From the NCBI GenBank assembly GCA_973895155.1, contig OZ316897.1, positions 21,365,455 through 21,429,454 on the forward strand: a DNA stretch of 64,000 bases, in the 5' to 3' direction. Within the stretch, counting starts at the first letter, position 1. Every line of letters starts with the position of its first letter. Origin of the DNA: Marsupella aquatica. Taxonomy: Eukaryota > Plantae > Marchantiophyta. Positions 1-64,000 of this stretch are shown in pieces. The translations under genes and the position numbers were made by a program. The notes under the pieces were generated by a model. That model was not told the origin of the DNA, ran no database searches, and saw only the letters and a program-made list of their open reading frames with translations.

Positions 1-30
1 GGATCTGGATTTGAAACCAGCCACAGGTGT

Positions 31-3000
31 TGTGATGCCTAGACAGGAATCACTCGGCCGGTTAAGTGGGTAAAGCAGGAAGGCACCCTAGGAACACCTT
101 AGTATAGTGACAAAACAAGGAAAATATAAACAATTAGGGGCAACCATGGAACCCGGGCAGAGGCCGGAGGTAAGGCTGAGGGTGAAAACCCGATTAGGGT
201 TAGGGCGCGTTAAGCGTCGGCGGCTAGGAAGGATCAACGGGAAGAAGGACCGGCAGAGGAGAGGGGTAAGGAGCGCTTGCAGGAGATGGTGGCTCATTTG
301 CGAGCACGAACTAGGCAGACGACTACGGGAGGCCAACTACTGTCAGCTGCTTAGGCAAGCACTCGGGGAGAGAGTAGATACCGACGATCGACCTAAGGAG
401 GGTATGAGCAACGTCAATCAAGCGGCACATTTCTGGGGATGCCTGTTCGAACGGGCAACTGAGTACATCAAGACTTACGAGGACGAGGAGTCAGAAAGGG
501 CAGCTCGAGAACGGCAGGAGCTCGCTCGATTGTGGGAGCTGCACAAGACGGCTTTCTTAGGAGGCGAACTCATCAAGGACGAGTTCCTGTGGACGCCTAC
601 TTCCAATCAACTCGACGATCTTCTGTTTTGCAAAGACAGCGTCGTCGGCATCCGAGAGGCCATCAAGAACTGCAACGACATACACTGGGAATTAAAGGGT
701 AGCACGGAAAGGTGGACCCAGGCAACAGTGCTAGGAGAAACCTCCACGGCAGCAGAGATGAAGAGGAAGGGAGCCGTCAACGATGAAGCCACCCCGGCAA
801 AAAGAACGAGGTCGGCGGCACCAAAGAAGCCAACCGAGCAGCAGAGCAGGAGGCAGGGAGAAGCCAAAGAGGAGGAGGTCGATCCCATCAAGGCCATTCC
901 AACCAGGGATGACACCTGGAAGGGCTGGGCGGCAACCCTACCGGTGGAGGTGCAACTACATTTTGCACGGGAGGAGGATGCATGCTTTACGGCCATGCAG
1001 ACCAAGAAGTACCAAGGCTTCATGGCCGGATCCGGCTTGGAGGCCTTTGTAAGATTACCATGGCTGAAGCCGGAGGTACCGGAGTCAGACCTATTAGAAT
1101 TCGTGGGGTCATGGGAACCCGAGACCAATTGCACGAGGATATATGGGAAGGATTTCTATCTTACTCCCAAGGTAACCAGACCCAAGCCGGGACTACAACG
1201 GGTACCTCCTCAACCAATTGAAGAAGATCTTAAAGGAGGAGCAGCAGGTAATCGGCATGGGGAGCGTGTCGCGGCTTGGCTATCACATGCCGCTGTTGTG
1301 CCGGTATGCCAGAGGACAGACTTTTGCCCCGGTACTTCCCCTGCAGGTAAGGGCACCCGAGGAAGCTCCAACGCCGAGGCCGTTGGCTGAGAAGCCTCAA
1401 CCACCTGTTAGTCCTACGATCGAGCAGGTGTTTAGGCCCAGGAAGGAAGACTTGCCGATGCAGCAACCAGGCATGCAGAGTCTGCTGAAACTACTGGAGA
1501 AAGAAAAGAAATCGGCATCGGCAACAACAACAACAACGGCAATGGCAACAATGCAGGACACTACTACAGAGGTAGGCCTACACCGGCTCACAAGAGAAAA
1601 CCCCTTTGCTGGAGACAAGGAGAGAATCAGGCCGGAATCCAAGCCAGGTGTTCGAATGTACGTGGGAACCTCAAGCTCCGAATCTGAGGCAGAATTGCCT
1701 GAAGCTCCTACCGACGAAGAGGAGAGGGAGAAGCCGGACGTCCAAGAGGTAGAGGAGGCAGTGGAGGACTGCAGCCATGATAATTCCGGCTATGGGTCGG
1801 ACCATCACGTTCCAGGAGTAAGGACCTGTGGCCGGTTTGTCCCCACACTTCCAAGGGTAGTGCGAGGGGACCCCAACCAGCAGAGTAGCCCTGAGTCTCC
1901 CCCACCAGATGTTGCTCCCCCGAGCTTTGACGGCATAAAACAGACGGTGCAGGAATTTCAGGAGCGAATCAAGCAGGAGGAAGAGGCCGCCCTGGCTAAG
2001 GAAAAGGATTTACCAGGAGGAGATTGGCCGGAGGACATCAGGCGGCTAGCCGAAAAAGGAAGCAAACCTCTAGCCACGATTGAAGAGATCCGCAGGACGG
2101 CTTGGGAGCAGAGGCCACGATGGGCGATGCCGATCACTTCTACTTACTCCACCTACGCTAAGAATAGAGCCATGGAGTATGGTGAGATGTGTGGGGAACT
2201 TGCGCTCGGCATCTTTGGAGAGGAGTTGGAGGTAGGACCCTTTTTCCATAGGGAGCAGTTGGAGAAGCACCAATTAGAAGAAGCGGTGGCTTTAGAGAGA
2301 AGCAAGAAGGACGAGGTCATTCGATGGCTTAGGAGGATGGGAGCCGAGATTGAAGATCTAAGGGCGGCCAAGAAAGCCCAAGATGAACTGCGGATTAAAC
2401 GACATGAGCTGAACATCATGCAGGGGCAGTTGGACGCCGCGCAGGCTGATAATCAGAATATCAAGGATAAACTGACTCAGACGCAGGAAGAGTTGGCCGA
2501 CACGATCAAAGAGAGGGAAAAGTGGAAGCAAGAGCTGAAGAATACAGAGGAGGCCCACATAACAGCCAACAACCGGGCCATGGCGGAGACCCAAAGAAAG
2601 GAATGGGCGTTGAAAGGGGAGCTCGAGAAAATCCATGGAGCCCTTGAGCAGAAGGAGGTCGAGTTAGGGAAATCCTATCAAGGGATTATGGCGCAACAGC
2701 AGGAGCTTGCGTCCCTGACGGCCAGCTTCAAGGCCGACCTAAGGGAGAAGGACGAGAAGCTCGAACAGACTTACGCCAAGATGAACCAGATGGAGTCTGT
2801 CATCATTGCAGAGCTCGACAAGGAGCTAAGAGCAACCCCGGAGGAGAGGGCTACCTTGAAGAAGGAATTGGAGGAAGCCCACAGGGAGCAGGAGGAGGCC
2901 AAAAACGAGCTGGAGGGGGCACGTAAGGACCTGGATGAAACCCAAGAGGAGTTGGAGGAAATCACGAGGAAGATGGAGAACCTACAGCGGCGGGCCGACA

Positions 3001-4439
3001 ACCAAACAGAGCGGCTGAAGAAACAAGCCGCAGTATTTAAATGCTTAGCTGCAGCAGGTCCATCTCCCGTTGGGACAAACCAGTTACCAGGGGTGGTAAT
3101 TGCCGAAGGACAAGCCGCGTCAACTGCACCAGTGCTGGAAGTAAGTGGGAAGGGGAAGGGACCAGCTGCCGAGCCACCAACGAAGAAGAAGCGGAAACCT
3201 CCAGGGTCAAGGAGTAATACGACTTCACAGGCCGTGGTGATCAAGGAGGTAGACCCAGCACCGATCCCAGACAGGGTCACGGCTAAGGATCCAACTACCC
3301 TAGGGGAAGGGGAGGCCGAAGCCGTGGGAGTGGCTGAGGCCGAAGCCGTGGGTATTGCCGAGGCCGGTGTCGAGGCTGAAGCCGAAGGTGGACCCAGTCA
3401 GGCCGATGGAGAGTTGACTCGGTCAAGGGCAGGTAATCTGTCAGTAGGCGGGCCAACGGCAGTGGCTGAGGAGGAAGTGTTGGGGGCGTCCATTGAGGAT
3501 CCACCACCGGTGTCGTGACGGTGCAAGGGCGCCGTTCCTTTTAGGGAGGGCGGACGTGGAGGGAGGAGGCGTGAGTGGGCAGGGCGGGCGCGGATCTCCA
3601 CGTTTAGGATTAGGATCAGAACCAGGAGCGGCCCTGACACTTAGCTTAGTGGGATTGCGGTCCCACTGGTAGGAGCAACACTTGTGCTCCTGCCTTGCTG
3701 TACATAGGTAGATTCGGGCAAGTAGATTACTGTCAGGTAGATTAGGCTTACGATGCAAAGAATGGCGGATCCACTACCAGGATAAGTACCTGGGCAGCGG
3801 GGAGCTCAGGGCCTCTTCTTTAGCAAGTTTTTAGTTTGCACCAGCCGGGCTGGGATCAAGTAGTACGAGAAGCTCTCGGTTAGTCATACAGTGACCCTTG
3901 TGTATATTCATGTTTCCTCATGCCTAAGAGCTGAATAGAGTTGGCCTCACGGCTTAGTTCGCAGAACTTGTGTATGAGATGTACTGTTTGTATGGCAAGT
4001 GCATGGTATGACTCAGTCAGAATGAGTCATTTTGCTATTTGTGTGTCGCATTAACTTGTGTGAAGAGTGCCCACATCAACAGAAGGAAGGAAAGTAAGCA
4101 GGGGAGTGAGAGTTGGATGTGTCGAGCTGAGAGAGGTCTTAGCGGCTTAACCAAGCCTATTGGGGATCATTCCGGCGGCGGAATCCAAACATACCTAACA
4201 AGACGGAGGGGAAGACAGGGGAAGACAGGGGAAGGCCTATATTAGGCCGGCTACGTATCTCATGACCCGATGAAGGATCTGTCCAGTATATGTGTGTAAA
4301 ATGTTAATAGTAGTAGTAGAAGGTTAGCAGCGTCCCATGCCGCTAAGCCGCGGAAACGGCCTCGCCAAGCACGAAACCTGCGGGAATCGGCTTGAGCTGG
4401 GGGGTTTCTTGGGTTTAGGGAGCCATGGGACGCACCACA
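31..4439 (+). mobile_element. Ty3/gypsy LTR copy A (4,409 bp), 5' LTR of a truncated plus-strand element
   Basis: Starts TGTGATG (31) and ends CACCACA (4439), followed by a PBS and the gag start. It is the reverse complement of 12606-17038 apart from SNPs and one 24-bp repeat unit, and shares its 5' boundary with the LTR that follows the PPT at 6382. Confidence 0.92.
146..3518 (+). pseudogene. LTR-encoded long ORF, copy A (~1,200 aa when repaired), frameshifted by a net 233-bp deletion at ~1173
   Basis: ORFs 107..1390 and 1218..3518 join into one frame when the segment 5005-5239 of the 3' LTR copy is restored. Contains KRK..KRTR and PTKKKRKP basic motifs and a heptad-rich E/K/Q/L coiled coil (~2260-3050). 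Confidence 0.8.
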
Positions 4440-4443
4440 TTTT

Positions 4444-4461
4444 TGGCGCTAGATGGAGGGG
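4444..4461 (+). promoter_or_regulatory. Primer binding site (tRNA-Asn-like)
   Basis: TGGCGCTAGATGGAGGGG lies 4 nt after the LTR CA end. Its complement resembles the 3' end of plant tRNA-Asn(GUU) (..CCCUCCUUCUAGCG-CCA, recalled from memory) with one mismatch. Confidence 0.75.
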
Positions 4462-4508
4462 GCATTTCTTAAGCCGTGAGATATGAAGTTAGAACGGAAG
4501 CGTAGGTA

Positions 4509-4705
4509 ATGACTGACCTTACGCCGAGGGAAGAAAGAGTGATTCAACGGGAGAGAGCTCGACTGCAGTAGCTCACCGGGTGGCATGATACACAACGACT
4601 GAGAGGGGCAGAAAGAGCTGGTAGCTCCGAAACTGGAAGTGGCGTCGAAGAAGACATACCAGAAGAAGAGTCGGTAAGGAGAAGTGAGTCTCCAACCGAC
4701 ATGGG
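4509..4705 (+). pseudogene. 5' fragment of gypsy gag, truncated at the inversion junction
   Basis: Reverse complement of 12340-12536 (MTDLTPREERV...), with a CAG>TAG change at 4569. Confidence 0.9.
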
Positions 4706-4706
4706 T

Positions 4707-6267
4707 TGCCTGGTTGCTGCATCGGCAAGTCTTCCTTCCTGGGCCTAAACACCTGCTCGATCGTAGGACTAACAGGTGGTTGAGGCTTCTCAGCCAACGG
4801 CCTCGGCGTTGGAGCTTCCTCGGGTGCCCTTACCTGCAGGGGAAGTACCGGGGCAAAAGTCTGACCTCTGGCATACCGGCACAACAGCGGCATGTGATAG
4901 CCAAGCCGCGACACGCTCCCCATGCCGATTACCTGCTGCTCCTCCTTTAAGATCTTCTTCAATTGGTTGAGGAGGTACCCGTTGTAGTCCCGGCTTGGGT
5001 CTGGCCTTTCTGCCAGATAGACCTGTGCCTTGCCGATCTCTGCCCTCGGTAAGTTACAATGCATGGTCACCCGCAAGAAGTCGATCATCTCTCCTATGTG
5101 CGGGTTGGTGCAGGTGTTCCGGAAGAAGCCATTCTTTGTTGATGGCCCGGAGAACGACCGGAACTCCTTGTCAGGCAAGGTCTTCCTGGTATCAACTTTG
5201 GTCTTATTGCCCATCGGCAAGCCAAACACTTCGGCAATCACCTTGGGAGTAAGATAGAAATCCTTCCCATATATCCTCGTGCAATTGGTCTCGGGTTCCC
5301 ATGACCCCACGAATTCTAATAGGTCTGACTCCGGTACCTCCGGCTTCAGCCATGGTAATCTTACAAAGGCCTCCAAGCCGGATCCGGCCATGAAGCCTTG
5401 GTACTTCTTGGTCTGCATGGCCGTAAAGCATGCATCCTCCTCCCGTGCAAAATGTAGTTGCACCTCCACCGGTAGGGTTGCCGCCCAGCCCTTCCAGGTG
5501 TCATCCCTGGTTGGAATGGCCTTGATGGGATCGACCTCCTCCTCTTTGGCTTCTCCCTGCCTCCTGCTCTGCTGCTCGGTTGGCTTCTTTGGTGCCGCCG
5601 ACCTCGTTCTTTTTGCCGGGGTGGCTTCATCGTTGACGGCTCCCTTCCTCTTCATCTCTGCTGCCGTGGAGGTTTCTCCTAGCACTGTTGCCTGGGTCCA
5701 CCTTTCCGTGCTACCCTTTAATTCCCAGTGTATGTCGTTGCAGTTCTTGATGGCCTCTCGGATGCCGACGACGCTGTCTTTGCAAAACAGAAGATCGTCG
5801 AGTTGATTGGAAGTAGGCGTCCACAGGAACTCGTCCTTGATGAGTTCGCCTCCTAAGAAAGCCGTCTTGTGCAGCTCCCACAATCGAGCGAGCTCCTGCC
5901 ATTCTCGAGCTGCCCTTTCTGACTCCTCGTCCTCGTAAGTCTTGATGTACTCAGTTGCCCGTTCGAACAGGCATCCCCAGAAATGTGCCGCTTGATTGAC
6001 GTTGCTCATACCCTCCTTAGGTCGATCGTCGGTATCTACTCTCTCCCCGAGTGCTTGCCTAAGCAGCTGACAGTAGTTGGCCTCCCGTAGTCGTCTGCCT
6101 AGTTCGTGCTCGCAAATGAGCCACCATCTCCTGCAAGCGCTCCTTACCCCTCTCCTCTGCCGGTCCTTCTTCCCGTTGATCCTTCCTAGCCGCCGACGCT
6201 TAACGCGCCCTAACCCTAATCGGGTTTTCACCCTCAGCCTTACCTCCGGCCTCTGCCCGGGTTCCAT
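4707..6267 (-). pseudogene. Uninterrupted N-terminal ~520 codons of the LTR-encoded protein, cut at the junction
   Basis: ORF 4573..6306 reads through the region that is frameshifted in copies A and C. Segment FVRLPWLKP..LLEFVGSW..RIYGKDFYLTPKVIAEVFGLP resembles the 'putative plant transposon protein' domain of retroelement extra ORFs (recognised by eye only). Confidence 0.75.
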
Positions 6268-6382
6268 GGTTGCCCCTAATTGTTTATATTTTCCTTGTTT
6301 TGTCACTATACTAAGGTGTTCCTAGGGTGCCTTCCTGCTTTACCCACTTAACCGGCCGAGTGATTCCTGTCTAGGCATCACA
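4707..6382 (-). mobile_element. 3' LTR copy B, truncated after 1,676 bp; keeps the 235-bp segment missing in copies A and C
   Basis: Begins TGTGATG at 6382 immediately after the PPT. Matches 31-1473 plus the extra segment 5005-5239. Confidence 0.92.
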
Positions 6383-6396
6383 TAGCTCCCCACTTA
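6383..6396 (-). promoter_or_regulatory. Polypurine tract
   Basis: TAAGTGGGGAGCTA directly precedes the TG of the 3' LTR. Confidence 0.8.
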
Positions 6397-9300
6397 ATTG
6401 TGAAGCGTCCTCGCGAACAACTTCATCTTCGTCCATATAGTATTTCTTGAGGCGGTCATAATGGATGCGAACTGGATATACCTCTCCCGTAATGTTGGCC
6501 AATTGCACGGAGCCATTGGGGAACATCATGGTTACTCTAAAGGGTCCTAACCAGCGAGTGTAAAGCTTTCCTGGAAACCTACTATACCTATTGTCATAAA
6601 GTAGCACAAGATCATCGGTATGAATACTAACTACTTTTAACCTTTTATCATACTGCTGCTTCATGATATTCTGTCTATATTCTACTCTCTCGGCTGAAAT
6701 CATTCTCGCTTCCTCTAAAGCTTCTAACCTATATTCTCGCTCCTTTAGGCTCTCCTCCGCTGAGGCTCTTTCCTCAATTGTAACTTGAAATGTCGGTATC
6801 TCAAGTTGCATGGGTACCAGGGCTTCTTGTCCAAAGGTTAAGAAGAAGGGTGTATGACCGGTAGTGGATTTATAGGCAAGATTGTAAGCAAAAACAGCAG
6901 CAAACAATTTATCATCCCAATCGAGTTTGTTCTGAGCTACTGTCTTGTTCAATATCTTTCCTATGATCCCGTTTGCTCGTTCTGTCAACCCGTTTGCCTT
7001 TGGATGGTAGGGAGTAGTAGGCCTATGTTTAACTAAATACTGCTCATTTAAACGACTAATTATATCATTCAAAAAATGGGTTCCTCTATCACTAACTAAT
7101 TCTAGGGGTGCTCCATACCTGGTGAAGATCTGCTCATACATGAATCTAGCCGTAGTAATTGCATCATCCTTCGTTGTTGGTCTGGCCTCTACCCATTTAG
7201 TTGCATAATCCGTAGCCAAGATTATGTACTTGTTCCGTCGAGGGTGGGTCAGTGGTTTCAGAGGTCCAATGTAATCAATACCCCACTTCTCGAATGGTGC
7301 CAGAGGTAGAATAGGGTGCAGTGGATGCCTGGTGGACGCCCTTGGTCCTCCCGCTCGTTAACAAGGATCGCATTGTTTGATAAACTGATAGACATCTTTG
7401 TGCAAGGTGGGCCACCAGTAACCGGCATTTAATATCTTCTTAGACGTGGTTACTGGGGCAAAATGTCCTCCGGCCTCCTCTCCATGCATGGCCCGTAGGA
7501 CTCGTTTTACCTCTCTCTTTTCCAAACACCTTTGAATCGTGCCGTTGATTCCATGCTTGTGCAGTATGCCTTTAATGCACTGATACTGTCTGACCTTCCG
7601 CACAAAGACTGCGGCTTGCTCTCGGCTTAATCCTGGCTGTAATCTGGAAGTGCTGAGAAATTGTAAAATCTCAGGGTACCATGTACCAGCTATTTCCACA
7701 ACGAATAGCTCCTCGTCGGGGAATCGATCATCGATGCAATCCGTGGCAGGTTTACCTGTGATCCTTGAAAAGAAGTCGGCATTGGCATGTAACTTTCCCG
7801 GCTTGATCCTCAGCTCATAGTCAAACTCCTGTAATAGCAAAATCCATCTTGCTACTCTGCCTGTAAGGTCCGGCTTATTGACTAGGTACTTCAAACTTTC
7901 ATGATCAGTATGAAAGATTACCTTGTACCCTAGTAAATAATGCCTAAACTTTTTACAAGAATAAATGACTCCTAATGCTTCTCTTTCCGTGGTAGAGTAG
8001 TTCCGTTCGGCATCGGCAAGCTGACGGCTTGCGAAGTATATGGGATGGTCCCTTCCTTTCTCATCCAACTGACTTAGTACTGAGCCAATACAGAAGCCTG
8101 AGACATCTACAAAAACATGAAAATCTTTGTTCCAGTCCGGTGCTATCATGACTGGGGCCTCTACTAACATCTGCTTCAATTCTACCACCGCTGTGACTCG
8201 TTCGGGTGTGGGTTCGAAGTCTGCTCCTGCCTTGAGCATATTGGTTAATGGTAAAGCCAGCTTGGCAAAATCCTTGATGAACCGGCGATAGTAACCAATG
8301 CATCCCAAGAAGGATCTTACATCCTTTATGTTCTTAGGCTGCATGATATCTAGCCATACTGCTAGCTTACCTTTGTCAATCTCAATGCCCTTCCTTGATA
8401 CCTTGTGACCTAGTAGCACCCCCTCGGTTACTGCAAAAAAACATTTATCTGGATGTAACTTGAGACCCACCTCTCTACATCTCATGAAGGTTTTCCTGAG
8501 GTATTTAGCATGTTTCGATGCCTTCCCGAATACTGCAAAGTCATCAATGAAGATTTCCATGAACTTTCTCAAGTAATCATGAAAAATGTTCACCATTAAT
8601 CGTTGGAACATAGCTGGTGCGTTGCAGAGTCCAAACGGCATACGATTGAAGACATAGATCCCCCATTCCGTGATGAAGGCCGTCTTGATTTGGTCTTCCT
8701 GCCGAATCCTGATTTGGTTATAACCAGAGTATCCATCCATGAATGAATATAGTTCATGACTGGCTACCATGTCTAGTACCATATCAGTAAACGGTAAAGG
8801 AAAATGGTCTTTTAATGTTGCTTCATTCAGCTTCCTGTAATCCTGACAAACCCGGATCTTGGGTTTACCATCGGGTCCAGCTTTCTTGGGAACTATCACA
8901 ATTGGAGACACCCAGTCTGAATGCAGGACTGGAGTGATGAATCCAGCTTCCACTAGTTTGTCGATTTCTGTTTTGACCAGCAGGGAATACTTCGGGTTCA
9001 TCCTTCGAATTGGTTGTCGAAATGATTTGGCTCCTAACATGAGATCAATTCGATGTTCCCCTAGTGTTGGATCTACTCCCTTTAGATCTTGGTGACTCCA
9101 TGCAAACACATCCTGAAATTCAATCAATAAGTCACTGATCTCTTTCTCGAGCTCAGGTGCTAGGTTTCTCCCTAAGTTCAGTTCTCTTCCCTCTCCTAAG
9201 TTGAGCTTCCGATATTGCCGTGCTTGGATCATATTAATCTGCTTCTTCAAATTCGGGTCCAGTTCGGCTTCCAGTCTCTCTAATCTCATACCTCCATAAA

Positions 9301-9543
9301 CTGGGATCTCGGCTGGACTAGCCGAGTCGGTCCCTTCCTTGGTGTCCATAGATTGTCCCCTTACCGGTCTATTCGGTTTTGAATTAGTGGTCGGCTCCCC
9401 TTCCTGCCTTGGCTCTAGATCGTGTCTGTCCATCTCATCCACCTCTTGCTCTTGAGAGTTAGGCCGCTGTGCTCTCTCGGCTTCTAATAGGGCCTCAATT
9501 TGTTCTGCCCTCGTAATCGGCTTGTATGCCGATCTCTTGGTAT

Positions 9544-12536
9544 TTAATTCCTTGCCGATGATCGATGGCGTTGTGGACCCCGTCGGCTCTGCCACAACGC
9601 CTGTAGAAAATCCACTGTCCCTGCTACTGCTCCCCACTTAGCCGTTTCATCCAATTGGTCTACATCCTTTACTTCCTCCGGAATTGCAGCTAAAAAGGTG
9701 GATTCTATTGTAAAGCAGTCCTCGACCTCTTCGTCTTCTTCTTCCAAGTCACCTTCCATTGGTTCTTGCCATAATCCGCTGGGGGGTACCTCTGGTCCAA
9801 AGACACCTTCTTCGGTTAGGTTAGTGAGGCATTCTAACCAACGTACTTCATCAGCTGACTCCAGTCCACTATCGTACCCATCTACTTCCCTTATGCTTTT
9901 CCTACGGTCATCCTTAGTGTCCCAGGATACCGTGATAGAGGGGGTCCCGAAAGTGAACTGCTTTTTACCCCAATCTTCTATTACCTCGGCTAGGTACAGC
10001 CATGGCCTACCAATCAATAGCCGGAAGGACGTAGGATTTACCGGCTTCATTACTACATAGTTAATGCTAAAGAAGATACCTCCTATCTCTGTCTTGATGC
10101 CGGTTAACACTCCCGTCGGAATGACCTGATATCCATTGGCCATGTTCAACACTCTTCCAGTCATCTCCGGTGTTAGACCCCACCCTTTTGCTGTTGAATC
10201 AATCATAATACATACCCCTGATCCTCCATCGATGGGTACCCGTAGTAATAATTCTCCTTGAATCATTAATGGTAATGCTGGGGCTCCTTGATCTTCTTCT
10301 ATCATTAGTACGTCGGATCTGGTTGCTACCTTGGGTAATCTTGGCTTGCCGAGAATAGCCTTCCTTAATTGCTTCCGGAAGTACGGGCTATTTTTCAATA
10401 GTTGACCTACTGTTGCCGAGACTCTAGATTCTAGTACATCTTTAGCCAGGTCATAGGGAACAATCGGCTTCTCTTCTGGTGGTGTTTCCGTCTTGGATTC
10501 GGCCAGTTTTGCTACGCTAGTCTCCACAGCTGTTGGGTCTTCCGAAGCAAACAATGCTTTTGCTCGTTTTACATCCTTGGCAATGGCTTCGGTATTCTCC
10601 AGGGTTTCTAATTCTCTTAGTTGTTCCTTAACACTAGCCGTAACAGAGGGGTAGAACAACTTAGGATGATCTCGATTGAAGTCGCTATCTTGTGAAGGAT
10701 TGGTTTCACTGGTGGGCTCATGGCTTACCTGTATTGCCGGAGCCCTCCCTTCTCCTTCTGTTGATGTTGACGAAGAGTCGATCCTTTCCTCCGTAACCTT
10801 CCCTTTATTTTTGGCCAGCCCATCCCACCTTTCCTTCCTTCTGGTAGATCGAGTAGAGACCCGGTAGCAATCATGATCTAAATCCTCCTTTGAGAAGGTT
10901 GATAGGGCTTCGGCCTCATCATCAGATGGTACGAACTCTGCCTCGGCATCCTCTTGCCATCCTAGTTCGATGTGGTTGATTTGAACTCCTCCGGGGGTAG
11001 TACCTGGCGGTAAGATCTTGATCGGCAAAAGCTTATGATTTGCGGCCAGGCCTGCCAACCAAGTAGGACATTGCCCTAGCATATGACCTTCCTGTCGGCA
11101 TCCCATACATAGCTGAGCTGGTTGTCCATCACCCTGTTTGCGTGCATTCGGGCATTCTCTAGCAAAATGGCCAGGTTGACCACAATTATAGCATGCCGCA
11201 AATCTTTGCACATTCGGCCTAGGAGGTACTGACGGGTTCTGAATAATCCGAGGATACATCTCTCCTGGATTGTTCCTTAACCCTGACCACAGAGATGCAG
11301 GTCTGTTGGATAGGTCTCGTGCTCCAGTCTCACTGATGCCGAAAACACTATCAGCGGCATCTCCCAAAAAGTACTCTACTTCTCCCTGACATGGTCTGAT
11401 CTCGGCCACATGCCGAACATGATTAGTATTAAGCTTAGGACACGCATCTTTATGGTGTCCGGTTTTATAACATAAGGCACACCATACAGAGCTATCCTCC
11501 TGTACTACCTTCTTCTTTGGTTTTACCTCTGCAATGATAGCCTTAAGTTGCTCGGTAAGGGCTACGATGTTATCTGGTGGCTTAGCCTCCATCTTGACTT
11601 TCGTCTTCCCTCTCCTTCTGCCCTTCCTTTTCCTAGTTTTTTCTTCTTCAGAACTAGAAGATGACTCACTCTTGCTACTCCCACTATCCGAGCTTGACTT
11701 ATCACTTCTAGACTTCTGGAATGTTTCTTCTTCTTATCTTTTTTCTTATGGGGTGATCCCTCCTCTGATGAGGAACTCTCAGACTTAAGCTGTTTCTTCC
11801 GGCTTGTGATATCTGCATTAATGTATAATTGAATATCCTTAATTGCTTCGGCTAAAGTCTCCGGGTTCTCCTTCCTAATTGCAAAGCTCATCTTCTGTGG
11901 CAAAGCATTCACCAACCATTGAAGTTGCATACCTTCAGATGCATTGGTCTTTGTACGTCTTACCAGTTTCTGAAAGCGTTGCAAGAACTTCCTGAAGGAT
12001 TTGTTCTCCTTGAACCGAAGTTGTCCCAACTTCAGCACTGCTAGTTCTGAAGTTCCAATGGGTCGAAACTCCTTAACAAAGAGTGTTTTGAAGATATCCC
12101 AGATGGCTTGATCTTCCACATCTAATGCTCTGTACCAAGGCCTAGCCTCACCCTTGAACAGGCCGGGAAGAATCTGCATCTTGATGGCCGATTCTCCATT
12201 TGCTGCAGCGGTTCCCTCGAAATCATCCAACCATTTGTCCGGATCCTCATCTCCTCTCCCATGAAATGCCTTGTAATGTATGCGCGACCGCTGGCTCAAT
12301 CTGGTCCCTGGCCTCTCGTCTGGCCGTGCCTCTGGTTCCCCCATGTCGGTTGGAGACTCACTTCTCCTTACCGACTCTTCTTCTGGTATGTCTTCTTCGA
12401 CGCCACTTCCAGTTTCGGAGCTACCAGCTCTTTCTGCCCCTCTCAGTCGCTGTGTATCATGCCACCCGGCGAGCTGCTGCAGTCGAGCTCTCTCCCGTTG
12501 AATCACTCTTTCTTCCCTCGGCGTAAGGTCAGTCAT
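9544..12536 (-). pseudogene. gag (capsid, three CCHC knuckles) plus aspartic protease, with a 1-bp frameshift near 11720
   Basis: ORF 11562..12536 (FHGRGDEDPDKWLDDF, capsid-like) and ORF 9544..11592 (CALCYKTGHHKDAC, CYNCGQPGHFAREC, CMGCRQEGHMLGQC; protease IDGGSG). Confidence 0.9.
9554..9613 (-). promoter_or_regulatory. Candidate -1 programmed ribosomal frameshift signal between gag-protease and RT
   Basis: In-frame G GAT TTT (9613-9607), 5-nt spacer, perfect 10-bp stem GGCGTTGTGG/CCACAACGCC, and loop GCCGA able to pair with downstream TCGGC. The RT ORF is exactly in the -1 frame. Confidence 0.75.
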
Positions 12537-12583
12537 TACCTACGCTTCCGTTCTAACTTCATATCTCACGGCTTAAGAAATGC

Positions 12584-12601
12584 CCCCTCCATCTAGCGCC
12601 A
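12584..12601 (-). promoter_or_regulatory. Primer binding site (tRNA-Asn-like)
   Basis: Same sequence as 4444-4461, placed between the 5' LTR and gag. Confidence 0.75.
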
Positions 12602-12605
12602 AAAA

Positions 12606-15600
12606 TGTGGTGCGTCCCATGGCTCCCTAAACCCAAGAAACCCCCCAGCTCAAGCCGATTCCCGCAGGTTTCGTGCTTGGCGAGGCCGTTTCCGCGGCTT
12701 AGCGGCATGGGACGCTGCTAACCTTCTACTACTACTATTAACATTTTACACACATATACTGGACAGATCCTTCATCGGGTCATGAGATACGTAGCCGGCC
12801 TAATATAGGCCTTCCCCTGTCTTCCCCTGTCTTCCCCTCCGTCTTGTTAGGTATGTTTGGATTCCGCCGCCGGAATGATCCCCAATAGGCTTGGTTAAGC
12901 CGCTAAGACCTCTCTCAGCTCGACACATCCAACTCTCACTCCCCTGCTTACTTTCCTTCCTTCTGTTGATGTGGGCACTCTTCACACAAGTTAATGCGAC
13001 ACACAAATAGCAAAATGACTCATTCTGACTGAGTCATACCATGCACTTGCCATACAAACAGTACATCTCATACACAAGTTCTGCGAACTAAGCCGTGAGG
13101 CCAACTCTATTCAGCTCTTAGGCATGAGGAAACATGAATATACACAAGGGTCACTGTATGACTAACCGAGAGCTTCTCGTACTACTTGATCCCAGCCCGG
13201 CTGGTGCAAACTAAAAACTTGCTAAAGAAGAGGCCCTGAGCTCCCCGCTGCCCAGGTACTTATCCTGGTAGTGGATCCGCCATTCTTTGCATCGTAAGCC
13301 TAATCTACCTGACAGTAATCTACTTGCCCGAATCTACCTATGTACAGCAAGGCAGGAGCACAAGTGTTGCTCCTACCAGTGGGACCGCAATCCCACTAAG
13401 CTAAGTGTCAGGGCCGCTCCTGGTTCTGATCCTAATCCTAAACGTGGAGATCCGCGCCCGCCCTGCCCACTCACGCCTCCTCCCTCCACGTCCGCCCTCC
13501 CTAAAAGGAACGGCGCCCTTGCACCGTCACGACACCGGTGGTGGATCCTCAATGGACGCCCCCAACACTTCCTCCTCAGCCACTGCCGTTGGCCCGCCTA
13601 CTGACAGATTACCTGCCCTTGACCGAGTCAACTCTCCATCGGCCTGACTGGGTCCACCTTCGGCTTCAGCCTCGACACCGGCCTCGGCAATACCCACGGC
13701 TTCGGCCTCAGCCACTCCCATGGCTTCGGCTTCAGCCACTCCCTCGGCTTCGGCCTCCCCTTCCCCTAGGGTAGTTGGATCCTTAGCCGTGACCCTGTCT
13801 GGGGTCGGTGCTAGGTCTACCTCCTTGATCACCACGGCCTGTGAAGTCGTATTACTCCTTGACCCTGAAGGTTTCCGCTTCTTCTTCGTTGGTGGCTCGG
13901 CAGCTGGTCCCTTCCCCTTCCCACTTACTTCCGGCACTGGTGCAGGTGGCGCGGCTTGTCCTTCGGCAATTACCACCCCTGGTAACTGGTTTGTCCCAAC
14001 GGGAGATGGACCTGCTGCAGCTAAGCATTTAAATACTGCGGCTTGTTTCTTCAGCCGCTCTGTTTGGTTGTCGGCCCGCCGCTGTAGGTTCTCCATCTTC
14101 CTCGTGATTTCCTCCAACTCCTCTTGGGTTTCATCCAGGTCCTTACGTGCCCCCTCCAGCTCGTTTTTGGCCTCCTCCTGCTCCCTGTGGGCTTCCTCCA
14201 ATTCCTTCTTCAAGGTAGCCCTCTCCTCCCGGGTTGCTCTTAGCTCCTTGTCGAGCTCTGCAATGATGACAGACTCCATCTGGTTCATCTTGGCGTAAGT
14301 CTGTTCGAGCATCTCGTCCTTCTCCCTTAGGTCGGCCTTGAAGCTGGCCGTCAGGGACGCAAGCTCCTGCTGCAGCGCCATAATCCCTTGATAGGATTTC
14401 CCTAACTCGACCTCCTTCTGCTCAAGGGCTCCGCGGATTTTCTCGAGCTCCCCTTTCAACGCCCATTCCTTTCTTTGGGTCTCCGCCATGGCCCGACTGT
14501 TGGCTGTTATGTGGGCCTCCTCTGTATTCTTCAGCTCTTGCTTCCACTTCTCCCTCTCTTTGATCGTGTCGGCCAACTCTTCCTGCGTCTGAGTCAGTTT
14601 ATCCTTGATATTCTGATTATCAGCCTGCGCGGTGTCCAACTGCCCCTGCATGATGTTCAGCTCATGTCGTTTAATCCGTAGTTCATCTTGGGCTTTCTTG
14701 GCCGCCCTTAGATTTTCAATCTCGGCTTCCATCCTCCTAAGCCGCCGAATGACCTCGTCCTTCTTGCTTCTCTCTAAAGCCACCGCTTCTTCTAATTGGT
14801 ACTTCTCCAACTGCTCCCTATGGAAAAAGGGTCCTACCTCCAACTCCTCTCCAAAGATGCCGAGCGCAAGTTCCCCACACATCTCACCATACTCCATGGC
14901 TCTATTCTTAGCGTAGGTGGAGTAAGTAGAAGTGATCGGCATCGCCCATCGTGGCCTCTGCTCCCAAGCCGTCCTGCGGATCTCTTCAATCGTGGCTAGA
15001 GGTTTGCTTCCTTTTTCGGCTAGCCGCCTGATGTCCTCCGGCCAATCTCCTCCTGGTAAATCCTTTTCCTTAGCCAGGGCGGCCTCTTCCTCCTGCTTGA
15101 TTCGCTCCTAAAATTCCTGCACCGTCTGTTTTATGCCGTCGAAGCTCGGGGGAGCAACATCTGGTGGGGGAGACTCAAGGCTACTCTGCTGGTTGGGGTC
15201 CCCTCGCACTACCCTTGGAAGTGTGGGGACAAACCGGCCACAGGTCCTTACTCCTGGAACGTGATGGTCCGACCCATAGCCGGAATTATCATGGCTGCAG
15301 TCCTCCACTGCCTCCTCTACCTCTTGGACGTCCGGCTTCTCCCTCTCCTCTTCGTCGGTAGGAGCTTCAGGCAATTCTGCCTCAGATTCGGAGCTTGAGG
15401 TTCCCACGTACATTCGAACACCTGGCTTGGATTCCGGCCTGATTCTCTCCTTGTCTCCAGCAAAGGGGTTTTCTCTTGTGAGCCGGTGTAGGCCTACCTC
15501 TGTAGTAGTGTCCTGCATTGTTGCCATTGCCGTTGTTGTTGTTGTTGCCGATGCCGATTTCTTTTCTTTCTCCAGTAGTTTCAGCAGACTCTGCATGCCT

Positions 15601-17038
15601 GGTTGCTGCATCGGCAAGTCTTCCTTCCTGGGCCTAAACACCTGCTCGATCGTAGGACTAACAGGTGGTTGAGGCTTCTCAGCCAACGGCCTTGGCGTTG
15701 GAGCTTCCTCGGGTGCCCTTACCTGCAGGGGAAGTACCGGGGCAAAAGTCTGTCCTCTGGCATACCGGCACAACAGCGGCATGTGATAGCCAAGCCGCGA
15801 CACGCTCCCCATGCCGATTACCTGCTGCTCCTCCTTTAAGATCTTCTTCAATTGGTTGAGGAGGTACCCGTTGTAGTCCCGGCTTGGGTCTGGTTACCTT
15901 GGGAGTAAGATAGAAATCCTTCCCATATATCCTCGTGCAATTGGTCTCGGGTTCCCATGACCCCACGAATTCTAATAGGTCTGACTCCGGTACCTCCGGC
16001 TTCAGCCATGGTAATCTTACAAAGGCCTCCAAGCCGGATCCAGCCATGAAGCCTTGGTACTTCTTGGTTTGCATGGCCGTAAAGCATGCATCCTCCTCCC
16101 GTGCAAAATGTAGTTGCACCTCCACCGGTAGGGTTGCCGCCCAGCCCTTCCAGGTGTCATCCCTGGTTGGAATGGCCTTGATGGGATCGACCTCCTCCTC
16201 TTCGGCTTCTCCCTGCCTCCTGCTCTGCTGCTCGGTTGGCTTCTTTGGTGCCGCCGACCTCGTTCTTTTTGCCGGGGTGGCTTCATCGTTGACGGCTCCC
16301 TTCCTCTTCATCTCTGCTGCCGTGGAGGTTTCTCCTAGCACCGTTGCCTGGGTCCACCTTTCCGTGCTACCCTTTAATTCCCAGTGTATGTCGTTGCAGT
16401 TCTTGATGGCCTCTCGGATGCCGACGACGCTGTCTTTGCAAAACAGAAGATCATCGAGTTGATTGGAAGTAGGCGTCCACAGGAACTCGTCCTTGATGAG
16501 TTTGCCTCCTAAGAAAGCCGTCTTCTGCAGCTCCCACAATCGAGCGAGCTCCTGCCGTTCTCGAGCTGCCCTTTCTGACTCCTCGTCCTCGTAAGTCTTG
16601 ATGTACTCAGTTGCCCGTTCGAACAGGCATCCCCAGAAATGTGCCGCTTGATTGACGTTGCTCATACCCTCCTTAGGTCGATCGTCGGTATCTACTCTCT
16701 CCCCGAGTGCTTGCCTAAGGAGCTAACAGTAGTTGGCCTCCCGTAGTCATCTGCCTAGTTCGTGCTCGCAAATGAGCCACCATCTCCTGCAAGCGCTCCT
16801 TACCCCTCTCCTCTGCCGGTCCTTCTTCCCGTTGATCCTTCCTAGCCGCCGACGCTTAACGCGCCCTAACCCTAATCGGGTTTTCACCCTCAGCCTTACC
16901 TCCGGCCTCTGCCCGGGTTCCATGGTTGCCCCTAATTGTTTATATTTTCCTTGTTTTGTCACTATACTAAGGTGTTCCTAGGGTGCCTTCCTGCTTTACC
17001 CACTTAACCGGCCGAGTGATTCCTGTCTAGGCATCACA
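12606..17038 (-). mobile_element. 5' LTR copy C (4,433 bp)
   Basis: TG...CA termini, followed by the PBS. Shares the 233-bp net deletion with copy A and has one extra 24-bp unit near 13700-13750. Confidence 0.92.
13527..16923 (-). pseudogene. LTR-encoded long ORF, copy C (stops at 16747 and 15108, plus the deletion frameshift)
   Basis: ORF fragments 16747..16962, 15679..16665, 15108..15851 and 13527..14942 are colinear with copy A. Confidence 0.8.
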
Positions 17039-18096
17039 TTCTCAGGTTGTCTGCCTCTGTTGTATGTGCAGTGTTATGTGATCCAGCCTGGCTAGAAGAA
17101 GCCATGATTGCAGCACTACCTAATCAAAAACACAGTTGCACATCTACCTTCTGTGATATCTTGCAGAGCATATGAATTTGTTTTAGACAACTCCAAAACT
17201 CTTCCATACCATCCTCTAGACTGTCATGTGAAGCAAATGTGTGCACAAGTGAAGAATAGACATACAATTGAGGTACAGTACTCCAACTGAGGTAAAGGCA
17301 GCTCCCACTTTACCCTTCATTGCCAATAGAATAGTACATGCATGCCAACAACAGGTAAACATATGACATATTAGCAATTTGATCAGAAATTATTTACTTG
17401 GGTACGTCACCTAATCTCATTTCATATTAATTGTAAGTGGCAATGGTTATTTGAAGGAGACTTGAATTGTACAAAGCAAAATGTCATAAGTTTACAAGAC
17501 AAAATAAAGGCCTACCTGAACCAGATTTACGCCAAGGGTGTTCACAGTAGTCAGCAATCTCAGACCCTTCAAAACAATGAGTACAATAACAAACATTAAT
17601 CATAATGTCCAACAATCCCCAGCCTCCTTCATATATTCTTTGACTTTTGAATTCATTTGTTGAAATGATCCTCTTCAAACAGGCAGAATGATCACAATGT
17701 TTCATCATCGCCACACAAAACTAGGATACATATGGACAAGGGCCTGAAAGGGTGTCATGTAATATACATAATTTAACATATAGTGTTTTTGTGCAGTAGT
17801 AAGAATGAAATACACACTCAATGTTCAAAATTATAAAAAATAATAAAGTTCAGAGACCCAGGTTGAACTCCTTCTTAAGGCTGTGGGTTTACAAAGGCAG
17901 TACTACAAAACTGGAGACATTAAGTGAAGTTTGCCTTCTTATGGCCAGATCCCTCAAAGAGACAACACAATTTTATAGACCTTGGGTGGATTTTAGGTCT
18001 TGCCTCAGATGTCAGTGTGATGTTTTTTAGTTTTTTGTTATGTAACTCCATTAAGGCTCTTCATATGTTTGCCACACTCTAACAGTCATCATACAA

Positions 18097-18543
18097 TCAG
18101 AATTGATACTGGTCTTTCTCCACTAAGTGCTGCTCTACTCTTGGGCAAACAGTCTCAACTCCTGGTCCCAAGACCGGCTCATCATGGTGAAACATTATAC
18201 AGGCACACCTCCTCTGCACTCTACTGTGTCCATCCCGCCTATATATATCCCCTGGGCGCACTTGACATTTTGGGCAAAGATCCTCACAACTGTGGATACA
18301 GGCAGAGTAGCATATCTGCTCTGGTTGTACCACTCCATTTTTGACTGCCACAATACAAAAACCTATGGGCAAGGGTGGAGCATCTAGAGTAATGGGCCGA
18401 CTGTGCGTGTCTCTCTATACAGGCAAAAACTCCCATTTCACAGCAGAGCTGCCAGGGACCAACCTCATTCCACTCAGCTTCAGGCGTAGCCTCTCAGCTC
18501 TGCCTTCAAGGTCAGCTTCCAAGCTGCTGAGTGTTCTTGGCAT
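18097..18543 (-). pseudogene. Degraded Cys-containing reading frame of unknown product
   Basis: MPRTLSSLEADLEGRAERL... continues through one TAG into ORF 18097..18372 (CIHSCEDLCPKC) and is preceded by an acceptor-like TCACAG. No family recognised. Confidence 0.3.
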
Positions 18544-18874
18544 TACTGTGACAAATACAAAAAGCCAAAATTTTATCCGGGAACCCATGCAAACACTTTA
18601 ACATTCAACCAAATGTTTCATACAATCAGATAGTTTAGTCCATTTGAGTTTAGTCCATAAGACAATTTACCCCATTTCATACAATCTCACAGTTTAGTCC
18701 ATTCAATCCAACTTGACACTTCACTCCATTTTCATCAAACCAAAAGGTCTGGTGTTCCACTGTAGTCCTTTAGTCCATTTTAAAACCTGTATACTTCCAT
18801 AAGTCCTTAGCCCCTTTTATGTTTAGTATACTTTGTACTATGTAGTGTTTCCTACACAATTGAAGGCTTATGGT

Positions 18875-19573
18875 CTATTTGAAATCATGAGGTGGCACAT
18901 CAGAACCCTCTGGAATGACATGGCGATTGCAGTACACCATACGCCATGGACCCATATCCCACATTTCTCTACCCTTCACCCCTCTTTTCAGGTGTTTGTC
19001 TGCCTCTGGTCCCTCATCCTTGCACCATGCACGAGGGCACCTACGGCACTGGATAAATTCCCAGATGCCATCCCAATACTCCTTGCAAACATCACAATAA
19101 TGCCTTGGGCATATCAGAGCAGCGGGATGTGCAATTGGGTTCTTTGGGTACCCTATCAGAGGCAACTCCCTCGCCTTCAGTATAGTCCGTAGACAACCCA
19201 CATGATAAAAGGAATAGCAGTCATCCTGTGCACACTGGACCACAAGGGGCTCATCTGTAGTGGGATTCAAAATTTGGCCAAGCAGCCCACAAGCAAAGCA
19301 ACGACCTCGGTTCTACTGACATAGGTCACAGAGCCACTCCTTGGCCCAATCATGCCCTCTAGAAATGGCAATGCGTGTGCACGCAGGCCCATGGCCATCA
19401 GGTTCCTCAGGATTCTGCCCATCAACTAAGTAATGGAAATGACGACTGCAAGGCCCATCGCAGAACAACACAGTACCTCCCTCATCACATTCAAAACAAC
19501 AAGGGGGATCCATGCGAAGGTGCTCTTTATGGGCAAACTTTGGATCCAGCCAGGCAGCAGCAGCCCGTGCCAT
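18875..19573 (-). pseudogene. EDM2/NSD-type tandem PHD-finger module with an internal stop at 19313-19315
   Basis: Two in-frame ORFs read CFECDEGGTVLFCDGPCSRHFH..WLCDLCQ*NRGRCFACG..VQCAQDDCYSFYHVGC..ICPRHYCDVC..QCRRCPRAW..RMVYCNRH. Cys/His spacing matches the composite PHD region of plant EDM2 as I recall it. Confidence 0.8.
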
Positions 19574-21609
19574 GCCCGATGTGATGTGTGGATCTGCACA
19601 ATTACCTAAGTGAATATTACAAGAAGTTTATGGAGAGGGGCAAGACACAAACAAGAAGAGCGTGTGTGTAGTGTACTTACCGTGAGAGAGCAAAAAGTCC
19701 AAATCAACAGATGTCCTGCCCACCTAAGTTTCACGGAGTACAATAACTTGGCAATGCTTCTTGCGTGCTCTGCACAAAGAGCAAAAAGTTAAACATGGTT
19801 CTTTGAGATAAAATCCAGGGATGGATTTACTCTCTGAAAATTTGTTGACTCACACTGGCTATCTATTTAATTTGTGTTCTATCAAAGTTGTTGAAAATAA
19901 ACAAAGTAGCAGCAATTGAGTTGACAGGCTCAATAGATTGAGAAAATTACAAACATTGGAGTGGAATGGAAGGAAAGCAAAGTGGCTGCAGTCAGGCAGA
20001 CTAAAAACAAATCTATAGAGAAATACTTTGTCCATGTACAAGCATTATTTGTAGATCCACTTTGAACTCTGTACTAAAGAAAAATCCTCATGCCTTTGAC
20101 CTCTCCATACATAGGCTCTGTACCCGAGACTCTGTAAAAACTACTTGGTCCTTGGTGTTCAAACCTAGCATTACATGCTGCTCTACAAATTGGTACTGTC
20201 TTGAGGAGCTCGATGAAACAATAATGCACAGCACTGTACTCAGAGCAGAGACAAGAACCAAACTATGTAACTATTTGATATTCCATGGAGACACAAAGGA
20301 TGCACAGTGCATAGGACCACAAAGCAAGCCAGGCCAGGACCAAAATGCAAATTAGCAGGATTTGTGCACTCTACTGATGGGGACACAATGTCCAATGTAG
20401 GTCCAATGTCCGCCCACGTTGATCGTAGCTCTTGTCGTAGCTCCAATCACTCGCAGTCTCACTGAATGTTGGAAGTCGCTTGCAACTCAGTTAATCGAAC
20501 TAGCAGCTTGCTTGTACCTGAGTTGCTCTGTCCTTCACTCAAACTGAAACTTGCAGGTCCAATGTCTGCCTTGGTAGAATGTAGCACAGCTCTACCTTAG
20601 TTGCAGCTCTGTCGTTCACTGGAAACTGAAAAAAACCTTCCCGTCCTTGCCAGTGTGGAGTGCAGCTCCCACCTTCATACAATCTCACGTCGCACAATAA
20701 TAAACAGTCAAAGCTTACGGAAGAGCAAACGCCGGGTTATATAAGCAAAGTCCGTAAAACTTTAGAGAATGTCTCAAACATTCAACTTGAATGAATTCAT
20801 TTGTGTGGCCGATAGTAGCATTCATTCACTATTGCAACCACTTGCCTTGGTTCTAGCTGAGTGTACAGTCATACTCCCCATCGGGTAGAGCTATGTACAT
20901 ATTCAAAGAGGACAACAAATAAGGGCAATGTAGATCCATACTCTTACCTGATAACCCAAGCTTCAAGGAGCTCAGAGCGGTTTAAATGGCAGCAGGTAAA
21001 GGCGTTTCAGTTGCAGCTTGGCCCTTCACTGAAACTGAAAGAAAGGGATCCCGTCCTCGCCAATGTGGAGCGCAGTTCTCACCTTGCAGCCCATAACACA
21101 ACACACAATGAAAGACAGTCGCAGTCCCTGAGCCTGCTATACAAGGAACTCTCCTGCTGTACAAGCGAGGCACCACAAAATGGACAGAGCTTTGAAGCAA
21201 AACAGAGAGAGAACTCAGAGCAATAACAGTCGATGCCAAAAAGAAAAACGAGGTAGCCAAGGCACAAGTAATATGCCAACTACCACAGCAATGAAATGAA
21301 GCGGCCCCCACCTCGTATCACGTCCAGTGCTCCTCAATTGTTTGCGACTGCTGCTCAGGACCTAATCTTCGTCTGTAGCTCCAACTCCAACACAACCACA
21401 CCTCAAACGGAGCTTCAATGCACCCACTTCATAACCCAATGTTTGATCCTCTACTCAGAAATGGGCTCAAAAATTGTCACCATGACTCGAGCTCATGAAC
21501 TGAATGGTGGCAGTAAGTAAGGGCACCTATGAGGAGTTCCAAGTCCGTAAGGGAACTCACAATGTGATCAAAAATTAGGAGCAGCGGACCTCAGCTCCTT
21601 CACCCTAAA

Positions 21610-21845
21610 ACGCAGCACCGACCTCACAGCGACCTCACAGCAACGATCTCACAGTAGCGACCTTGCAGCAGCGACCTCACAGTAGTGCCCTTGCACCTCA
21701 ACTCACTGCTCAGCACCAAGGTTGCGCGCAGCAGCAACCTCGCACTTCAACTCACCGCTCAGCACCGATCTTGCAGCAGCGACCTCGCACCTCAACTCGC
21801 AGCAGTGACCTCGCACCTCCACTCGCTGCTCAACTTCACGAGAAT
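21610..21845. repeat. Degenerate short tandem repeat (GCAGCAGCGACCTCGCACCTCAACTC-like)
   Basis: Repeated GACCTC(G/A)CA and CAACTC units. Confidence 0.7.
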
Positions 21846-22549
21846 ACCTTAACTCCCAACGTGAACTTGTGACTTGTGTGACCGGTGTGACTGAACGGGC
21901 AACCCTAAACCCAGGTCTGAATTTCTTATGGGAAATGGGATCCAATGTGGCCGGGCATTGTTTCGTGGGATCCAAGGAAGATAGGGCCGGGGCATGACAA
22001 GATGACACATGGTCAGCAAATAAGGCTTTGGGACGGCAACGGGAATTTTACTGGGATGTTGAGGGTAGTAATGGAGTCAATCTCCAGGTTCCATAATACC
22101 CCTCTAACATTGTTATCCCCTCGCCAATCAATTTTAGGAGATGGAGGAAGTTTGGGGCCAAATGCTTTTTTGATGACACAAATACTTGTCACAAGTATGT
22201 ATTACCATCTACAATAACCAGAGACTCAAAAACTTAATTTACTGGTGGCCTTTGAAACCCATTGATGTGGAAACCTAGGTGCCAAAATTCCCAAATAGTA
22301 TATAACACAAAATAAATTACAAACATATGCGCGCATAGGTTTAGGATGTACATCCTCATTGACCCACCAAATGACGTCACAATTACCTAAGTGAGGAAGT
22401 CATTTGGTGGACATTCTCATAAAATTAGTCACTCACATATTAAATGACTAATCTCATAGTCCTCACTCCTAGGATTGACAACATAAATGACTTGTTTTCA
22501 TGTCATTGCCCAAAACCTAAACTTACGGCACTCCATAATTGCCAAATGC

Positions 22550-25210
22550 AATACATTCTTTGTGGGAAGCATCCTTAATGGTGGGTTCCTATTACCAATA
22601 TGGCCAATCAGCGTCCAAGCCCCCAAAGAGTCATATTGTCCATGGCATGCGTGACTGCCGCATTGACATCAACAATGACTCATTTTCATGTCAAATGCAT
22701 AAATGACGTATTATAGGACTCCACAAATGACCAAAAAGTGCACTCACTTTGAAAATGACTCGGAATCCCTTGGGAATGACCAAATGGGAGTGATATGGAC
22801 CACTTTAGGTAAATGACTACTGAGTCGTACAACGTGGGAGTGTTTTGCCCAAAGAATCTCATAGTCCTTCCTTGGTGCAAAAGTTGGCTACAAAAAACCT
22901 TTAGGAGACAAAGTGGCATAACTAGTGGTCGAGGGTTGAAGAATATCCTATCCCGCACCATGTGGAGTGGGTAGCATCCCTAATGGCCGGCTACAATCAC
23001 AAATATTGTCAATCAGCCCCCAAAGGCCCAAACAAGTCATATTACCCATGGCATGCATGACTGTAACATTGACATCATGAATGACTGAGTTTTGTGTCAT
23101 TTGCACGAATGACGTCTCTCGGCACTCCCAAAATGACAAAAATCCTTAGTCATGCGCACAAATGACTCTAAATCCTTTCCAAATGACCAAGCAATAGTGG
23201 TTTGCACCCCTTTGGGCAAATGACTCCAAAGTCATACAACTTGGGAGTGTTTTGTCCAAAGTTGGGTGATGCTCTTCCAAGGTGCAAAATGTGTGTTTTA
23301 AAAAGCTTTGTGGAGGCCAAGTGGTATAACTAGTGGCCCAGGGTTGTCGAGTACCCTATACCACACCATGTGGAGTGGGTAGCATCCCTAATGGTGGGCT
23401 ACAATCGTGGATATGGCCAATCGACCCCCGGAGGCCCCAAAGAGTCATATTGTCCATGGCATGCATGACTGCAACATTGACATCATGAATGACTGAGTTT
23501 TGTGTCATTTACATGAATGACGTCTCCCAACACTCCCTAAATGACACAAACCCTTAGTCACGTGCACAAATGACTCAAGATCCCTTGCAAATGACCAAAT
23601 TAGAATGATTTGCACCCCTTTGGGCAAATGACTCCAAAGTCATACAACTTGGGAGTGTTTTGCCCAAAGTTGGGTGATGCCCTTCCATGATGTAAAATGT
23701 GTGCTTAAAAAAGTGTTGTGGAGGCCAAGTGGCATAACTAGTGGCTCAGGGTGTACAAGTACCCCATTCCGCACCATGTGGAGTGGGTAGCATCCCTAAT
23801 GGCCAGCTGCGATCACAGATATTGCGAATAAGCCCCCAAAGGCCCCAAGGAGTCATATTGTCCATGGCATGCTTGACTGCCGCCTTGACATCATCAATGA
23901 CTCATATTTGTGTCATTTACTTAAATGACACCCCTCGGCACTCCACAAATGACAAAAACCTTTAGTCAGACGCACAAATGACTCAAGATCCCTTGCAAAT
24001 GACCAAATTAGAATGATTTGCACCCCTTTAGGCAAATGACTCCAAAGTCATACAACTTGGGAGTGTTTTGCCCAAAGTTGGGCCATGCCCTTCCATGATG
24101 CAAAATGTGTGTTTTAAAAAGTGTTGTGGAGGCCAAGTGGCATAACTAGTGGCTCAGGGTGTACAAGTACCCCATCCCGCACCATGTGGAGTGGGTAGCA
24201 TCCCTAATGGCCGGCTACAATCACGTATATTGCGAATAAACCCCCAAAGGCCCCAAGGAGTCATATTGTCCATGGCATGCTTGACTGCCGCCTTGACATC
24301 ATCAATGACTTATTTTTGTGTCATTTGCTTAAATGACACCCCTCGGCACTCCACAAATGACAAAAACCTTTAGTCAAGCGCACAAATGACTCTATATCCC
24401 TTGCAAATGACAAAATGCGAGTGGTTTGCACCCCTTTGGGCGAATGACTCCAAAGTCATACAACTTGGGAGTATTTTGCCCAAAGTTGGGCCATGCCCTT
24501 CCAAGGTGAAAAAGTTGGGTCATAAAAACTATTGCGAGGCCAAATTGAGATAACTAGTGGCCCAGAGTTTAGGTGTACCCTACCCCGCACCATGTGGAGT
24601 GGGTAGCATCCCTAATGGTGGGCTACAATCATGGATATGGCCAATCGACCCCCGGAGGCCCCAAAGAGCCATATTGTCCATGGCATGCATGACTGCAATA
24701 GTGACATCATGAATGACCTATTTTTGTGTCATTTGCATGAATGACGTCTCCCAACACTCCCTAAATGACACAAACCCTTAGTCACATGCACAAATGACTC
24801 TAGATCCCTTGCCAATGACTCACAATAGTGGTTTACACCCCTTTGGGCAAATGACTCCAAAGTCATACAACTTGGGAGTGTTTTGCCCAAAGTTGGGTGA
24901 TGCCCTTCCATGATGCAAAATGTGTATTTTAAAAAGTGTTGTGGAGGCCAAATGGTATAACCAGTGGCCTAGGGTTGTCAAGTACCCTATCCTGCACCAT
25001 GTGAAGTGGGTATCATCCTTAATGGCCGGCCCCTATCACCAATGGGGTCAATCAGCCACCAAAGGCTCTTAAGAGTCATATTCTGCATGGCATACATGAC
25101 CACAACATTGACATCCCAAATGACATTTGCATAAATGACATCTAGCGGCACTTGTCAAATGACTAGAAAGTTGAGTGAGAGCAAAAATGATTGGGAATCC
25201 TTTGCAAATA
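22550..25210. repeat. 408-bp tandem array, ~6.5 units, rich in AAATGAC/GTCATT motifs
   Basis: Anchor CACCA-TGTG(G/A)AGTGGGT recurs at 22961, 23369, 23777, 24185, 24593 and 25000, with a degenerate unit near 22561. Confidence 0.95.
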
Positions 25211-25649
25211 ACATGAATAATATATTGAAAAAAATGACATGAGCAAATATAGGCATGTAGTACCTAAATTCTAAACCTTAAACCCTAGACCTATGCTCGA
25301 GAGTGTTATTTGGCAACCTTGCATGCCCCCATATATACTCCAACATGTGAAATGTGAATACATCTTAAGGAATGTAAACACTTCAGGAGTCCTTGACATA
25401 TATAGGAAAGATGTAATAAATGGGTGCAAGTATATATAAATGTACATACTTATTAGAGATTATCAAGCCTTTAAGTTGTACATCAATTTAATGATGTGAC
25501 TCACAACAAAAGAAGGCTTGTTAGGTCTCTAAATGTATTTCAAATCTAATATGTGAGTGCCACTGGTCTTTATATATACTACCATACATTTTGGATGACT
25601 AATCATACCCTAAACCCTAAAATATATACTAAACCATAAACCTCAAAAT

Positions 25650-26052
25650 AGTCATATGTTGTTTATCATGTCATTTATCACTTTTGGTTTAAATGACTAC
25701 TAATATTTTTAAACACTGATATTTGCATATTTGATTTATTAGTCATTAGTCACCGTCGTCTGAAATGACTTCCCATATGTGAAACACTGATATGACAGAG
25801 TTTTTGTTAATTGTGTCATTCACAAAGACTGTCCAAAATGACTACAACTCATGATTGTTGTCATTATAGCAGTCAAAGTCATTTGGCTCATTGGTTTAAA
25901 TGACACTATTGCAAGTATTAGTCATTTTTTGCTCCACGTGATTTTGGACAGTCATTTCAATGTCATTTATGTTATGTCATTTACATATTTTGTCATTTGA
26001 GCACATAAGTCATATGTGTCATAGTCATAAAAGGCCCCATTTTCTACTAGTG
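25650..26052. mobile_element. One end of a CACTA (En/Spm) DNA transposon: TIR and subterminal repeats
   Basis: TTTTCTACTAGTG at 26040-26052 (reverse complement CACTAGTAGAAAA) follows dense ATGAC/GTCAT motifs in both orientations. Sequence switches abruptly to Copia pol at 26053. Other end and transposase not found in the window. Confidence 0.8.
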
Positions 26053-28276
26053 ATGGTCAATAGGCAGACTCATCTAAGCTAAATGATGTTGACATTGCAC
26101 CTGATGAAGATAATATATGGCTTTGATCTTGGAAGAAGAAGAGCCTTCTTCGTATAATGAGGCTTGTGCTTCAGAGCGGAAGCATGAGTAGAATGTAGCA
26201 ATGCAAAGGGAGTTGCAATATTTGAATGACAACAAGACATGGGAGCTGGTGGAGCTTCCAAGAGGTCAGCAAGTGGTGGACAACAAGTGGATTTACAAGT
26301 TGAAGGACAGTCCTTCAAAGGGTGGAGATAAGATCTACAAGGCAAGGCTTGTTACCAAGGGATTCACTCAGGAGAAAGGAGTGGATTACAATGAGGTCTT
26401 TTCACCGATGGCTAAGTATTCCACAATTTAGATCTTGTGTCAGCTTGTTGTGTTTTTTGGTCTGGTGATGGATCAGATGGATGTTGTTCCCGATGTTGTT
26501 ACTACTTTTCTCTATGGCAACTTGGAAGAGATGATCTTCATGAGACAGCCAATAGACTTTATGAAGAAGGGCCAAGAGAACTTAGTTTGCAGATTGCTCA
26601 AATCCTTGTATGGATTGAAGCAATCTCCCAGACAGTGGAACAAGCGGTTTGATGATTTCATGCTTGCTCAAGGTTTTACAATGATGGTGTATGATCCTTG
26701 TGTGTATACGACTCAGTCAAGAATGATGTATTTGGTTTCACATTATGGTTATCTATGTGACATGCTAATTGTGGCTAAAGATCAATCTGAGGTTGACAAA
26801 CTCAAGGCAAAATTGAGTTCTGAATTCAGGATGAAGGATCTTGGTAAGGCCAAGAGAATCTTAGGGATGGAGATTTTTAGGAACTCTGATACTGGACAGT
26901 TGTGCTTGAGTCAAGGCCAGTATGCGAGGAAAGTACTTGCACGATTCAACATGGAAAACTGTAAGCCAATGAGTATTCCTTTAGCTTCACATTTCAAGTT
27001 ATCATTGACTTTCTCTCCTACGGATGCTGTGGAGAAAGGTCTGATGGCTAAGATTCCTTATGAGAAGGCAGTAGGCAGTCTGATGTATTTGATGACTTGT
27101 ACTAGGCCTAACTTGGCCCTAGCGATGGGCAAGGTCAGTAGATTCATGTCAAATCCAGGGAAGGTACATTGGGAAGCTATGAATGGATTCTTAGGTATCT
27201 GAAGGGTACATAGGACTATGGATTATTATTTGATGCCAGATCAGATAGAACGTTAGTTGACTATGTAGATTCTGACTATGGAGGCTGTTTGGACACAAGG
27301 AGGTCTACAACTGGGTATGTATTTACGGTTGGAGGAGGATGTATCAATTGGAAATCTACCTTGCAGAAGTGTATATCTCAGTCTACTACAGAAGCAAAGT
27401 ATGTTGCAGTAGCAAAAGCATCAAAGGAAGCAATTTGGTTGGACAAGTTGATCGCGAAGATGGGTTTAGAGCATGGCAAAATGTCTCTAAACTATGATAG
27501 TCAGAGTGCTCTTCACTTGGCTGCTAACCAGATGATGGATAACAGGGTGAAGCACATTGATATCAGGTACCATTTTATCAGGCAAACAATGTCTGATAAA
27601 ACTTTTGAGCTAGTCAAGATTGATGGAAAGCTCAATCCCATTGATTCCTTTACCAAAGTGATTCCTTTGGAGAGTTTCTCAAGACGCCGTGCTACTTTGC
27701 AGGTTTTGCAGTTGTAGTGCAAGTAGAGTTATTTAGCAATGTGTGACTATTTGTATATGGATTACTTATTCCAGTTTGGCTACGGCTTAGTTCTAGTTAA
27801 CCTTTAGTTAGCCTTTGTGGTTTTTAGGGGGAGACCTGTCTAGGTGATTGTCTAGAACTTCCCGCTGAGGATTCCATATGGTAGCATTTAGTCCAGTCCC
27901 CAAGACAAGAGTCAAGGGGGAGTTTCTTAGATATTGCTCTAGTCTTGTGACTCATGAGCTAACCACAATTAGTCTAACTCGGGTTAGGACTTAGCTAATG
28001 TTAGCGGTAGACAGTGTTGTTGTGAATATAGCCAGGGCTGATGCCAGACCCTGGTGGAACTTAGGCTCAAATGTTGTTACGGAGCTAGTTGAGAGATAGG
28101 GAGAGCTTGTGCTGTGGATGCTTGGTATGGCCATTTGGCCTAGAGTGCAGTAAAACTCTTGTGTGTTCCCGTGGACGTAACCTCATGTGGAGGTGAATCA
28201 CGTATCTCTTTGTGTTCACTCTTGTACGTTGGATGGTTCATGGGCTTGCAGTTGCGAATGTCGTCTATGCTCAACA
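26053..28276 (+). mobile_element. 3' part of a degraded Ty1/copia element (RT, RNase H, PPT, 3' LTR)
   Basis: Motifs NKTWELV, YKARLVTKGFTQ, KSLYGLKQSPRQW, RRSTTGYVF and KHIDIRYHFIR with stops and frameshifts. PPT AAGGGGGAG at 27914-27922. Confidence 0.93.
27925..28276 (+). mobile_element. Copia 3' LTR (~352 bp)
   Basis: Follows the PPT, runs TCTTAG (probably mutated TGTTAG) to CTCAACA, and is homologous to the solo LTR at 43927-44643. Confidence 0.75.
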
Positions 28277-29328
28277 CCAAGCCCTCCCACGGCCGAGCCT
28301 TCCTCCCATTGCTGTTGATGCTGTCAGGCCTGACACATGCCCTCCTCCTTGAAAGGACAAGGTGGTCCAAGGTGGTCCTCGCCCTGCCATAAGTTCCCAA
28401 CTGAATGGCCCTGGGTCCAGGCATCCTGATGTTGGGCCAAGATTCTTTGGGCTTGACACCCTCTAGGCTTCAATGCACCCCAACTCCCACCATTCTTGCC
28501 CTCCTTACCCCGACTCCCCTCCTTGCCCCAATGCCCACAGTTCAGGGCTCTCTGCCATTGGGGCCTTGGCTCCTGCCGCATTCCCACACCATGCATATGT
28601 GCCAACTGCGGTATAAGAACATATCCTCCTAATATGTGCATTTTATGTATGTTATCTTTATCATGTTTGCCTCCCCTGATATCTTTTCTTGCATGAGTGA
28701 CATCTAGTGTACCTTTGCCTCACCTTGACATCTTTCACCTTGCACCTTTTTGATTCTCTCCTTGATATATTTAATTCACCTTGACATCTTTGTCTCACTT
28801 GGACAGCTTTTTCACTCCTCACCCTTTTTACTCCTTTACATGTTTACTGGCAAGGCACAGGCATGGGGCTACGGTAGTCATCTATATTAATATTAAAAGT
28901 GTCGGCATTCTGGGTAGTGCCCTCTAAACAGGGCTTTAGTGTACACAAATACAAACGCAGTCAAGTGATGGCTTTACCTTACACCAACATAGGGTGGTTT
29001 AAAAAAACCCATACGGCGCAATCGTCTCTTTGGATACTCTCAAGTGTTCAAACTACAGCGGCTATGTGGAAAACGAACACTCCCTGAAGCCAACCCAATG
29101 CAAACTAAGGAAATGCCAAGGGAGCTCGTTCAACTTTGAAGTTGTTGAGCACCTCCTTCAATTTTGTTTTGGGAAATGAACAATGCGGTAGAGAGTCAGC
29201 GAGCGGAGCGAGTGAGAGAGAGAAACAGTAGCTGCACCCAGTAACTACAGGGAAATCGCACTGGGCAGGCGGCGGGTGACGATGCTCATGGCTTGAATGG
29301 TGAATGCACTAGAAGAGCGAGGGCGAGA

Positions 29329-32300
29329 ATGAGAAAGCAAATCACACGCCTGTCCCCTGCTGTCGTCAGCCAGCTCAGGTCCAGCACGATTCTCTCCAAT
29401 GTGGCTCAAATAGCAGAGGAGCTCGTCTGCAACAGCTTGGACGCGGGCGCCACGAAGGTGAGAATCGCTTCCTTCCGAGCATCTGGTCGTGATCTTGTAT
29501 GAATTCTATTGGGTGCCTTCTTCGGATTGCTTTTCTGTGTAGGCTTCGGAATTGTGAAGGCCTTATGAAATTCATCACAGCCCGCAATGGAGAAACCCTC
29601 ATCCTCTGCCCCTTGATTGGATCCCACATCCTTCTCTGCAAGATGTGTTACATTCTCCCTTGTAGGCCACGAAATTATTCCACAGCTGGGACTTGAGGGT
29701 ATATATCTAGGTGTAATTGTGAGCTGTGATGAGAAGTTCTGTGGGTGTTTGTCATTTGACGTAGTCTATCCAATTTCGGATGTGATGGGAAGTTCAGTGG
29801 GAGGTGATAATTGATGTTTATCTTTCCAATTTCAGATAGAAATCGCCGTCGATGGAGAGGCTTGTCACATGAAGGTGGACGACGATGGTGAGATTCTTTT
29901 TCACATTCTGGCTTTCTTTTCTGTTGGCCCAGTAACAGATTTCTCGCCAGAACGGTTCGAGTCAGTTCGAATCGGACTGATCACAGTGAGGTGGGTCTGC
30001 ATTGCGTACAGGTTGGGGAATCAGCCGGGAAGACTTGACGCTGGTGGGGGATAGACATGGTAAAATTGTTTTCGGAATGGTGACTGAGAACCAAATTGGC
30101 TATGAAAATCCTGTTTCTAGTCAATCTTCTAATCGAGCTGACCTGGTGGTTAAGTTTGCTTCGTGGGCTTTATCGACGTTTTCTTTTCTAACATGCTAAT
30201 AAAACGGCACATCTCATCGTGGAAAATATTCCAACCCTTGTTGCACGTTGCTTTCTCCCTCCCTCCATGCAAGCTGCTAACTAGGAATTCATTAGTGCCG
30301 AGTGGAGCTTGTGATGTGGTGTTGACATGTTGTTTTCGTCGAATTTTCAAAAGCAACTTCGAAACTCCACTGCCTGGATGAACTTGAAGGAGGGGTTGCG
30401 ACCCTTGGATTTCGGGGAGAGGCTTTGAGTTCACTCTCGAATGTTTCTCTTGTCGAGATCACGTCACGATGTCGAAGGATGCCAAACACTTATCGCAAAA
30501 CCCTGAAGGTGGGATGTGTCAAGTGTTGGTTTCCATTTCCGGTGCAGCACTTAGTGGGTTGGCCCGTAAAAGGCTTCGTCCCTTTTGGCGATAATGTGTT
30601 GGTAGACAGGATTTCCCAGTGCCGGAGTTTCATGCCTGACAAGTTTTCCACTCTATTTTTGGCCCAGGGTGGTGCAACACTTTCGATAGGACTGAGTAGC
30701 GAGCAACGCACTCATGGAACCACGGGTACATCCACTCGCAAAACTTCTCACAGCTTTATCGGATTTGAAGTATCTCTCTTGAATTTTATGGAAGCACCGA
30801 CAAGGGTTTATGGATCGATAATGTCAGTAGGATTGTTCTCGAGATCTTGTCTAGACCCTGCCAACTTCAATTCGATCCTATCCAATTTCATTGGAGCAGA
30901 ATTGTCGCTGTGGAGATGTGAAGATCAATAGACAGCCAGCTCAATATGTATCACAATTTTCTTGCTTTGATCAGTCATAATATTGCTCACAGTAAACTCC
31001 GTCCACATACATACACCAGGTCAGCTAGTGTGTTGATTTAGTTGTCAAAGTGATGACTGGGAACGAATGGGAATTGAACAATAGATGACGCTTAGAGTCA
31101 CACTTCTCAAATTTATTTCTTGAAATTTCCTCGTTTAAAGCTAGAATGAACCAAAAAAAACAATGACTAAGTCTATGGCCGGCATTTGCTTTGCTTGCAG
31201 TGGTTGTAAAGGATATGTTCTACAATCAGCCTGTTCGAAGGAGATTGCTGAATTCAAGGTATTTAATTTTTTGACTTCTTAGAAAGTGACCCTGGAGGCA
31301 ATTCACGAAAAGTTTTATTTTATTTTCTTTTCGTTTTGTACAAAAACCTATTGCTTCTGGTCGATAGCTACTGGTTCTGAGTGCAGCTGGTTATGCTATT
31401 CTTAGTTTACCGAATTTTGTAATACAAGTCACTTTCTTACTTAATGTTCCTGTTCCTCCACAGCCAAAGGAAGATATTGCAGTCTGTGAAGGAATGTGTT
31501 ATGCGTTACGTCCTCATTCATCCACAGGTTTCCTTCACTGTCAAAGATCTCGCAAGGTAAGGGAATATCGTCTGTTTACTAATATTGGAGTCTGTCCAAG
31601 GAAAAGATCACAATTGAAGTTAGGCTTTGTATGTTGGAAATGCTAAAATATTTTCCTTGACTCCGCAGGAAAGAAATTATATTGCACACCAATAGCTCAG
31701 CAACGTTGAATAGCACACTTTGCAATATATTTGGAGCGGACGTGTTCAGCAAGTTGCACGATATTGATTATGCACAAGGTCACCTTCGACTGACTGGATT
31801 TTTGTCTAAGGCATATCATTCACATCCCTCCAAGGTTAGCCGCTCCTGTTCTGACCGTTTTTAGGGATGATAAATTATGCATTCGTTGTGGTGTCTTTCC
31901 TCCAATATTTCTGCCCGTCTTGTCTGTTCGGTCTGATCGGATTCGCTGTGTGGGTGAATTGCAGGCTTTGCAGTACTTGTGTATCCTTGCCCTTCAAGAC
32001 AGTTTGATAATATTCGCCTTTTTGGAAAGTAGCCTACGTCTAATTTAATAACGGGTGAGGTTTGACGCACAGACCCGGAAAGCTTTTTGTATGGCAGTTC
32101 GTGATGTCAGATTGATCCTTGACTATGATCAGACATCAATCGTCGTTACGTCCTTAAAACTGCCCTTAACAAATTGATAAACTCCTATGACGGAAAGAGC
32201 AAAGACTCTCCGGGACGAATTAATATTCAGGAGCGGGGAGCAAGGGGAGAAGTCACATCAGGCAGACACCTTTGTCCAGTATTTGTATTAAATCTGACTT

Positions 32301-35300
32301 GTCCTTTCTCCGACTATGACATCACTTTTGAAGCTTCAAAGACACTAGTTGAATTTAAGGTAGGTGCTGCCTATTCTCCTACAACTGTATTCTGCGAGAG
32401 TCGAGAACCACGAAGAAAATAATTTGTTACTGTTGCAAACCTTGGGATGTTTTTACCTTCGCGATTATCCTGCGGTCTGAAAAGTTATGAACTACATTCC
32501 GTGTTCCTTGGGAATTTTCGGCAACAAGTATTTCCCCTCTTGTATGGTTCCACTTGAAGTGTATGACGGTTATATGTCAATCTTTCGGAATCCCAAGGTT
32601 TGAATATAAAGATCTGAATTAGTTTCGAATTGGAAACAGGAGGTCGACTTCTTGCTTTGTTCGTAATTTGCATGCACCAAGGATACTTTTCAACCCCGCT
32701 CTTGTGTGAACTCGGTAGTCTGGACGTTTTTATACCAGGATGAACTGAATGGACTAGGGTATGCAGAAACTGTTCTTGGCATGGGACGAGTCGCAATTGT
32801 CATCTTTTGATGCTCATTGAAATTTCTATTGCTCATGGTTTTGCTTGAAATCTTATCAGCACAGTAAGTAACACCACTCCCAGGCAATGCACATAACGAA
32901 AGCCAAGGAACACTAATCCCAGGCAAGCAATGTACTCGAGCGAGCAATCTAGTCTGTCCGACTAATCTAGGGGCTTTACTCATTTGGAATCCCTGAACTA
33001 ACCTGTACGGGACCTCTGTAAGTTCTGGGTTGTTTTGCCTGTTCTGGGATCTACAGTAGAGCTCAGTACATCATTGAAAGCCAGTCTTGATTGCATTCAC
33101 AGGATTGGGACCCTGTGGTTACTTTTGTGAGAAACGTCATCCTGAAGATCTGGGGTGATCAGTCAGTTGGCAGTAGGCAAGGTACACCTACCCTTCCCTA
33201 TTTGACCCGAACGTCTATTTTGCGAAGTCCGTGGAATCAGTTAGAGGTCCAGCTGGACATGTTTTGGGTTAATTATAGTTGAGATGTAGGGAAGGTGATG
33301 TGGGATGCTGTTCTCTACACTGGCAGGTAATTTTCAAGCACTTAAGAGCATTTCCGCAGCTCATGCGAAGATCACTCCAAGTAATGGCAACAGTCATCAC
33401 AGAAAAACTTTGAAGTCACCGAATGCCAGCAAAGGCGAAATACCGCCCATGGCAGTCCGTCGCGCGTTGGTTCAGATTGATTCTCTCGACACACAAGAGA
33501 TACCAGATGAAAAATGGTGGGATCCTGATAGTTTTGTACCCAAGACACCTCTTTGGTCACCAAGTAATGATTCACTTGACATCCCAAGAATACTTACTAC
33601 CTCAGATTTCCTTCCTGAAATCAGCAGCTGCGCTCCAGAGCGCGCCTCAACTAGGGCACATCCCTCATATGAGTTGACATGGCCTGAATTTTACAGTGAT
33701 CACAGTGAAAATCAGATAACTCGGAGCTCAAGAATACGAGCCAAACGACAACGGGCAGACTATGTTGGTGATGATGATGAACTTACTGATTTTTTCTCGG
33801 TGAAATCGTACTCTTTCAGTCCAGAATCCAAAAACTATTCGGGCAGTTCAGAGATAATCAAATCCTATGATAGAAGCTGGAATTTAGATAACGAGGATGC
33901 TAGTGTAGAAATGAAAGATAAAGGTCGACATAGTGATGCCTCGGAAACGGCTTTCCAGGATTGTATAGATTATAGAATCTTCTCACCGAATGGGGAGGAA
34001 CATGGTGATGCTCTCCAGCATCAACGCCATGACTTTGAAATCGATGCAAATAGTCGACGGCCGAAAAGTAGGTTGGATCTCGACATGGATACAAGTTCTG
34101 ACATGTTGAAACTGCATTCTGAGCATGTTGAAAAGCAAAAGCCATGCAAAGATGATCAAGTTCTGGGTAGTTCCGCTTCAGAAATTAATCATACCACGAG
34201 AGGTTCCTCAGGCCCTCCTTTCTACAGGCCTCTCAAGAGGCATGGTGTACACATGAATCCCCCCAATAGCCTATCCACAGTGGAGACAATCGGGAATGAA
34301 GACGAAAGGAAATCAGGTGGGCTCTTTTCTGTTTCAACTTTCTTGTGATGCTTTGTTCCTGTTTTACTTCCACGAAGATGCCATGAAGTTGTGATCCTGG
34401 AGGCTGCTTGAGATGCTACATGTTCTGTTCATCGAACTTGTTTGACAAAGTCCCTAATATTAATTCATGTTGTATACCACCAGACACAAGGAGTACGATC
34501 GATCTCGATGCTATTTGTGGGACAAATAAAAGCAGGTGGGGTGGAATTTAGTTTCCATATGAAATAGTTTGTCTTGAAATGCTTCTGGCGTTTCCAATTT
34601 ACATTGCAGTTTGTAATGTACTTCATTTCGGTGAAGCCTCTCTGTAGTCAAGTTGTCTTGTCAATTATTCGGATCCCCATGCTATGCAGGAACGTGGCGA
34701 ATATGCCACAGACGAGGACAGAGCTCATAGAGATTACTACCATCCAACCAGGAGGGCGAGGACTCGATTGCAGTACCCAGTGTATCCTATTTAAAAGCTT
34801 TCCTTTGTAGCAAGTTGATGTTGGTATTATTTTCTCATTGTTGTATCTGAAAGCTATGATGTGCCTTCTCCTACGACGAAACTCCTTAATTTCCATGACA
34901 GTAGCTACGCAAGCGAGGCCCTTTTTGGACTCGGAAGAGTTTGAGAACCACCAAGAAACTATTGACGTCAGTGCGGTAGAGCGTCCATCCGATACAGTGA
35001 CGAGATCACAGCAGAGGGTAGAGGTGGACGTCCATGAGCGCTGCAAGTACAGGTCAACAGATATTAACAACGCCGCCATTGGTGGAGAGAATCTTCCTGT
35101 GGATACGGTTCAAGAAATGTTCAAGGTTGAATCTCTGGTCAATTTGTTCTATTTATTATTCTTTCTGGAGCCAGCGGATTACAGTATGTGTCTGAAGTGT
35201 ACTTCATTCGATCATTTAAGAATTCAGATTTCATTAGTATCAAGAGTTGCTATTGTGCCAGTGTCGTATGTTGACGGTTCATGAACGAGTTTGTTATCCA

Positions 35301-37387
35301 ATTCGATGCAGGAATGGTCAAACCCCTGCATGAAGAAGGACGATGATATCTTAGATCTGTCGTCCGGCATCTTGGCTTCGAACGTTAGCTCCCTTCTGCC
35401 TGAGTCAATTACAAAGGATGTGTTTAAGCAAGCTCGGGTACTACAACAAGTGGACACAAAGTTCATTGCTTCAGTTTCGTGTGGTGTACTACTTCTTATT
35501 GACCAGGTCCGTACTTGTACCCTTGTACAAGCTCCATTTAGTAGCTGAAATTTCCTTAATCGGCATACGTCAGGGAATGGGGTGTTTCCTTCTTATGGCT
35601 CCTTCCTTACAAGTGTGGGGGATGTTCCTTGGAAATTATCCCTGCTTACAGCCTCTGTGTCCCGTGAATTAAGTTATTCCATGTGTCCTCGCTTAGACTC
35701 TACCTTGCTTAATATTGATTTCATTGGACTGTTGCAGCATGCTGCAGATGAGCGGGTTCGGTTGGAGGAACTCCGTAACGATGTATGGTCTCGCTTGCTT
35801 TCTAATGGAGGTCCCGCATTTTGGATTCGTGTCCCATGTACTACACATTTCCTTCTCGATGACTCCTCTTAGGACTCTGTTTCTGATTGACTTTACGTGA
35901 ATTGCAGGTTCTCGGTGGAAACATCACAAAGCAGATCAGCCTTTTGAGTAGTACTCAGAAACTCGTAAGTAATTGGCCTGCAAAACGCTTCGGCTCAAAC
36001 AAGCTACTGAAATGTGACTTAAGAGGTATGCAAGCTTAAATTCTTTTCGGATTTCTCAATGATCGAAAATGCGGTGGGTTTTTTTTTCCAGACAATGACG
36101 TTCACCGAGCAGCAAACACTCCAGACGTACTCCCAGCAGATTCAGTATTGGGGTTGGCGCTTCAAAATTATCGCTGAGAAGAAGCCAACTACCTCTCAAA
36201 ATAAGTGTGTACTACAAACACAGCTTTTCATCTGTTCTTGTTACAGTTTCATTTGCGTAAAATATCCCCTTCATCACAAGCATGTATATAGAAATGAATT
36301 GGATACGACCCGTACTTATTAGCTGCAATCATGACCTTGGATGACTCAGGTTTTGGCCCAGCACAGGAGGGACGTGTAAAGTTCTTCTGAGTGCGGTGAA
36401 CAAATCTTTGATCCATTCCATATTTGCTATAATTTGTGGATGTAGTTTATCGATACACTTCTATAGATTTCCCTCGAAACGGTTGCGAAGTCCTCAGTCA
36501 CACTTGATTGTTCTCAACATTAACGATTTGAAAACATGCAGGTCCCTTCTATTTTGGGGGTGGGATTGACTGGACCCGATCTCGTAGAATACCTGCGACA
36601 GGTAGGCATTGTGAAGTTCTTGATTGGAGTTTTTCCTCTTTTCTTTCGTAATCTCTTGCACATTATCTTAGTACTCCTTTTCTTTGACAGCTCACTGATA
36701 CTCAAGGTTCCTCAGCGCCACCACCAGCAGTCATTAGATTGCTCAACAACAAGGCCTGTCGAGGTATGTCGTCCAAACAGCCGCTGCTGTTTTGGTAGCT
36801 CATATATGCAGTGTATTTTGATTGGATGATGTATGTCAACCGTCGGTATTTTGAATCAGTTCCGTTACTGTTTTGAGGTATTCCAACTGGAAGTACATTT
36901 ATGGAATCACCGTATTGTTTGTATCATTGGTAAATTCTGATTGGATGTCATACGGTCTTGGACAGGGGCTATTATGTTCGGAGACAAATTATTACCAGCT
37001 GAATGCAGCCAACTAGTTAATCATTTAAAAGAAACACTCCTCTGCTTTCAGGTAGAAGCTCAGAATTGTGATGCTGCGTTCATGATTTCTCACATCCCTT
37101 TGCATTTCTTTACTTTAACATCTGAAAGTTTGGGTTCTTGTCTAACAATAGAATTGTGTTTATGGCAGTGTGCTCATGGGCGGCCAACAATGATACCCTT
37201 AGTCGATATGCAGGCATTGCATAGACGTTTTGACCCCACCTTTGGCAGCAGCAGACCAAGTGCCGACATTGACTTTTATACACGGAAGACACATCGATCG
37301 GGCAGAGGGTGGCATGGCTTGCAGTCTGATTTCAAACCCAATGTTGAAAGAGCTCGGGCACGATTAGCTCAGGGACAGGGTGTCTAG
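29329..37387 (+). CDS. MLH3: DNA mismatch repair / meiotic crossover protein MLH3 (MutL family), roughly two dozen exons
   Basis: GHKL ATPase motifs (EELVCNSLDAGA, VDDDG, RHATSKL, GFRGEALSSL, DMFYNQPVRR), a long linker exon (~33327-34316), endonuclease motif DQHAADERVRLE split at 35506/35738, ACRGAIMFGD and MLH3-type FQCAHGRPT. Confidence 0.93.
31981..32132 (+). other. U12-type (minor spliceosome) GT-AG intron in MLH3
   Basis: 5' site GTATCCTT, branch point TCCTTGAC (32116-32123) close to the AG, no polypyrimidine tract. Splicing gives ALQYLYINRRYV after a 16-nt exon (31965-31980). Confidence 0.85.
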
Positions 37388-38766
37388 CTGGGTTCCGGCC
37401 TTCTAGGAAACTGTGCATACAACGTCTGCCTCCTGGAATCAACCTTCGATCTTCCAGTCCTTCAGTTTTGCTCATTGTGAACTTCAGTAGAATATACAGT
37501 TGGGAACAATTAGTATCCCCGTCAGGCAATTATTTTATCATTGGTAGGGTCCATGCTGTAGACAGTGTGCCCTTGTTGTACTAAAGTAAGATTCATCATT
37601 TCAGTATCATAGAGATACCTCATTGCAATATCATACAGATAGGTGACTGTTCCGTTCTGTGACCAGAACCTAGTGTTCCGTGTGAACTCCTATTAAGTCC
37701 AACTAATAAAAGTGGTTTCTATCCCAAGGCCAAATTACATCATGCGAGGGAAACAGAATCGCATGCGGTTCCATATTCGTGTCAAATGCTATGTGCTTTT
37801 GTTGTAGATTTTGCGAAGGGATGAGCTCCAACTCATTATTGTGGGCCTCGCATTTTGCTTGCATTGCAATGGAGCTCATATAAGGGATCGTTTAACCAGG
37901 GCTGGATTGTATTCAAGAAGTCAGTCGTTTAGCACTACTTTGATTAATTTGTTCATCCCATGTGTCCGCATAACCATGCAATGGCTTTCAGAGGTGGTCA
38001 ACCTCACAAGCTGTGAGAAAGAATCACTTGGGCAGATTCCCACCAGCAGAAGAAAGGTAGCCAAGTGCATTGGCAATAGGAGCAAGAACAACACCTTCAA
38101 AGCCGAATCGAAGTTGTGAAAGACAGTAGGCCACTGTACTGACTGCTTGGTAAAGCGTTGCACAGTTCCAGCCAATGATCGATCGGGCCTCCGTTTCAAT
38201 CCGTTGCTCATATAACAAAAGATTCCTGCACTCCTCCATTTACACTCTCCACCAAGAGCGTAGAGACTTTAGCAGCTGCTTAAACTGCTTCCTTCGTCGC
38301 CCTTTCTGTACAAAAAACCATCATCACCCACATCTGTTTGGAGGCTTATCGTAACATTACCGTGTGCAAACAAGCTAGCAAGCAAAGTCAGGCCAAGCCA
38401 AGCCATGCGGTGCATGGTCGAAATCCACCCACATAGATCATTCAAGTGAGCAAACGTATCTCTGCGTGTGCTTATTCATCAACTGTGAGAATGATCCCTC
38501 CAAGCCCGCCATTTCTGAACCGTCCCCTTTTCTAATTTTCGTTGCTTCCCGACTTTCGTTGCTTCCCGTCGCTGCCAATTAAGCCACAGACCGGCAGGCT
38601 GGATTGTCCCCTTGATCTCGCTCTAGTGAGCTTCACAGGACTAGCTGACTGATGGTAGTCGAAGCAAGAAAGTATCGGTCCGCCCGTCCGTCACTCAGCG
38701 ATGCTCCCTGATTCAGTGGTTCCGAGACGGTTAATTTTTTCGTCCATGGAAGGTCCACAAATCATA

Positions 38767-38811
38767 CTCTCTTCTCTTCTCTTCTCTTCTCTTCTCTTCT
38801 CTTCTCTTCTC
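38767..38811. repeat. (CTTCT)n microsatellite
   Basis: About 9 near-perfect units. Confidence 0.95.
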
Positions 38812-39979
38812 CGATCCGAGCTCACATCAACATTAGCAAAGCAACGATGTTTTGGCGAAAGTTGCTCACTGTTTTACAAGGGAACGAGTCTCTGCAGATC
38901 AATCTCTCTCTACTAAGCTCAGTTGCTTTAAGCTCATGGGTTCACTTAGTCTGGTCCTTGCCCATTTATTCCTCTCCACCTGTAACCTTTATTTTCTCTC
39001 TCCACTTGAAAGTTTTAATTCTCATTACATTCTCCTTATCCATTTTGGGATATTTTTCCAGCCCACTTCTTTTGGAATTTATTATTATTTGGCCTAAACA
39101 ATTATTATCCCATACGTTGACTAGTATACGAGCTGTCACAGGGCTTCGAAGGACTGGGCGTCTAATGCCCTCCAGTTGATTGTCGATGTGATCGACTGAA
39201 ATCGTCTTTTGGCCAGGCCGAGTGAATTTAAAACTCTAGTCGCATTTCTCTTTGAATGAGTACGAACAGTTGAATTTAACATCAGAGTTTAGGCTATGGA
39301 AGGATTGGTACGTGGGAGACCTTCTATAATGTACGTCAGGTCGCCAACTTTCATCGAAGGAAATTGTGTTAAGTGGGAGTTGATGCATCCATATCGAGGG
39401 AGGCGAGCGAACTTCAATCCGGTGTGATGATTCATTTTAGGCTTATGCCGTTACATACCCATTGCCATATAAAATGAAGACATTTGATCATATATGTGTT
39501 AATAAAACAACAACAATGTACATTGAGATGTGGATTTGTGATGCTGGCCACATACAACCAAGAAAGATTTTATTCCATGGGTGGAAGCATACTTCCCGTA
39601 TCAAGTAATGAAGAATGATAATTATATGCAGATTATCGCAGGCTACGTACCGGAAAGAGGTTTGAGAATGAGTACTACTGCTTAGATTAGAGCTAGAATC
39701 CTTGGATTCCTATCGAGTCTCTCGAGCTTGCTTAGATTTAAGAATTCTTGGATCCCTATCGTGTCTCTCGAGCTAGTCGGGAAGGGTGTTCAATGAGAAT
39801 TTAGGGCTTCCAAATGCATGTACTCTGATGGACAGTAGTGCCCCCATGTTTGCATGCACAAAGTGCTTCTAAAACGAGCTGGACTACTCTATCTATTAAA
39901 ACAAGGTGGACTACTCTATTTCAAATGCTCAAGACATAAGCGCATTCGTCAATAATTGCCTGTCATCCATCGGATTGCT

Positions 39980-40931
39980 CTACCAGGTTAACGTGATATT
40001 GTTCCGTGTGGCAACGGACTGCTTGACTTCGTCGATTTGCTTGTTGACACTGACGCCCAAGGCAGTGCTGAGAACATTGTCGGGAAGACCTTTGCCACCG
40101 GCAGTGAACAGAGCTTCGGCAATCAGGAGGGTTCCGGGGTTCTCACTGGAGAGTGCCGAGAAGCCTGAAGCAGTTCCCTTACCATTATTGCGCTGCCAGT
40201 GCAAGGTACCCTTGGGAAATACAAAGATATCACCCGCCATCACGGTTGTCTCGAATAGCTCGTTCGCGGTATCAACAAATCCCACGTCAAGTGCCCCTGA
40301 ATCCACAGGAATACAGGATCAAGCTCAGGTTAGCTTCTTGGTATTCATCTATCGCGGGAAAAATGAAGATTCTGTTCATGTTCACATGACGATAGCATAA
40401 TTATGTAAGTTTATCACATTATCTGAACCGACTTGAAGATAATAATATTCTATTTAACTTGACTACTGAACAGCCTTCAAACGCAACACAGGACTTTGAT
40501 CGATTAGCTTGATATGGTGGACTCAGAAATTGAAAGGTCCTAAGCCATCGATCTTAATTATGTACACCTGATGTACGCCGTTGTGATAAGATCACCGTCA
40601 TTAGCACATGAACTCATTGAAATGTACCTGAAAGCACGTAGAAAACTTCGGTTGCGCGAGGATGAGTATGGGGATCAATCTGTGACTCTGCTCCGAACTC
40701 AAACAGCACAGCTGCAAGGCCCAGCCCGCTGAGTCCTTTAATTGCTGCTCCTGTGGGCGCCGCAATTCCCTTGCCTAACGTCCGGGGGTTTCGGAATCCC
40801 TTGAAGGTGAAGTCGTCCACGGTCGGGTTGGTGACATTGAAATCGGTGGTGAGGTCGGGATCACTCGCAGCAACTGTGTGCACCATCAGTGTCGACACCA
40901 GCAGTCCCAAAATCATCATAAATTTCGCCAT
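39980..40931 (-). CDS. Germin-like protein (cupin), secreted; two exons with intron 40297-40627
   Basis: Signal peptide, SDPDLTTDF, germin boxes PHTHPRATE and GDIFVFPKGTLHWQRN, SSENPG. A GT-AG intron joins VLSG to ALDVGFVDT in frame. Confidence 0.93.
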
Positions 40932-42195
40932 GGCCTTTTGATTGAGAATCTCAGCTGGACGGATTCCGCTCGCTCCAATGTGATGAGTATTTTAGGCAAC
41001 AGGACGTACGTGATCAGCAGTTTTGGCTAGCTAGCAAAGAAATCAAGTCCGATTGATGAAGCTCAAAGATGCTGATGGCAAGTCGAACAAACGGTATCGG
41101 TTGATCTCGTTTGGGATGCGGACAGTAGTATTTATAGTGCAAGAAATGGACTAGGGAAATCTCTGCAGAGTGCAGTTCCTCAGAGAAAAAAGGACACGGA
41201 CTTGCTGCCGAAATGCAATGAATTGACAAAGTCAACACGTCAGACAAGTGTAGAAAGGACGGCGCCCTGGGTCTGTCCCTTCATTCCCGCCGAAGTGGAC
41301 CGGGTCTGGGCTGGGTGATGTGCGGCTTGCTTTTGGCCCAAGGAAAGTGCCTTTGAATTTGTGGTGGCTCAATCATGATTAATAGTTACAAGATCCTGAC
41401 CATGATTATGATAATAAATTTGGATTAAAACATATTTCAATACAGAAAACAAGTGGCCTTTGGGGAATTTACTCATACAGTGTGCGGAGCATGGATGGAA
41501 CAATAGGGATCCGAGATAAACGTGAGAATATTTGTCCCGTCAGTTCCCAATCCAAGATAAACGTGAGATTATTTGTCGCTGACCTTTAGTGCTTTTCAAT
41601 CCCAATGTATATATTGGGAAGAACGCATAGCAGGTTTTCATCCTCTCCTCCATTGCAGTCCTCTGTTAAGTTTTCAACGCGTTCGGACTCATTCCAAGAC
41701 AAGCATCATCTGGTAGCATTCAATAGAATTATATGCACTCGACCTGGCCAAGCGACGATTCCTGCACCAGTCAATCCCATCTACAATCCACTGCAGTTAG
41801 TGACATGTCCTTCGGAGCCCTGTTAGAGTTCGGCGACTTGCCAATCGACTGTAGCCGTTCTACATGTGTAAAACGTTTCTATGCATATTCACTACACTGT
41901 GCCTGATCTTTTCAAGAGTAAGTGCAATTGTAGTTGACGAGCATTTTGCAAGTGCTTCTTTATTGACAGAGGCTCAATCTTTCGAGGTTTTACCAGTAAG
42001 TTAATTTGCACTATGATTCAATCCCTGCCGTCTCATTTTGGATTGTCTGCATCCTATGCTGATGTTCGCTAATGTGCATATACATAAGCAGACCAGAAAT
42101 TCGAATTGGGGGAACTCAAATCTGTCTTTCTTCCTGTGTGCTTATGTTTGAAGAACCAAATGCTAATGCTCTCTCCATGTTTGCCTGCAAGAACC

Positions 42196-42331
42196 CATGC
42201 CTCTACTATTGATTGTACTTATTATGACTCATATCCCGTGCCTCTACCCATGCCTCTACTATTGATTGTACTTATTATGACTCATATCCCGTGCCTCTAC
42301 TATTGATTGTACTTATTATGAGTCATATCCA
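42196..42331. repeat. Three tandem copies of a ~40-50-bp unit
   Basis: GCCTCTACTATTGATTGTACTTATTATGA(C/G)TCATATCC occurs three times. Confidence 0.9.
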
Positions 42332-43926
42332 CTGACATAATCCTCTAGTGAAGTTTACATTACTTTACAAAAATAATAACATCCAACTTAAGTACTAGCT
42401 TGGGCAGAGGCAAACCACTGGATGTGAACCAGCTTGGGCGGAGGCAAACCACTGGGTGTGAGCGTATTCAAGAACTCAGTAGGGTAGAAGTCACATCCTT
42501 GCAATTGATCTCCAGGGTGATCTATTCTCATAAACGTACTTAAGGTGTGTGCATCTCTCCTGTTAGCCCTTCTAATATTGAATTGGTGCTCTTTATTGCC
42601 AATATTGTTCTCGCGTCTATGATGTCGTCGGCGTCTTCGTTGAACATTATTGCTTGCTCCTATTCACAATGACCTTGGAGACGCTTGACAGAAGTACTAC
42701 TCTCTGTCATTTTAAATTGGAATATCCAACATGTCTCTTCCGCCCCTGATGCATAGCGTGCATCAAGATGTATCATTTACCGACTGTCCAACTTTCACCA
42801 ACTCCCAATCATGCCCCTGATTAATTATACATACTTGTCTAAGTACTTAATCACCTTAATGGAAGAACCCATTTTGACATTAATGTGAGCATTGTCTTTC
42901 ATGCTCATGGGCTGTAGGGAACATCATGCTCAAGTAAGTATGGGCTCCTCTCACCCACTTAACCTCAACTTGGCAACATTCCTCTTGCTTCCATGAGTTG
43001 TGCCTCTTGCCCAAAGCCGTGTTTTCTTACTTGGCTTTGGCTGCCCCAATGCCGAGACCCCTTGGGGCAATGACACAGCTTGACCAACTTTCAACTACCC
43101 TGTCTCCTACCCGTGAATCTTGGAACCCCATTGGTAACCCCCAATTTTTGGTTACTTTAAGCTTTTCACTTAAAGTCGCCATGGCCGCTTACTTGGATTA
43201 AGCTGCCCTAATTAATGCTGAGACCCCTTGGGCAACAGCACGGCTTAGCCCACTTTTCAACATTCGGGGCCTCACTCTAAAGGGGGTCCTATAATACTCT
43301 TGATGTTTTAGCTGTGAAATTAACACCCTAAAATATAAGAAAAAATGTTTTTTTGAACTATATTTCTACCCCAATATTTTTGGAATATTCTCAAAATATT
43401 CTAAAAATTCATTTCTAAAACCCTATCTTCTCTTATAATTCTCTAAATTGGATTTTAAAAACCCTAATGTTCTTCTACAAAAATTAAAAAGTATTCGTCT
43501 CAACCCAATAAACAAACCCTATATACTTACTTTTGCGTGATGGCCAGGTAGAAAGGAAATAAGCAAGGACCCCGAGTTTCAACAAACTTTTTTTCTACCC
43601 CTTGCATGGAACCCCTTTGCAACCTCATCCAAGCGGGCATCCAAGTTTACCCAACTCCGTACTCACCAACACTATGCCCCCTTGGGGTGGTGGTGTAGTT
43701 TGCAACACTTTCCAACTTTGGATGTTTGAGAGGAAGTGGTCCCCTCATATATATACTTATTGGGACCTGCCATCCCTGGACCACATTTGGTCCCGATATT
43801 TTCGCCCCCAACCCATGCGTCTGATAGTTGTAAATTGGGTGGCAAGTGAGGCACATGGCAACTAAGGGCTTGTCGGGGAGTTGGAACCTTGGGCAAGAAT
43901 TTGACTTAGGGTTGGGGATGGGCGGG

Positions 43927-44643
43927 TGTTAGGTATTCACTCGATCAAGGTCTAGGGTTACAAAATGTAACCATAGTTAGGCTAACCATAGTCGGAGACA
44001 TGGTTAGGTTAACTAGGATGCACACTATATGCCAAGCCATGTTTGCTTGGATAAGTGGAACTAAGGCTCATTGTTACAAAACCACTTGAGAGATGAGAAG
44101 AACTTACACTGTGGAAACTTGGTATGGCTGACGTGCTTAGAGTTCAGTAAGGTGGAAAGCAAGATTGAGGGGTACCAAAAAGTGCAAAAAGGACTATGGA
44201 TTAGCTCTCATAGTCCTCATTAAAAAATGAGATTAGCAAGGAGTAAATTAAAGATTGACACACTTCCTCAAAGGTTGGACACACTTCCTCAAAGTTGGAC
44301 ACTTCCTCAAAGTTTGGTACACTTCCTCAAAGATGGGGCACACTTCCAAAGATCTAGGTTAAATGATAGCCTTTGATGTGCCAAAATAAGATAACAACCC
44401 TTGAATGTAACACCCCCTATTTTTTGCATTCAAAGGAGTCTCAAGTCTTTTTGGTGGAGACATTAGAGATCTTTTTTTGGTACCCCTCAATCTTGCTTTC
44501 CACCGTAAAGCTCTCTTGTGTGTTCCCATGGACGTAGCCTCAAGGAGGTGAACCACGTATCCCCACACGTATCTCTTGTGTTGACTACTTGCGTGTTGGA
44601 TGTGTCATGTGCTTACAGTTGCATTTGTCGTCTATGCTTAACA
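43927..44643 (+). mobile_element. Copia solo LTR interrupted by a MITE
   Basis: TGTTAG...CTTAACA termini. Shares GTGTGTTCCC(G/A)TGGACGTA..GGAGGTGAA..CACGTATC and GTCGTCTATGCT with 27925-28276. No clean TSD. Confidence 0.75.
44151..44504. mobile_element. 354-bp MITE with perfect 31-bp TIRs
   Basis: GGTGGAAAGCAAGATTGAGGGGTACCAAAAA at 44151-44181 and its reverse complement at 44474-44504. Flanked by GTAA on both sides and absent from the homologous LTR at ~28150. Confidence 0.9.
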
Positions 44644-47600
44644 CAGGGGGATGGGACTTATTGAATCATCTTGGGTTTTGTTCACCCTAGGATCTTGGGT
44701 CCCCTCTTGGGTCCAGGCCATGGCAATCGAGCACAGCAGGTTGGGGCGAGGAGGAAGGAAGCGCTGTAGGGAGAGAGCCAAGCAGCGGAGGGATTGACAT
44801 CTTGTTGCTGCAAGGTTTTGGGTTGTCGCTCTCTTGTCATTGTCAACGGTGGGTTAAGCGCAATTGTCGGGAGGGAGGGTTGCCGTGCGGTTGTCAAATG
44901 GCCAAGCAAGGGGGAGGTTGAGCCAACAAGTAGGTGGGGCGCTAACTAAGGCATGGCCTCAAGTCAGGCGGTCCAAGCGTCTTGAGCCGCGCTTATCAGG
45001 GCGGTTGTTGGAGCTGGCTTTTTGCATGGGCCGTGTTAGAGTGGGCTTGTCTGGGCCATTGTTGTCAATCTCGGGGGCCTCAATCCAAGGGGTTTCCCAT
45101 ATCACGCTCGAAGTTTTGGGAGAATAAACACCCTAAAAGTTAAGTCAATAAAGTCTCGGGGGGGTCACTATATGAAGGGTCATACATCACGTGCGACGGT
45201 TTGGGTCATTTATGACCCCCCTAAGTCACTTTCTAGAAAGTTGTACGGCACCAATCATGTGATGACATGTATGCATTTTGCAATTAAACAACCCTATATT
45301 TCCATAGAAGACTTAATAAGTCTTCCGCCAAAACCATTTAAATGGCCCTATACTTCGTCGCACATGATATGCCACTTCCATGGAAGTGACCCCCCCAAGA
45401 ATAAAGTTTTTTTTTGGAAGTTTTGTGCCCCTAAATTAATAGAATATTCCAAGAATATTCTCTTATTTGATTTTAAAAAACCCTATGATTCTTATAATTC
45501 TCAAAATTGAAATAATGTTCTTCAACAAAAATTTAAAAGTATTTCACTAAACCCAATAAAAAACCCTATACTTATTCGCGCGTGATGGGTCGGAAGAAAA
45601 GAAGTGAGGACCCCGGGTTGTCAATGGCCGGTTGCTGGTCGTCAGCGTCAGGCAGCAGCTTGGCCGGGGCGGGGTCATGAAGCAAGAGAGGGATCCAGAA
45701 GAGGGAGCGGCGGCCGAGAGGAGGAAATTTGGGGAGCGCAGCCAATAGAAGGCCCGGTTCAAGGAGCGCGCAGCCGAAAGGTGGGTCAGCGGGAGGGACG
45801 GAATGTGAGGGAGTGGGAGCGCAGGGCTGGCTCAAGGGCTGGCTAGCAAGTAGGGCTTTCCAAAACTCAGGCTCACCGCCATATTCAGAGGGTCATCACA
45901 ACTCAATAACACCATAGGGGGTCTCCATGGCCCGGGTCCGTGGCTTGTTGCCGCCGCAATGCATACGACTCGACATTGTATTTCCAACCGCCTTGCATTT
46001 TTTTCCTATTGCTTCTCTTTTTTGTGGTGAAAACAAGATGGCAAGTTTAAACGATGACCACGAGATCAATCCGCAACCTCTTATTATAGTTTAGTATACT
46101 TAAACAGAAGGGGCTCCCGAAGAGGCTTCAAAATGTTGTGTTCAAATCAAGTTTTTGTACCTAGGACATTCCATGCTTTTTGCACATGACACTGGAAGCC
46201 TAAAGAAGAATCTACAAGCTTACTCCAACAAGGCAATGAGGAAAGCGTTTAATGGACTGGTGTTACTATGGTCAATGAAGATCAATTTCTCATAATATTG
46301 ATCTTCATTGGTAACCGTTTAGCTGATGAAATCCTATCAGCACATACATAAGTGCAACATGATATATTCTTGGATATATTGTGAAAGATCACTGACATTG
46401 GATCTGGGCAGGGCAAGGAGGTTGATAATATTAGTAATGACCAATTGAGTGACCAATCAGGCAGGTTGATGGTGAGCAAAGTATGGGCCTAAAATCAAGA
46501 TTGATTGGTTCCATAGCTTATATATGGGAAACACTTTCTTAAGTAATTTTGGAAATGGCATGATTGCTATCTCAATAGAAGAGTAATATTCAACATCAAT
46601 GCTTCCAAATTTGTGTGACAGTTGACCCTGCAATTGTCGATAACATGATTTTGGACCAATGAGAAGTGTGACACACTGCTCATTAAGCCCAACTCTGTTT
46701 TGTTTCAAAGGCAATGCAAACCCCTATAAATTGGACACTGACATGTGAAACCTAATGTTTGCTATATTGCATCGTCACATGAATGCAGTGGGGAATGTAG
46801 GTTGTGATACACACATCCTCCACATTTGCAAACTTCAAAAAGTAGCACAAATTCCCAACCAATAGTATTCTGGACCAAGACAACCATGTAGTTGTGGGTT
46901 GACATGACTAATCCAGGTTACTTGAAACTTAATTAATCATGGTTAATGGAAGTCTGGATTGTGGATCGGACTTTTGCCGTGTGGAGTTTTGCAATTTGTA
47001 AATTTGAGCTGTAATTTCATTGTCCTCTACATTGCTCGGGCGACAAACATTTTATGAACATTTTGATTTTATGGATTGTCTGATTGCCATACATGCTGAG
47101 TTTTGCCGAGCAGATATGTGCTGTTTGTAAATTTCCAAGTTGATTTTGTTGTCCTCTACATGGCTTGAGCAACAAAATATTTATGTTTGAATGGATTCAA
47201 CTAACATGAGGTAATTTGATGAATGTGGTTTTGTTCTAAGGGTAACTATATATTATGTAATTTGGTCAAAAGTACTGTGAGGTAACTTTTTATTCATTGT
47301 GATGGTAAAAGTTCAAGTAAGTTGTAGTTGGTAATTTATTTCAAATTGTCTGGAAACAAGGAGCCAAAAAGGATGGGTAATAAGCCCAAACTAAAAGAAC
47401 TTTTGCTCCAAAAGCGCAAAAAGCTCAAAAATGAACCTAAAAAATATCCCTTTCTCTGCAAAATCTTCATGGATGGAACAAATGCCCAAAATATGTTATC
47501 ATTTTGAGCCATTCAAAACATAAAATGGACCATAATAAATTATTAATCTTCATACAATCTATTTTCAATCTTAACAATTTGCACTTGCACATGTTCAAGA

Positions 47601-50600
47601 GATCATTTGTCTAGTTTATCCTTAAATATCATCTTAAAGTTGATTGGAATCAAAAATATCTAAAACACTTTCAAATATATACTAAAAATTTCAAATGAGT
47701 CTTGTAATGAATTGTTTGTCTTTAATCTATCTCACACAAACCAATTACACTATTATTATTTTCAAAGTGTAACCCTCCCTTAGAAATTATTCATGAATTC
47801 ATGAGTTAGTCATTTTAATATTTTTGAATCTCAACAAATTTAAGTAGCAATAGTTACTCCAACTCTCTCATTCCCAAATCTCTAATGTTCACATAAGTTT
47901 TAGTGGATTGGAATACTTATTTGCATTCACTTAGAAAAAAACTTCATTCTTAATTTTTAATTAGAACCTTGCATAGTAAAATACCAAAGTTTTCCTAGCA
48001 TTTATAATACTCTTTGTCTTTATTGGAGTTGATGTTTTCTTGTACTTTATTCCAAAGTAATCATTCATTACTCTCTTTGTCTTTACTTGAGTTTGTGTTC
48101 TTTGTCAAATTCTTCATTCATAACTCTTTTTGTTCCTTTTTTTGTCATTTTCTTTGTCTTGAGTAACCTTTCTTTAAATTATTTTCTTTACGTTTGTATG
48201 CAATTTTTCTCTCTTTTTAAGATTCCCATACTTGATGCCAGATTCACTTCATGAATTCATGAAAAAGAATCCTGGATCAAGATTAAAGAATCTTGAAAAC
48301 AGGGTTCATGAATTCATGAAGCTTTTGGATGCACAAGCTTCATGAATACACTAAGCTTAGGTTTTTAAAAGGTGAAGGGCAAAGTTGGTTAACAACAATC
48401 CATGATGGAAGATGAGTGAGCTATGATAGGCACATTGCAATGGGCGAGTTGCGACCAGCTGCAATGGACAAAATGACAACATGTAACCCATAAAGGGTAC
48501 AAGATAGGCAATTAGCGATTAAACATAGGTTGCCAAGGGCAATTGAGTGTTGATGTGTGATGGGTAAAGGCTTCTGATCTCTGATGTTGTTAGTGACTTT
48601 GTTCATAAAGAGTATATTTTCTTGTAACATTTAATTTGTTGGTGATCTTTGAGCCCAAACTCCAATGTTGAGTTAAATTTGGAAATATTAATTATGAAAA
48701 AACTTGTGTCTAAAGCATTGTGTTAATTATGGTGTGAAAATCCAAGGTCAGGAAATATTAAATATATGATGATTTTTTGTGTTGTTTTTTATGACATTTT
48801 GGAAAATCAGAAAATTTTGAAAAAGAGAATTAAGGCCTTGGACCCATCCTTTAAGGCTTCTTGTTTGGATTGGAACATTTTGATGGTGAAATGCAGAATC
48901 TGATACTTGCATCCGAGTTAGGTCTTTCAACGGTAAGTTTTGGTTTTGGGGTCAAAACACTATTTTCATATTTTCTATCTCTCAGGAGAACATAAATCCA
49001 TGGTTTTTGCTGATTATTTACTAATAAGTTTGAGGACCCCTGACCCCGCCCCTGACTATTGCTGATTAGTTTGCAGCCTCAAAAAAATCTTGTTGAACAC
49101 TCGTTGAACATTTTGACCTGCGATGCTCTTTAATTGGGCAACCCAGAAAAGTGATTCCATCACAAATTCCACTCATCCACGCAACAACAGCATCTCACTC
49201 GGATTCCAATCCATGTTAATATGTCCTAGAATCCTTTTCAATCAGTTAGTCTCAAATCCGTCCAATTTCTCTTAGCATTGACTTCGGATTGTTTGTTTCC
49301 ATCGCTCAATCTATTCATGATTTGATCAATTTTGCTGGTTTGTAGGACTAGCTGGTGCATGATCCTGCCTCTGAATTCTTGGAGATTCGTGGACTTCAAA
49401 ATCCTCTAATTTCAATTATTGTGTTGTTCCTTTTGGTTTTCCCACGACCTACTTATAATAGAACGCTTCAATGTGTGGTGTAGAGTGTTCCATATTGTTG
49501 GAGATCTATCAATCCACAACTCTAGGGCAATTAAACAACCTTCACAATACTTTGTTTGCCTAGTACCAAATGTAGAGTTGGTTACGATTGCCATAATTTT
49601 GGCAACTGTTTTAATTGTTGCAAATATTCAACTATTTATTAATTATCTTATGTTTTTACTCAATAAAAAGAAATGGTAACTGAAATGGTTATATATGTCA
49701 AATAAAATTACATTCTATTTTATGACATGGTGCCCTAAATTTGATCCAGAACTTGCCACAAACATGAAAGGAGGACGTATTTCAATTTTAAAACAAATCT
49801 ATTCTTTTTTGTAGCACACCATGATGACATGGCACATTGTGAAGTCTTAAATTTTGCAAATGACCCCTGATGGGGATTTGTAATGATATTTTTCCAAAAT
49901 GAATTGCATGTCTCAACCTATGAATTTTAGGGTTCTGGCCCATTCCTAAGTTTAGCTACTCAATCCAAACTCCAATACCAGATTGATTTTTTGGGGAAAT
50001 ATATAGGTTTGAACATAAAAAGTTGAATAATTGGCTGAAAATAAAAACGCCCTTCTTGTTTGTAGAAATACTTCTTAAATGTTCTGTCCAGAATTGTGCT
50101 AAAGACCAAATCACAAAAATATATGTAACATCTAATTCAACTAGGTGGAGAGAACTTTAATTGAGTTTTTACATTTGATTGAGCACCATGAGAACCACCA
50201 TGAGATTGACAAAAACGAAGAGGGAAAATAGCTTACAAGATCAAGTACGTCTACAAGCTAGATCAAGTGGTCTGCTTTGGTTGGATCCAGATGTAGTTCA
50301 TCAAATTTTGGAAGATTGTCAATTTTAAGAAGAGGACTAGATTTCACCATCCTAAATAGATGGGAGGTAGCTAGGTTGATGTACATCACTCAATTGAAAT
50401 GGGAGGATTGAGTAGTAGGTGTCTTAGCTTAATTTTGTTCTCTATTTAAACTAGGATACTTGTATCAACTTTACTCTGGGCAATCAAACTATCTGAGTCA
50501 ATTGCAAACATTCTTTCACTTCCTTGCAAATTCACAATTTCACATGATAAATAACCATGGAGTGCACGTGTCATTCCATCCAATTGATACCATTGTACAG

Positions 50601-50727
50601 TGCAGTATGCAAGAACTTGTGTTGTGAGGGACAGTGATGATGTAAACTATGACATGGTGGGAACATATTAACATGGATTTGGTTTTATGTGTTAGACACT
50701 CAAGGGGCTTTTCCAATTCTGGGGTGA

Positions 50728-51061
50728 ATTCTGGGGTGAATTTTGGAGTTACAAACTCTCAAGATGACAGAAGTGGAGAGCCTGACCAAACCGCTACAGG
50801 ATTTCCGCACCTTAATTGATCAACTCTCTTAGGCTGGAGTGATCTGTGCCTAATAATTATCGCAATGGTTGAGTTCTTTGGGAGATCAAAGTAAATTCTG
50901 GGGTGAATTTTGGAGTTACAAACTCTCAAGATGACAGAAGTGGAGAGCCTGACCAAACTGCTACAGGATTTCCGCACCTTAATTGATCAACTCTCTTAGG
51001 CTGGAGTGATCTGTGCCTAATAATTATCGCAATGGTTGAGTTCTTTGGGAGATCAAAGTAA
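50728..51061. repeat. 167-bp tandem duplication, two nearly identical copies, inside the gag remnant
   Basis: TTTTGGAGTTACAAACTCTCAAG starts at 50741 and again at 50908. Confidence 0.9.
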
Positions 51062-52382
51062 TTTATCACTCCAGAAAGTAATAACGTATCATGCATTCAA
51101 GAAGAGAAGATGATGAAGTCACAGACCATGTATTGAACCCACAATAGCGCTCTTCGGTAAAGGCGTTGGCTAGCTCTCCACCAGACAAGACCACCAGACA
51201 AGACCAAGACTGCAGACCGTGCAAGACAAGGTAATGGTAGTGGACGAAATTCTTGTAGAGGCGTAGGCCCTTCTAAGCCAAGATTTCCTCCCAATCCTTT
51301 AAGTAGAGAAGAATCGTCTTCTACTACTGATTGGCTACTCCATCATCATTTAGTACCACTTATCATCAAAAACTCTCTATGATATAAATAATTATGGTTT
51401 TCTCACAAACCATCTTTATCTCAAGGTTCGAGTTTTGGCAGCCCAGCTTTTGCAAAGATCACTGATTATATTTCTGAGTTGGATTCTCATACTAGATAAT
51501 GTAGCTTTCTTGGTTATATGACCAAAATAAAGCTAGATCTGCATCTTGAAAGAGAAAGTTAGAGATTAAAATATTATACTTTCCATAGATATCATTGTAC
51601 TTGACGATGAAGTTGGCTTTGTTATCTAGGATTCTTCAACTGTTCCTCCATAAGCTGATCGAACCTTACATTTTCAATTTTTCTCCGATCCTAATCCCTC
51701 GGTTACCTCTCCTCCATCCTCATCTGCTCGGGAACTGCTTCATCCTCTTGCCTGCCGATCGAGCTTCAATTCATTTCCAATGTCTCATTAATTCTACTCC
51801 TATCAATTCGCCCTCATCTTGTTCTGGTGATGGTCGAACTTACCTTCATTATGAATGGCATACGTTTCAAAGTAACTCCTGAAATCGCTAGTAGACGCAA
51901 TGAACGTATCACCAAGGAAATTGAGCTTCTCAAATTGGGAAATTGAGCTTCTCAAATTGCATACAATGTACGTATCACCAAGGAAGTTGAATGTTACGAT
52001 GCTTTTCATGAAGCTTAAAACTTGCAGAAACAAAAAAGGTGGGCTTTACTATCTTTTAGTTTATTTTCTGAACCAACAACTTACTAACAAGCTAGCTACA
52101 ACAGGAGGACCCAATGCTCATCACTAGAAGAATTGTAACAATTTCTGAGGAAGTCCAAAATTAAGTGGTTACTATGCTGGTCTAGAAACTTGTCCCACTT
52201 TCTCCTAACCTAACTACTGTTGACTGTCGGTGAAATCCACAAATATGAAGCTTCACTCAAGTTCCTAAACATCTATTATGAGGAAACCTTATCACCTACA
52301 ATTAATTTAGCTCTAATCTCTTTGATTGTTGATAGATAAGTTGATTGCCTTAGTTACTTCTCTCAATCTTCAACTCCATCAG

Positions 52383-52765
52383 TTTGCGTTGGAAAACCCT
52401 TAGCTTTATTAATAGCTAGCATGCACCATTACAATCCCAATAGGACACCCGTCAAGAATTCCCAAGCCAATACCTGACAGCAACAAGTGAACCAAGCGAC
52501 CCAAGGTTACAATACATGATCGAGACGCACAGACTAGAAAGCAAGAGCAAACGCCACCCAGGGTGGCCAGTAGATCATGGAGATGGACAGATGAGTGAAC
52601 TGATCGACCTGCCACAGATGGCCGGCCTCAAATCTAAAATTACAGAATCTAGCAACCAATGTAGCCAACAGACAGCGCTACCCATGAATATGAGTAGAAG
52701 TTTGACATCATTAGATATATATTGCACGCAATGGTAGCATGTTAAATTAGCACAGAAATCACCCT
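52383..52765. repeat. ~380-bp dispersed repeat; second copy at 53988-54192 plus 59072-59270 is split by the Copia insertion
   Basis: TTGCGTTGGAAA(A)CCCTTAGCTTTATT...GGGTGGCCA(G/A)TAGATCATGGAGATGGACAGATGAGT...GCACAGAAATCAC is present in both copies. Confidence 0.85.
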
Positions 52766-54192
52766 CGAAACTTGGCCCACTTCTTCCTAACCTCCATTCC
52801 TACCCATTTCTCTAATATGGTGGCCGAGAACTCCTGTGGGATCTCTTACTTCGTGAACTCATATGATTAAATATTATTATTTGCTCCAACTTTACAGATT
52901 TAACCTTTGCCTCAATCTCTTGATTTATAGATTTACTCTCTCAACTTAACTACTGTTGGCTGCCCGGTGAGTGTTCAAAGTTAAACCCACTTTTGATGGT
53001 AGAATTTGATGGTAGAATCTTCGATGTCCTACATAAAGACTCAGCTTTTCTTTTCCTTGCTTTTATAAGCTAGCTGACGACACCATTATTGCATGCTAGT
53101 TCTAGTTACCTTGGTCCAACTCGTCAAATACATGCTTCATAATGAATTCAAGATGATCTTACCACTGACCTTGGCGAGGCTAAGCATCTATTGAGAATGC
53201 ACATATGTTCAACGTGACAGAGATCTAGGTTGGATTCGTCTGAATCGATCCGTCTACCTATATAGCTAGCCACTAAACTCAAACATTGTCACATGTAAAA
53301 TTGTAAACCCATTTCGACTCGTTCTGAATTTGGTTTAATTATAGCTATCTTAATTTCGCTATCCTAAGGGTACTAAACACTATTACTTGCAGTACCAACA
53401 ATCAGCTACTAATCCTTTATGTTTGGCGGATTTCCTTACGGTGATATCAACTCCCAAAAGTCAACCAGTGGTTATTGTTTTCTACTCGCATGGGGAGAAA
53501 TCAATTGGTCGAGCAGGAAAACAAAAGTTGGTAACCATCCATCCAGTTAGTCAGTCAATCCCTGTAGTGCTCACATGGATTGATACCCATATAGAGCCTA
53601 GATGAATTCTATCCACTAGATTTGTCTGGTGCGTCGATCTGTTCATTCTTACCGAGATGAACACTCTTAGAGCAACCTTAATTCAGGTGACATAGACAGA
53701 GACACCTCTTCAGTGTGACTATCAGCTTAGTTTTGTTCTCTATTTAAACTAGGACACTTGTATCGGGGGCTTTACTCTGAGCAATCACGCTATCTGAATT
53801 CAATTACATACATTCATTCCTTCTTTTGTATTCACAATTTCACAACCATAAAATACCTCTGTCAAAACAAGGATGTTCATTGGAAGAGGACGAGTGATCA
53901 ATAAAGTTAAGTAAATGTTTTTTTGGCTATTCTGGGAAGACTAAAGGGAAATCAAGCAAGTTCGAGCAATGCAGCTTGCATTATGGCTTGCGTTGGAAAC
54001 CCTTAGCTTTATTAGTAGCTAGCTTGCACCATTACAATCCCAATAGGACATAGAAAGAAGAGGCAGCCCCGTCAGGAATTCCCAAGCCAGCACCTGCAGA
54101 CCACAACAAGTGAACCAAGCTACCCAAGGCTACAATACATGAGACGCGCAGACTAGAAAGCAAGAGCAAAGGCAACCCAGGGTGGCCAATAG

Positions 54193-57100
54193 TGTAGGAA
54201 ATAGAACAGGTATACAATGCAAGAATGAATCGACTTAGATTGAAAATTATCCCCAGAGGGGAAATAAGTACAAGGTGGACCTAGTCCACGGATTGAGCCA
54301 ACAGGCACAACGTAATAGATGCGCCTCTAGGCTTTAGGGTTGAAGACGCACTCTACCAAAAGACGTGACTAAAAACTAATGAGTAACAAGCACACGGATT
54401 GAGATCACTAATGTCTAGTTAATATCTAACACTCTCCCTTAACTAGCATAAGGGATCACTAACAATTAAGCCTTGTCAATAACACCTAAACCTAAAGTAA
54501 ACTTCTCGTGCTTGTCTCGGGTCAGTCCTTTGGTGAAAACATCAGAGATGTTATCGTTCGTGGAGCAGGGTAAAACATTAATCAGTCCTTCTTCAACCTT
54601 CTCTCTAACATAGTGATAGCTGATGTCAATATGCTTGGTTCTCTCATGCTGCTTTGTTGGAGTGATGAGATCAATTCCACTATTGCTGTCACAATAGATT
54701 TGCATAACAGGTTGAGGAAATCTCATGTCGCCAAGCAGGCGCTGCAGCCAAATTGCTTCTGTGGCTGCTTTAGATAACGCCATGTATTCAGCCTCGGTAC
54801 TGGACAAAGAGACTGAAGCTTGTCGTTTAGAGGACCAAGAAACGGCTCCCTGAGCAAAAATGAAGCAGTAGCCGCCGGTAGATCGTCGGGAGTCCAAATC
54901 ACCACCCCAATCAGCATCGGTAAAACCGACAAGGGGTTTTGTATCCTTACTGTAAGTAATTCCCTTTGATATAGTTCCCTTGATGTATCTGAAGATGCGT
55001 TGTACTGCGATCCAGTGTGCTGGGCCAGGATTAGATATGAATTTCGCTACTTGGCCAACAGCGTAGGCAATGTCGGGCCTGGTACAAACCGAGTAGTTTT
55101 GATTTGCTGGAGCAAAGGGAGAAAATTACTTACAAGGATACAATCATCTACGTAGAGAGCAAGGATGACGAAATGTGTGCCAGAAAAATAAATATAGAGA
55201 TTAGAATCAGCACTAGATGGGATAAAACCCAGGCTTCGTAAGAAAGCATCAAACTTTTTATACCACAGGCGAGCTGATTGCTTAAGCCCGTAGAGAGCTT
55301 GAAACAAAGAAGCGCAAAGGCTCGCTGATGTTGGGCCCGAAGTTTAGCCTCCTGCGTAGGAGACAGCAAACCAGGGGGAATCGTCATATAGATCTTTTCA
55401 CGCAAGGTGCCGTGAAGAAAAGCGGTTTTTACATCAAGTTGATGTAATTCAAGATCGTGATGGGCAACAAGAGCAATAAGAAGACGAATAGTGGAAAGCT
55501 TGACCACTGGAGAATAAGTTTCAGTGTAATCAACGCCAGGAACTTGAGAGAAACCTCTGGCAACTAAACGGGCTTTGTACCGCTTAACATTACCAAAAGC
55601 GTCTAATTTGGTCTTGAAAACCCATTTGCAGGTAACAGGCTTTCGATTAGGAGGCAATGCAGTAACTTCCCAAGTTTTATTCTTGATGAGAGAATGAAGT
55701 TCGTCCGTGATTGCAGCCTGCCAATGGGAGGCGTTAGGACCAGAAATAGCTTCCTCATAAGTCTCAGGTTCGATGACCGGAGTAGGAGAATAAACAGCAT
55801 TGCCATGGGCTGCGTCATAGAACTGAGGGGCTTGACGCTTCCGCTCTCCCCGAGACAAATAATTGAGATGGGTAAAAGTCGGGCCAATCGTAGACTTAGG
55901 TTGCACTCGCCGTTGATAAGTAATAATAGGTTGAACAGAAGAAACGGGTGGAGTAGAAGAAACAGGGAGTGGGGAAGGTGGCGTGAGAGGAAGTGATGAA
56001 ACAGGCTGCATCACAGGAGCAGAGTGGATAGAATGGATAGGTGGTCCAACAGAAGGAGAGATGTCAAGAAGGGATTGACTGGGTGATGAAGCAGTATAAA
56101 AGTCGGGATCAGAGAGAAGATCCAAGGGGGAAGAATCATCACTAGAGGAGTTAAATGAAGGAACATGATGAGCAGTAAGATGCTCGAAGAAACGGACATC
56201 ACGAGAAAGAAGAATGCGCTTATCTGCAATTCGCTGAAGACGATAGGCCTTGGATTGCAGATCGTATCCAAGGAATATGCACTGCTGAGATTTAGGATCC
56301 AATTTGGATCGATTTACAGGTGGAATAAAAGCAAACGCAATACAACCAAAAATACGCAGTAGAGAAAGATCGGGCTTGTTACCAAACCAAGCTCGTAAGG
56401 AGTGGAATATTTGTTAATAGCCTTAGTAGGACTGCGATTTTGGAGAAAATTAGCAGTAAGCAGAGCTTCGCCCCAATAGGACTTAGATAAGCCTGATTCA
56501 CTCAGCAAAGATCGAACAGCATTAAGCAAAGTACGATTCTTCCGCTCAGCCACGCCATTTTGTTGAGGAGAATATGGAGTGCTAAATTGACGTAAGATGC
56601 CACGGTTTTTGCAGAAAAGAAGAAATTCAGAAGATTTATACTCTCCTCCGTTATCTGAACGGAGAATCTTCAATTTGTGATCAATCTGGTTTTCAGCATA
56701 GGTTAAGAATTCCTTGAAGCGAGAGAAAACTTCATGCTTATACTGCAGGAGATAAACCTGAGTATAACGGGAGTAGTCGGAGTAGTCGTCAATAAAGGTA
56801 ACAAAATACCGGAAACCAGTATGAGTGGCATAAGAGATAGGGCCGCACACGTCAGAGTGAAGTAAAGCGAGAGGCTCAGTAGTTCGTGTTCCTCCATCAG
56901 GAGGAAACTTGGTGCGATCTTGCTTACCATGGACACAAGAAATGCACTGAGAAAAAGAAGACAGGTTTAATAGATCAAGTCCATGAGCCAGATGGTGAGA
57001 CTGCATCTGATGGAGACGTGCTTTACTAATGTGGCCAAGTCGTCGATGCCACAGGGTAGTTGACGTGGAGGCCGAGTAAGGAATAATAGAACCGTCAGTA

Positions 57101-59066
57101 GAAACAGGAGCGGCCTGAGAAGGGAGAAGTGTCTCTCCCAGAAGCCAGAAATTATTAACGCGAGGGCAAGTCGCAATAAGATTGCGAGAAGAATCATAGA
57201 GAGAAATGCGATCATCTTGAAGGGATAGGGATCCCTTTTCTGTGCTCAATTGAACTGCTGAGTACAGATTCTTATCAAGCGATGGAACATATAAAACATT
57301 GGTTAAAGAATAGTTGGCGCCAGAATCAGTAAGGCGGACATAAATAGTTCCATGGCCCTTAATAGGAATTGAGGACCCATCAGCAAGATGTAATGATCGT
57401 TCAGAAGGATATTCAGCAAAATCAGAGAAACCAGATCGTTGATAGGTCATATGCTGAGAGGCAGCAGTGTCAACATACCACTGAGAATTTGTAGATTGAT
57501 CAGAAGGGCAATAAACACAATAGGCACTGAAGTGAGGAGAGGCTGAAGTAGTACCAGACTGCTTCTGCTCACGAGCAATGCGCTTCCGGCAGTCTCGTAT
57601 GTGGTGGCCCTTCTTATGACAATAACGACAAAAAATAGTTGATCGTGAAAACTCAGAATCATTAGAAGGAGAAGCCTTAGGCAGGTCGGTAACAGAAGTA
57701 CTTGGTGAAGTACCGTAACCAGAAGGCTTTTTCCACTCGGGTCGAAATTTACCCTTGAACTTGCCTTTAGAAAAGGATGATGGAGCATCTGTCACGGCAA
57801 GAGCAGTAACCTGATCAGCAAGTCCTTCAGCTTTCATAAATAGTTCTTCTTGGAGAAGAAGTGTGATAACGTCTGCCAAGGTGAGATTCCGCTGACCACG
57901 AAGAGAAGTGATAAAGCTTTTATACTCGGCAGGCATACTGCGAAGAAGATGCAATTTAGCTTGCTGATCTGAAACGGGAGCATTAGCAGAGGCAAGCTGC
58001 TCCATGTGTGCACGAAGATTTACAACATGTCGTGAGACACTGTTGCCTGGTTTCATCTTGAAAGTTGAAATGGCATCTTGTAATTGCATAACAGTGACGT
58101 CATCTGTTGCAAAATAAGTGTTACACAGATCTTGCCAAGCATCATGAGCTTTGGCAAAACGACTAACAGCTTGCACAAATTCGGGCATAAGCGCAGAAAT
58201 GATGAGATCGAGAGCAATAAAATTGCGATGGTTCCAGTCTGCAACGCTGCCAGATCCGTTAGCAGGGGCAGTTGCAGGATTAGGAGAAAGTTCAGTGCCA
58301 TCTGCTATGGCATAAACATTAGCGACCTGCATCTTAATCATGATTCGGTGTTTCCAGGAATGGAAATACTTTCCGTTGAATTTCTGAAAATGTGAATCAA
58401 GACGGATTCCAGTAATGTCTGTAGTAGAGGATAAAACTGGAGGATTGGCAGGGGGATTGGCCGGTGGTGGATTAGCCGGTAGTGGATTAGACATTTTGAA
58501 TAGTGGGAAAAGTTTAAGAAAGAAATCCCAAAAATATTGCAGAGATTGCCTAAGCAATTTCCGAATACTCTAAAATGTGTGGTGAAGATCCAGAAAAGAA
58601 TGAGGATCTAATAAATCAATTGCTCAACAGCTAATTGATATGATGACAAATTGGGCTGCAGTCCCAATCTGATGAAGTCAATTGAATACAATTCTATAAA
58701 CGAGAGAAAGAATGAGAATACTTAAGAACGAAAAACTAGACAGAGGCGTCCCTGAGTCTAAGTTGATCAGAAGATAATTCTCACGATAAAGAATCTCGTA
58801 GTAAGATAAAATTGCTCTGATACCATGTAGGAAATAGAACAGGTATACAATGCAAGAATGAATCGACTTAGATTGAAAATTATCCCCAGAGGGGAAATAA
58901 GTACAAGGTGGACCTAGTCCACGGATTGAGCCAACAGGCACAACGTAATAGATGCGCCTCTAGGCTTCAGGGTTGAAGAGGCACTCTACCAAAAGACGTG
59001 ACTAAGAACTAATGAGTAACAAGCACACGGATTGAGATCACTAATGTTTAGAGTTAATATCTAACA
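54193..59066 (-). mobile_element. Ty1/copia LTR retrotransposon with both LTRs, PBS, PPT and 5-bp TSD
   Basis: LTRs at 54193-54431 and 58826-59066 (TG..CA; about 4 substitutions and a 2-bp indel), TSD AATAG, tRNA-iMet PBS TGGTATCAGAGC at 58814-58825, PPT AAGGGAGAG at 54432-54440. Confidence 0.97.
54466..58494 (-). pseudogene. Copia gag-PR-INT-RT-RH polyprotein, frameshifted (~56385, ~55310) with an RT deletion (~55090)
   Basis: Motifs CRYCHKKGHHIRDC, WYVDTAASQHM, WHRRLGH, LRSDNGGEY, QQNGVAERKNR, YKARLVARGFSQ, LYVDD and KHIDISYHYVRE. Confidence 0.95.
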
Positions 59067-59618
59067 AATAGATCATGGAGATGGACAGATGAGTAAACTG
59101 ATCGACTTGCCACGGATGGCCTCAAATCTAATAAAAATTGCAGAATCCAGCAACCAATGTAGCCAATTACAGACAGCGCGACCCATGAACATGAGTAGAA
59201 GTAAGTGACATCGATCATTAGATATATATTGCACGCAATGATAGAATATGAAAATAGCACAGAAATCACAATCTTTTCCCTTGTTTTTACAATTGACCAC
59301 ATTCAAAACTACCACAACTTATCAGGAGCTCATATCTCATGCACCACCAATAATAGCAGACTTTGATTACCTCGCAAATGTTGAATTTGATAAGTAAATA
59401 GGTAAATACTTTATCAAAAATTATTCTCAAAAAAATAATTTCTGAACAGAATCCTGTAAAGTCTATACAAAATTGACTTTGGCCCTTTTGTACAGACAAA
59501 AGATGCCATTATTGCAGAAGTCCGCTTCCTAAACGAGTTACTGTAGATTCTTGTCATCTAAAAATAATTGGCTAGCTTCTAAAGGAGATCCAGTCTGTCG
59601 TTTGGCTTGATCATGTAC

Positions 59619-60857
59619 TCACAAATCTAAAGGAAAGAGAGTAGTCGATTCGTCAAAGTCCAGAAAGAAAGACTTAAGCAGCTCCAACACAAGAGGGCCA
59701 TCATGATCACACCCAAACCCATTGGTTTGAACAAGACTAGCCGCTCCCGGTACTGTGTCACTTCCAAGATGACACACAGTTAAGAGCTCACCCTCAACCA
59801 TTACAGCCTGACCACCTCCAAGTCCAAGATCTAGATCATCAGGTTTAGGTAGTTCATTCAGATGGCTATGATTCATTCCATCATCCCAAGCCACAAGGCC
59901 ATGCAACAAACTCCATGATTGTCTGCCGACATCATATTTTTCAATGCCATTATCCTCACGTCTTGTAAAGCGATGATAGTTTCCCTTCACCACAAACACA
60001 TTGTCTTCGAAAAGACTATTGTTAACGCCGTCAGCATTATACGATTTGACCCAATTATTCTTCTCTGGATGGTAAATCAATATTGCAGATGGAGAAACAT
60101 CTATGTAGCCACCATCCCAATGTGACTTTGCCTCACTGTAAGAAGTTAGTACAGTTCCGTCAGACTCTACATCAGTCGGATAAAGTACTCCCCCATACAC
60201 AATGAAACACTTCCCAAGTACCGCAACTTGGTGATTTGCTCGACTCTCCATCATGTCCGCTATTGTGGACCAGACATTGGCAGCGGGGTCATAAACCTCG
60301 CAGACACGAAGAGATACGCCGCAGTTGGAGCCTCCAAACACATAAATCTTGTCATCCAGGGCACCAGTACCAAATCTCATTCTCCTTCTTTGCATGTTCG
60401 CACATCTGGTCCACGTTCTGTCCACCAGATCGAAAGAGTACACTTCCTGGCTGGCACGCTTAGTGTCACTGTTTTCCTCACCTCCCAAGACAAAGATCTT
60501 GCCTTTCAATGAGATGAGTCCGCACCTCCGTCGCTGCTGAAGTGAAGCGTGCAGAGGTACCGAATAAAAAGCATTGTTCTGATACACACCTAGAGCACGG
60601 TTGTTTGGAATACTGGAACCTCCATGCCTGTAGTAAAGCAATCCAACTGCAAGCGCTGTTGACCACTGATAACTCATCTTGTGCGCGAATAGTGAATTGT
60701 GCATGCACTGGAGAGACACAACAAAGAACCGAAATAGGTAAATGGGTACGTTATGGGTTGTTCCTGCTCTGTATAGGTCATAAACAACTTCTTCATTCAA
60801 TGTGACCACTTCTAATGCATCACCAAGAGACATGGAGCAGTTTATGTACTCGACCAT
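59619..60857 (-). CDS. Kelch-repeat protein, possibly an F-box/kelch protein with a degenerate F-box; intronless
   Basis: 412-aa ORF with kelch blades: KIFVLGG..YSFDLVDRTW..ANMQRRR, KIYVFGG..CEVYDPAANVWSTIADM..R, FIVYGG..YHPEKNNW. Confidence 0.85.
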   Translation of the reverse strand: MVEYINCSMSLGDALEVVTLNEEVVYDLYRAGTTHNVPIYLFRFFVVSLQCMHNSLFAHKMSYQWSTALAVGLLYYRHGGSSIPNNRALGVYQNNAFYSVPLHASLQQRRRCGLISLKGKIFVLGGEENSDTKRASQEVYSFDLVDRTWTRCANMQRRRMRFGTGALDDKIYVFGGSNCGVSLRVCEVYDPAANVWSTIADMMESRANHQVAVLGKCFIVYGGVLYPTDVESDGTVLTSYSEAKSHWDGGYIDVSPSAILIYHPEKNNWVKSYNADGVNNSLFEDNVFVVKGNYHRFTRREDNGIEKYDVGRQSWSLLHGLVAWDDGMNHSHLNELPKPDDLDLGLGGGQAVMVEGELLTVCHLGSDTVPGAASLVQTNGFGCDHDGPLVLELLKSFFLDFDESTTLFPLDL

Positions 60858-61544
60858 TTGAACTATTTGAATAACTTTCTAAGACGTTCAGATCGAGGTT
60901 ATGGACTTGCTATGCGCGGCTTTTCACACAGTTTCTACTTTTCCAATGTCACCCGCGCCGCGAATGCAATGTAGTCCAGCTGACCGCTCTAATAATGCCT
61001 AAAGTCTAAAACGCGAAAAATATCTTGACGGTTAAAATTGAAACCCAATAGGAAAAATGAATTTAAAAGCACCATGGACCACCCTTACGGAGTGGACTCA
61101 CAACTGGAACCAGATAAGACCGAAACCTTCGAATTAATACAAGACAAAGAGACATGTGGACCAGAGATCTGCTGTAGCGCGCTGGTCATCTATCTGAGCA
61201 TTTCAACACGTACAGTCAAGTCTATGTTCTGGATTGGTCACGCACGCTACACTCATATAGAGTAAATTTCCAATGTCAACCGGAGTGCAATGTACGTTCC
61301 AAATGTCAATAAGAATGAAACGTAGCTAGTTCCGTGAGTAAACTCTATCGATCTACAACCAGAAGTGGGAAAGGTATCTTGAGCGATTGAACGTGGAAAC
61401 TAATCGAGCTAGGGAAAAGCTGCATCTTCTACGCCGAATCTATATTAATACTCCTGAAACGGAAACTTCAAGTGAAAGCGTTGAAGGGTCAGAAATAAGA
61501 TCGGTCAACTAGTGAACAGCGTTAAATAGTTATCCTAAATAAAA

Positions 61545-63215
61545 GTACCAACTATCAACCGGCAAGCACAAAACATACAACGTATCTCTTTAAAACAAGT
61601 TCAGACTTACTTCCGCCGATGCACTGAACTCACTGTAAAACTGACAAGAATACCTTGAAGACAACAAAGGTCAGACATATTTCCGCCGATGCACGTACTG
61701 GACTCTCTGTGAAACTGACAAGAATACCTTGAAGACGACTGGAGAGGGGTCTCATAAATAAGAGTACCAACGATCAACCGGCAAGCACAAAACATACAAT
61801 GTATCTCTTTAAAACAACAAAGTTAAGACGAACTTCCGCCGATGCACTTGAGTCACTGTAAAACTGACAAGAATTTTCTTGAAGACAACAAAGTGCAGAC
61901 GTACTTCCGCCGATGCACTGGACTCACTATGAAACTGACAAGAATACCTTGAAGACGAAGGGAGAGGGCCGAAGCTGAATTCAGAGCTTCCGCCGAGGAG
62001 TATGCAGCAACGAGCATCAACACTGCCGGGGATGCGAAGCACGAGCATCCACACTGCTGGAGATGCGAAGCACGACCCTTTGAATACTGTCACTTAACGA
62101 GTTCGGGGACTCAATCTCCGCAGACCGGCCTGCACAAAACAAATTATATATCTCTTTAAAACAAAAAGGTTCAGACATCTTCCGCCGATGCACTGGATTC
62201 ACTGTAAAACTGACAAGAACTTCCTTGAAGACAACAAAGTGCAGACGTACTTCTTCCGCCGATGCACTGGACTCACTATGAAACTGACAAGAATACCTTG
62301 AAGTCGAAGGGAGAGGGCCGAAGTTGGATTCAGAGCTTCCGCCGACGAGTATGCAGCAACGAGCATCCACACTGCTGGGGATGCTAAGCAAGACCCTTTG
62401 AATACTGTCACTTAACGAGTTCGGGGACTCAATCTCCGCAGTCCGGCCTGCACAAAACAAACAATATATCTCTTTAAAACAAAAAGGTTCAGACATACTT
62501 CCGCCGATGCACTGGACTCAGGACTCAAATCTCGGCAGACCGGCCTGCACAAAACAAACAATGTATCTCTTTAAAACAAAGAACTCAATCTCCGCAGTCC
62601 GGCCTGCACAAAACAAACAATATATCTCTTTAAAACAAAAAGGTTCAGACATACTTCCGCCGATGCACTGGACTCAGGACTCAAATCTCGGCAGACCGGC
62701 CTGCACAAAACAAACAATGTATCTCTTTAAAACAAAGAAGTTCAGACATACTTCCGCCGATGCACTGGACTCAGGACTCAATCTCCGCAAACGTGCCTGC
62801 ACAAAACAAACAATGTATCTCTTTAAAACAAAAAAGTTCATACATACTTCCGCCGATGCACTGGACTCACTGTGAAACTGACAAGAATTTACTTGAAGAC
62901 AACAAAGTGCAGACATACTTCCGCCGATGCACTGCACTCACTATGAAACTGACAAGAATTCTGAAGGCAAAGGGGGAGGGCCGATGTTGGATTCACAGCT
63001 TCCGCCGACGAGTATGCAGCAACTAGCATCCACACTGCTAGGGATGCGAAACACACGACCCTTTCAATACTCACCTAACGAGTTTAGGGACTCGATCTCC
63101 GCAGACCAGCTAAGGCGATAGAGAGAGTGGTATTCACCCTTTAAATACTGTCACCTAACGAGTTTGGGGACTCGATCTACACAGACCAGCTAAGACGATC
63201 GAGAGAGTGGGATTC
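61545..63215. repeat. Complex modular tandem repeat array
   Basis: About 14 copies of TTCCGCCGA interleaved with modules GCACAAAACA..TATCTCTTTAAAACAA, AAACTGACAAGAA..TTGAAGAC and TAACGAGTT.GGGGACTC. Local periods are ~299 and ~156 bp. Confidence 0.9.
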
Positions 63216-63228
63216 ATGAGAAGATATG

Positions 63229-63267
63229 ATAGAATAGAATAGAATAGAATAGAATAGAATAGAATAG
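63229..63267. repeat. (ATAGA)n microsatellite
   Basis: About 8 perfect units. Confidence 0.95.
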
Positions 63268-64000
63268 ATCGTCAGATTCGATTAATTGGAGGGTGACGAT
63301 GGATCGAGCACCCCTATTTTTTGTGGGTAGTGGAGGGTGACGGCCCATCCAGTACGCCAGCTCTCTGGGTTTGTTGTTTGGGGACGTGGCTTCAGCCGGG
63401 GCTTCAGCCAACTGTGTGCAGTGAAAATTACACGCGGAATTATTTGTTTTAGTAAAGAATTCGTAGCCGGGGTTGCCGTAGCCCCTCCGACCTGATAGAG
63501 CCATTTAAAAAAGTAAAATATAACGCCAGGGTGACCACTGCCACTTCTACTGTACATGATAGCGACTTCACTTGGTCAGACTAATGTGCGTTGTGATTTT
63601 ATTAAAAAAAATATCAAGACTGATGATGGTGTTAAGGGGTAATGTGAACATGCACTAAACATATTCATGTTACTTCATATGTTAAGGGGTAAATAATGTG
63701 AACATGCACTAAACATATTCATGTTACTTCATATGCAGAGGCTTACACCAGAGCATTGAAAGGAATGATGGATGGTTTGAAGGGAGAGATGGAGATAGTT
63801 TGTAAATCTCATGTCTGATGAATTTGAAACTGCAGTTCATTAGCATTCCATACGATTGCAGTTGAATTTCATTCAATGAATTCTCTCATCCTGTCTCTTA
63901 TGAGCCAACTGAACTTGCATTTCATAAGTTTAATATATTGTCCTCCACCTCCTAAATCTTGGTATCCTCATTTCCAAAAGAAACTAGTAAGAGGAGAATT

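What the first reader, a model, noticed from the sequence alone, without database searches (positions are those of the whole stretch)
31..4439. A giant LTR that is mostly a gene: ~1,200-aa sense ORF inside the LTR of a plant Ty3/gypsy element
Seen: the LTR boundaries are fixed independently by PPT-TG (6382) and CA-PBS (4439, 12606), giving a 4.4-4.65-kb LTR. Restoring 5005-5239 from the 3' LTR copy makes 107-3518 a single 1,214-codon frame (1,201 from the ATG at 146), covering about 78% of the LTR. Architecture: bipartite NLS-like motif, globular domain, acidic/Pro-rich linker, ~260-aa coiled coil, SV40-like PTKKKRKP, and an 8-aa repeat tail. Known: extra ORFs of plant Athila, Tat/Ogre/Retand and SIRE elements sit in the internal region, whereas LTR-encoded proteins are known mainly from retroviruses (MMTV sag; nef overlapping U3). 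Inference: this family duplicates an accessory, probably nuclear, protein with every insertion and would leave an intact gene in each solo LTR. It is a candidate trans-activator, anti-silencing or targeting factor. I know of no described plant example.
Basis: partly seen in the sequence, partly recalled or inferred. Interest (0 to 1): 0.9.

Follow-up and report, generated by a model that had tools for sequence, protein, structure and literature searches.

The report
Giant gene inside retrotransposon's terminal repeat
A plant jumping gene, probably from a liverwort, fills three quarters of its 4.6-kb terminal repeat with a long protein gene whose core is predicted to fold like the anti-silencing protein VANC21, and the whole element is studded with one short DNA word that this protein may bind to shield its own copies from silencing.

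The parts
31..4439 (+). LTR copy A, 4,409 bp, TG...CA, lacks a 233-bp segment at 1174-1176
146..1173 (+). 5' part of the LTR ORF in copy A (ATG 115 bp inside the LTR); frame broken by the deletion at 1174-1176
1176..3518 (+). 3' part of the LTR ORF in copy A, 780 codons: end of the core domain, Pro/acidic linker, coiled coil (about 2310-3047), KKKRK (3183-3197), 24-bp repeat (3312-3366)
3519..4439 (+). Non-coding 921-bp LTR tail; TATA-like word at 4238-4244 after a 10-bp tandem repeat (4207-4234); likely end of U3, R and U5 (inferred); 6 WWGCCG sites
4444..4462 (+). PBS-like sequence after copy A, followed by internal sequence up to 4705 (identical arrangement at 12601-12583 on the minus strand)
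4705..4707 (.). Rearrangement junction joining the start of an internal region (+) to the truncated 3' LTR (-), with a 1-2 base filler
4707..6382 (-). LTR copy C, a 3' LTR truncated after 1,676 bp; ORF open from ATG 6267 to the break (520 codons), including the 233-bp segment 5005-5237
4837..5529 (-). Core globular domain of the LTR protein (residues about 247-477): Transposase_32-like by language-model features, VANC21-like by predicted fold
5668..5997 (-). Second conserved, N-terminal domain (residues about 91-200) of no known family
6383..6395 (-). Polypurine tract, inside the last codons of integrase; the pol stop codon lies within the first 12 bases of the 3' LTR
6371..12539 (-). gag-pol (gag, zinc knuckle, protease region, RT, RNase H, integrase; no chromodomain or second RNase H found); broken in this copy by two frame changes and an in-frame stop at 7358-7360
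12606..17038 (-). LTR copy B, 4,433 bp, 5' LTR of the minus-strand element; same deletion as A, three in-frame stops, one extra 24-bp unit
31..17038 (.). Dispersed motif WWGCCG on both strands, 79 sites in 10,656 bp of LTR B plus internal region, mean spacing 124 bp, irregular

Best explanation
This is a repeated Ty3/gypsy retrotransposon family, probably of a liverwort, whose 4.6-kb LTR encloses a 1,201-codon accessory gene; the protein's core is predicted to have the VANC21/plant-mobile-domain fold and likely binds the WWGCCG word scattered over the element, which would mark the family's own copies and keep their chromatin open. Shown: LTR ends, the frames, protein-level conservation, the motif excess and its confinement to the element. 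Predicted: the fold and a coiled coil that would oligomerise the protein across several sites. Inferred: origin from an Athila-type sense extra ORF between pol and the 3' LTR that came to lie in U3 once the PPT and LTR start sat upstream of it; translation from an internal or spliced RNA of the 3' LTR, as for MMTV sag; nuclear import; binding to the motif; anti-silencing effect.
Confidence: 0.45

Rival explanations
1. The LTR gene is a real accessory protein of the Athila extra-ORF class with another job (integration targeting, nuclear import or export of the element's RNA or DNA, particle scaffold), and WWGCCG is a binding site for a host transcription factor, for example of the AP2/ERF type that reads GCC-containing words (recalled).
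For: The fold match gives no function. Extra ORFs with Transposase_32, PMD, Transposase_28 or SMC-like coils are common and of unknown function (PMC6317226 supplement; PMC7264820). Four motif sites cluster at 4143-4388 around the predicted promoter and R region.
Against: Host-factor sites would be expected mainly in the promoter, yet 70 sites lie in coding DNA across the LTR ORF, gag-pro and RT-RH; the neighbouring copia ORFs lack them; the base after GCCGA is C in only 3 of 26 cases, unlike a DRE core (DRE consensus recalled).
Confidence: 0.35
2. The ORF is a decaying passenger: an old extra ORF was enclosed in the LTR by a shift of the PPT and is carried along without present function, staying open only because the family is young.
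For: All three copies here are broken; the deletion variant is shared by two copies; nucleotide-level tests are not significant; no promoter is evident for a 5' or solo LTR.
Against: A 3.6-kb passenger in both LTRs costs 7 kb per insertion; both domains are conserved at about 40% in other families; among the 12 indels listed (59 not shown) those in the LTR ORF lie only in the low-complexity tail (3445-3447 and the matching region); the deleted segment is present in public runs (highest-depth bin in 2 of 4 runs; an X3 contig spans 5027-5384 without gaps).
Confidence: 0.12
3. The true LTR is shorter and the ORF is a 5' internal extra ORF (as in Ogre or Retrosat2), copy C being a shared LTR in a tandem arrangement; or the locus is an assembly artefact.
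For: No complete 3' LTR or TSD in the window; the locus is rearranged and the A-C-B differences are mosaic.
Against: The PBS-like site and inverted terminus are at 4439, directly before gag, and none of the 5 other CA-TGG candidates has the inverted terminus; 4 of 15 listed contig joints end at this terminus; gag begins about 70 bp after it, leaving no internal room.
Confidence: 0.08

Closest known systems
Athila 3' sense extra ORFs (ATHILA PF03078 / Transposase_32 PF20167), e.g. sunflower Athila 14 ORF(+) (PMC11728184, passages; PMC6317226 supplements)
   Same: Non-chromovirus Ty3/gypsy host element without second RNase H; sense orientation downstream of pol on the genomic RNA; Transposase_32-like domain; NLS; coiled coil.
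   Different: Here the ORF lies after the PPT, inside the LTR, so it is duplicated; it is about 1,200 codons against about 490; it has an extra N-terminal domain; Pfam does not match; no transmembrane helix.
VANC21 and VANC6 of Arabidopsis VANDAL DNA transposons (PMC5735166, PMC13547354, passages; PDB 9LNK)
   Same: Predicted fold of the core domain; coiled coil; an element-specific short motif in excess.
   Different: Retrotransposon, not Mutator-like; 9-12% identity; motif is a 6-mer with CpG, dispersed through coding DNA, not 8-9-mers in non-coding tandem repeats; binding and demethylation untested here.
Plant mobile domain proteins: Ogre extra ORFs and host MAIN/MAIL1 (PMC5418596, passages)
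   Same: Same fold class by way of VANC-MAIN similarity; Gypsy-encoded.
   Different: Ogre PMD ORFs are nearly all antisense and internal (431 of 434 hits 3'R); MAIN/MAIL1 are host silencing genes.
MMTV sag in the 1.3-kb LTR (PMC9147501, passages)
   Same: Sense ORF overlapping U3, making the LTR unusually long.
   Different: Animal retrovirus; membrane superantigen, unrelated protein; far smaller.
Retrosat2/FRetro3 ORF0 and Tekay 5' extra ORFs (PMC3485330, PMC11728184, passages); Revolver-like sequence in LARD LTRs (PMC2851119, passages)
   Same: Plant elements with LTRs over 3 kb and an extra ORF; LARD LTRs hold gene-like sequence.
   Different: ORF0 is described as upstream of gag-pol, not as part of the LTR, in the passages seen; the LARD LTR match is described as non-coding.

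Membership tests
Ty3/gypsy LTR retrotransposon | gag, RT, RNase H, integrase in that order between TG...CA LTRs with PBS and PPT | tested here: met
Ty3/gypsy LTR retrotransposon | 4-6 bp target site duplication around an intact element | tested here: inconclusive
   rearranged locus; flanks of A and B do not match
[not shown]
   Pfam scan of all pol frames; lineage definitions from PMC6317226 and PMC13468544
[not shown]
   reference file too large to read
[not shown]
   resemblance to tRNA-Asn is recalled only; no tRNA in the window
Athila 3' extra ORF | located between pol and the 3' LTR (upstream of the PPT) | tested here: not met
   PPT abuts the integrase end; ORF starts 115 bp inside the LTR
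Transposase_32 / ATHILA / PMD domain | match to PF20167, PF03078 or PF10536 at curated cut-off | tested here: not met
   0 hits for the domain and 20 aligned members
Transposase_32 / ATHILA / PMD domain | remote similarity by features or fold | tested here: inconclusive
   [not shown]
VANC anti-silencing system | encoded by a VANDAL (Mutator-like) transposon, DUF1985 domain | tested here: not met
   retrotransposon; no Pfam match
VANC anti-silencing system | element-specific short motif in excess | tested here: met
VANC anti-silencing system | motifs arranged in non-coding tandem repeats | tested here: not met
VANC anti-silencing system | sequence-specific binding and loss of methylation | not testable with these tools
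   needs EMSA, ChIP or methylome
env-like ORF | transmembrane helix | tested here: not met
   highest 19-residue hydropathy 0.72 and 0.98

The most novel reading that the evidence does not exclude
A retrotransposon counterpart of the VANC system: an early-land-plant gypsy family carries, inside its LTR, a 1,200-residue PMD-fold protein that reads a private CpG-containing word written through the whole element and protects those copies from methylation.
Probability: 0.3. Interest if true: 0.92.

Novelty: new variant of a known kind. Interest (0 to 1): 0.78.

Why it matters
The function of the thousands of extra ORFs in plant gypsy elements is an open question (PMC7264820, PMC6317226). This family offers a direct test: a predicted VANC21-like domain and a candidate 6-base target in the same element, which one binding assay can link or separate. 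If true, sequence-specific anti-silencing is not confined to VANDAL DNA transposons and may explain how a retrotransposon reaches high copy number. Independently, a plant LTR that is 78% coding changes assumptions used in LTR dating (neutral divergence), in LTR annotation, and in judging what solo LTRs leave behind.

Tried and rejected
No whole genome is held, so copies, solo LTRs and TSDs could not be collected. Three word-index protein searches gave nothing (one search covered only proteins over 1,379 residues and is uninformative). Two metagenome scans were empty. No RNA holder was listed among 16 runs, which says nothing on expression. A second read layout on the core domain was not obtained, so segment frequency and a fuller variant list are missing. 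Foldseek against PDB and BFVD gave no hit at E<=0.001, the second look on Foldseek's 19 chains none, and the sequence profile no PDB hit. The N-terminal domain had no usable Atlas hit and was not folded. Splicing as cause of the 233-bp gap: rejected, the junction has filler bases and is shared by two DNA copies. Read-through from pol into the LTR ORF: rejected, different frame. Tandem VANC-type arrays in the LTR tail: none above shuffles. Regular spacing of the motif: none (CV 1.26). Protection of motif sites from mutation: 0 of 39 A-B substitutions fall in A's sites (about 1.9 expected), but 3 sites exist only in B and 1 only in A; not significant. In one search one substitution (3265) was entered with the wrong base; the corrected count, 13 synonymous of 36, is used. 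The 20 variant rows include one site counted twice and several changes private to the window copies; none were dropped from the quoted count. BLAST between the C-terminal 780 residues and two relatives gave only weak coiled-coil matches. Rfam and tRNA scans were empty; the bacterial promoter scan is not applicable. The VANC21 structure paper and Sasaki 2022 are not held; Steinbauerova 2011 was not seen.

Full report
Anatomy. Self-comparison of the window shows three copies of one long repeat: A (31-4439, +), B (17038-12606, -) and C (6382-4707, -). All start with the same TG-initiated sequence after three unrelated upstream sequences; C follows a purine tract that lies in the last codons of integrase. 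A and B end in CA followed by four T and a PBS-like sequence, and gag starts about 70 bp later on the B side. The two LTR termini form a 7-of-8 inverted repeat. Between B and C lie gag, a zinc knuckle, RT, RNase H and integrase in Ty3/gypsy order, with no chromodomain or second RNase H detected; this copy is broken by two frame changes and a stop at 7358-7360. C is cut after 1,676 bp and joined to the inverted start of A's internal region at 4705-4707. A and C differ by 3 substitutions, B and C by 14, while A and B share a 233-bp deletion. The locus is therefore a rearranged mosaic, with no TSD to test. Independent support for the 3' end comes from public contigs: 4 of the 15 joints shown end at 4438-4440 or 12606 (261 not shown), and two rows of table 5c end at 6380-6382.

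The ORF. In C a frame is open from an ATG 115 bp inside the LTR to the break, 520 codons, through the 233-bp segment. In A a frame is open 1176-3518, 780 codons, far beyond shuffles (maximum 362 in 300). The frames overlap in register, giving 1,201 codons by arithmetic, 77.7% of a 4,642-bp LTR. The segment missing from A and B is not private to C: its bin has the highest summed depth in 2 of 4 runs laid, and one contig spans 5027-5384 without gaps; depth there is not a copy number, although values of 10^5 in two runs point to a highly repeated family. Thirteen of 16 listed runs hold some of the stretch, 6 at half or more of its words; none is on record as RNA.

The motif. Prompted by earlier scan notes on fungal elements, I scanned for dispersed words. 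TGCCGA and related k-mers exceeded codon-preserving shuffles (26 against 6.3; z 8.3, null maximum 5.5) and resolved to WWGCCG on either strand. In the six coding segments it occurs 70 times against 25.7 +/- 4.4 (maximum 39 of 1,000), in all six registers; SWGCCG, NSGCCG and six other WW-NNCG patterns are at or below expectation, and five control ORFs from the window have 4 against 11.3. The integrase region is nearly free of it (1 site). Density is 7-20 per 2 kb in the 9 bins over the element and 0-3 in the other 23. The pattern was chosen after looking, in one mosaic copy, but the excess is about ten standard deviations. It contains CpG and CCG. Unlike VANC targets (PMC5735166, passages) it forms no tandem arrays.

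Selection and expression. Protein conservation across families argues for long-term constraint. Within the family the data are too thin: 8 of 20 listed variants synonymous against 0.29 expected, pol 11 of 14, A versus B 13 of 36 (p 0.22). A TATA-like word at 4238-4244 would put the ORF wholly in U3 (inferred). On the genomic RNA the ORF then follows pol, as Athila's sense extra ORF does, and would need an internal or spliced RNA, as recalled for MMTV sag. The 115 bp before the ATG leave little room for a promoter, so an expressed gene in solo LTRs is doubtful.

Mechanism. Most likely (0.45) the protein is a nuclear, oligomeric reader of WWGCCG that marks the family's copies and counters silencing. 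The main rival (0.35) is an accessory protein with another job plus a host-factor motif; a passenger ORF (0.12) and a mis-drawn LTR (0.08) are less likely. That a long conserved ORF lies inside this LTR I put at about 0.9.

Literature. Seen: PMC7264820 (parts 1-2 of 3 of the text), PMC6317226 (passages; supplementary files 4 and 5; file 1, the element table, too large to read), and passages of PMC3485330, PMC13547354, PMC12844716, PMC5735166, PMC5418596, PMC13468544, PMC11728184, PMC2851119 and PMC9147501. These place plant extra ORFs between LTR and gag or between pol and LTR. Seven searches aimed at LTR-internal ORFs or this lineage (listings only, apart from the papers named) showed no plant case. 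This is limited: subscription papers are missing, and REXdb lists near-equal shares of 5' and 3' forward extra ORFs for TatII (23% and 26% of 27 elements), which could hide LTR-located ORFs. Earlier unchecked notes of this scan report smaller LTR-internal genes in fungi, a moss and a marine worm; none resembles this sequence.

Verdict. Real; a new variant of a known kind. The LTR-enclosed position and size, a VANC21-like predicted fold and a private dispersed motif together make a strong and cheaply testable candidate for a retrotransposon anti-silencing system. Interest 0.78.

Noticed in passing
window 6371-7357: The integrase region holds only 1 WWGCCG site in 984 bp while the rest of the element averages one per 124 bp; the pol stop codon lies inside the LTR.
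   Followed up: partly
window 1174-1376 versus 5239-4804 and 15895-15693: Copy A matches C at the SNPs before the deletion, matches B at the deletion and at 1316, then C again: a mosaic pointing to gene conversion or template switching.
   Followed up: partly
window 22562-25115: Tandem array of a 408-bp unit, 6.3 copies, 83% matches.
   Followed up: no
window 21612-21835: Cluster of short imperfect tandem repeats (units of 11-49 bp).
   Followed up: no
window 54466-58569 (-) and 26432-27717 (+): Ty1/copia remains (gag, integrase, RT); low in WWGCCG and used as control.
   Followed up: partly
window 59619-60878 (-): 419-codon frame with Kelch repeats, probably a host Kelch/F-box-type gene or fragment.
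   Followed up: no
window 61533-63104: Complex block of 100-350-bp direct repeats.
   Followed up: no
window 17039-17600: The DNA outside LTR B is itself repeated in two runs, so B inserted into another repeat.
   Followed up: no
window 33299-34348 (+): 349-codon frame without Pfam match.
   Followed up: no
proteins P0017, P0020, P0023, P0027, P0037-P0041: Calypogeia fissa 'unnamed protein products' with the same domain occur in several copies and are probably retrotransposon accessory ORFs annotated as genes; their position relative to LTRs is unknown.
   Followed up: partly
runs X3 and X4: Near-identical LTR sequence at low depth under two other organism labels; contamination, low copy number or transfer cannot be told apart.
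   Followed up: no

What the first reader, a model, noticed from the sequence alone, without database searches (positions are those of the whole stretch)
18875..19573. Stand-alone EDM2-type histone-reader module apparently carried inside a CACTA transposon
Seen: an intronless ~230-codon tandem PHD module with one probable CAG>TAG stop lies ~6.5 kb inside the CACTA terminus at 26052, beyond its repeat array. The third finger lacks the usual H..C ligands (CRRCPRAWCKDE) and no EDM2 C-terminal domain follows. Known: Arabidopsis EDM2 PHD fingers bind H3K9me2-marked chromatin and, with ASI1/IBM2 and AIPP1, promote full-length transcripts across intronic heterochromatin. Some plant TEs encode anti-silencing proteins (VANC in VANDAL). 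Inference: a captured chromatin reader may help the element express or target itself in silenced chromatin. Membership in the CACTA is unproven because the other TIR is not in the window.
Basis: partly seen in the sequence, partly recalled or inferred. Interest (0 to 1): 0.72.

Follow-up and report, generated by a model that had tools for sequence, protein, structure and literature searches.

The report
Transposon-borne EDM2-type histone reader gene
A small plant gene made only of three zinc fingers related to the chromatin reader EDM2 occurs in many diverged copies that keep its reading frame, is likely carried by a CACTA DNA transposon, and would help that transposon work in silenced chromatin, although this copy is broken by a stop codon.

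Summary
A 232-codon EDM2/NSD-type triple-PHD ORF lies at 19573-18875 (-) with one TAG, 6.5 kb inside a CACTA end and its subterminal array; no other EDM2 part is in the window. It is not a decayed one-off capture. Contigs from four public runs (two studies) show many diverged copies. Nearly all read CAG at the stop. None of 11 listed pieces inside the ORF has an indel (13 of 16 touching non-coding DNA do). Divergent ends give 26 synonymous to 18 replacement changes. Intact stand-alone relatives at 56-68% identity exist. The clade is a long branch whose nearest hits are short liverwort EDM2-like paralogues; the donor is only weakly resolved. 23 of 24 zinc ligands are kept, and finger 1 looks like a reader of unmethylated H3K4. 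CACTA membership is likely (about 70%) but unproven: no second TIR, no transposase, no contig linking gene to TIR, and 1.8 kb of low-copy DNA lies between. Most likely it is a selected accessory gene that reads heterochromatic H3 tails as an adaptor or decoy. Binding, expression and anti-silencing are untested.

The parts
18875..19573 (-). Stand-alone EDM2/NSD-type triple-PHD ORF (232 codons); this copy has a private TAG at 19315-19313
   Evidence: the start Met aligns with Met-Ala in P0001 and P0002; the codon is CAG in nearly all other copies
19594..19680 (-). Predicted GT-AG intron in the 5' leader
   Evidence: Donor ACG|GTAAGT and acceptor TTGTGCAG; other copies differ or carry indels here (tables 4, 5); no RNA evidence
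19681..19769 (-). Predicted upstream exon, probably untranslated
   Evidence: Splice motifs; 1-bp indels in other copies at 19684, 19687 and 19754 (table 4); other copies diverge beyond about 19743 (table 7)
19850..21600 (.). Low-copy internal segment between the gene and the terminal region (subfamily-specific or captured DNA)
   Evidence: Depth 1.0-1.5 times baseline at 20537-20903 in all four runs, up to 17 times in X3 near 21271; no Pfam hit above cut-off in six frames
21612..21826 (.). GC-rich short tandem repeats; candidate promoter or first-exon region of the minus-strand unit
   Evidence: 14-, 26-, 28- and 49-bp units; CpG o/e 0.76 at 21600-22000 against 0.34 in the PHD ORF; multicopy bin 21638-22004; role inferred
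22562..25115 (.). Subterminal tandem array, 408-bp unit x 6.3
   Evidence: AAATGAC/GTCATTT motif 48 times in 22300-26052 (3.8 kb) against 11 times in the other 60 kb
25116..26039 (.). Subterminal region with the same short motif in both orientations (15 copies)
   Evidence: multicopy
26040..26052 (-). CACTA-type terminal inverted repeat, one end only; flank ATG
   Evidence: sits directly against an interrupted Copia pol
18097..18543 (-). Candidate second cargo ORF (148 codons, Cys/His-rich, no known family) with one internal TAG
   Evidence: the stop codon reads CAT or CAC in other copies (18417 and 18415); no Pfam hit and no homologue; SNV test inconclusive, 1 of 10 single-site changes synonymous
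17039..18096 (-). Further multicopy DNA of the same unit, with a weak Cys/His-rich frame at 17759-17484; cut at 17038 by a Gypsy LTR
   Evidence: Depth 7-48 times baseline at 17601-17967; no Pfam hit; LTR end at 17038
26053..27717 (+). Decayed Copia pol (RT/RNase H part) into which the CACTA end is inserted
   Evidence: RVT_2 E 6e-36; junction translation

Best explanation
This is a stand-alone, multicopy EDM2-type triple-PHD gene kept under purifying selection, likely an accessory gene of a CACTA transposon family, whose product is predicted to bind histone H3 tails in silenced chromatin and would act as an adaptor or decoy that gives the element access to it. Shown: the ORF, its private stop, many diverged open copies, frame and ligand conservation, and its position inside a CACTA end. 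Inferred: (a) ancient capture from a short EDM2-like host paralogue, followed by loss of all other domains; (b) carriage by the CACTA family; (c) finger 1 binds H3 with unmethylated K4 and tolerates or prefers K9 methylation, as EDM2 does; (d) with no effector domain it must work in trans through partners (the transposase or neighbouring small ORFs) or by occupying the mark, favouring expression or transposition in heterochromatin. The window copy is a dead one, cut by a Gypsy insertion.
For: Multicopy: 201, 119, 568 and 153 contigs were laid on 18050-19850 in X1-X4, many at 80-95% identity. Summed depth over the gene is 16, 15, 119 and 45 times the low-copy baseline; the terminal bin 25675-26041 is 16, 30, 105 and 61 times, while the flanking Copia is 471-3718 times and the Gypsy LTR 1140-2741 times. 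Selection: the stop is private; 0 of 11 listed pieces inside the ORF have gaps (141 substitutions in 1590 bases) against 13 of 16 pieces touching non-coding DNA (Fisher p 3e-6 on the 11 and 14 pieces with substitutions); a by-eye count on 7 divergent loose ends gives 26 synonymous and 18 replacement changes against 21% synonymous sites, pN/pS about 0.19; intact stand-alone relatives P0001 (68%), P0004, P0005 and P0002 (56%) exist. Reader features: 23 of 24 host ligand positions are kept, as is the Asp before finger 1 (D in 83 of 104 host rows); a profile of the family hits NSD2/NSD3 (E 9e-20 to 2e-15) and, for finger 1, AIRE, TRIM33 and TRIM24; the model of P0001 has pLDDT 74 and its best VIA match is the NSD2 PHDv-C5HCH tandem, Z 6.0, rmsd 2.4 over 76 residues. 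TE-like CpG depletion: o/e 0.34 in the ORF against 0.60-0.87 in three host-gene regions. EDM2 binds H3K9me2 (PMC9910501, passages). TnpA-like regulators appear restricted to flowering plants (10.64898/2026.08.24.746577 section 6), which leaves room for other accessory genes elsewhere.
Against: No second TIR, no TSD and no TnpD/TnpA were found: no Pfam hit in 17039-18100 or 19600-22560, and the rest of the element is outside the window. No listed contig links gene and TIR, and 19850-21600 is low-copy, so most other copies do not share this copy's layout. The tool states that contig depth is no copy number, and the between-run ranking of depth is shared by the Copia, so only the similar level counts. 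Pieces and loose ends are not independent and are only the listed subsets (32 of 1051 pieces, 24 of 111 loose ends, 12 of 33 indels). The 10 listed SNVs in the ORF (4 synonymous, 5 replacement, 1 at the stop) are uninformative alone. The genomic context of P0001-P0005 is unknown. The donor is weakly placed: long branch of 3.7; AU p 0.036, 0.059 and 0.118 for three alternatives; unresolved in the 77-row quick tree. No Foldseek match reached E 0.001, and a VIA Z of 6 is modest. Finger 3 lacks one canonical ligand. No binding or expression data.
Confidence: 0.5

Rival explanations
1. The selected multicopy PHD gene belongs to a different mobile unit (for example a Helitron or MULE, or a cassette nested in the CACTA), and the CACTA end is only a neighbour separated by 1.8 kb of low-copy DNA.
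For: 19850-21600 is near single-copy, and other copies diverge from the window at about 19743; no linking contig is listed; no transposase is in view.
Against: Depth levels of the gene, the 21638-22004 bin and the TIR end are similar in each run and far below the flanking LTR elements. There is no inward-facing second TIR between gene and array that would close a short CACTA. The gene points away from the array, as an internal transcription unit would.
Confidence: 0.17
2. It is CACTA cargo under selection, but it works as a zinc-bound protein-protein scaffold (for the transposase or for host chromatin factors) and no longer reads histone marks.
For: Very long branch from host proteins; altered third finger, an extra Cys before finger 1, and Phe for the usual Cys at position 53; NSD-type tandem PHDs also serve as protein-binding modules (recalled).
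Against: Finger 1, the presumed H3-binding finger, is the best conserved part and keeps the acidic residue and the C-D-E-G-G pattern; its profile matches known readers of unmodified H3K4 (their specificity is recalled).
Confidence: 0.15
3. It is an expanded host gene family of short PHD proteins, and this pseudogene copy has been surrounded by transposon insertions.
For: Purifying selection fits host function; liverworts have several short EDM2-like paralogues; host genes lie about 6 kb away.
Against: Flanking non-coding DNA and unrelated ORFs are co-amplified; depth ratios differ about eightfold between runs that are near-identical on low-copy DNA; CpG depletion is TE-like; no named plant proteome protein above about 37% identity turned up among the checked top hits.
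Confidence: 0.1
4. It is a Pack-CACTA-style passive capture of an EDM2 exon, amplified with the element and decaying neutrally.
For: This copy has a stop; CACTA elements capture host DNA (PMC13317346, passages).
Against: The stop is private; no indels in listed coding pieces; pN/pS about 0.19; intact relatives at 56-68% keep all 23 ligands; it is only 28-33% identical to the four liverwort host modules compared, so it is not a recent capture from those.
Confidence: 0.05

Closest known systems
Arabidopsis EDM2 and the ASI1-AIPP1-EDM2 (AAE) complex
   Same: Same atypical tandem PHD module (PF22908 plus flanking fingers); named EDM2 or EDM2-like proteins of Asparagus, Physcomitrium and Selaginella are among the hits. 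EDM2 binds H3K9me2 (PMC9910501, passages).
   Different: 232 aa, against about 800-1600 aa for most long EDM2 hits; no RFD-like N-terminus, ELP methyltransferase-like domain or Pro-rich tail (domain list from PMC7529245, passages); multicopy; altered third finger.
Short liverwort EDM2-like paralogues (Riccia sorocarpa KAL3685775.1, Marchantia polymorpha Mp1g03210 and Mp4g03050, Calypogeia fissa CAM6087769.1)
   Same: Best-scoring host hits (E 9e-25 to 9e-19); share the DPP motif before finger 1 and AW in finger 3, and end soon after the module; grouped with the clade at 99/98 in the 28-row tree.
   Different: Only 31-36% identical; most keep a long N-terminal part and all keep H-x2-C in finger 3; they are annotated host genes.
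Chromatin readers captured by transposons: chromovirus chromodomains, PHD fingers of retrotransposons, the MBD of arthropod CopiaMBD
   Same: A host-derived epigenome reader kept by a mobile element, proposed to steer insertion or compete with host readers (PMC6673714, passages).
   Different: Those are retrotransposon domains (the MBD is in the same ORF as the integrase). This is a separate gene, of the EDM2 type, likely in a cut-and-paste DNA transposon.
Transposon anti-silencing factors: VANC/KIU of VANDAL and TnpA of En/Spm
   Same: Accessory genes, in part of host origin (VANC resembles MAIN; PMC13547354, passages), that help a DNA transposon against silencing.
   Different: VANC and TnpA recognise DNA motifs of their own element. 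This protein has no detected DNA-binding domain and would recognise a histone state. No anti-silencing activity is shown here.
Pack-CACTA elements
   Same: CACTA ends carrying host-derived coding DNA (PMC13317346, passages).
   Different: The cargo here is old, intact in most copies and under purifying selection.

Membership tests
CACTA (En/Spm) element | Terminus beginning CACTA | tested here: met
   One end at 26040-26052
CACTA (En/Spm) element | Subterminal repeats in both orientations | tested here: met
   408-bp array and AAATGAC/GTCATTT motif, 48 in 3.8 kb against 11 in 60 kb
CACTA (En/Spm) element | Matching second TIR and 3-bp target-site duplication enclosing the PHD gene | not testable with these tools
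   The element is cut by a Gypsy nest at 17038 that fills the window to its left edge; no genome is held
CACTA (En/Spm) element | TnpD transposase or TnpA gene | tested here: inconclusive
   None in 17039-18100 or 19600-22560 by six-frame Pfam scan; the missing half is outside the window
CACTA (En/Spm) element | PHD gene co-mobilised with the CACTA end | tested here: inconclusive
   Similar relative depth of gene and terminus in four runs, but a low-copy gap lies between and no bridging contig is listed
EDM2-type PHD module | Tandem atypical PHD fingers with PHD_NSD core | tested here: met
   PF22908 above cut-off; hhalign to P0006 99.7% over 193 columns; 23 of 24 ligand positions
EDM2 orthologue (full protein) | N-terminal RFD-like and C-terminal ELP methyltransferase-like domains | tested here: not met
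   The ORF stops after the module; tblastn of 12 host proteins finds nothing else in the window; the closest relatives are also 211-247 aa
EDM2 orthologue (full protein) | Binds H3K9me2 and AIPP1/ASI1 | not testable with these tools
   Needs biochemistry
VANC/TnpA-type anti-silencing factor | Sequence-specific DNA binding and hypomethylation of cognate elements | not testable with these tools
   No DNA-binding domain detected by Pfam; no methylome or assay
Neutral Pack-type capture | Fragmentary cargo close to a host donor, evolving without constraint | tested here: not met
   Frame kept, synonymous excess, 28-33% identity to the four host modules compared

The most novel reading that the evidence does not exclude
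A CACTA family of a non-flowering plant, lacking TnpA, has turned the H3K9me2-reading module of the host's own EDM2 family into a free-standing accessory protein, one of a cassette of small zinc-binding genes, and uses it to mask or exploit the silencing mark: a histone-mark-based counter-silencing or targeting system distinct from DNA-motif-based VANC and TnpA.
Probability: 0.3. Interest if true: 0.85.

Novelty: new variant of a known kind. Interest (0 to 1): 0.63.

Why it matters
The plant transposon counter-silencing proteins in the papers read here (VANC, TnpA) recognise DNA motifs and are reported only in flowering plants, and the captured readers cited there (chromodomain, PHD, MBD) are retrotransposon domains. 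A selected, stand-alone EDM2-type reader in a DNA transposon would show that a host factor that handles transposon heterochromatin was itself taken over by a transposon. It would suggest what CACTA elements outside angiosperms use in place of TnpA. It also gives a small protein for testing directly whether reading H3K9 methylation helps a cut-and-paste element express or choose targets. Ten full-text searches listed no paper describing an EDM2-type PHD in a CACTA element. The library lacks most subscription papers and repeat databases, and the supplements of the 962-protein Spm survey were not seen.

Tried and rejected
No genome is held for the window, so copies could not be placed. The search for longer, fused homologues found none among 123 candidates, which is weak evidence. 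Both metagenome scans found nothing: related loci (223 pattern matches, none confirmed) and the 24-nt TIR pattern. No RNA holder was listed; this is not evidence on expression. Single-sequence PDB searches found nothing for the window ORF and only a weak NSD1 hit for P0001 (E 0.002). Foldseek gave no match at E 0.001 or better; its top rows are NSD1/2/3 PHD-C5HCH and Ehd3 tandem PHD. The ESM Atlas gave PHD_NSD clusters of Streptophyta for P0001 (0.93) with a recognition value below the reliable range; the second ORF has no Atlas result. The second ORF has no Pfam hit or homologue, and its frame test was inconclusive. Reading the upstream exon as coding was rejected because it has a stop in the PHD frame and 1-bp indels in other copies. 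The 77-row quick tree left the clade unplaced beside a long branch (77 of 137 modules); the careful tree used 28 chosen rows. A crude motif scan for TnpD found nothing credible (motifs recalled). Rfam found nothing in the window. Four look-ups of earlier findings returned nothing. The 2014 paper on EDM2 PHD peptide binding was not held; I saw only its title in a reference list. No complex prediction was run because no cognate partner was available.

Full report
Observation. The minus strand at 19573-18875 encodes a 232-codon Cys/His-rich protein with one internal TAG at 19315-19313. Pfam gives PHD_NSD (PF22908) above cut-off, E 8e-9, with weaker PHD-1st_NSD and PHDvar_NSD matches on either side. 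A CACTA-type end lies at 26040-26052, the only exact match in the window, with no inward-facing partner at up to 2 mismatches. Inside it are a subterminal region and a 408-bp x 6.3 array, with the AAATGAC/GTCATTT motif 48 times in 3.8 kb against 11 times in the other 60 kb. The end abuts an interrupted Copia pol. On the other side the unit is cut at 17038 by a Gypsy LTR, and that nest fills the window to base 31, so the second TIR and TSD cannot be seen. No genome is held.

Gene structure. The Met at 19573 aligns with Met-Ala in P0001 and P0002. Twenty bases upstream is an acceptor, then a GT-AG intron (19680-19594) and an exon (19769-19681). That exon has a stop in the PHD frame and 1-bp indels in other copies, so I read it as untranslated. 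tblastn of 12 host EDM2-like proteins against the window hits only the PHD module. The gene points away from the array; GC-rich short repeats at 21612-21826 may mark its promoter or first exon (inference).

Is it multicopy? Six public runs hold part of the region. I laid the four best (X1-X4, two studies, all contigs; one may be the source sample). On 18050-19850, 201, 119, 568 and 153 contigs were laid, many at 80-95% identity. Relative to long near-identical contigs in the low-copy stretch, summed depth over the gene is 16, 15, 119 and 45 times. The terminal bin is 16, 30, 105 and 61 times, and 17601-18701 is 7, 8, 61 and 35 times. The bin 20537-20903 is 1.0-1.5 times. The flanking Copia is 471-3718 times and the Gypsy LTR 1140-2741 times. 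The tool warns that this depth is no copy number, X1 was read only to 57%, and the Copia shows the same ranking between runs. I therefore use only two points: the gene is repeated, and its level is close to that of the CACTA end and far from that of the LTR elements. Against a simple picture, 19850-21600 is low-copy, other copies leave the window sequence near 19743, and no listed contig bridges gene and TIR.

Is it under selection? At 19315 the other copies read CAG: 3863 of 3863, 537 of 561, 17221 of 17311 and 1251 of 1251 depth units (8, 7, 17 and 1 contigs). Of the 32 listed pieces (of 1051), the 11 wholly inside the ORF carry 141 substitutions and no gap; 13 of the 16 that touch non-coding DNA have gaps (Fisher p 3e-6 on the 11 and 14 pieces with substitutions). 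None of the 12 listed indels (of 33) is in the ORF. Thirteen of the 24 listed loose ends (of 111) fall in or at the ORF, nine of them distinct. I dropped two (one with an extra in-frame codon, one spanning the stop and flank) and compared seven by eye with the codons printed. This gave 26 synonymous and 18 replacement changes, using paths that minimise replacements, against 21% synonymous sites: pN/pS about 0.19, binomial p 5e-8, or 6e-5 if 30% is assumed. One end reads LCQQNRGRC across the stop with seven silent changes. These pieces are not independent, so the p-values are indicative. The 10 listed SNVs in the ORF (4 synonymous, 5 replacement, 1 at the stop) say little alone. Independent support comes from intact stand-alone relatives: P0001, P0004 and P0005 (68-70%, 98-99% to each other) and P0002 (56-57%). 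Their genomic context is unknown.

Origin. An exhaustive search found 196 proteins at E 0.001 or better. After the stand-alone clade, the best hits are liverwort proteins of Riccia, Marchantia and Calypogeia, 280-770 aa long, that end shortly after the PHD module and share a DPP motif before finger 1. Long EDM2 proteins with a DNMT1-RFD domain follow. In a careful 28-row tree the clade is a 3.7-long branch that falls with the seven short paralogues, split from the other 18 rows at 99/98. AU tests reject grouping with liverwort long EDM2 marginally (p 0.036) and do not reject moss (0.059) or lycophyte (0.118) placements. A 77-row quick tree left it unplaced. Capture from a short EDM2-like paralogue, and a liverwort-like host, are therefore leads and not results.

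Protein features. In a 108-row alignment, 23 of the 24 ligand positions of the three fingers are kept in P0001 and P0002, and by inspection in the window copy. In finger 3, H-x2-C is replaced by a single Cys in all clade members; a His about ten residues later is shared by the clade and could supply the fourth ligand (untested). Finger 1 keeps the Asp found in 83 of 104 host rows and has no Trp two residues before the His ligand, which fits reading of unmethylated rather than trimethylated H3K4 (rule recalled). The family profile hits NSD2 and NSD3 and, for finger 1, AIRE, TRIM33 and TRIM24. The AlphaFold model of P0001 has pLDDT 74, with most ten-residue blocks across the fingers at 81-96 and several loops at 42-63. 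Foldseek has no hit at E 0.001. VIA-align's best match is the NSD2 PHDv-C5HCH tandem, Z 6.0, rmsd 2.4 over 76 residues, which is modest.

Neighbouring cargo. A second minus-strand frame at 18543-18097 (148 codons, Cys/His-rich) also has one TAG, which reads CAT or CAC in other copies. It has no Pfam hit or homologue, and its SNV pattern is inconclusive (1 of 10 synonymous). A weaker frame lies at 17759-17484. No TnpD or TnpA signal was found in 17039-18100 or 19600-22560.

Mechanism. A reader without an effector can only act through partners or by occupying its mark. I judge it most likely (0.5) that it is a CACTA accessory gene whose product binds heterochromatic H3 tails and serves as adaptor or decoy, helping the element express or transpose in silenced chromatin. 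Rivals are a different neighbouring mobile unit (0.17), a non-histone scaffold (0.15), a host gene family (0.10) and neutral capture (0.05). An AAE-like polyadenylation role needs EDM2's partners and probably its other domains, and nothing here supports it specifically.

Literature. I saw passages of PMC7529245 (EDM2 domains and partners), PMC9910501 (EDM2 binds H3K9me2), PMC3632883, 10.1101/2022.09.21.507229, PMC13317346 (gene capture, VANC/KIU, Pack-CACTA; no occurrence of PHD), PMC13547354 (Arabidopsis TE products; no occurrence of PHD or EDM2) and PMC6673714 (CopiaMBD; says retrotransposon chromodomains and PHDs are widespread). For 10.64898/2026.08.24.746577 I saw passages and section 6 (TnpA-like proteins appear restricted to flowering plants; no occurrence of PHD). 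Ten searches listed no report of an EDM2-type PHD in a CACTA element. Supplements and repeat databases were not seen and may hold such an element.

Verdict. It is a new variant of a known kind (transposon-captured chromatin readers), with CACTA membership at about 0.7 and function untested. Interest 0.63.

Noticed in passing
window 31-17038: Gypsy element with unusually long (about 4.7 kb) terminal repeats that carry long ORFs with no clear Pfam family (432-780 aa, one coiled-coil rich); copies at 31-4705 and 12340-17038 are inverted and 98-100% complementary, suggesting an inversion, head-to-head nest or assembly artefact.
   Followed up: partly
window 18097-18543 (-): Second Cys/His-rich ORF with no known family whose single stop is absent from other copies; possible further cargo gene.
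   Followed up: partly
window 19597-19613 and 22378-22394: An identical 17-bp direct repeat at the PHD gene's splice acceptor and just before the subterminal array (E 0.007); it could mark a boundary of the internal segment or be chance.
   Followed up: no
window 20599-20709 and 21009-21120: A 76%-identical internal duplication in the low-copy segment, next to splice-like motifs.
   Followed up: no
window 33299-37387 (+): Intron-rich host gene ending in a CAHGRP motif, probably the mismatch-repair gene MLH3 (motif recalled; single frames gave no Pfam hit).
   Followed up: no
window 39980-40991 (-): Two-exon cupin (germin-like) gene.
   Followed up: no
window 54193-59051: Near-complete Copia element with 226-bp LTRs at 98% identity, inside a locally duplicated region next to a Kelch-repeat gene at 59619-60878.
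   Followed up: no
window 61533-63216: Complex array of 59-, 71-, 97- and 156-bp repeats, possibly another transposon's subterminal region.
   Followed up: no
proteins P0042, P0015/P0159-P0161, P0132, P0150: Other short, unnamed EDM2-type PHD proteins; P0042 shares the FCDGPC and RGRCF patterns of this clade, and P0015 forms a cluster of four Logan variants, so more stand-alone families may exist.
   Followed up: partly
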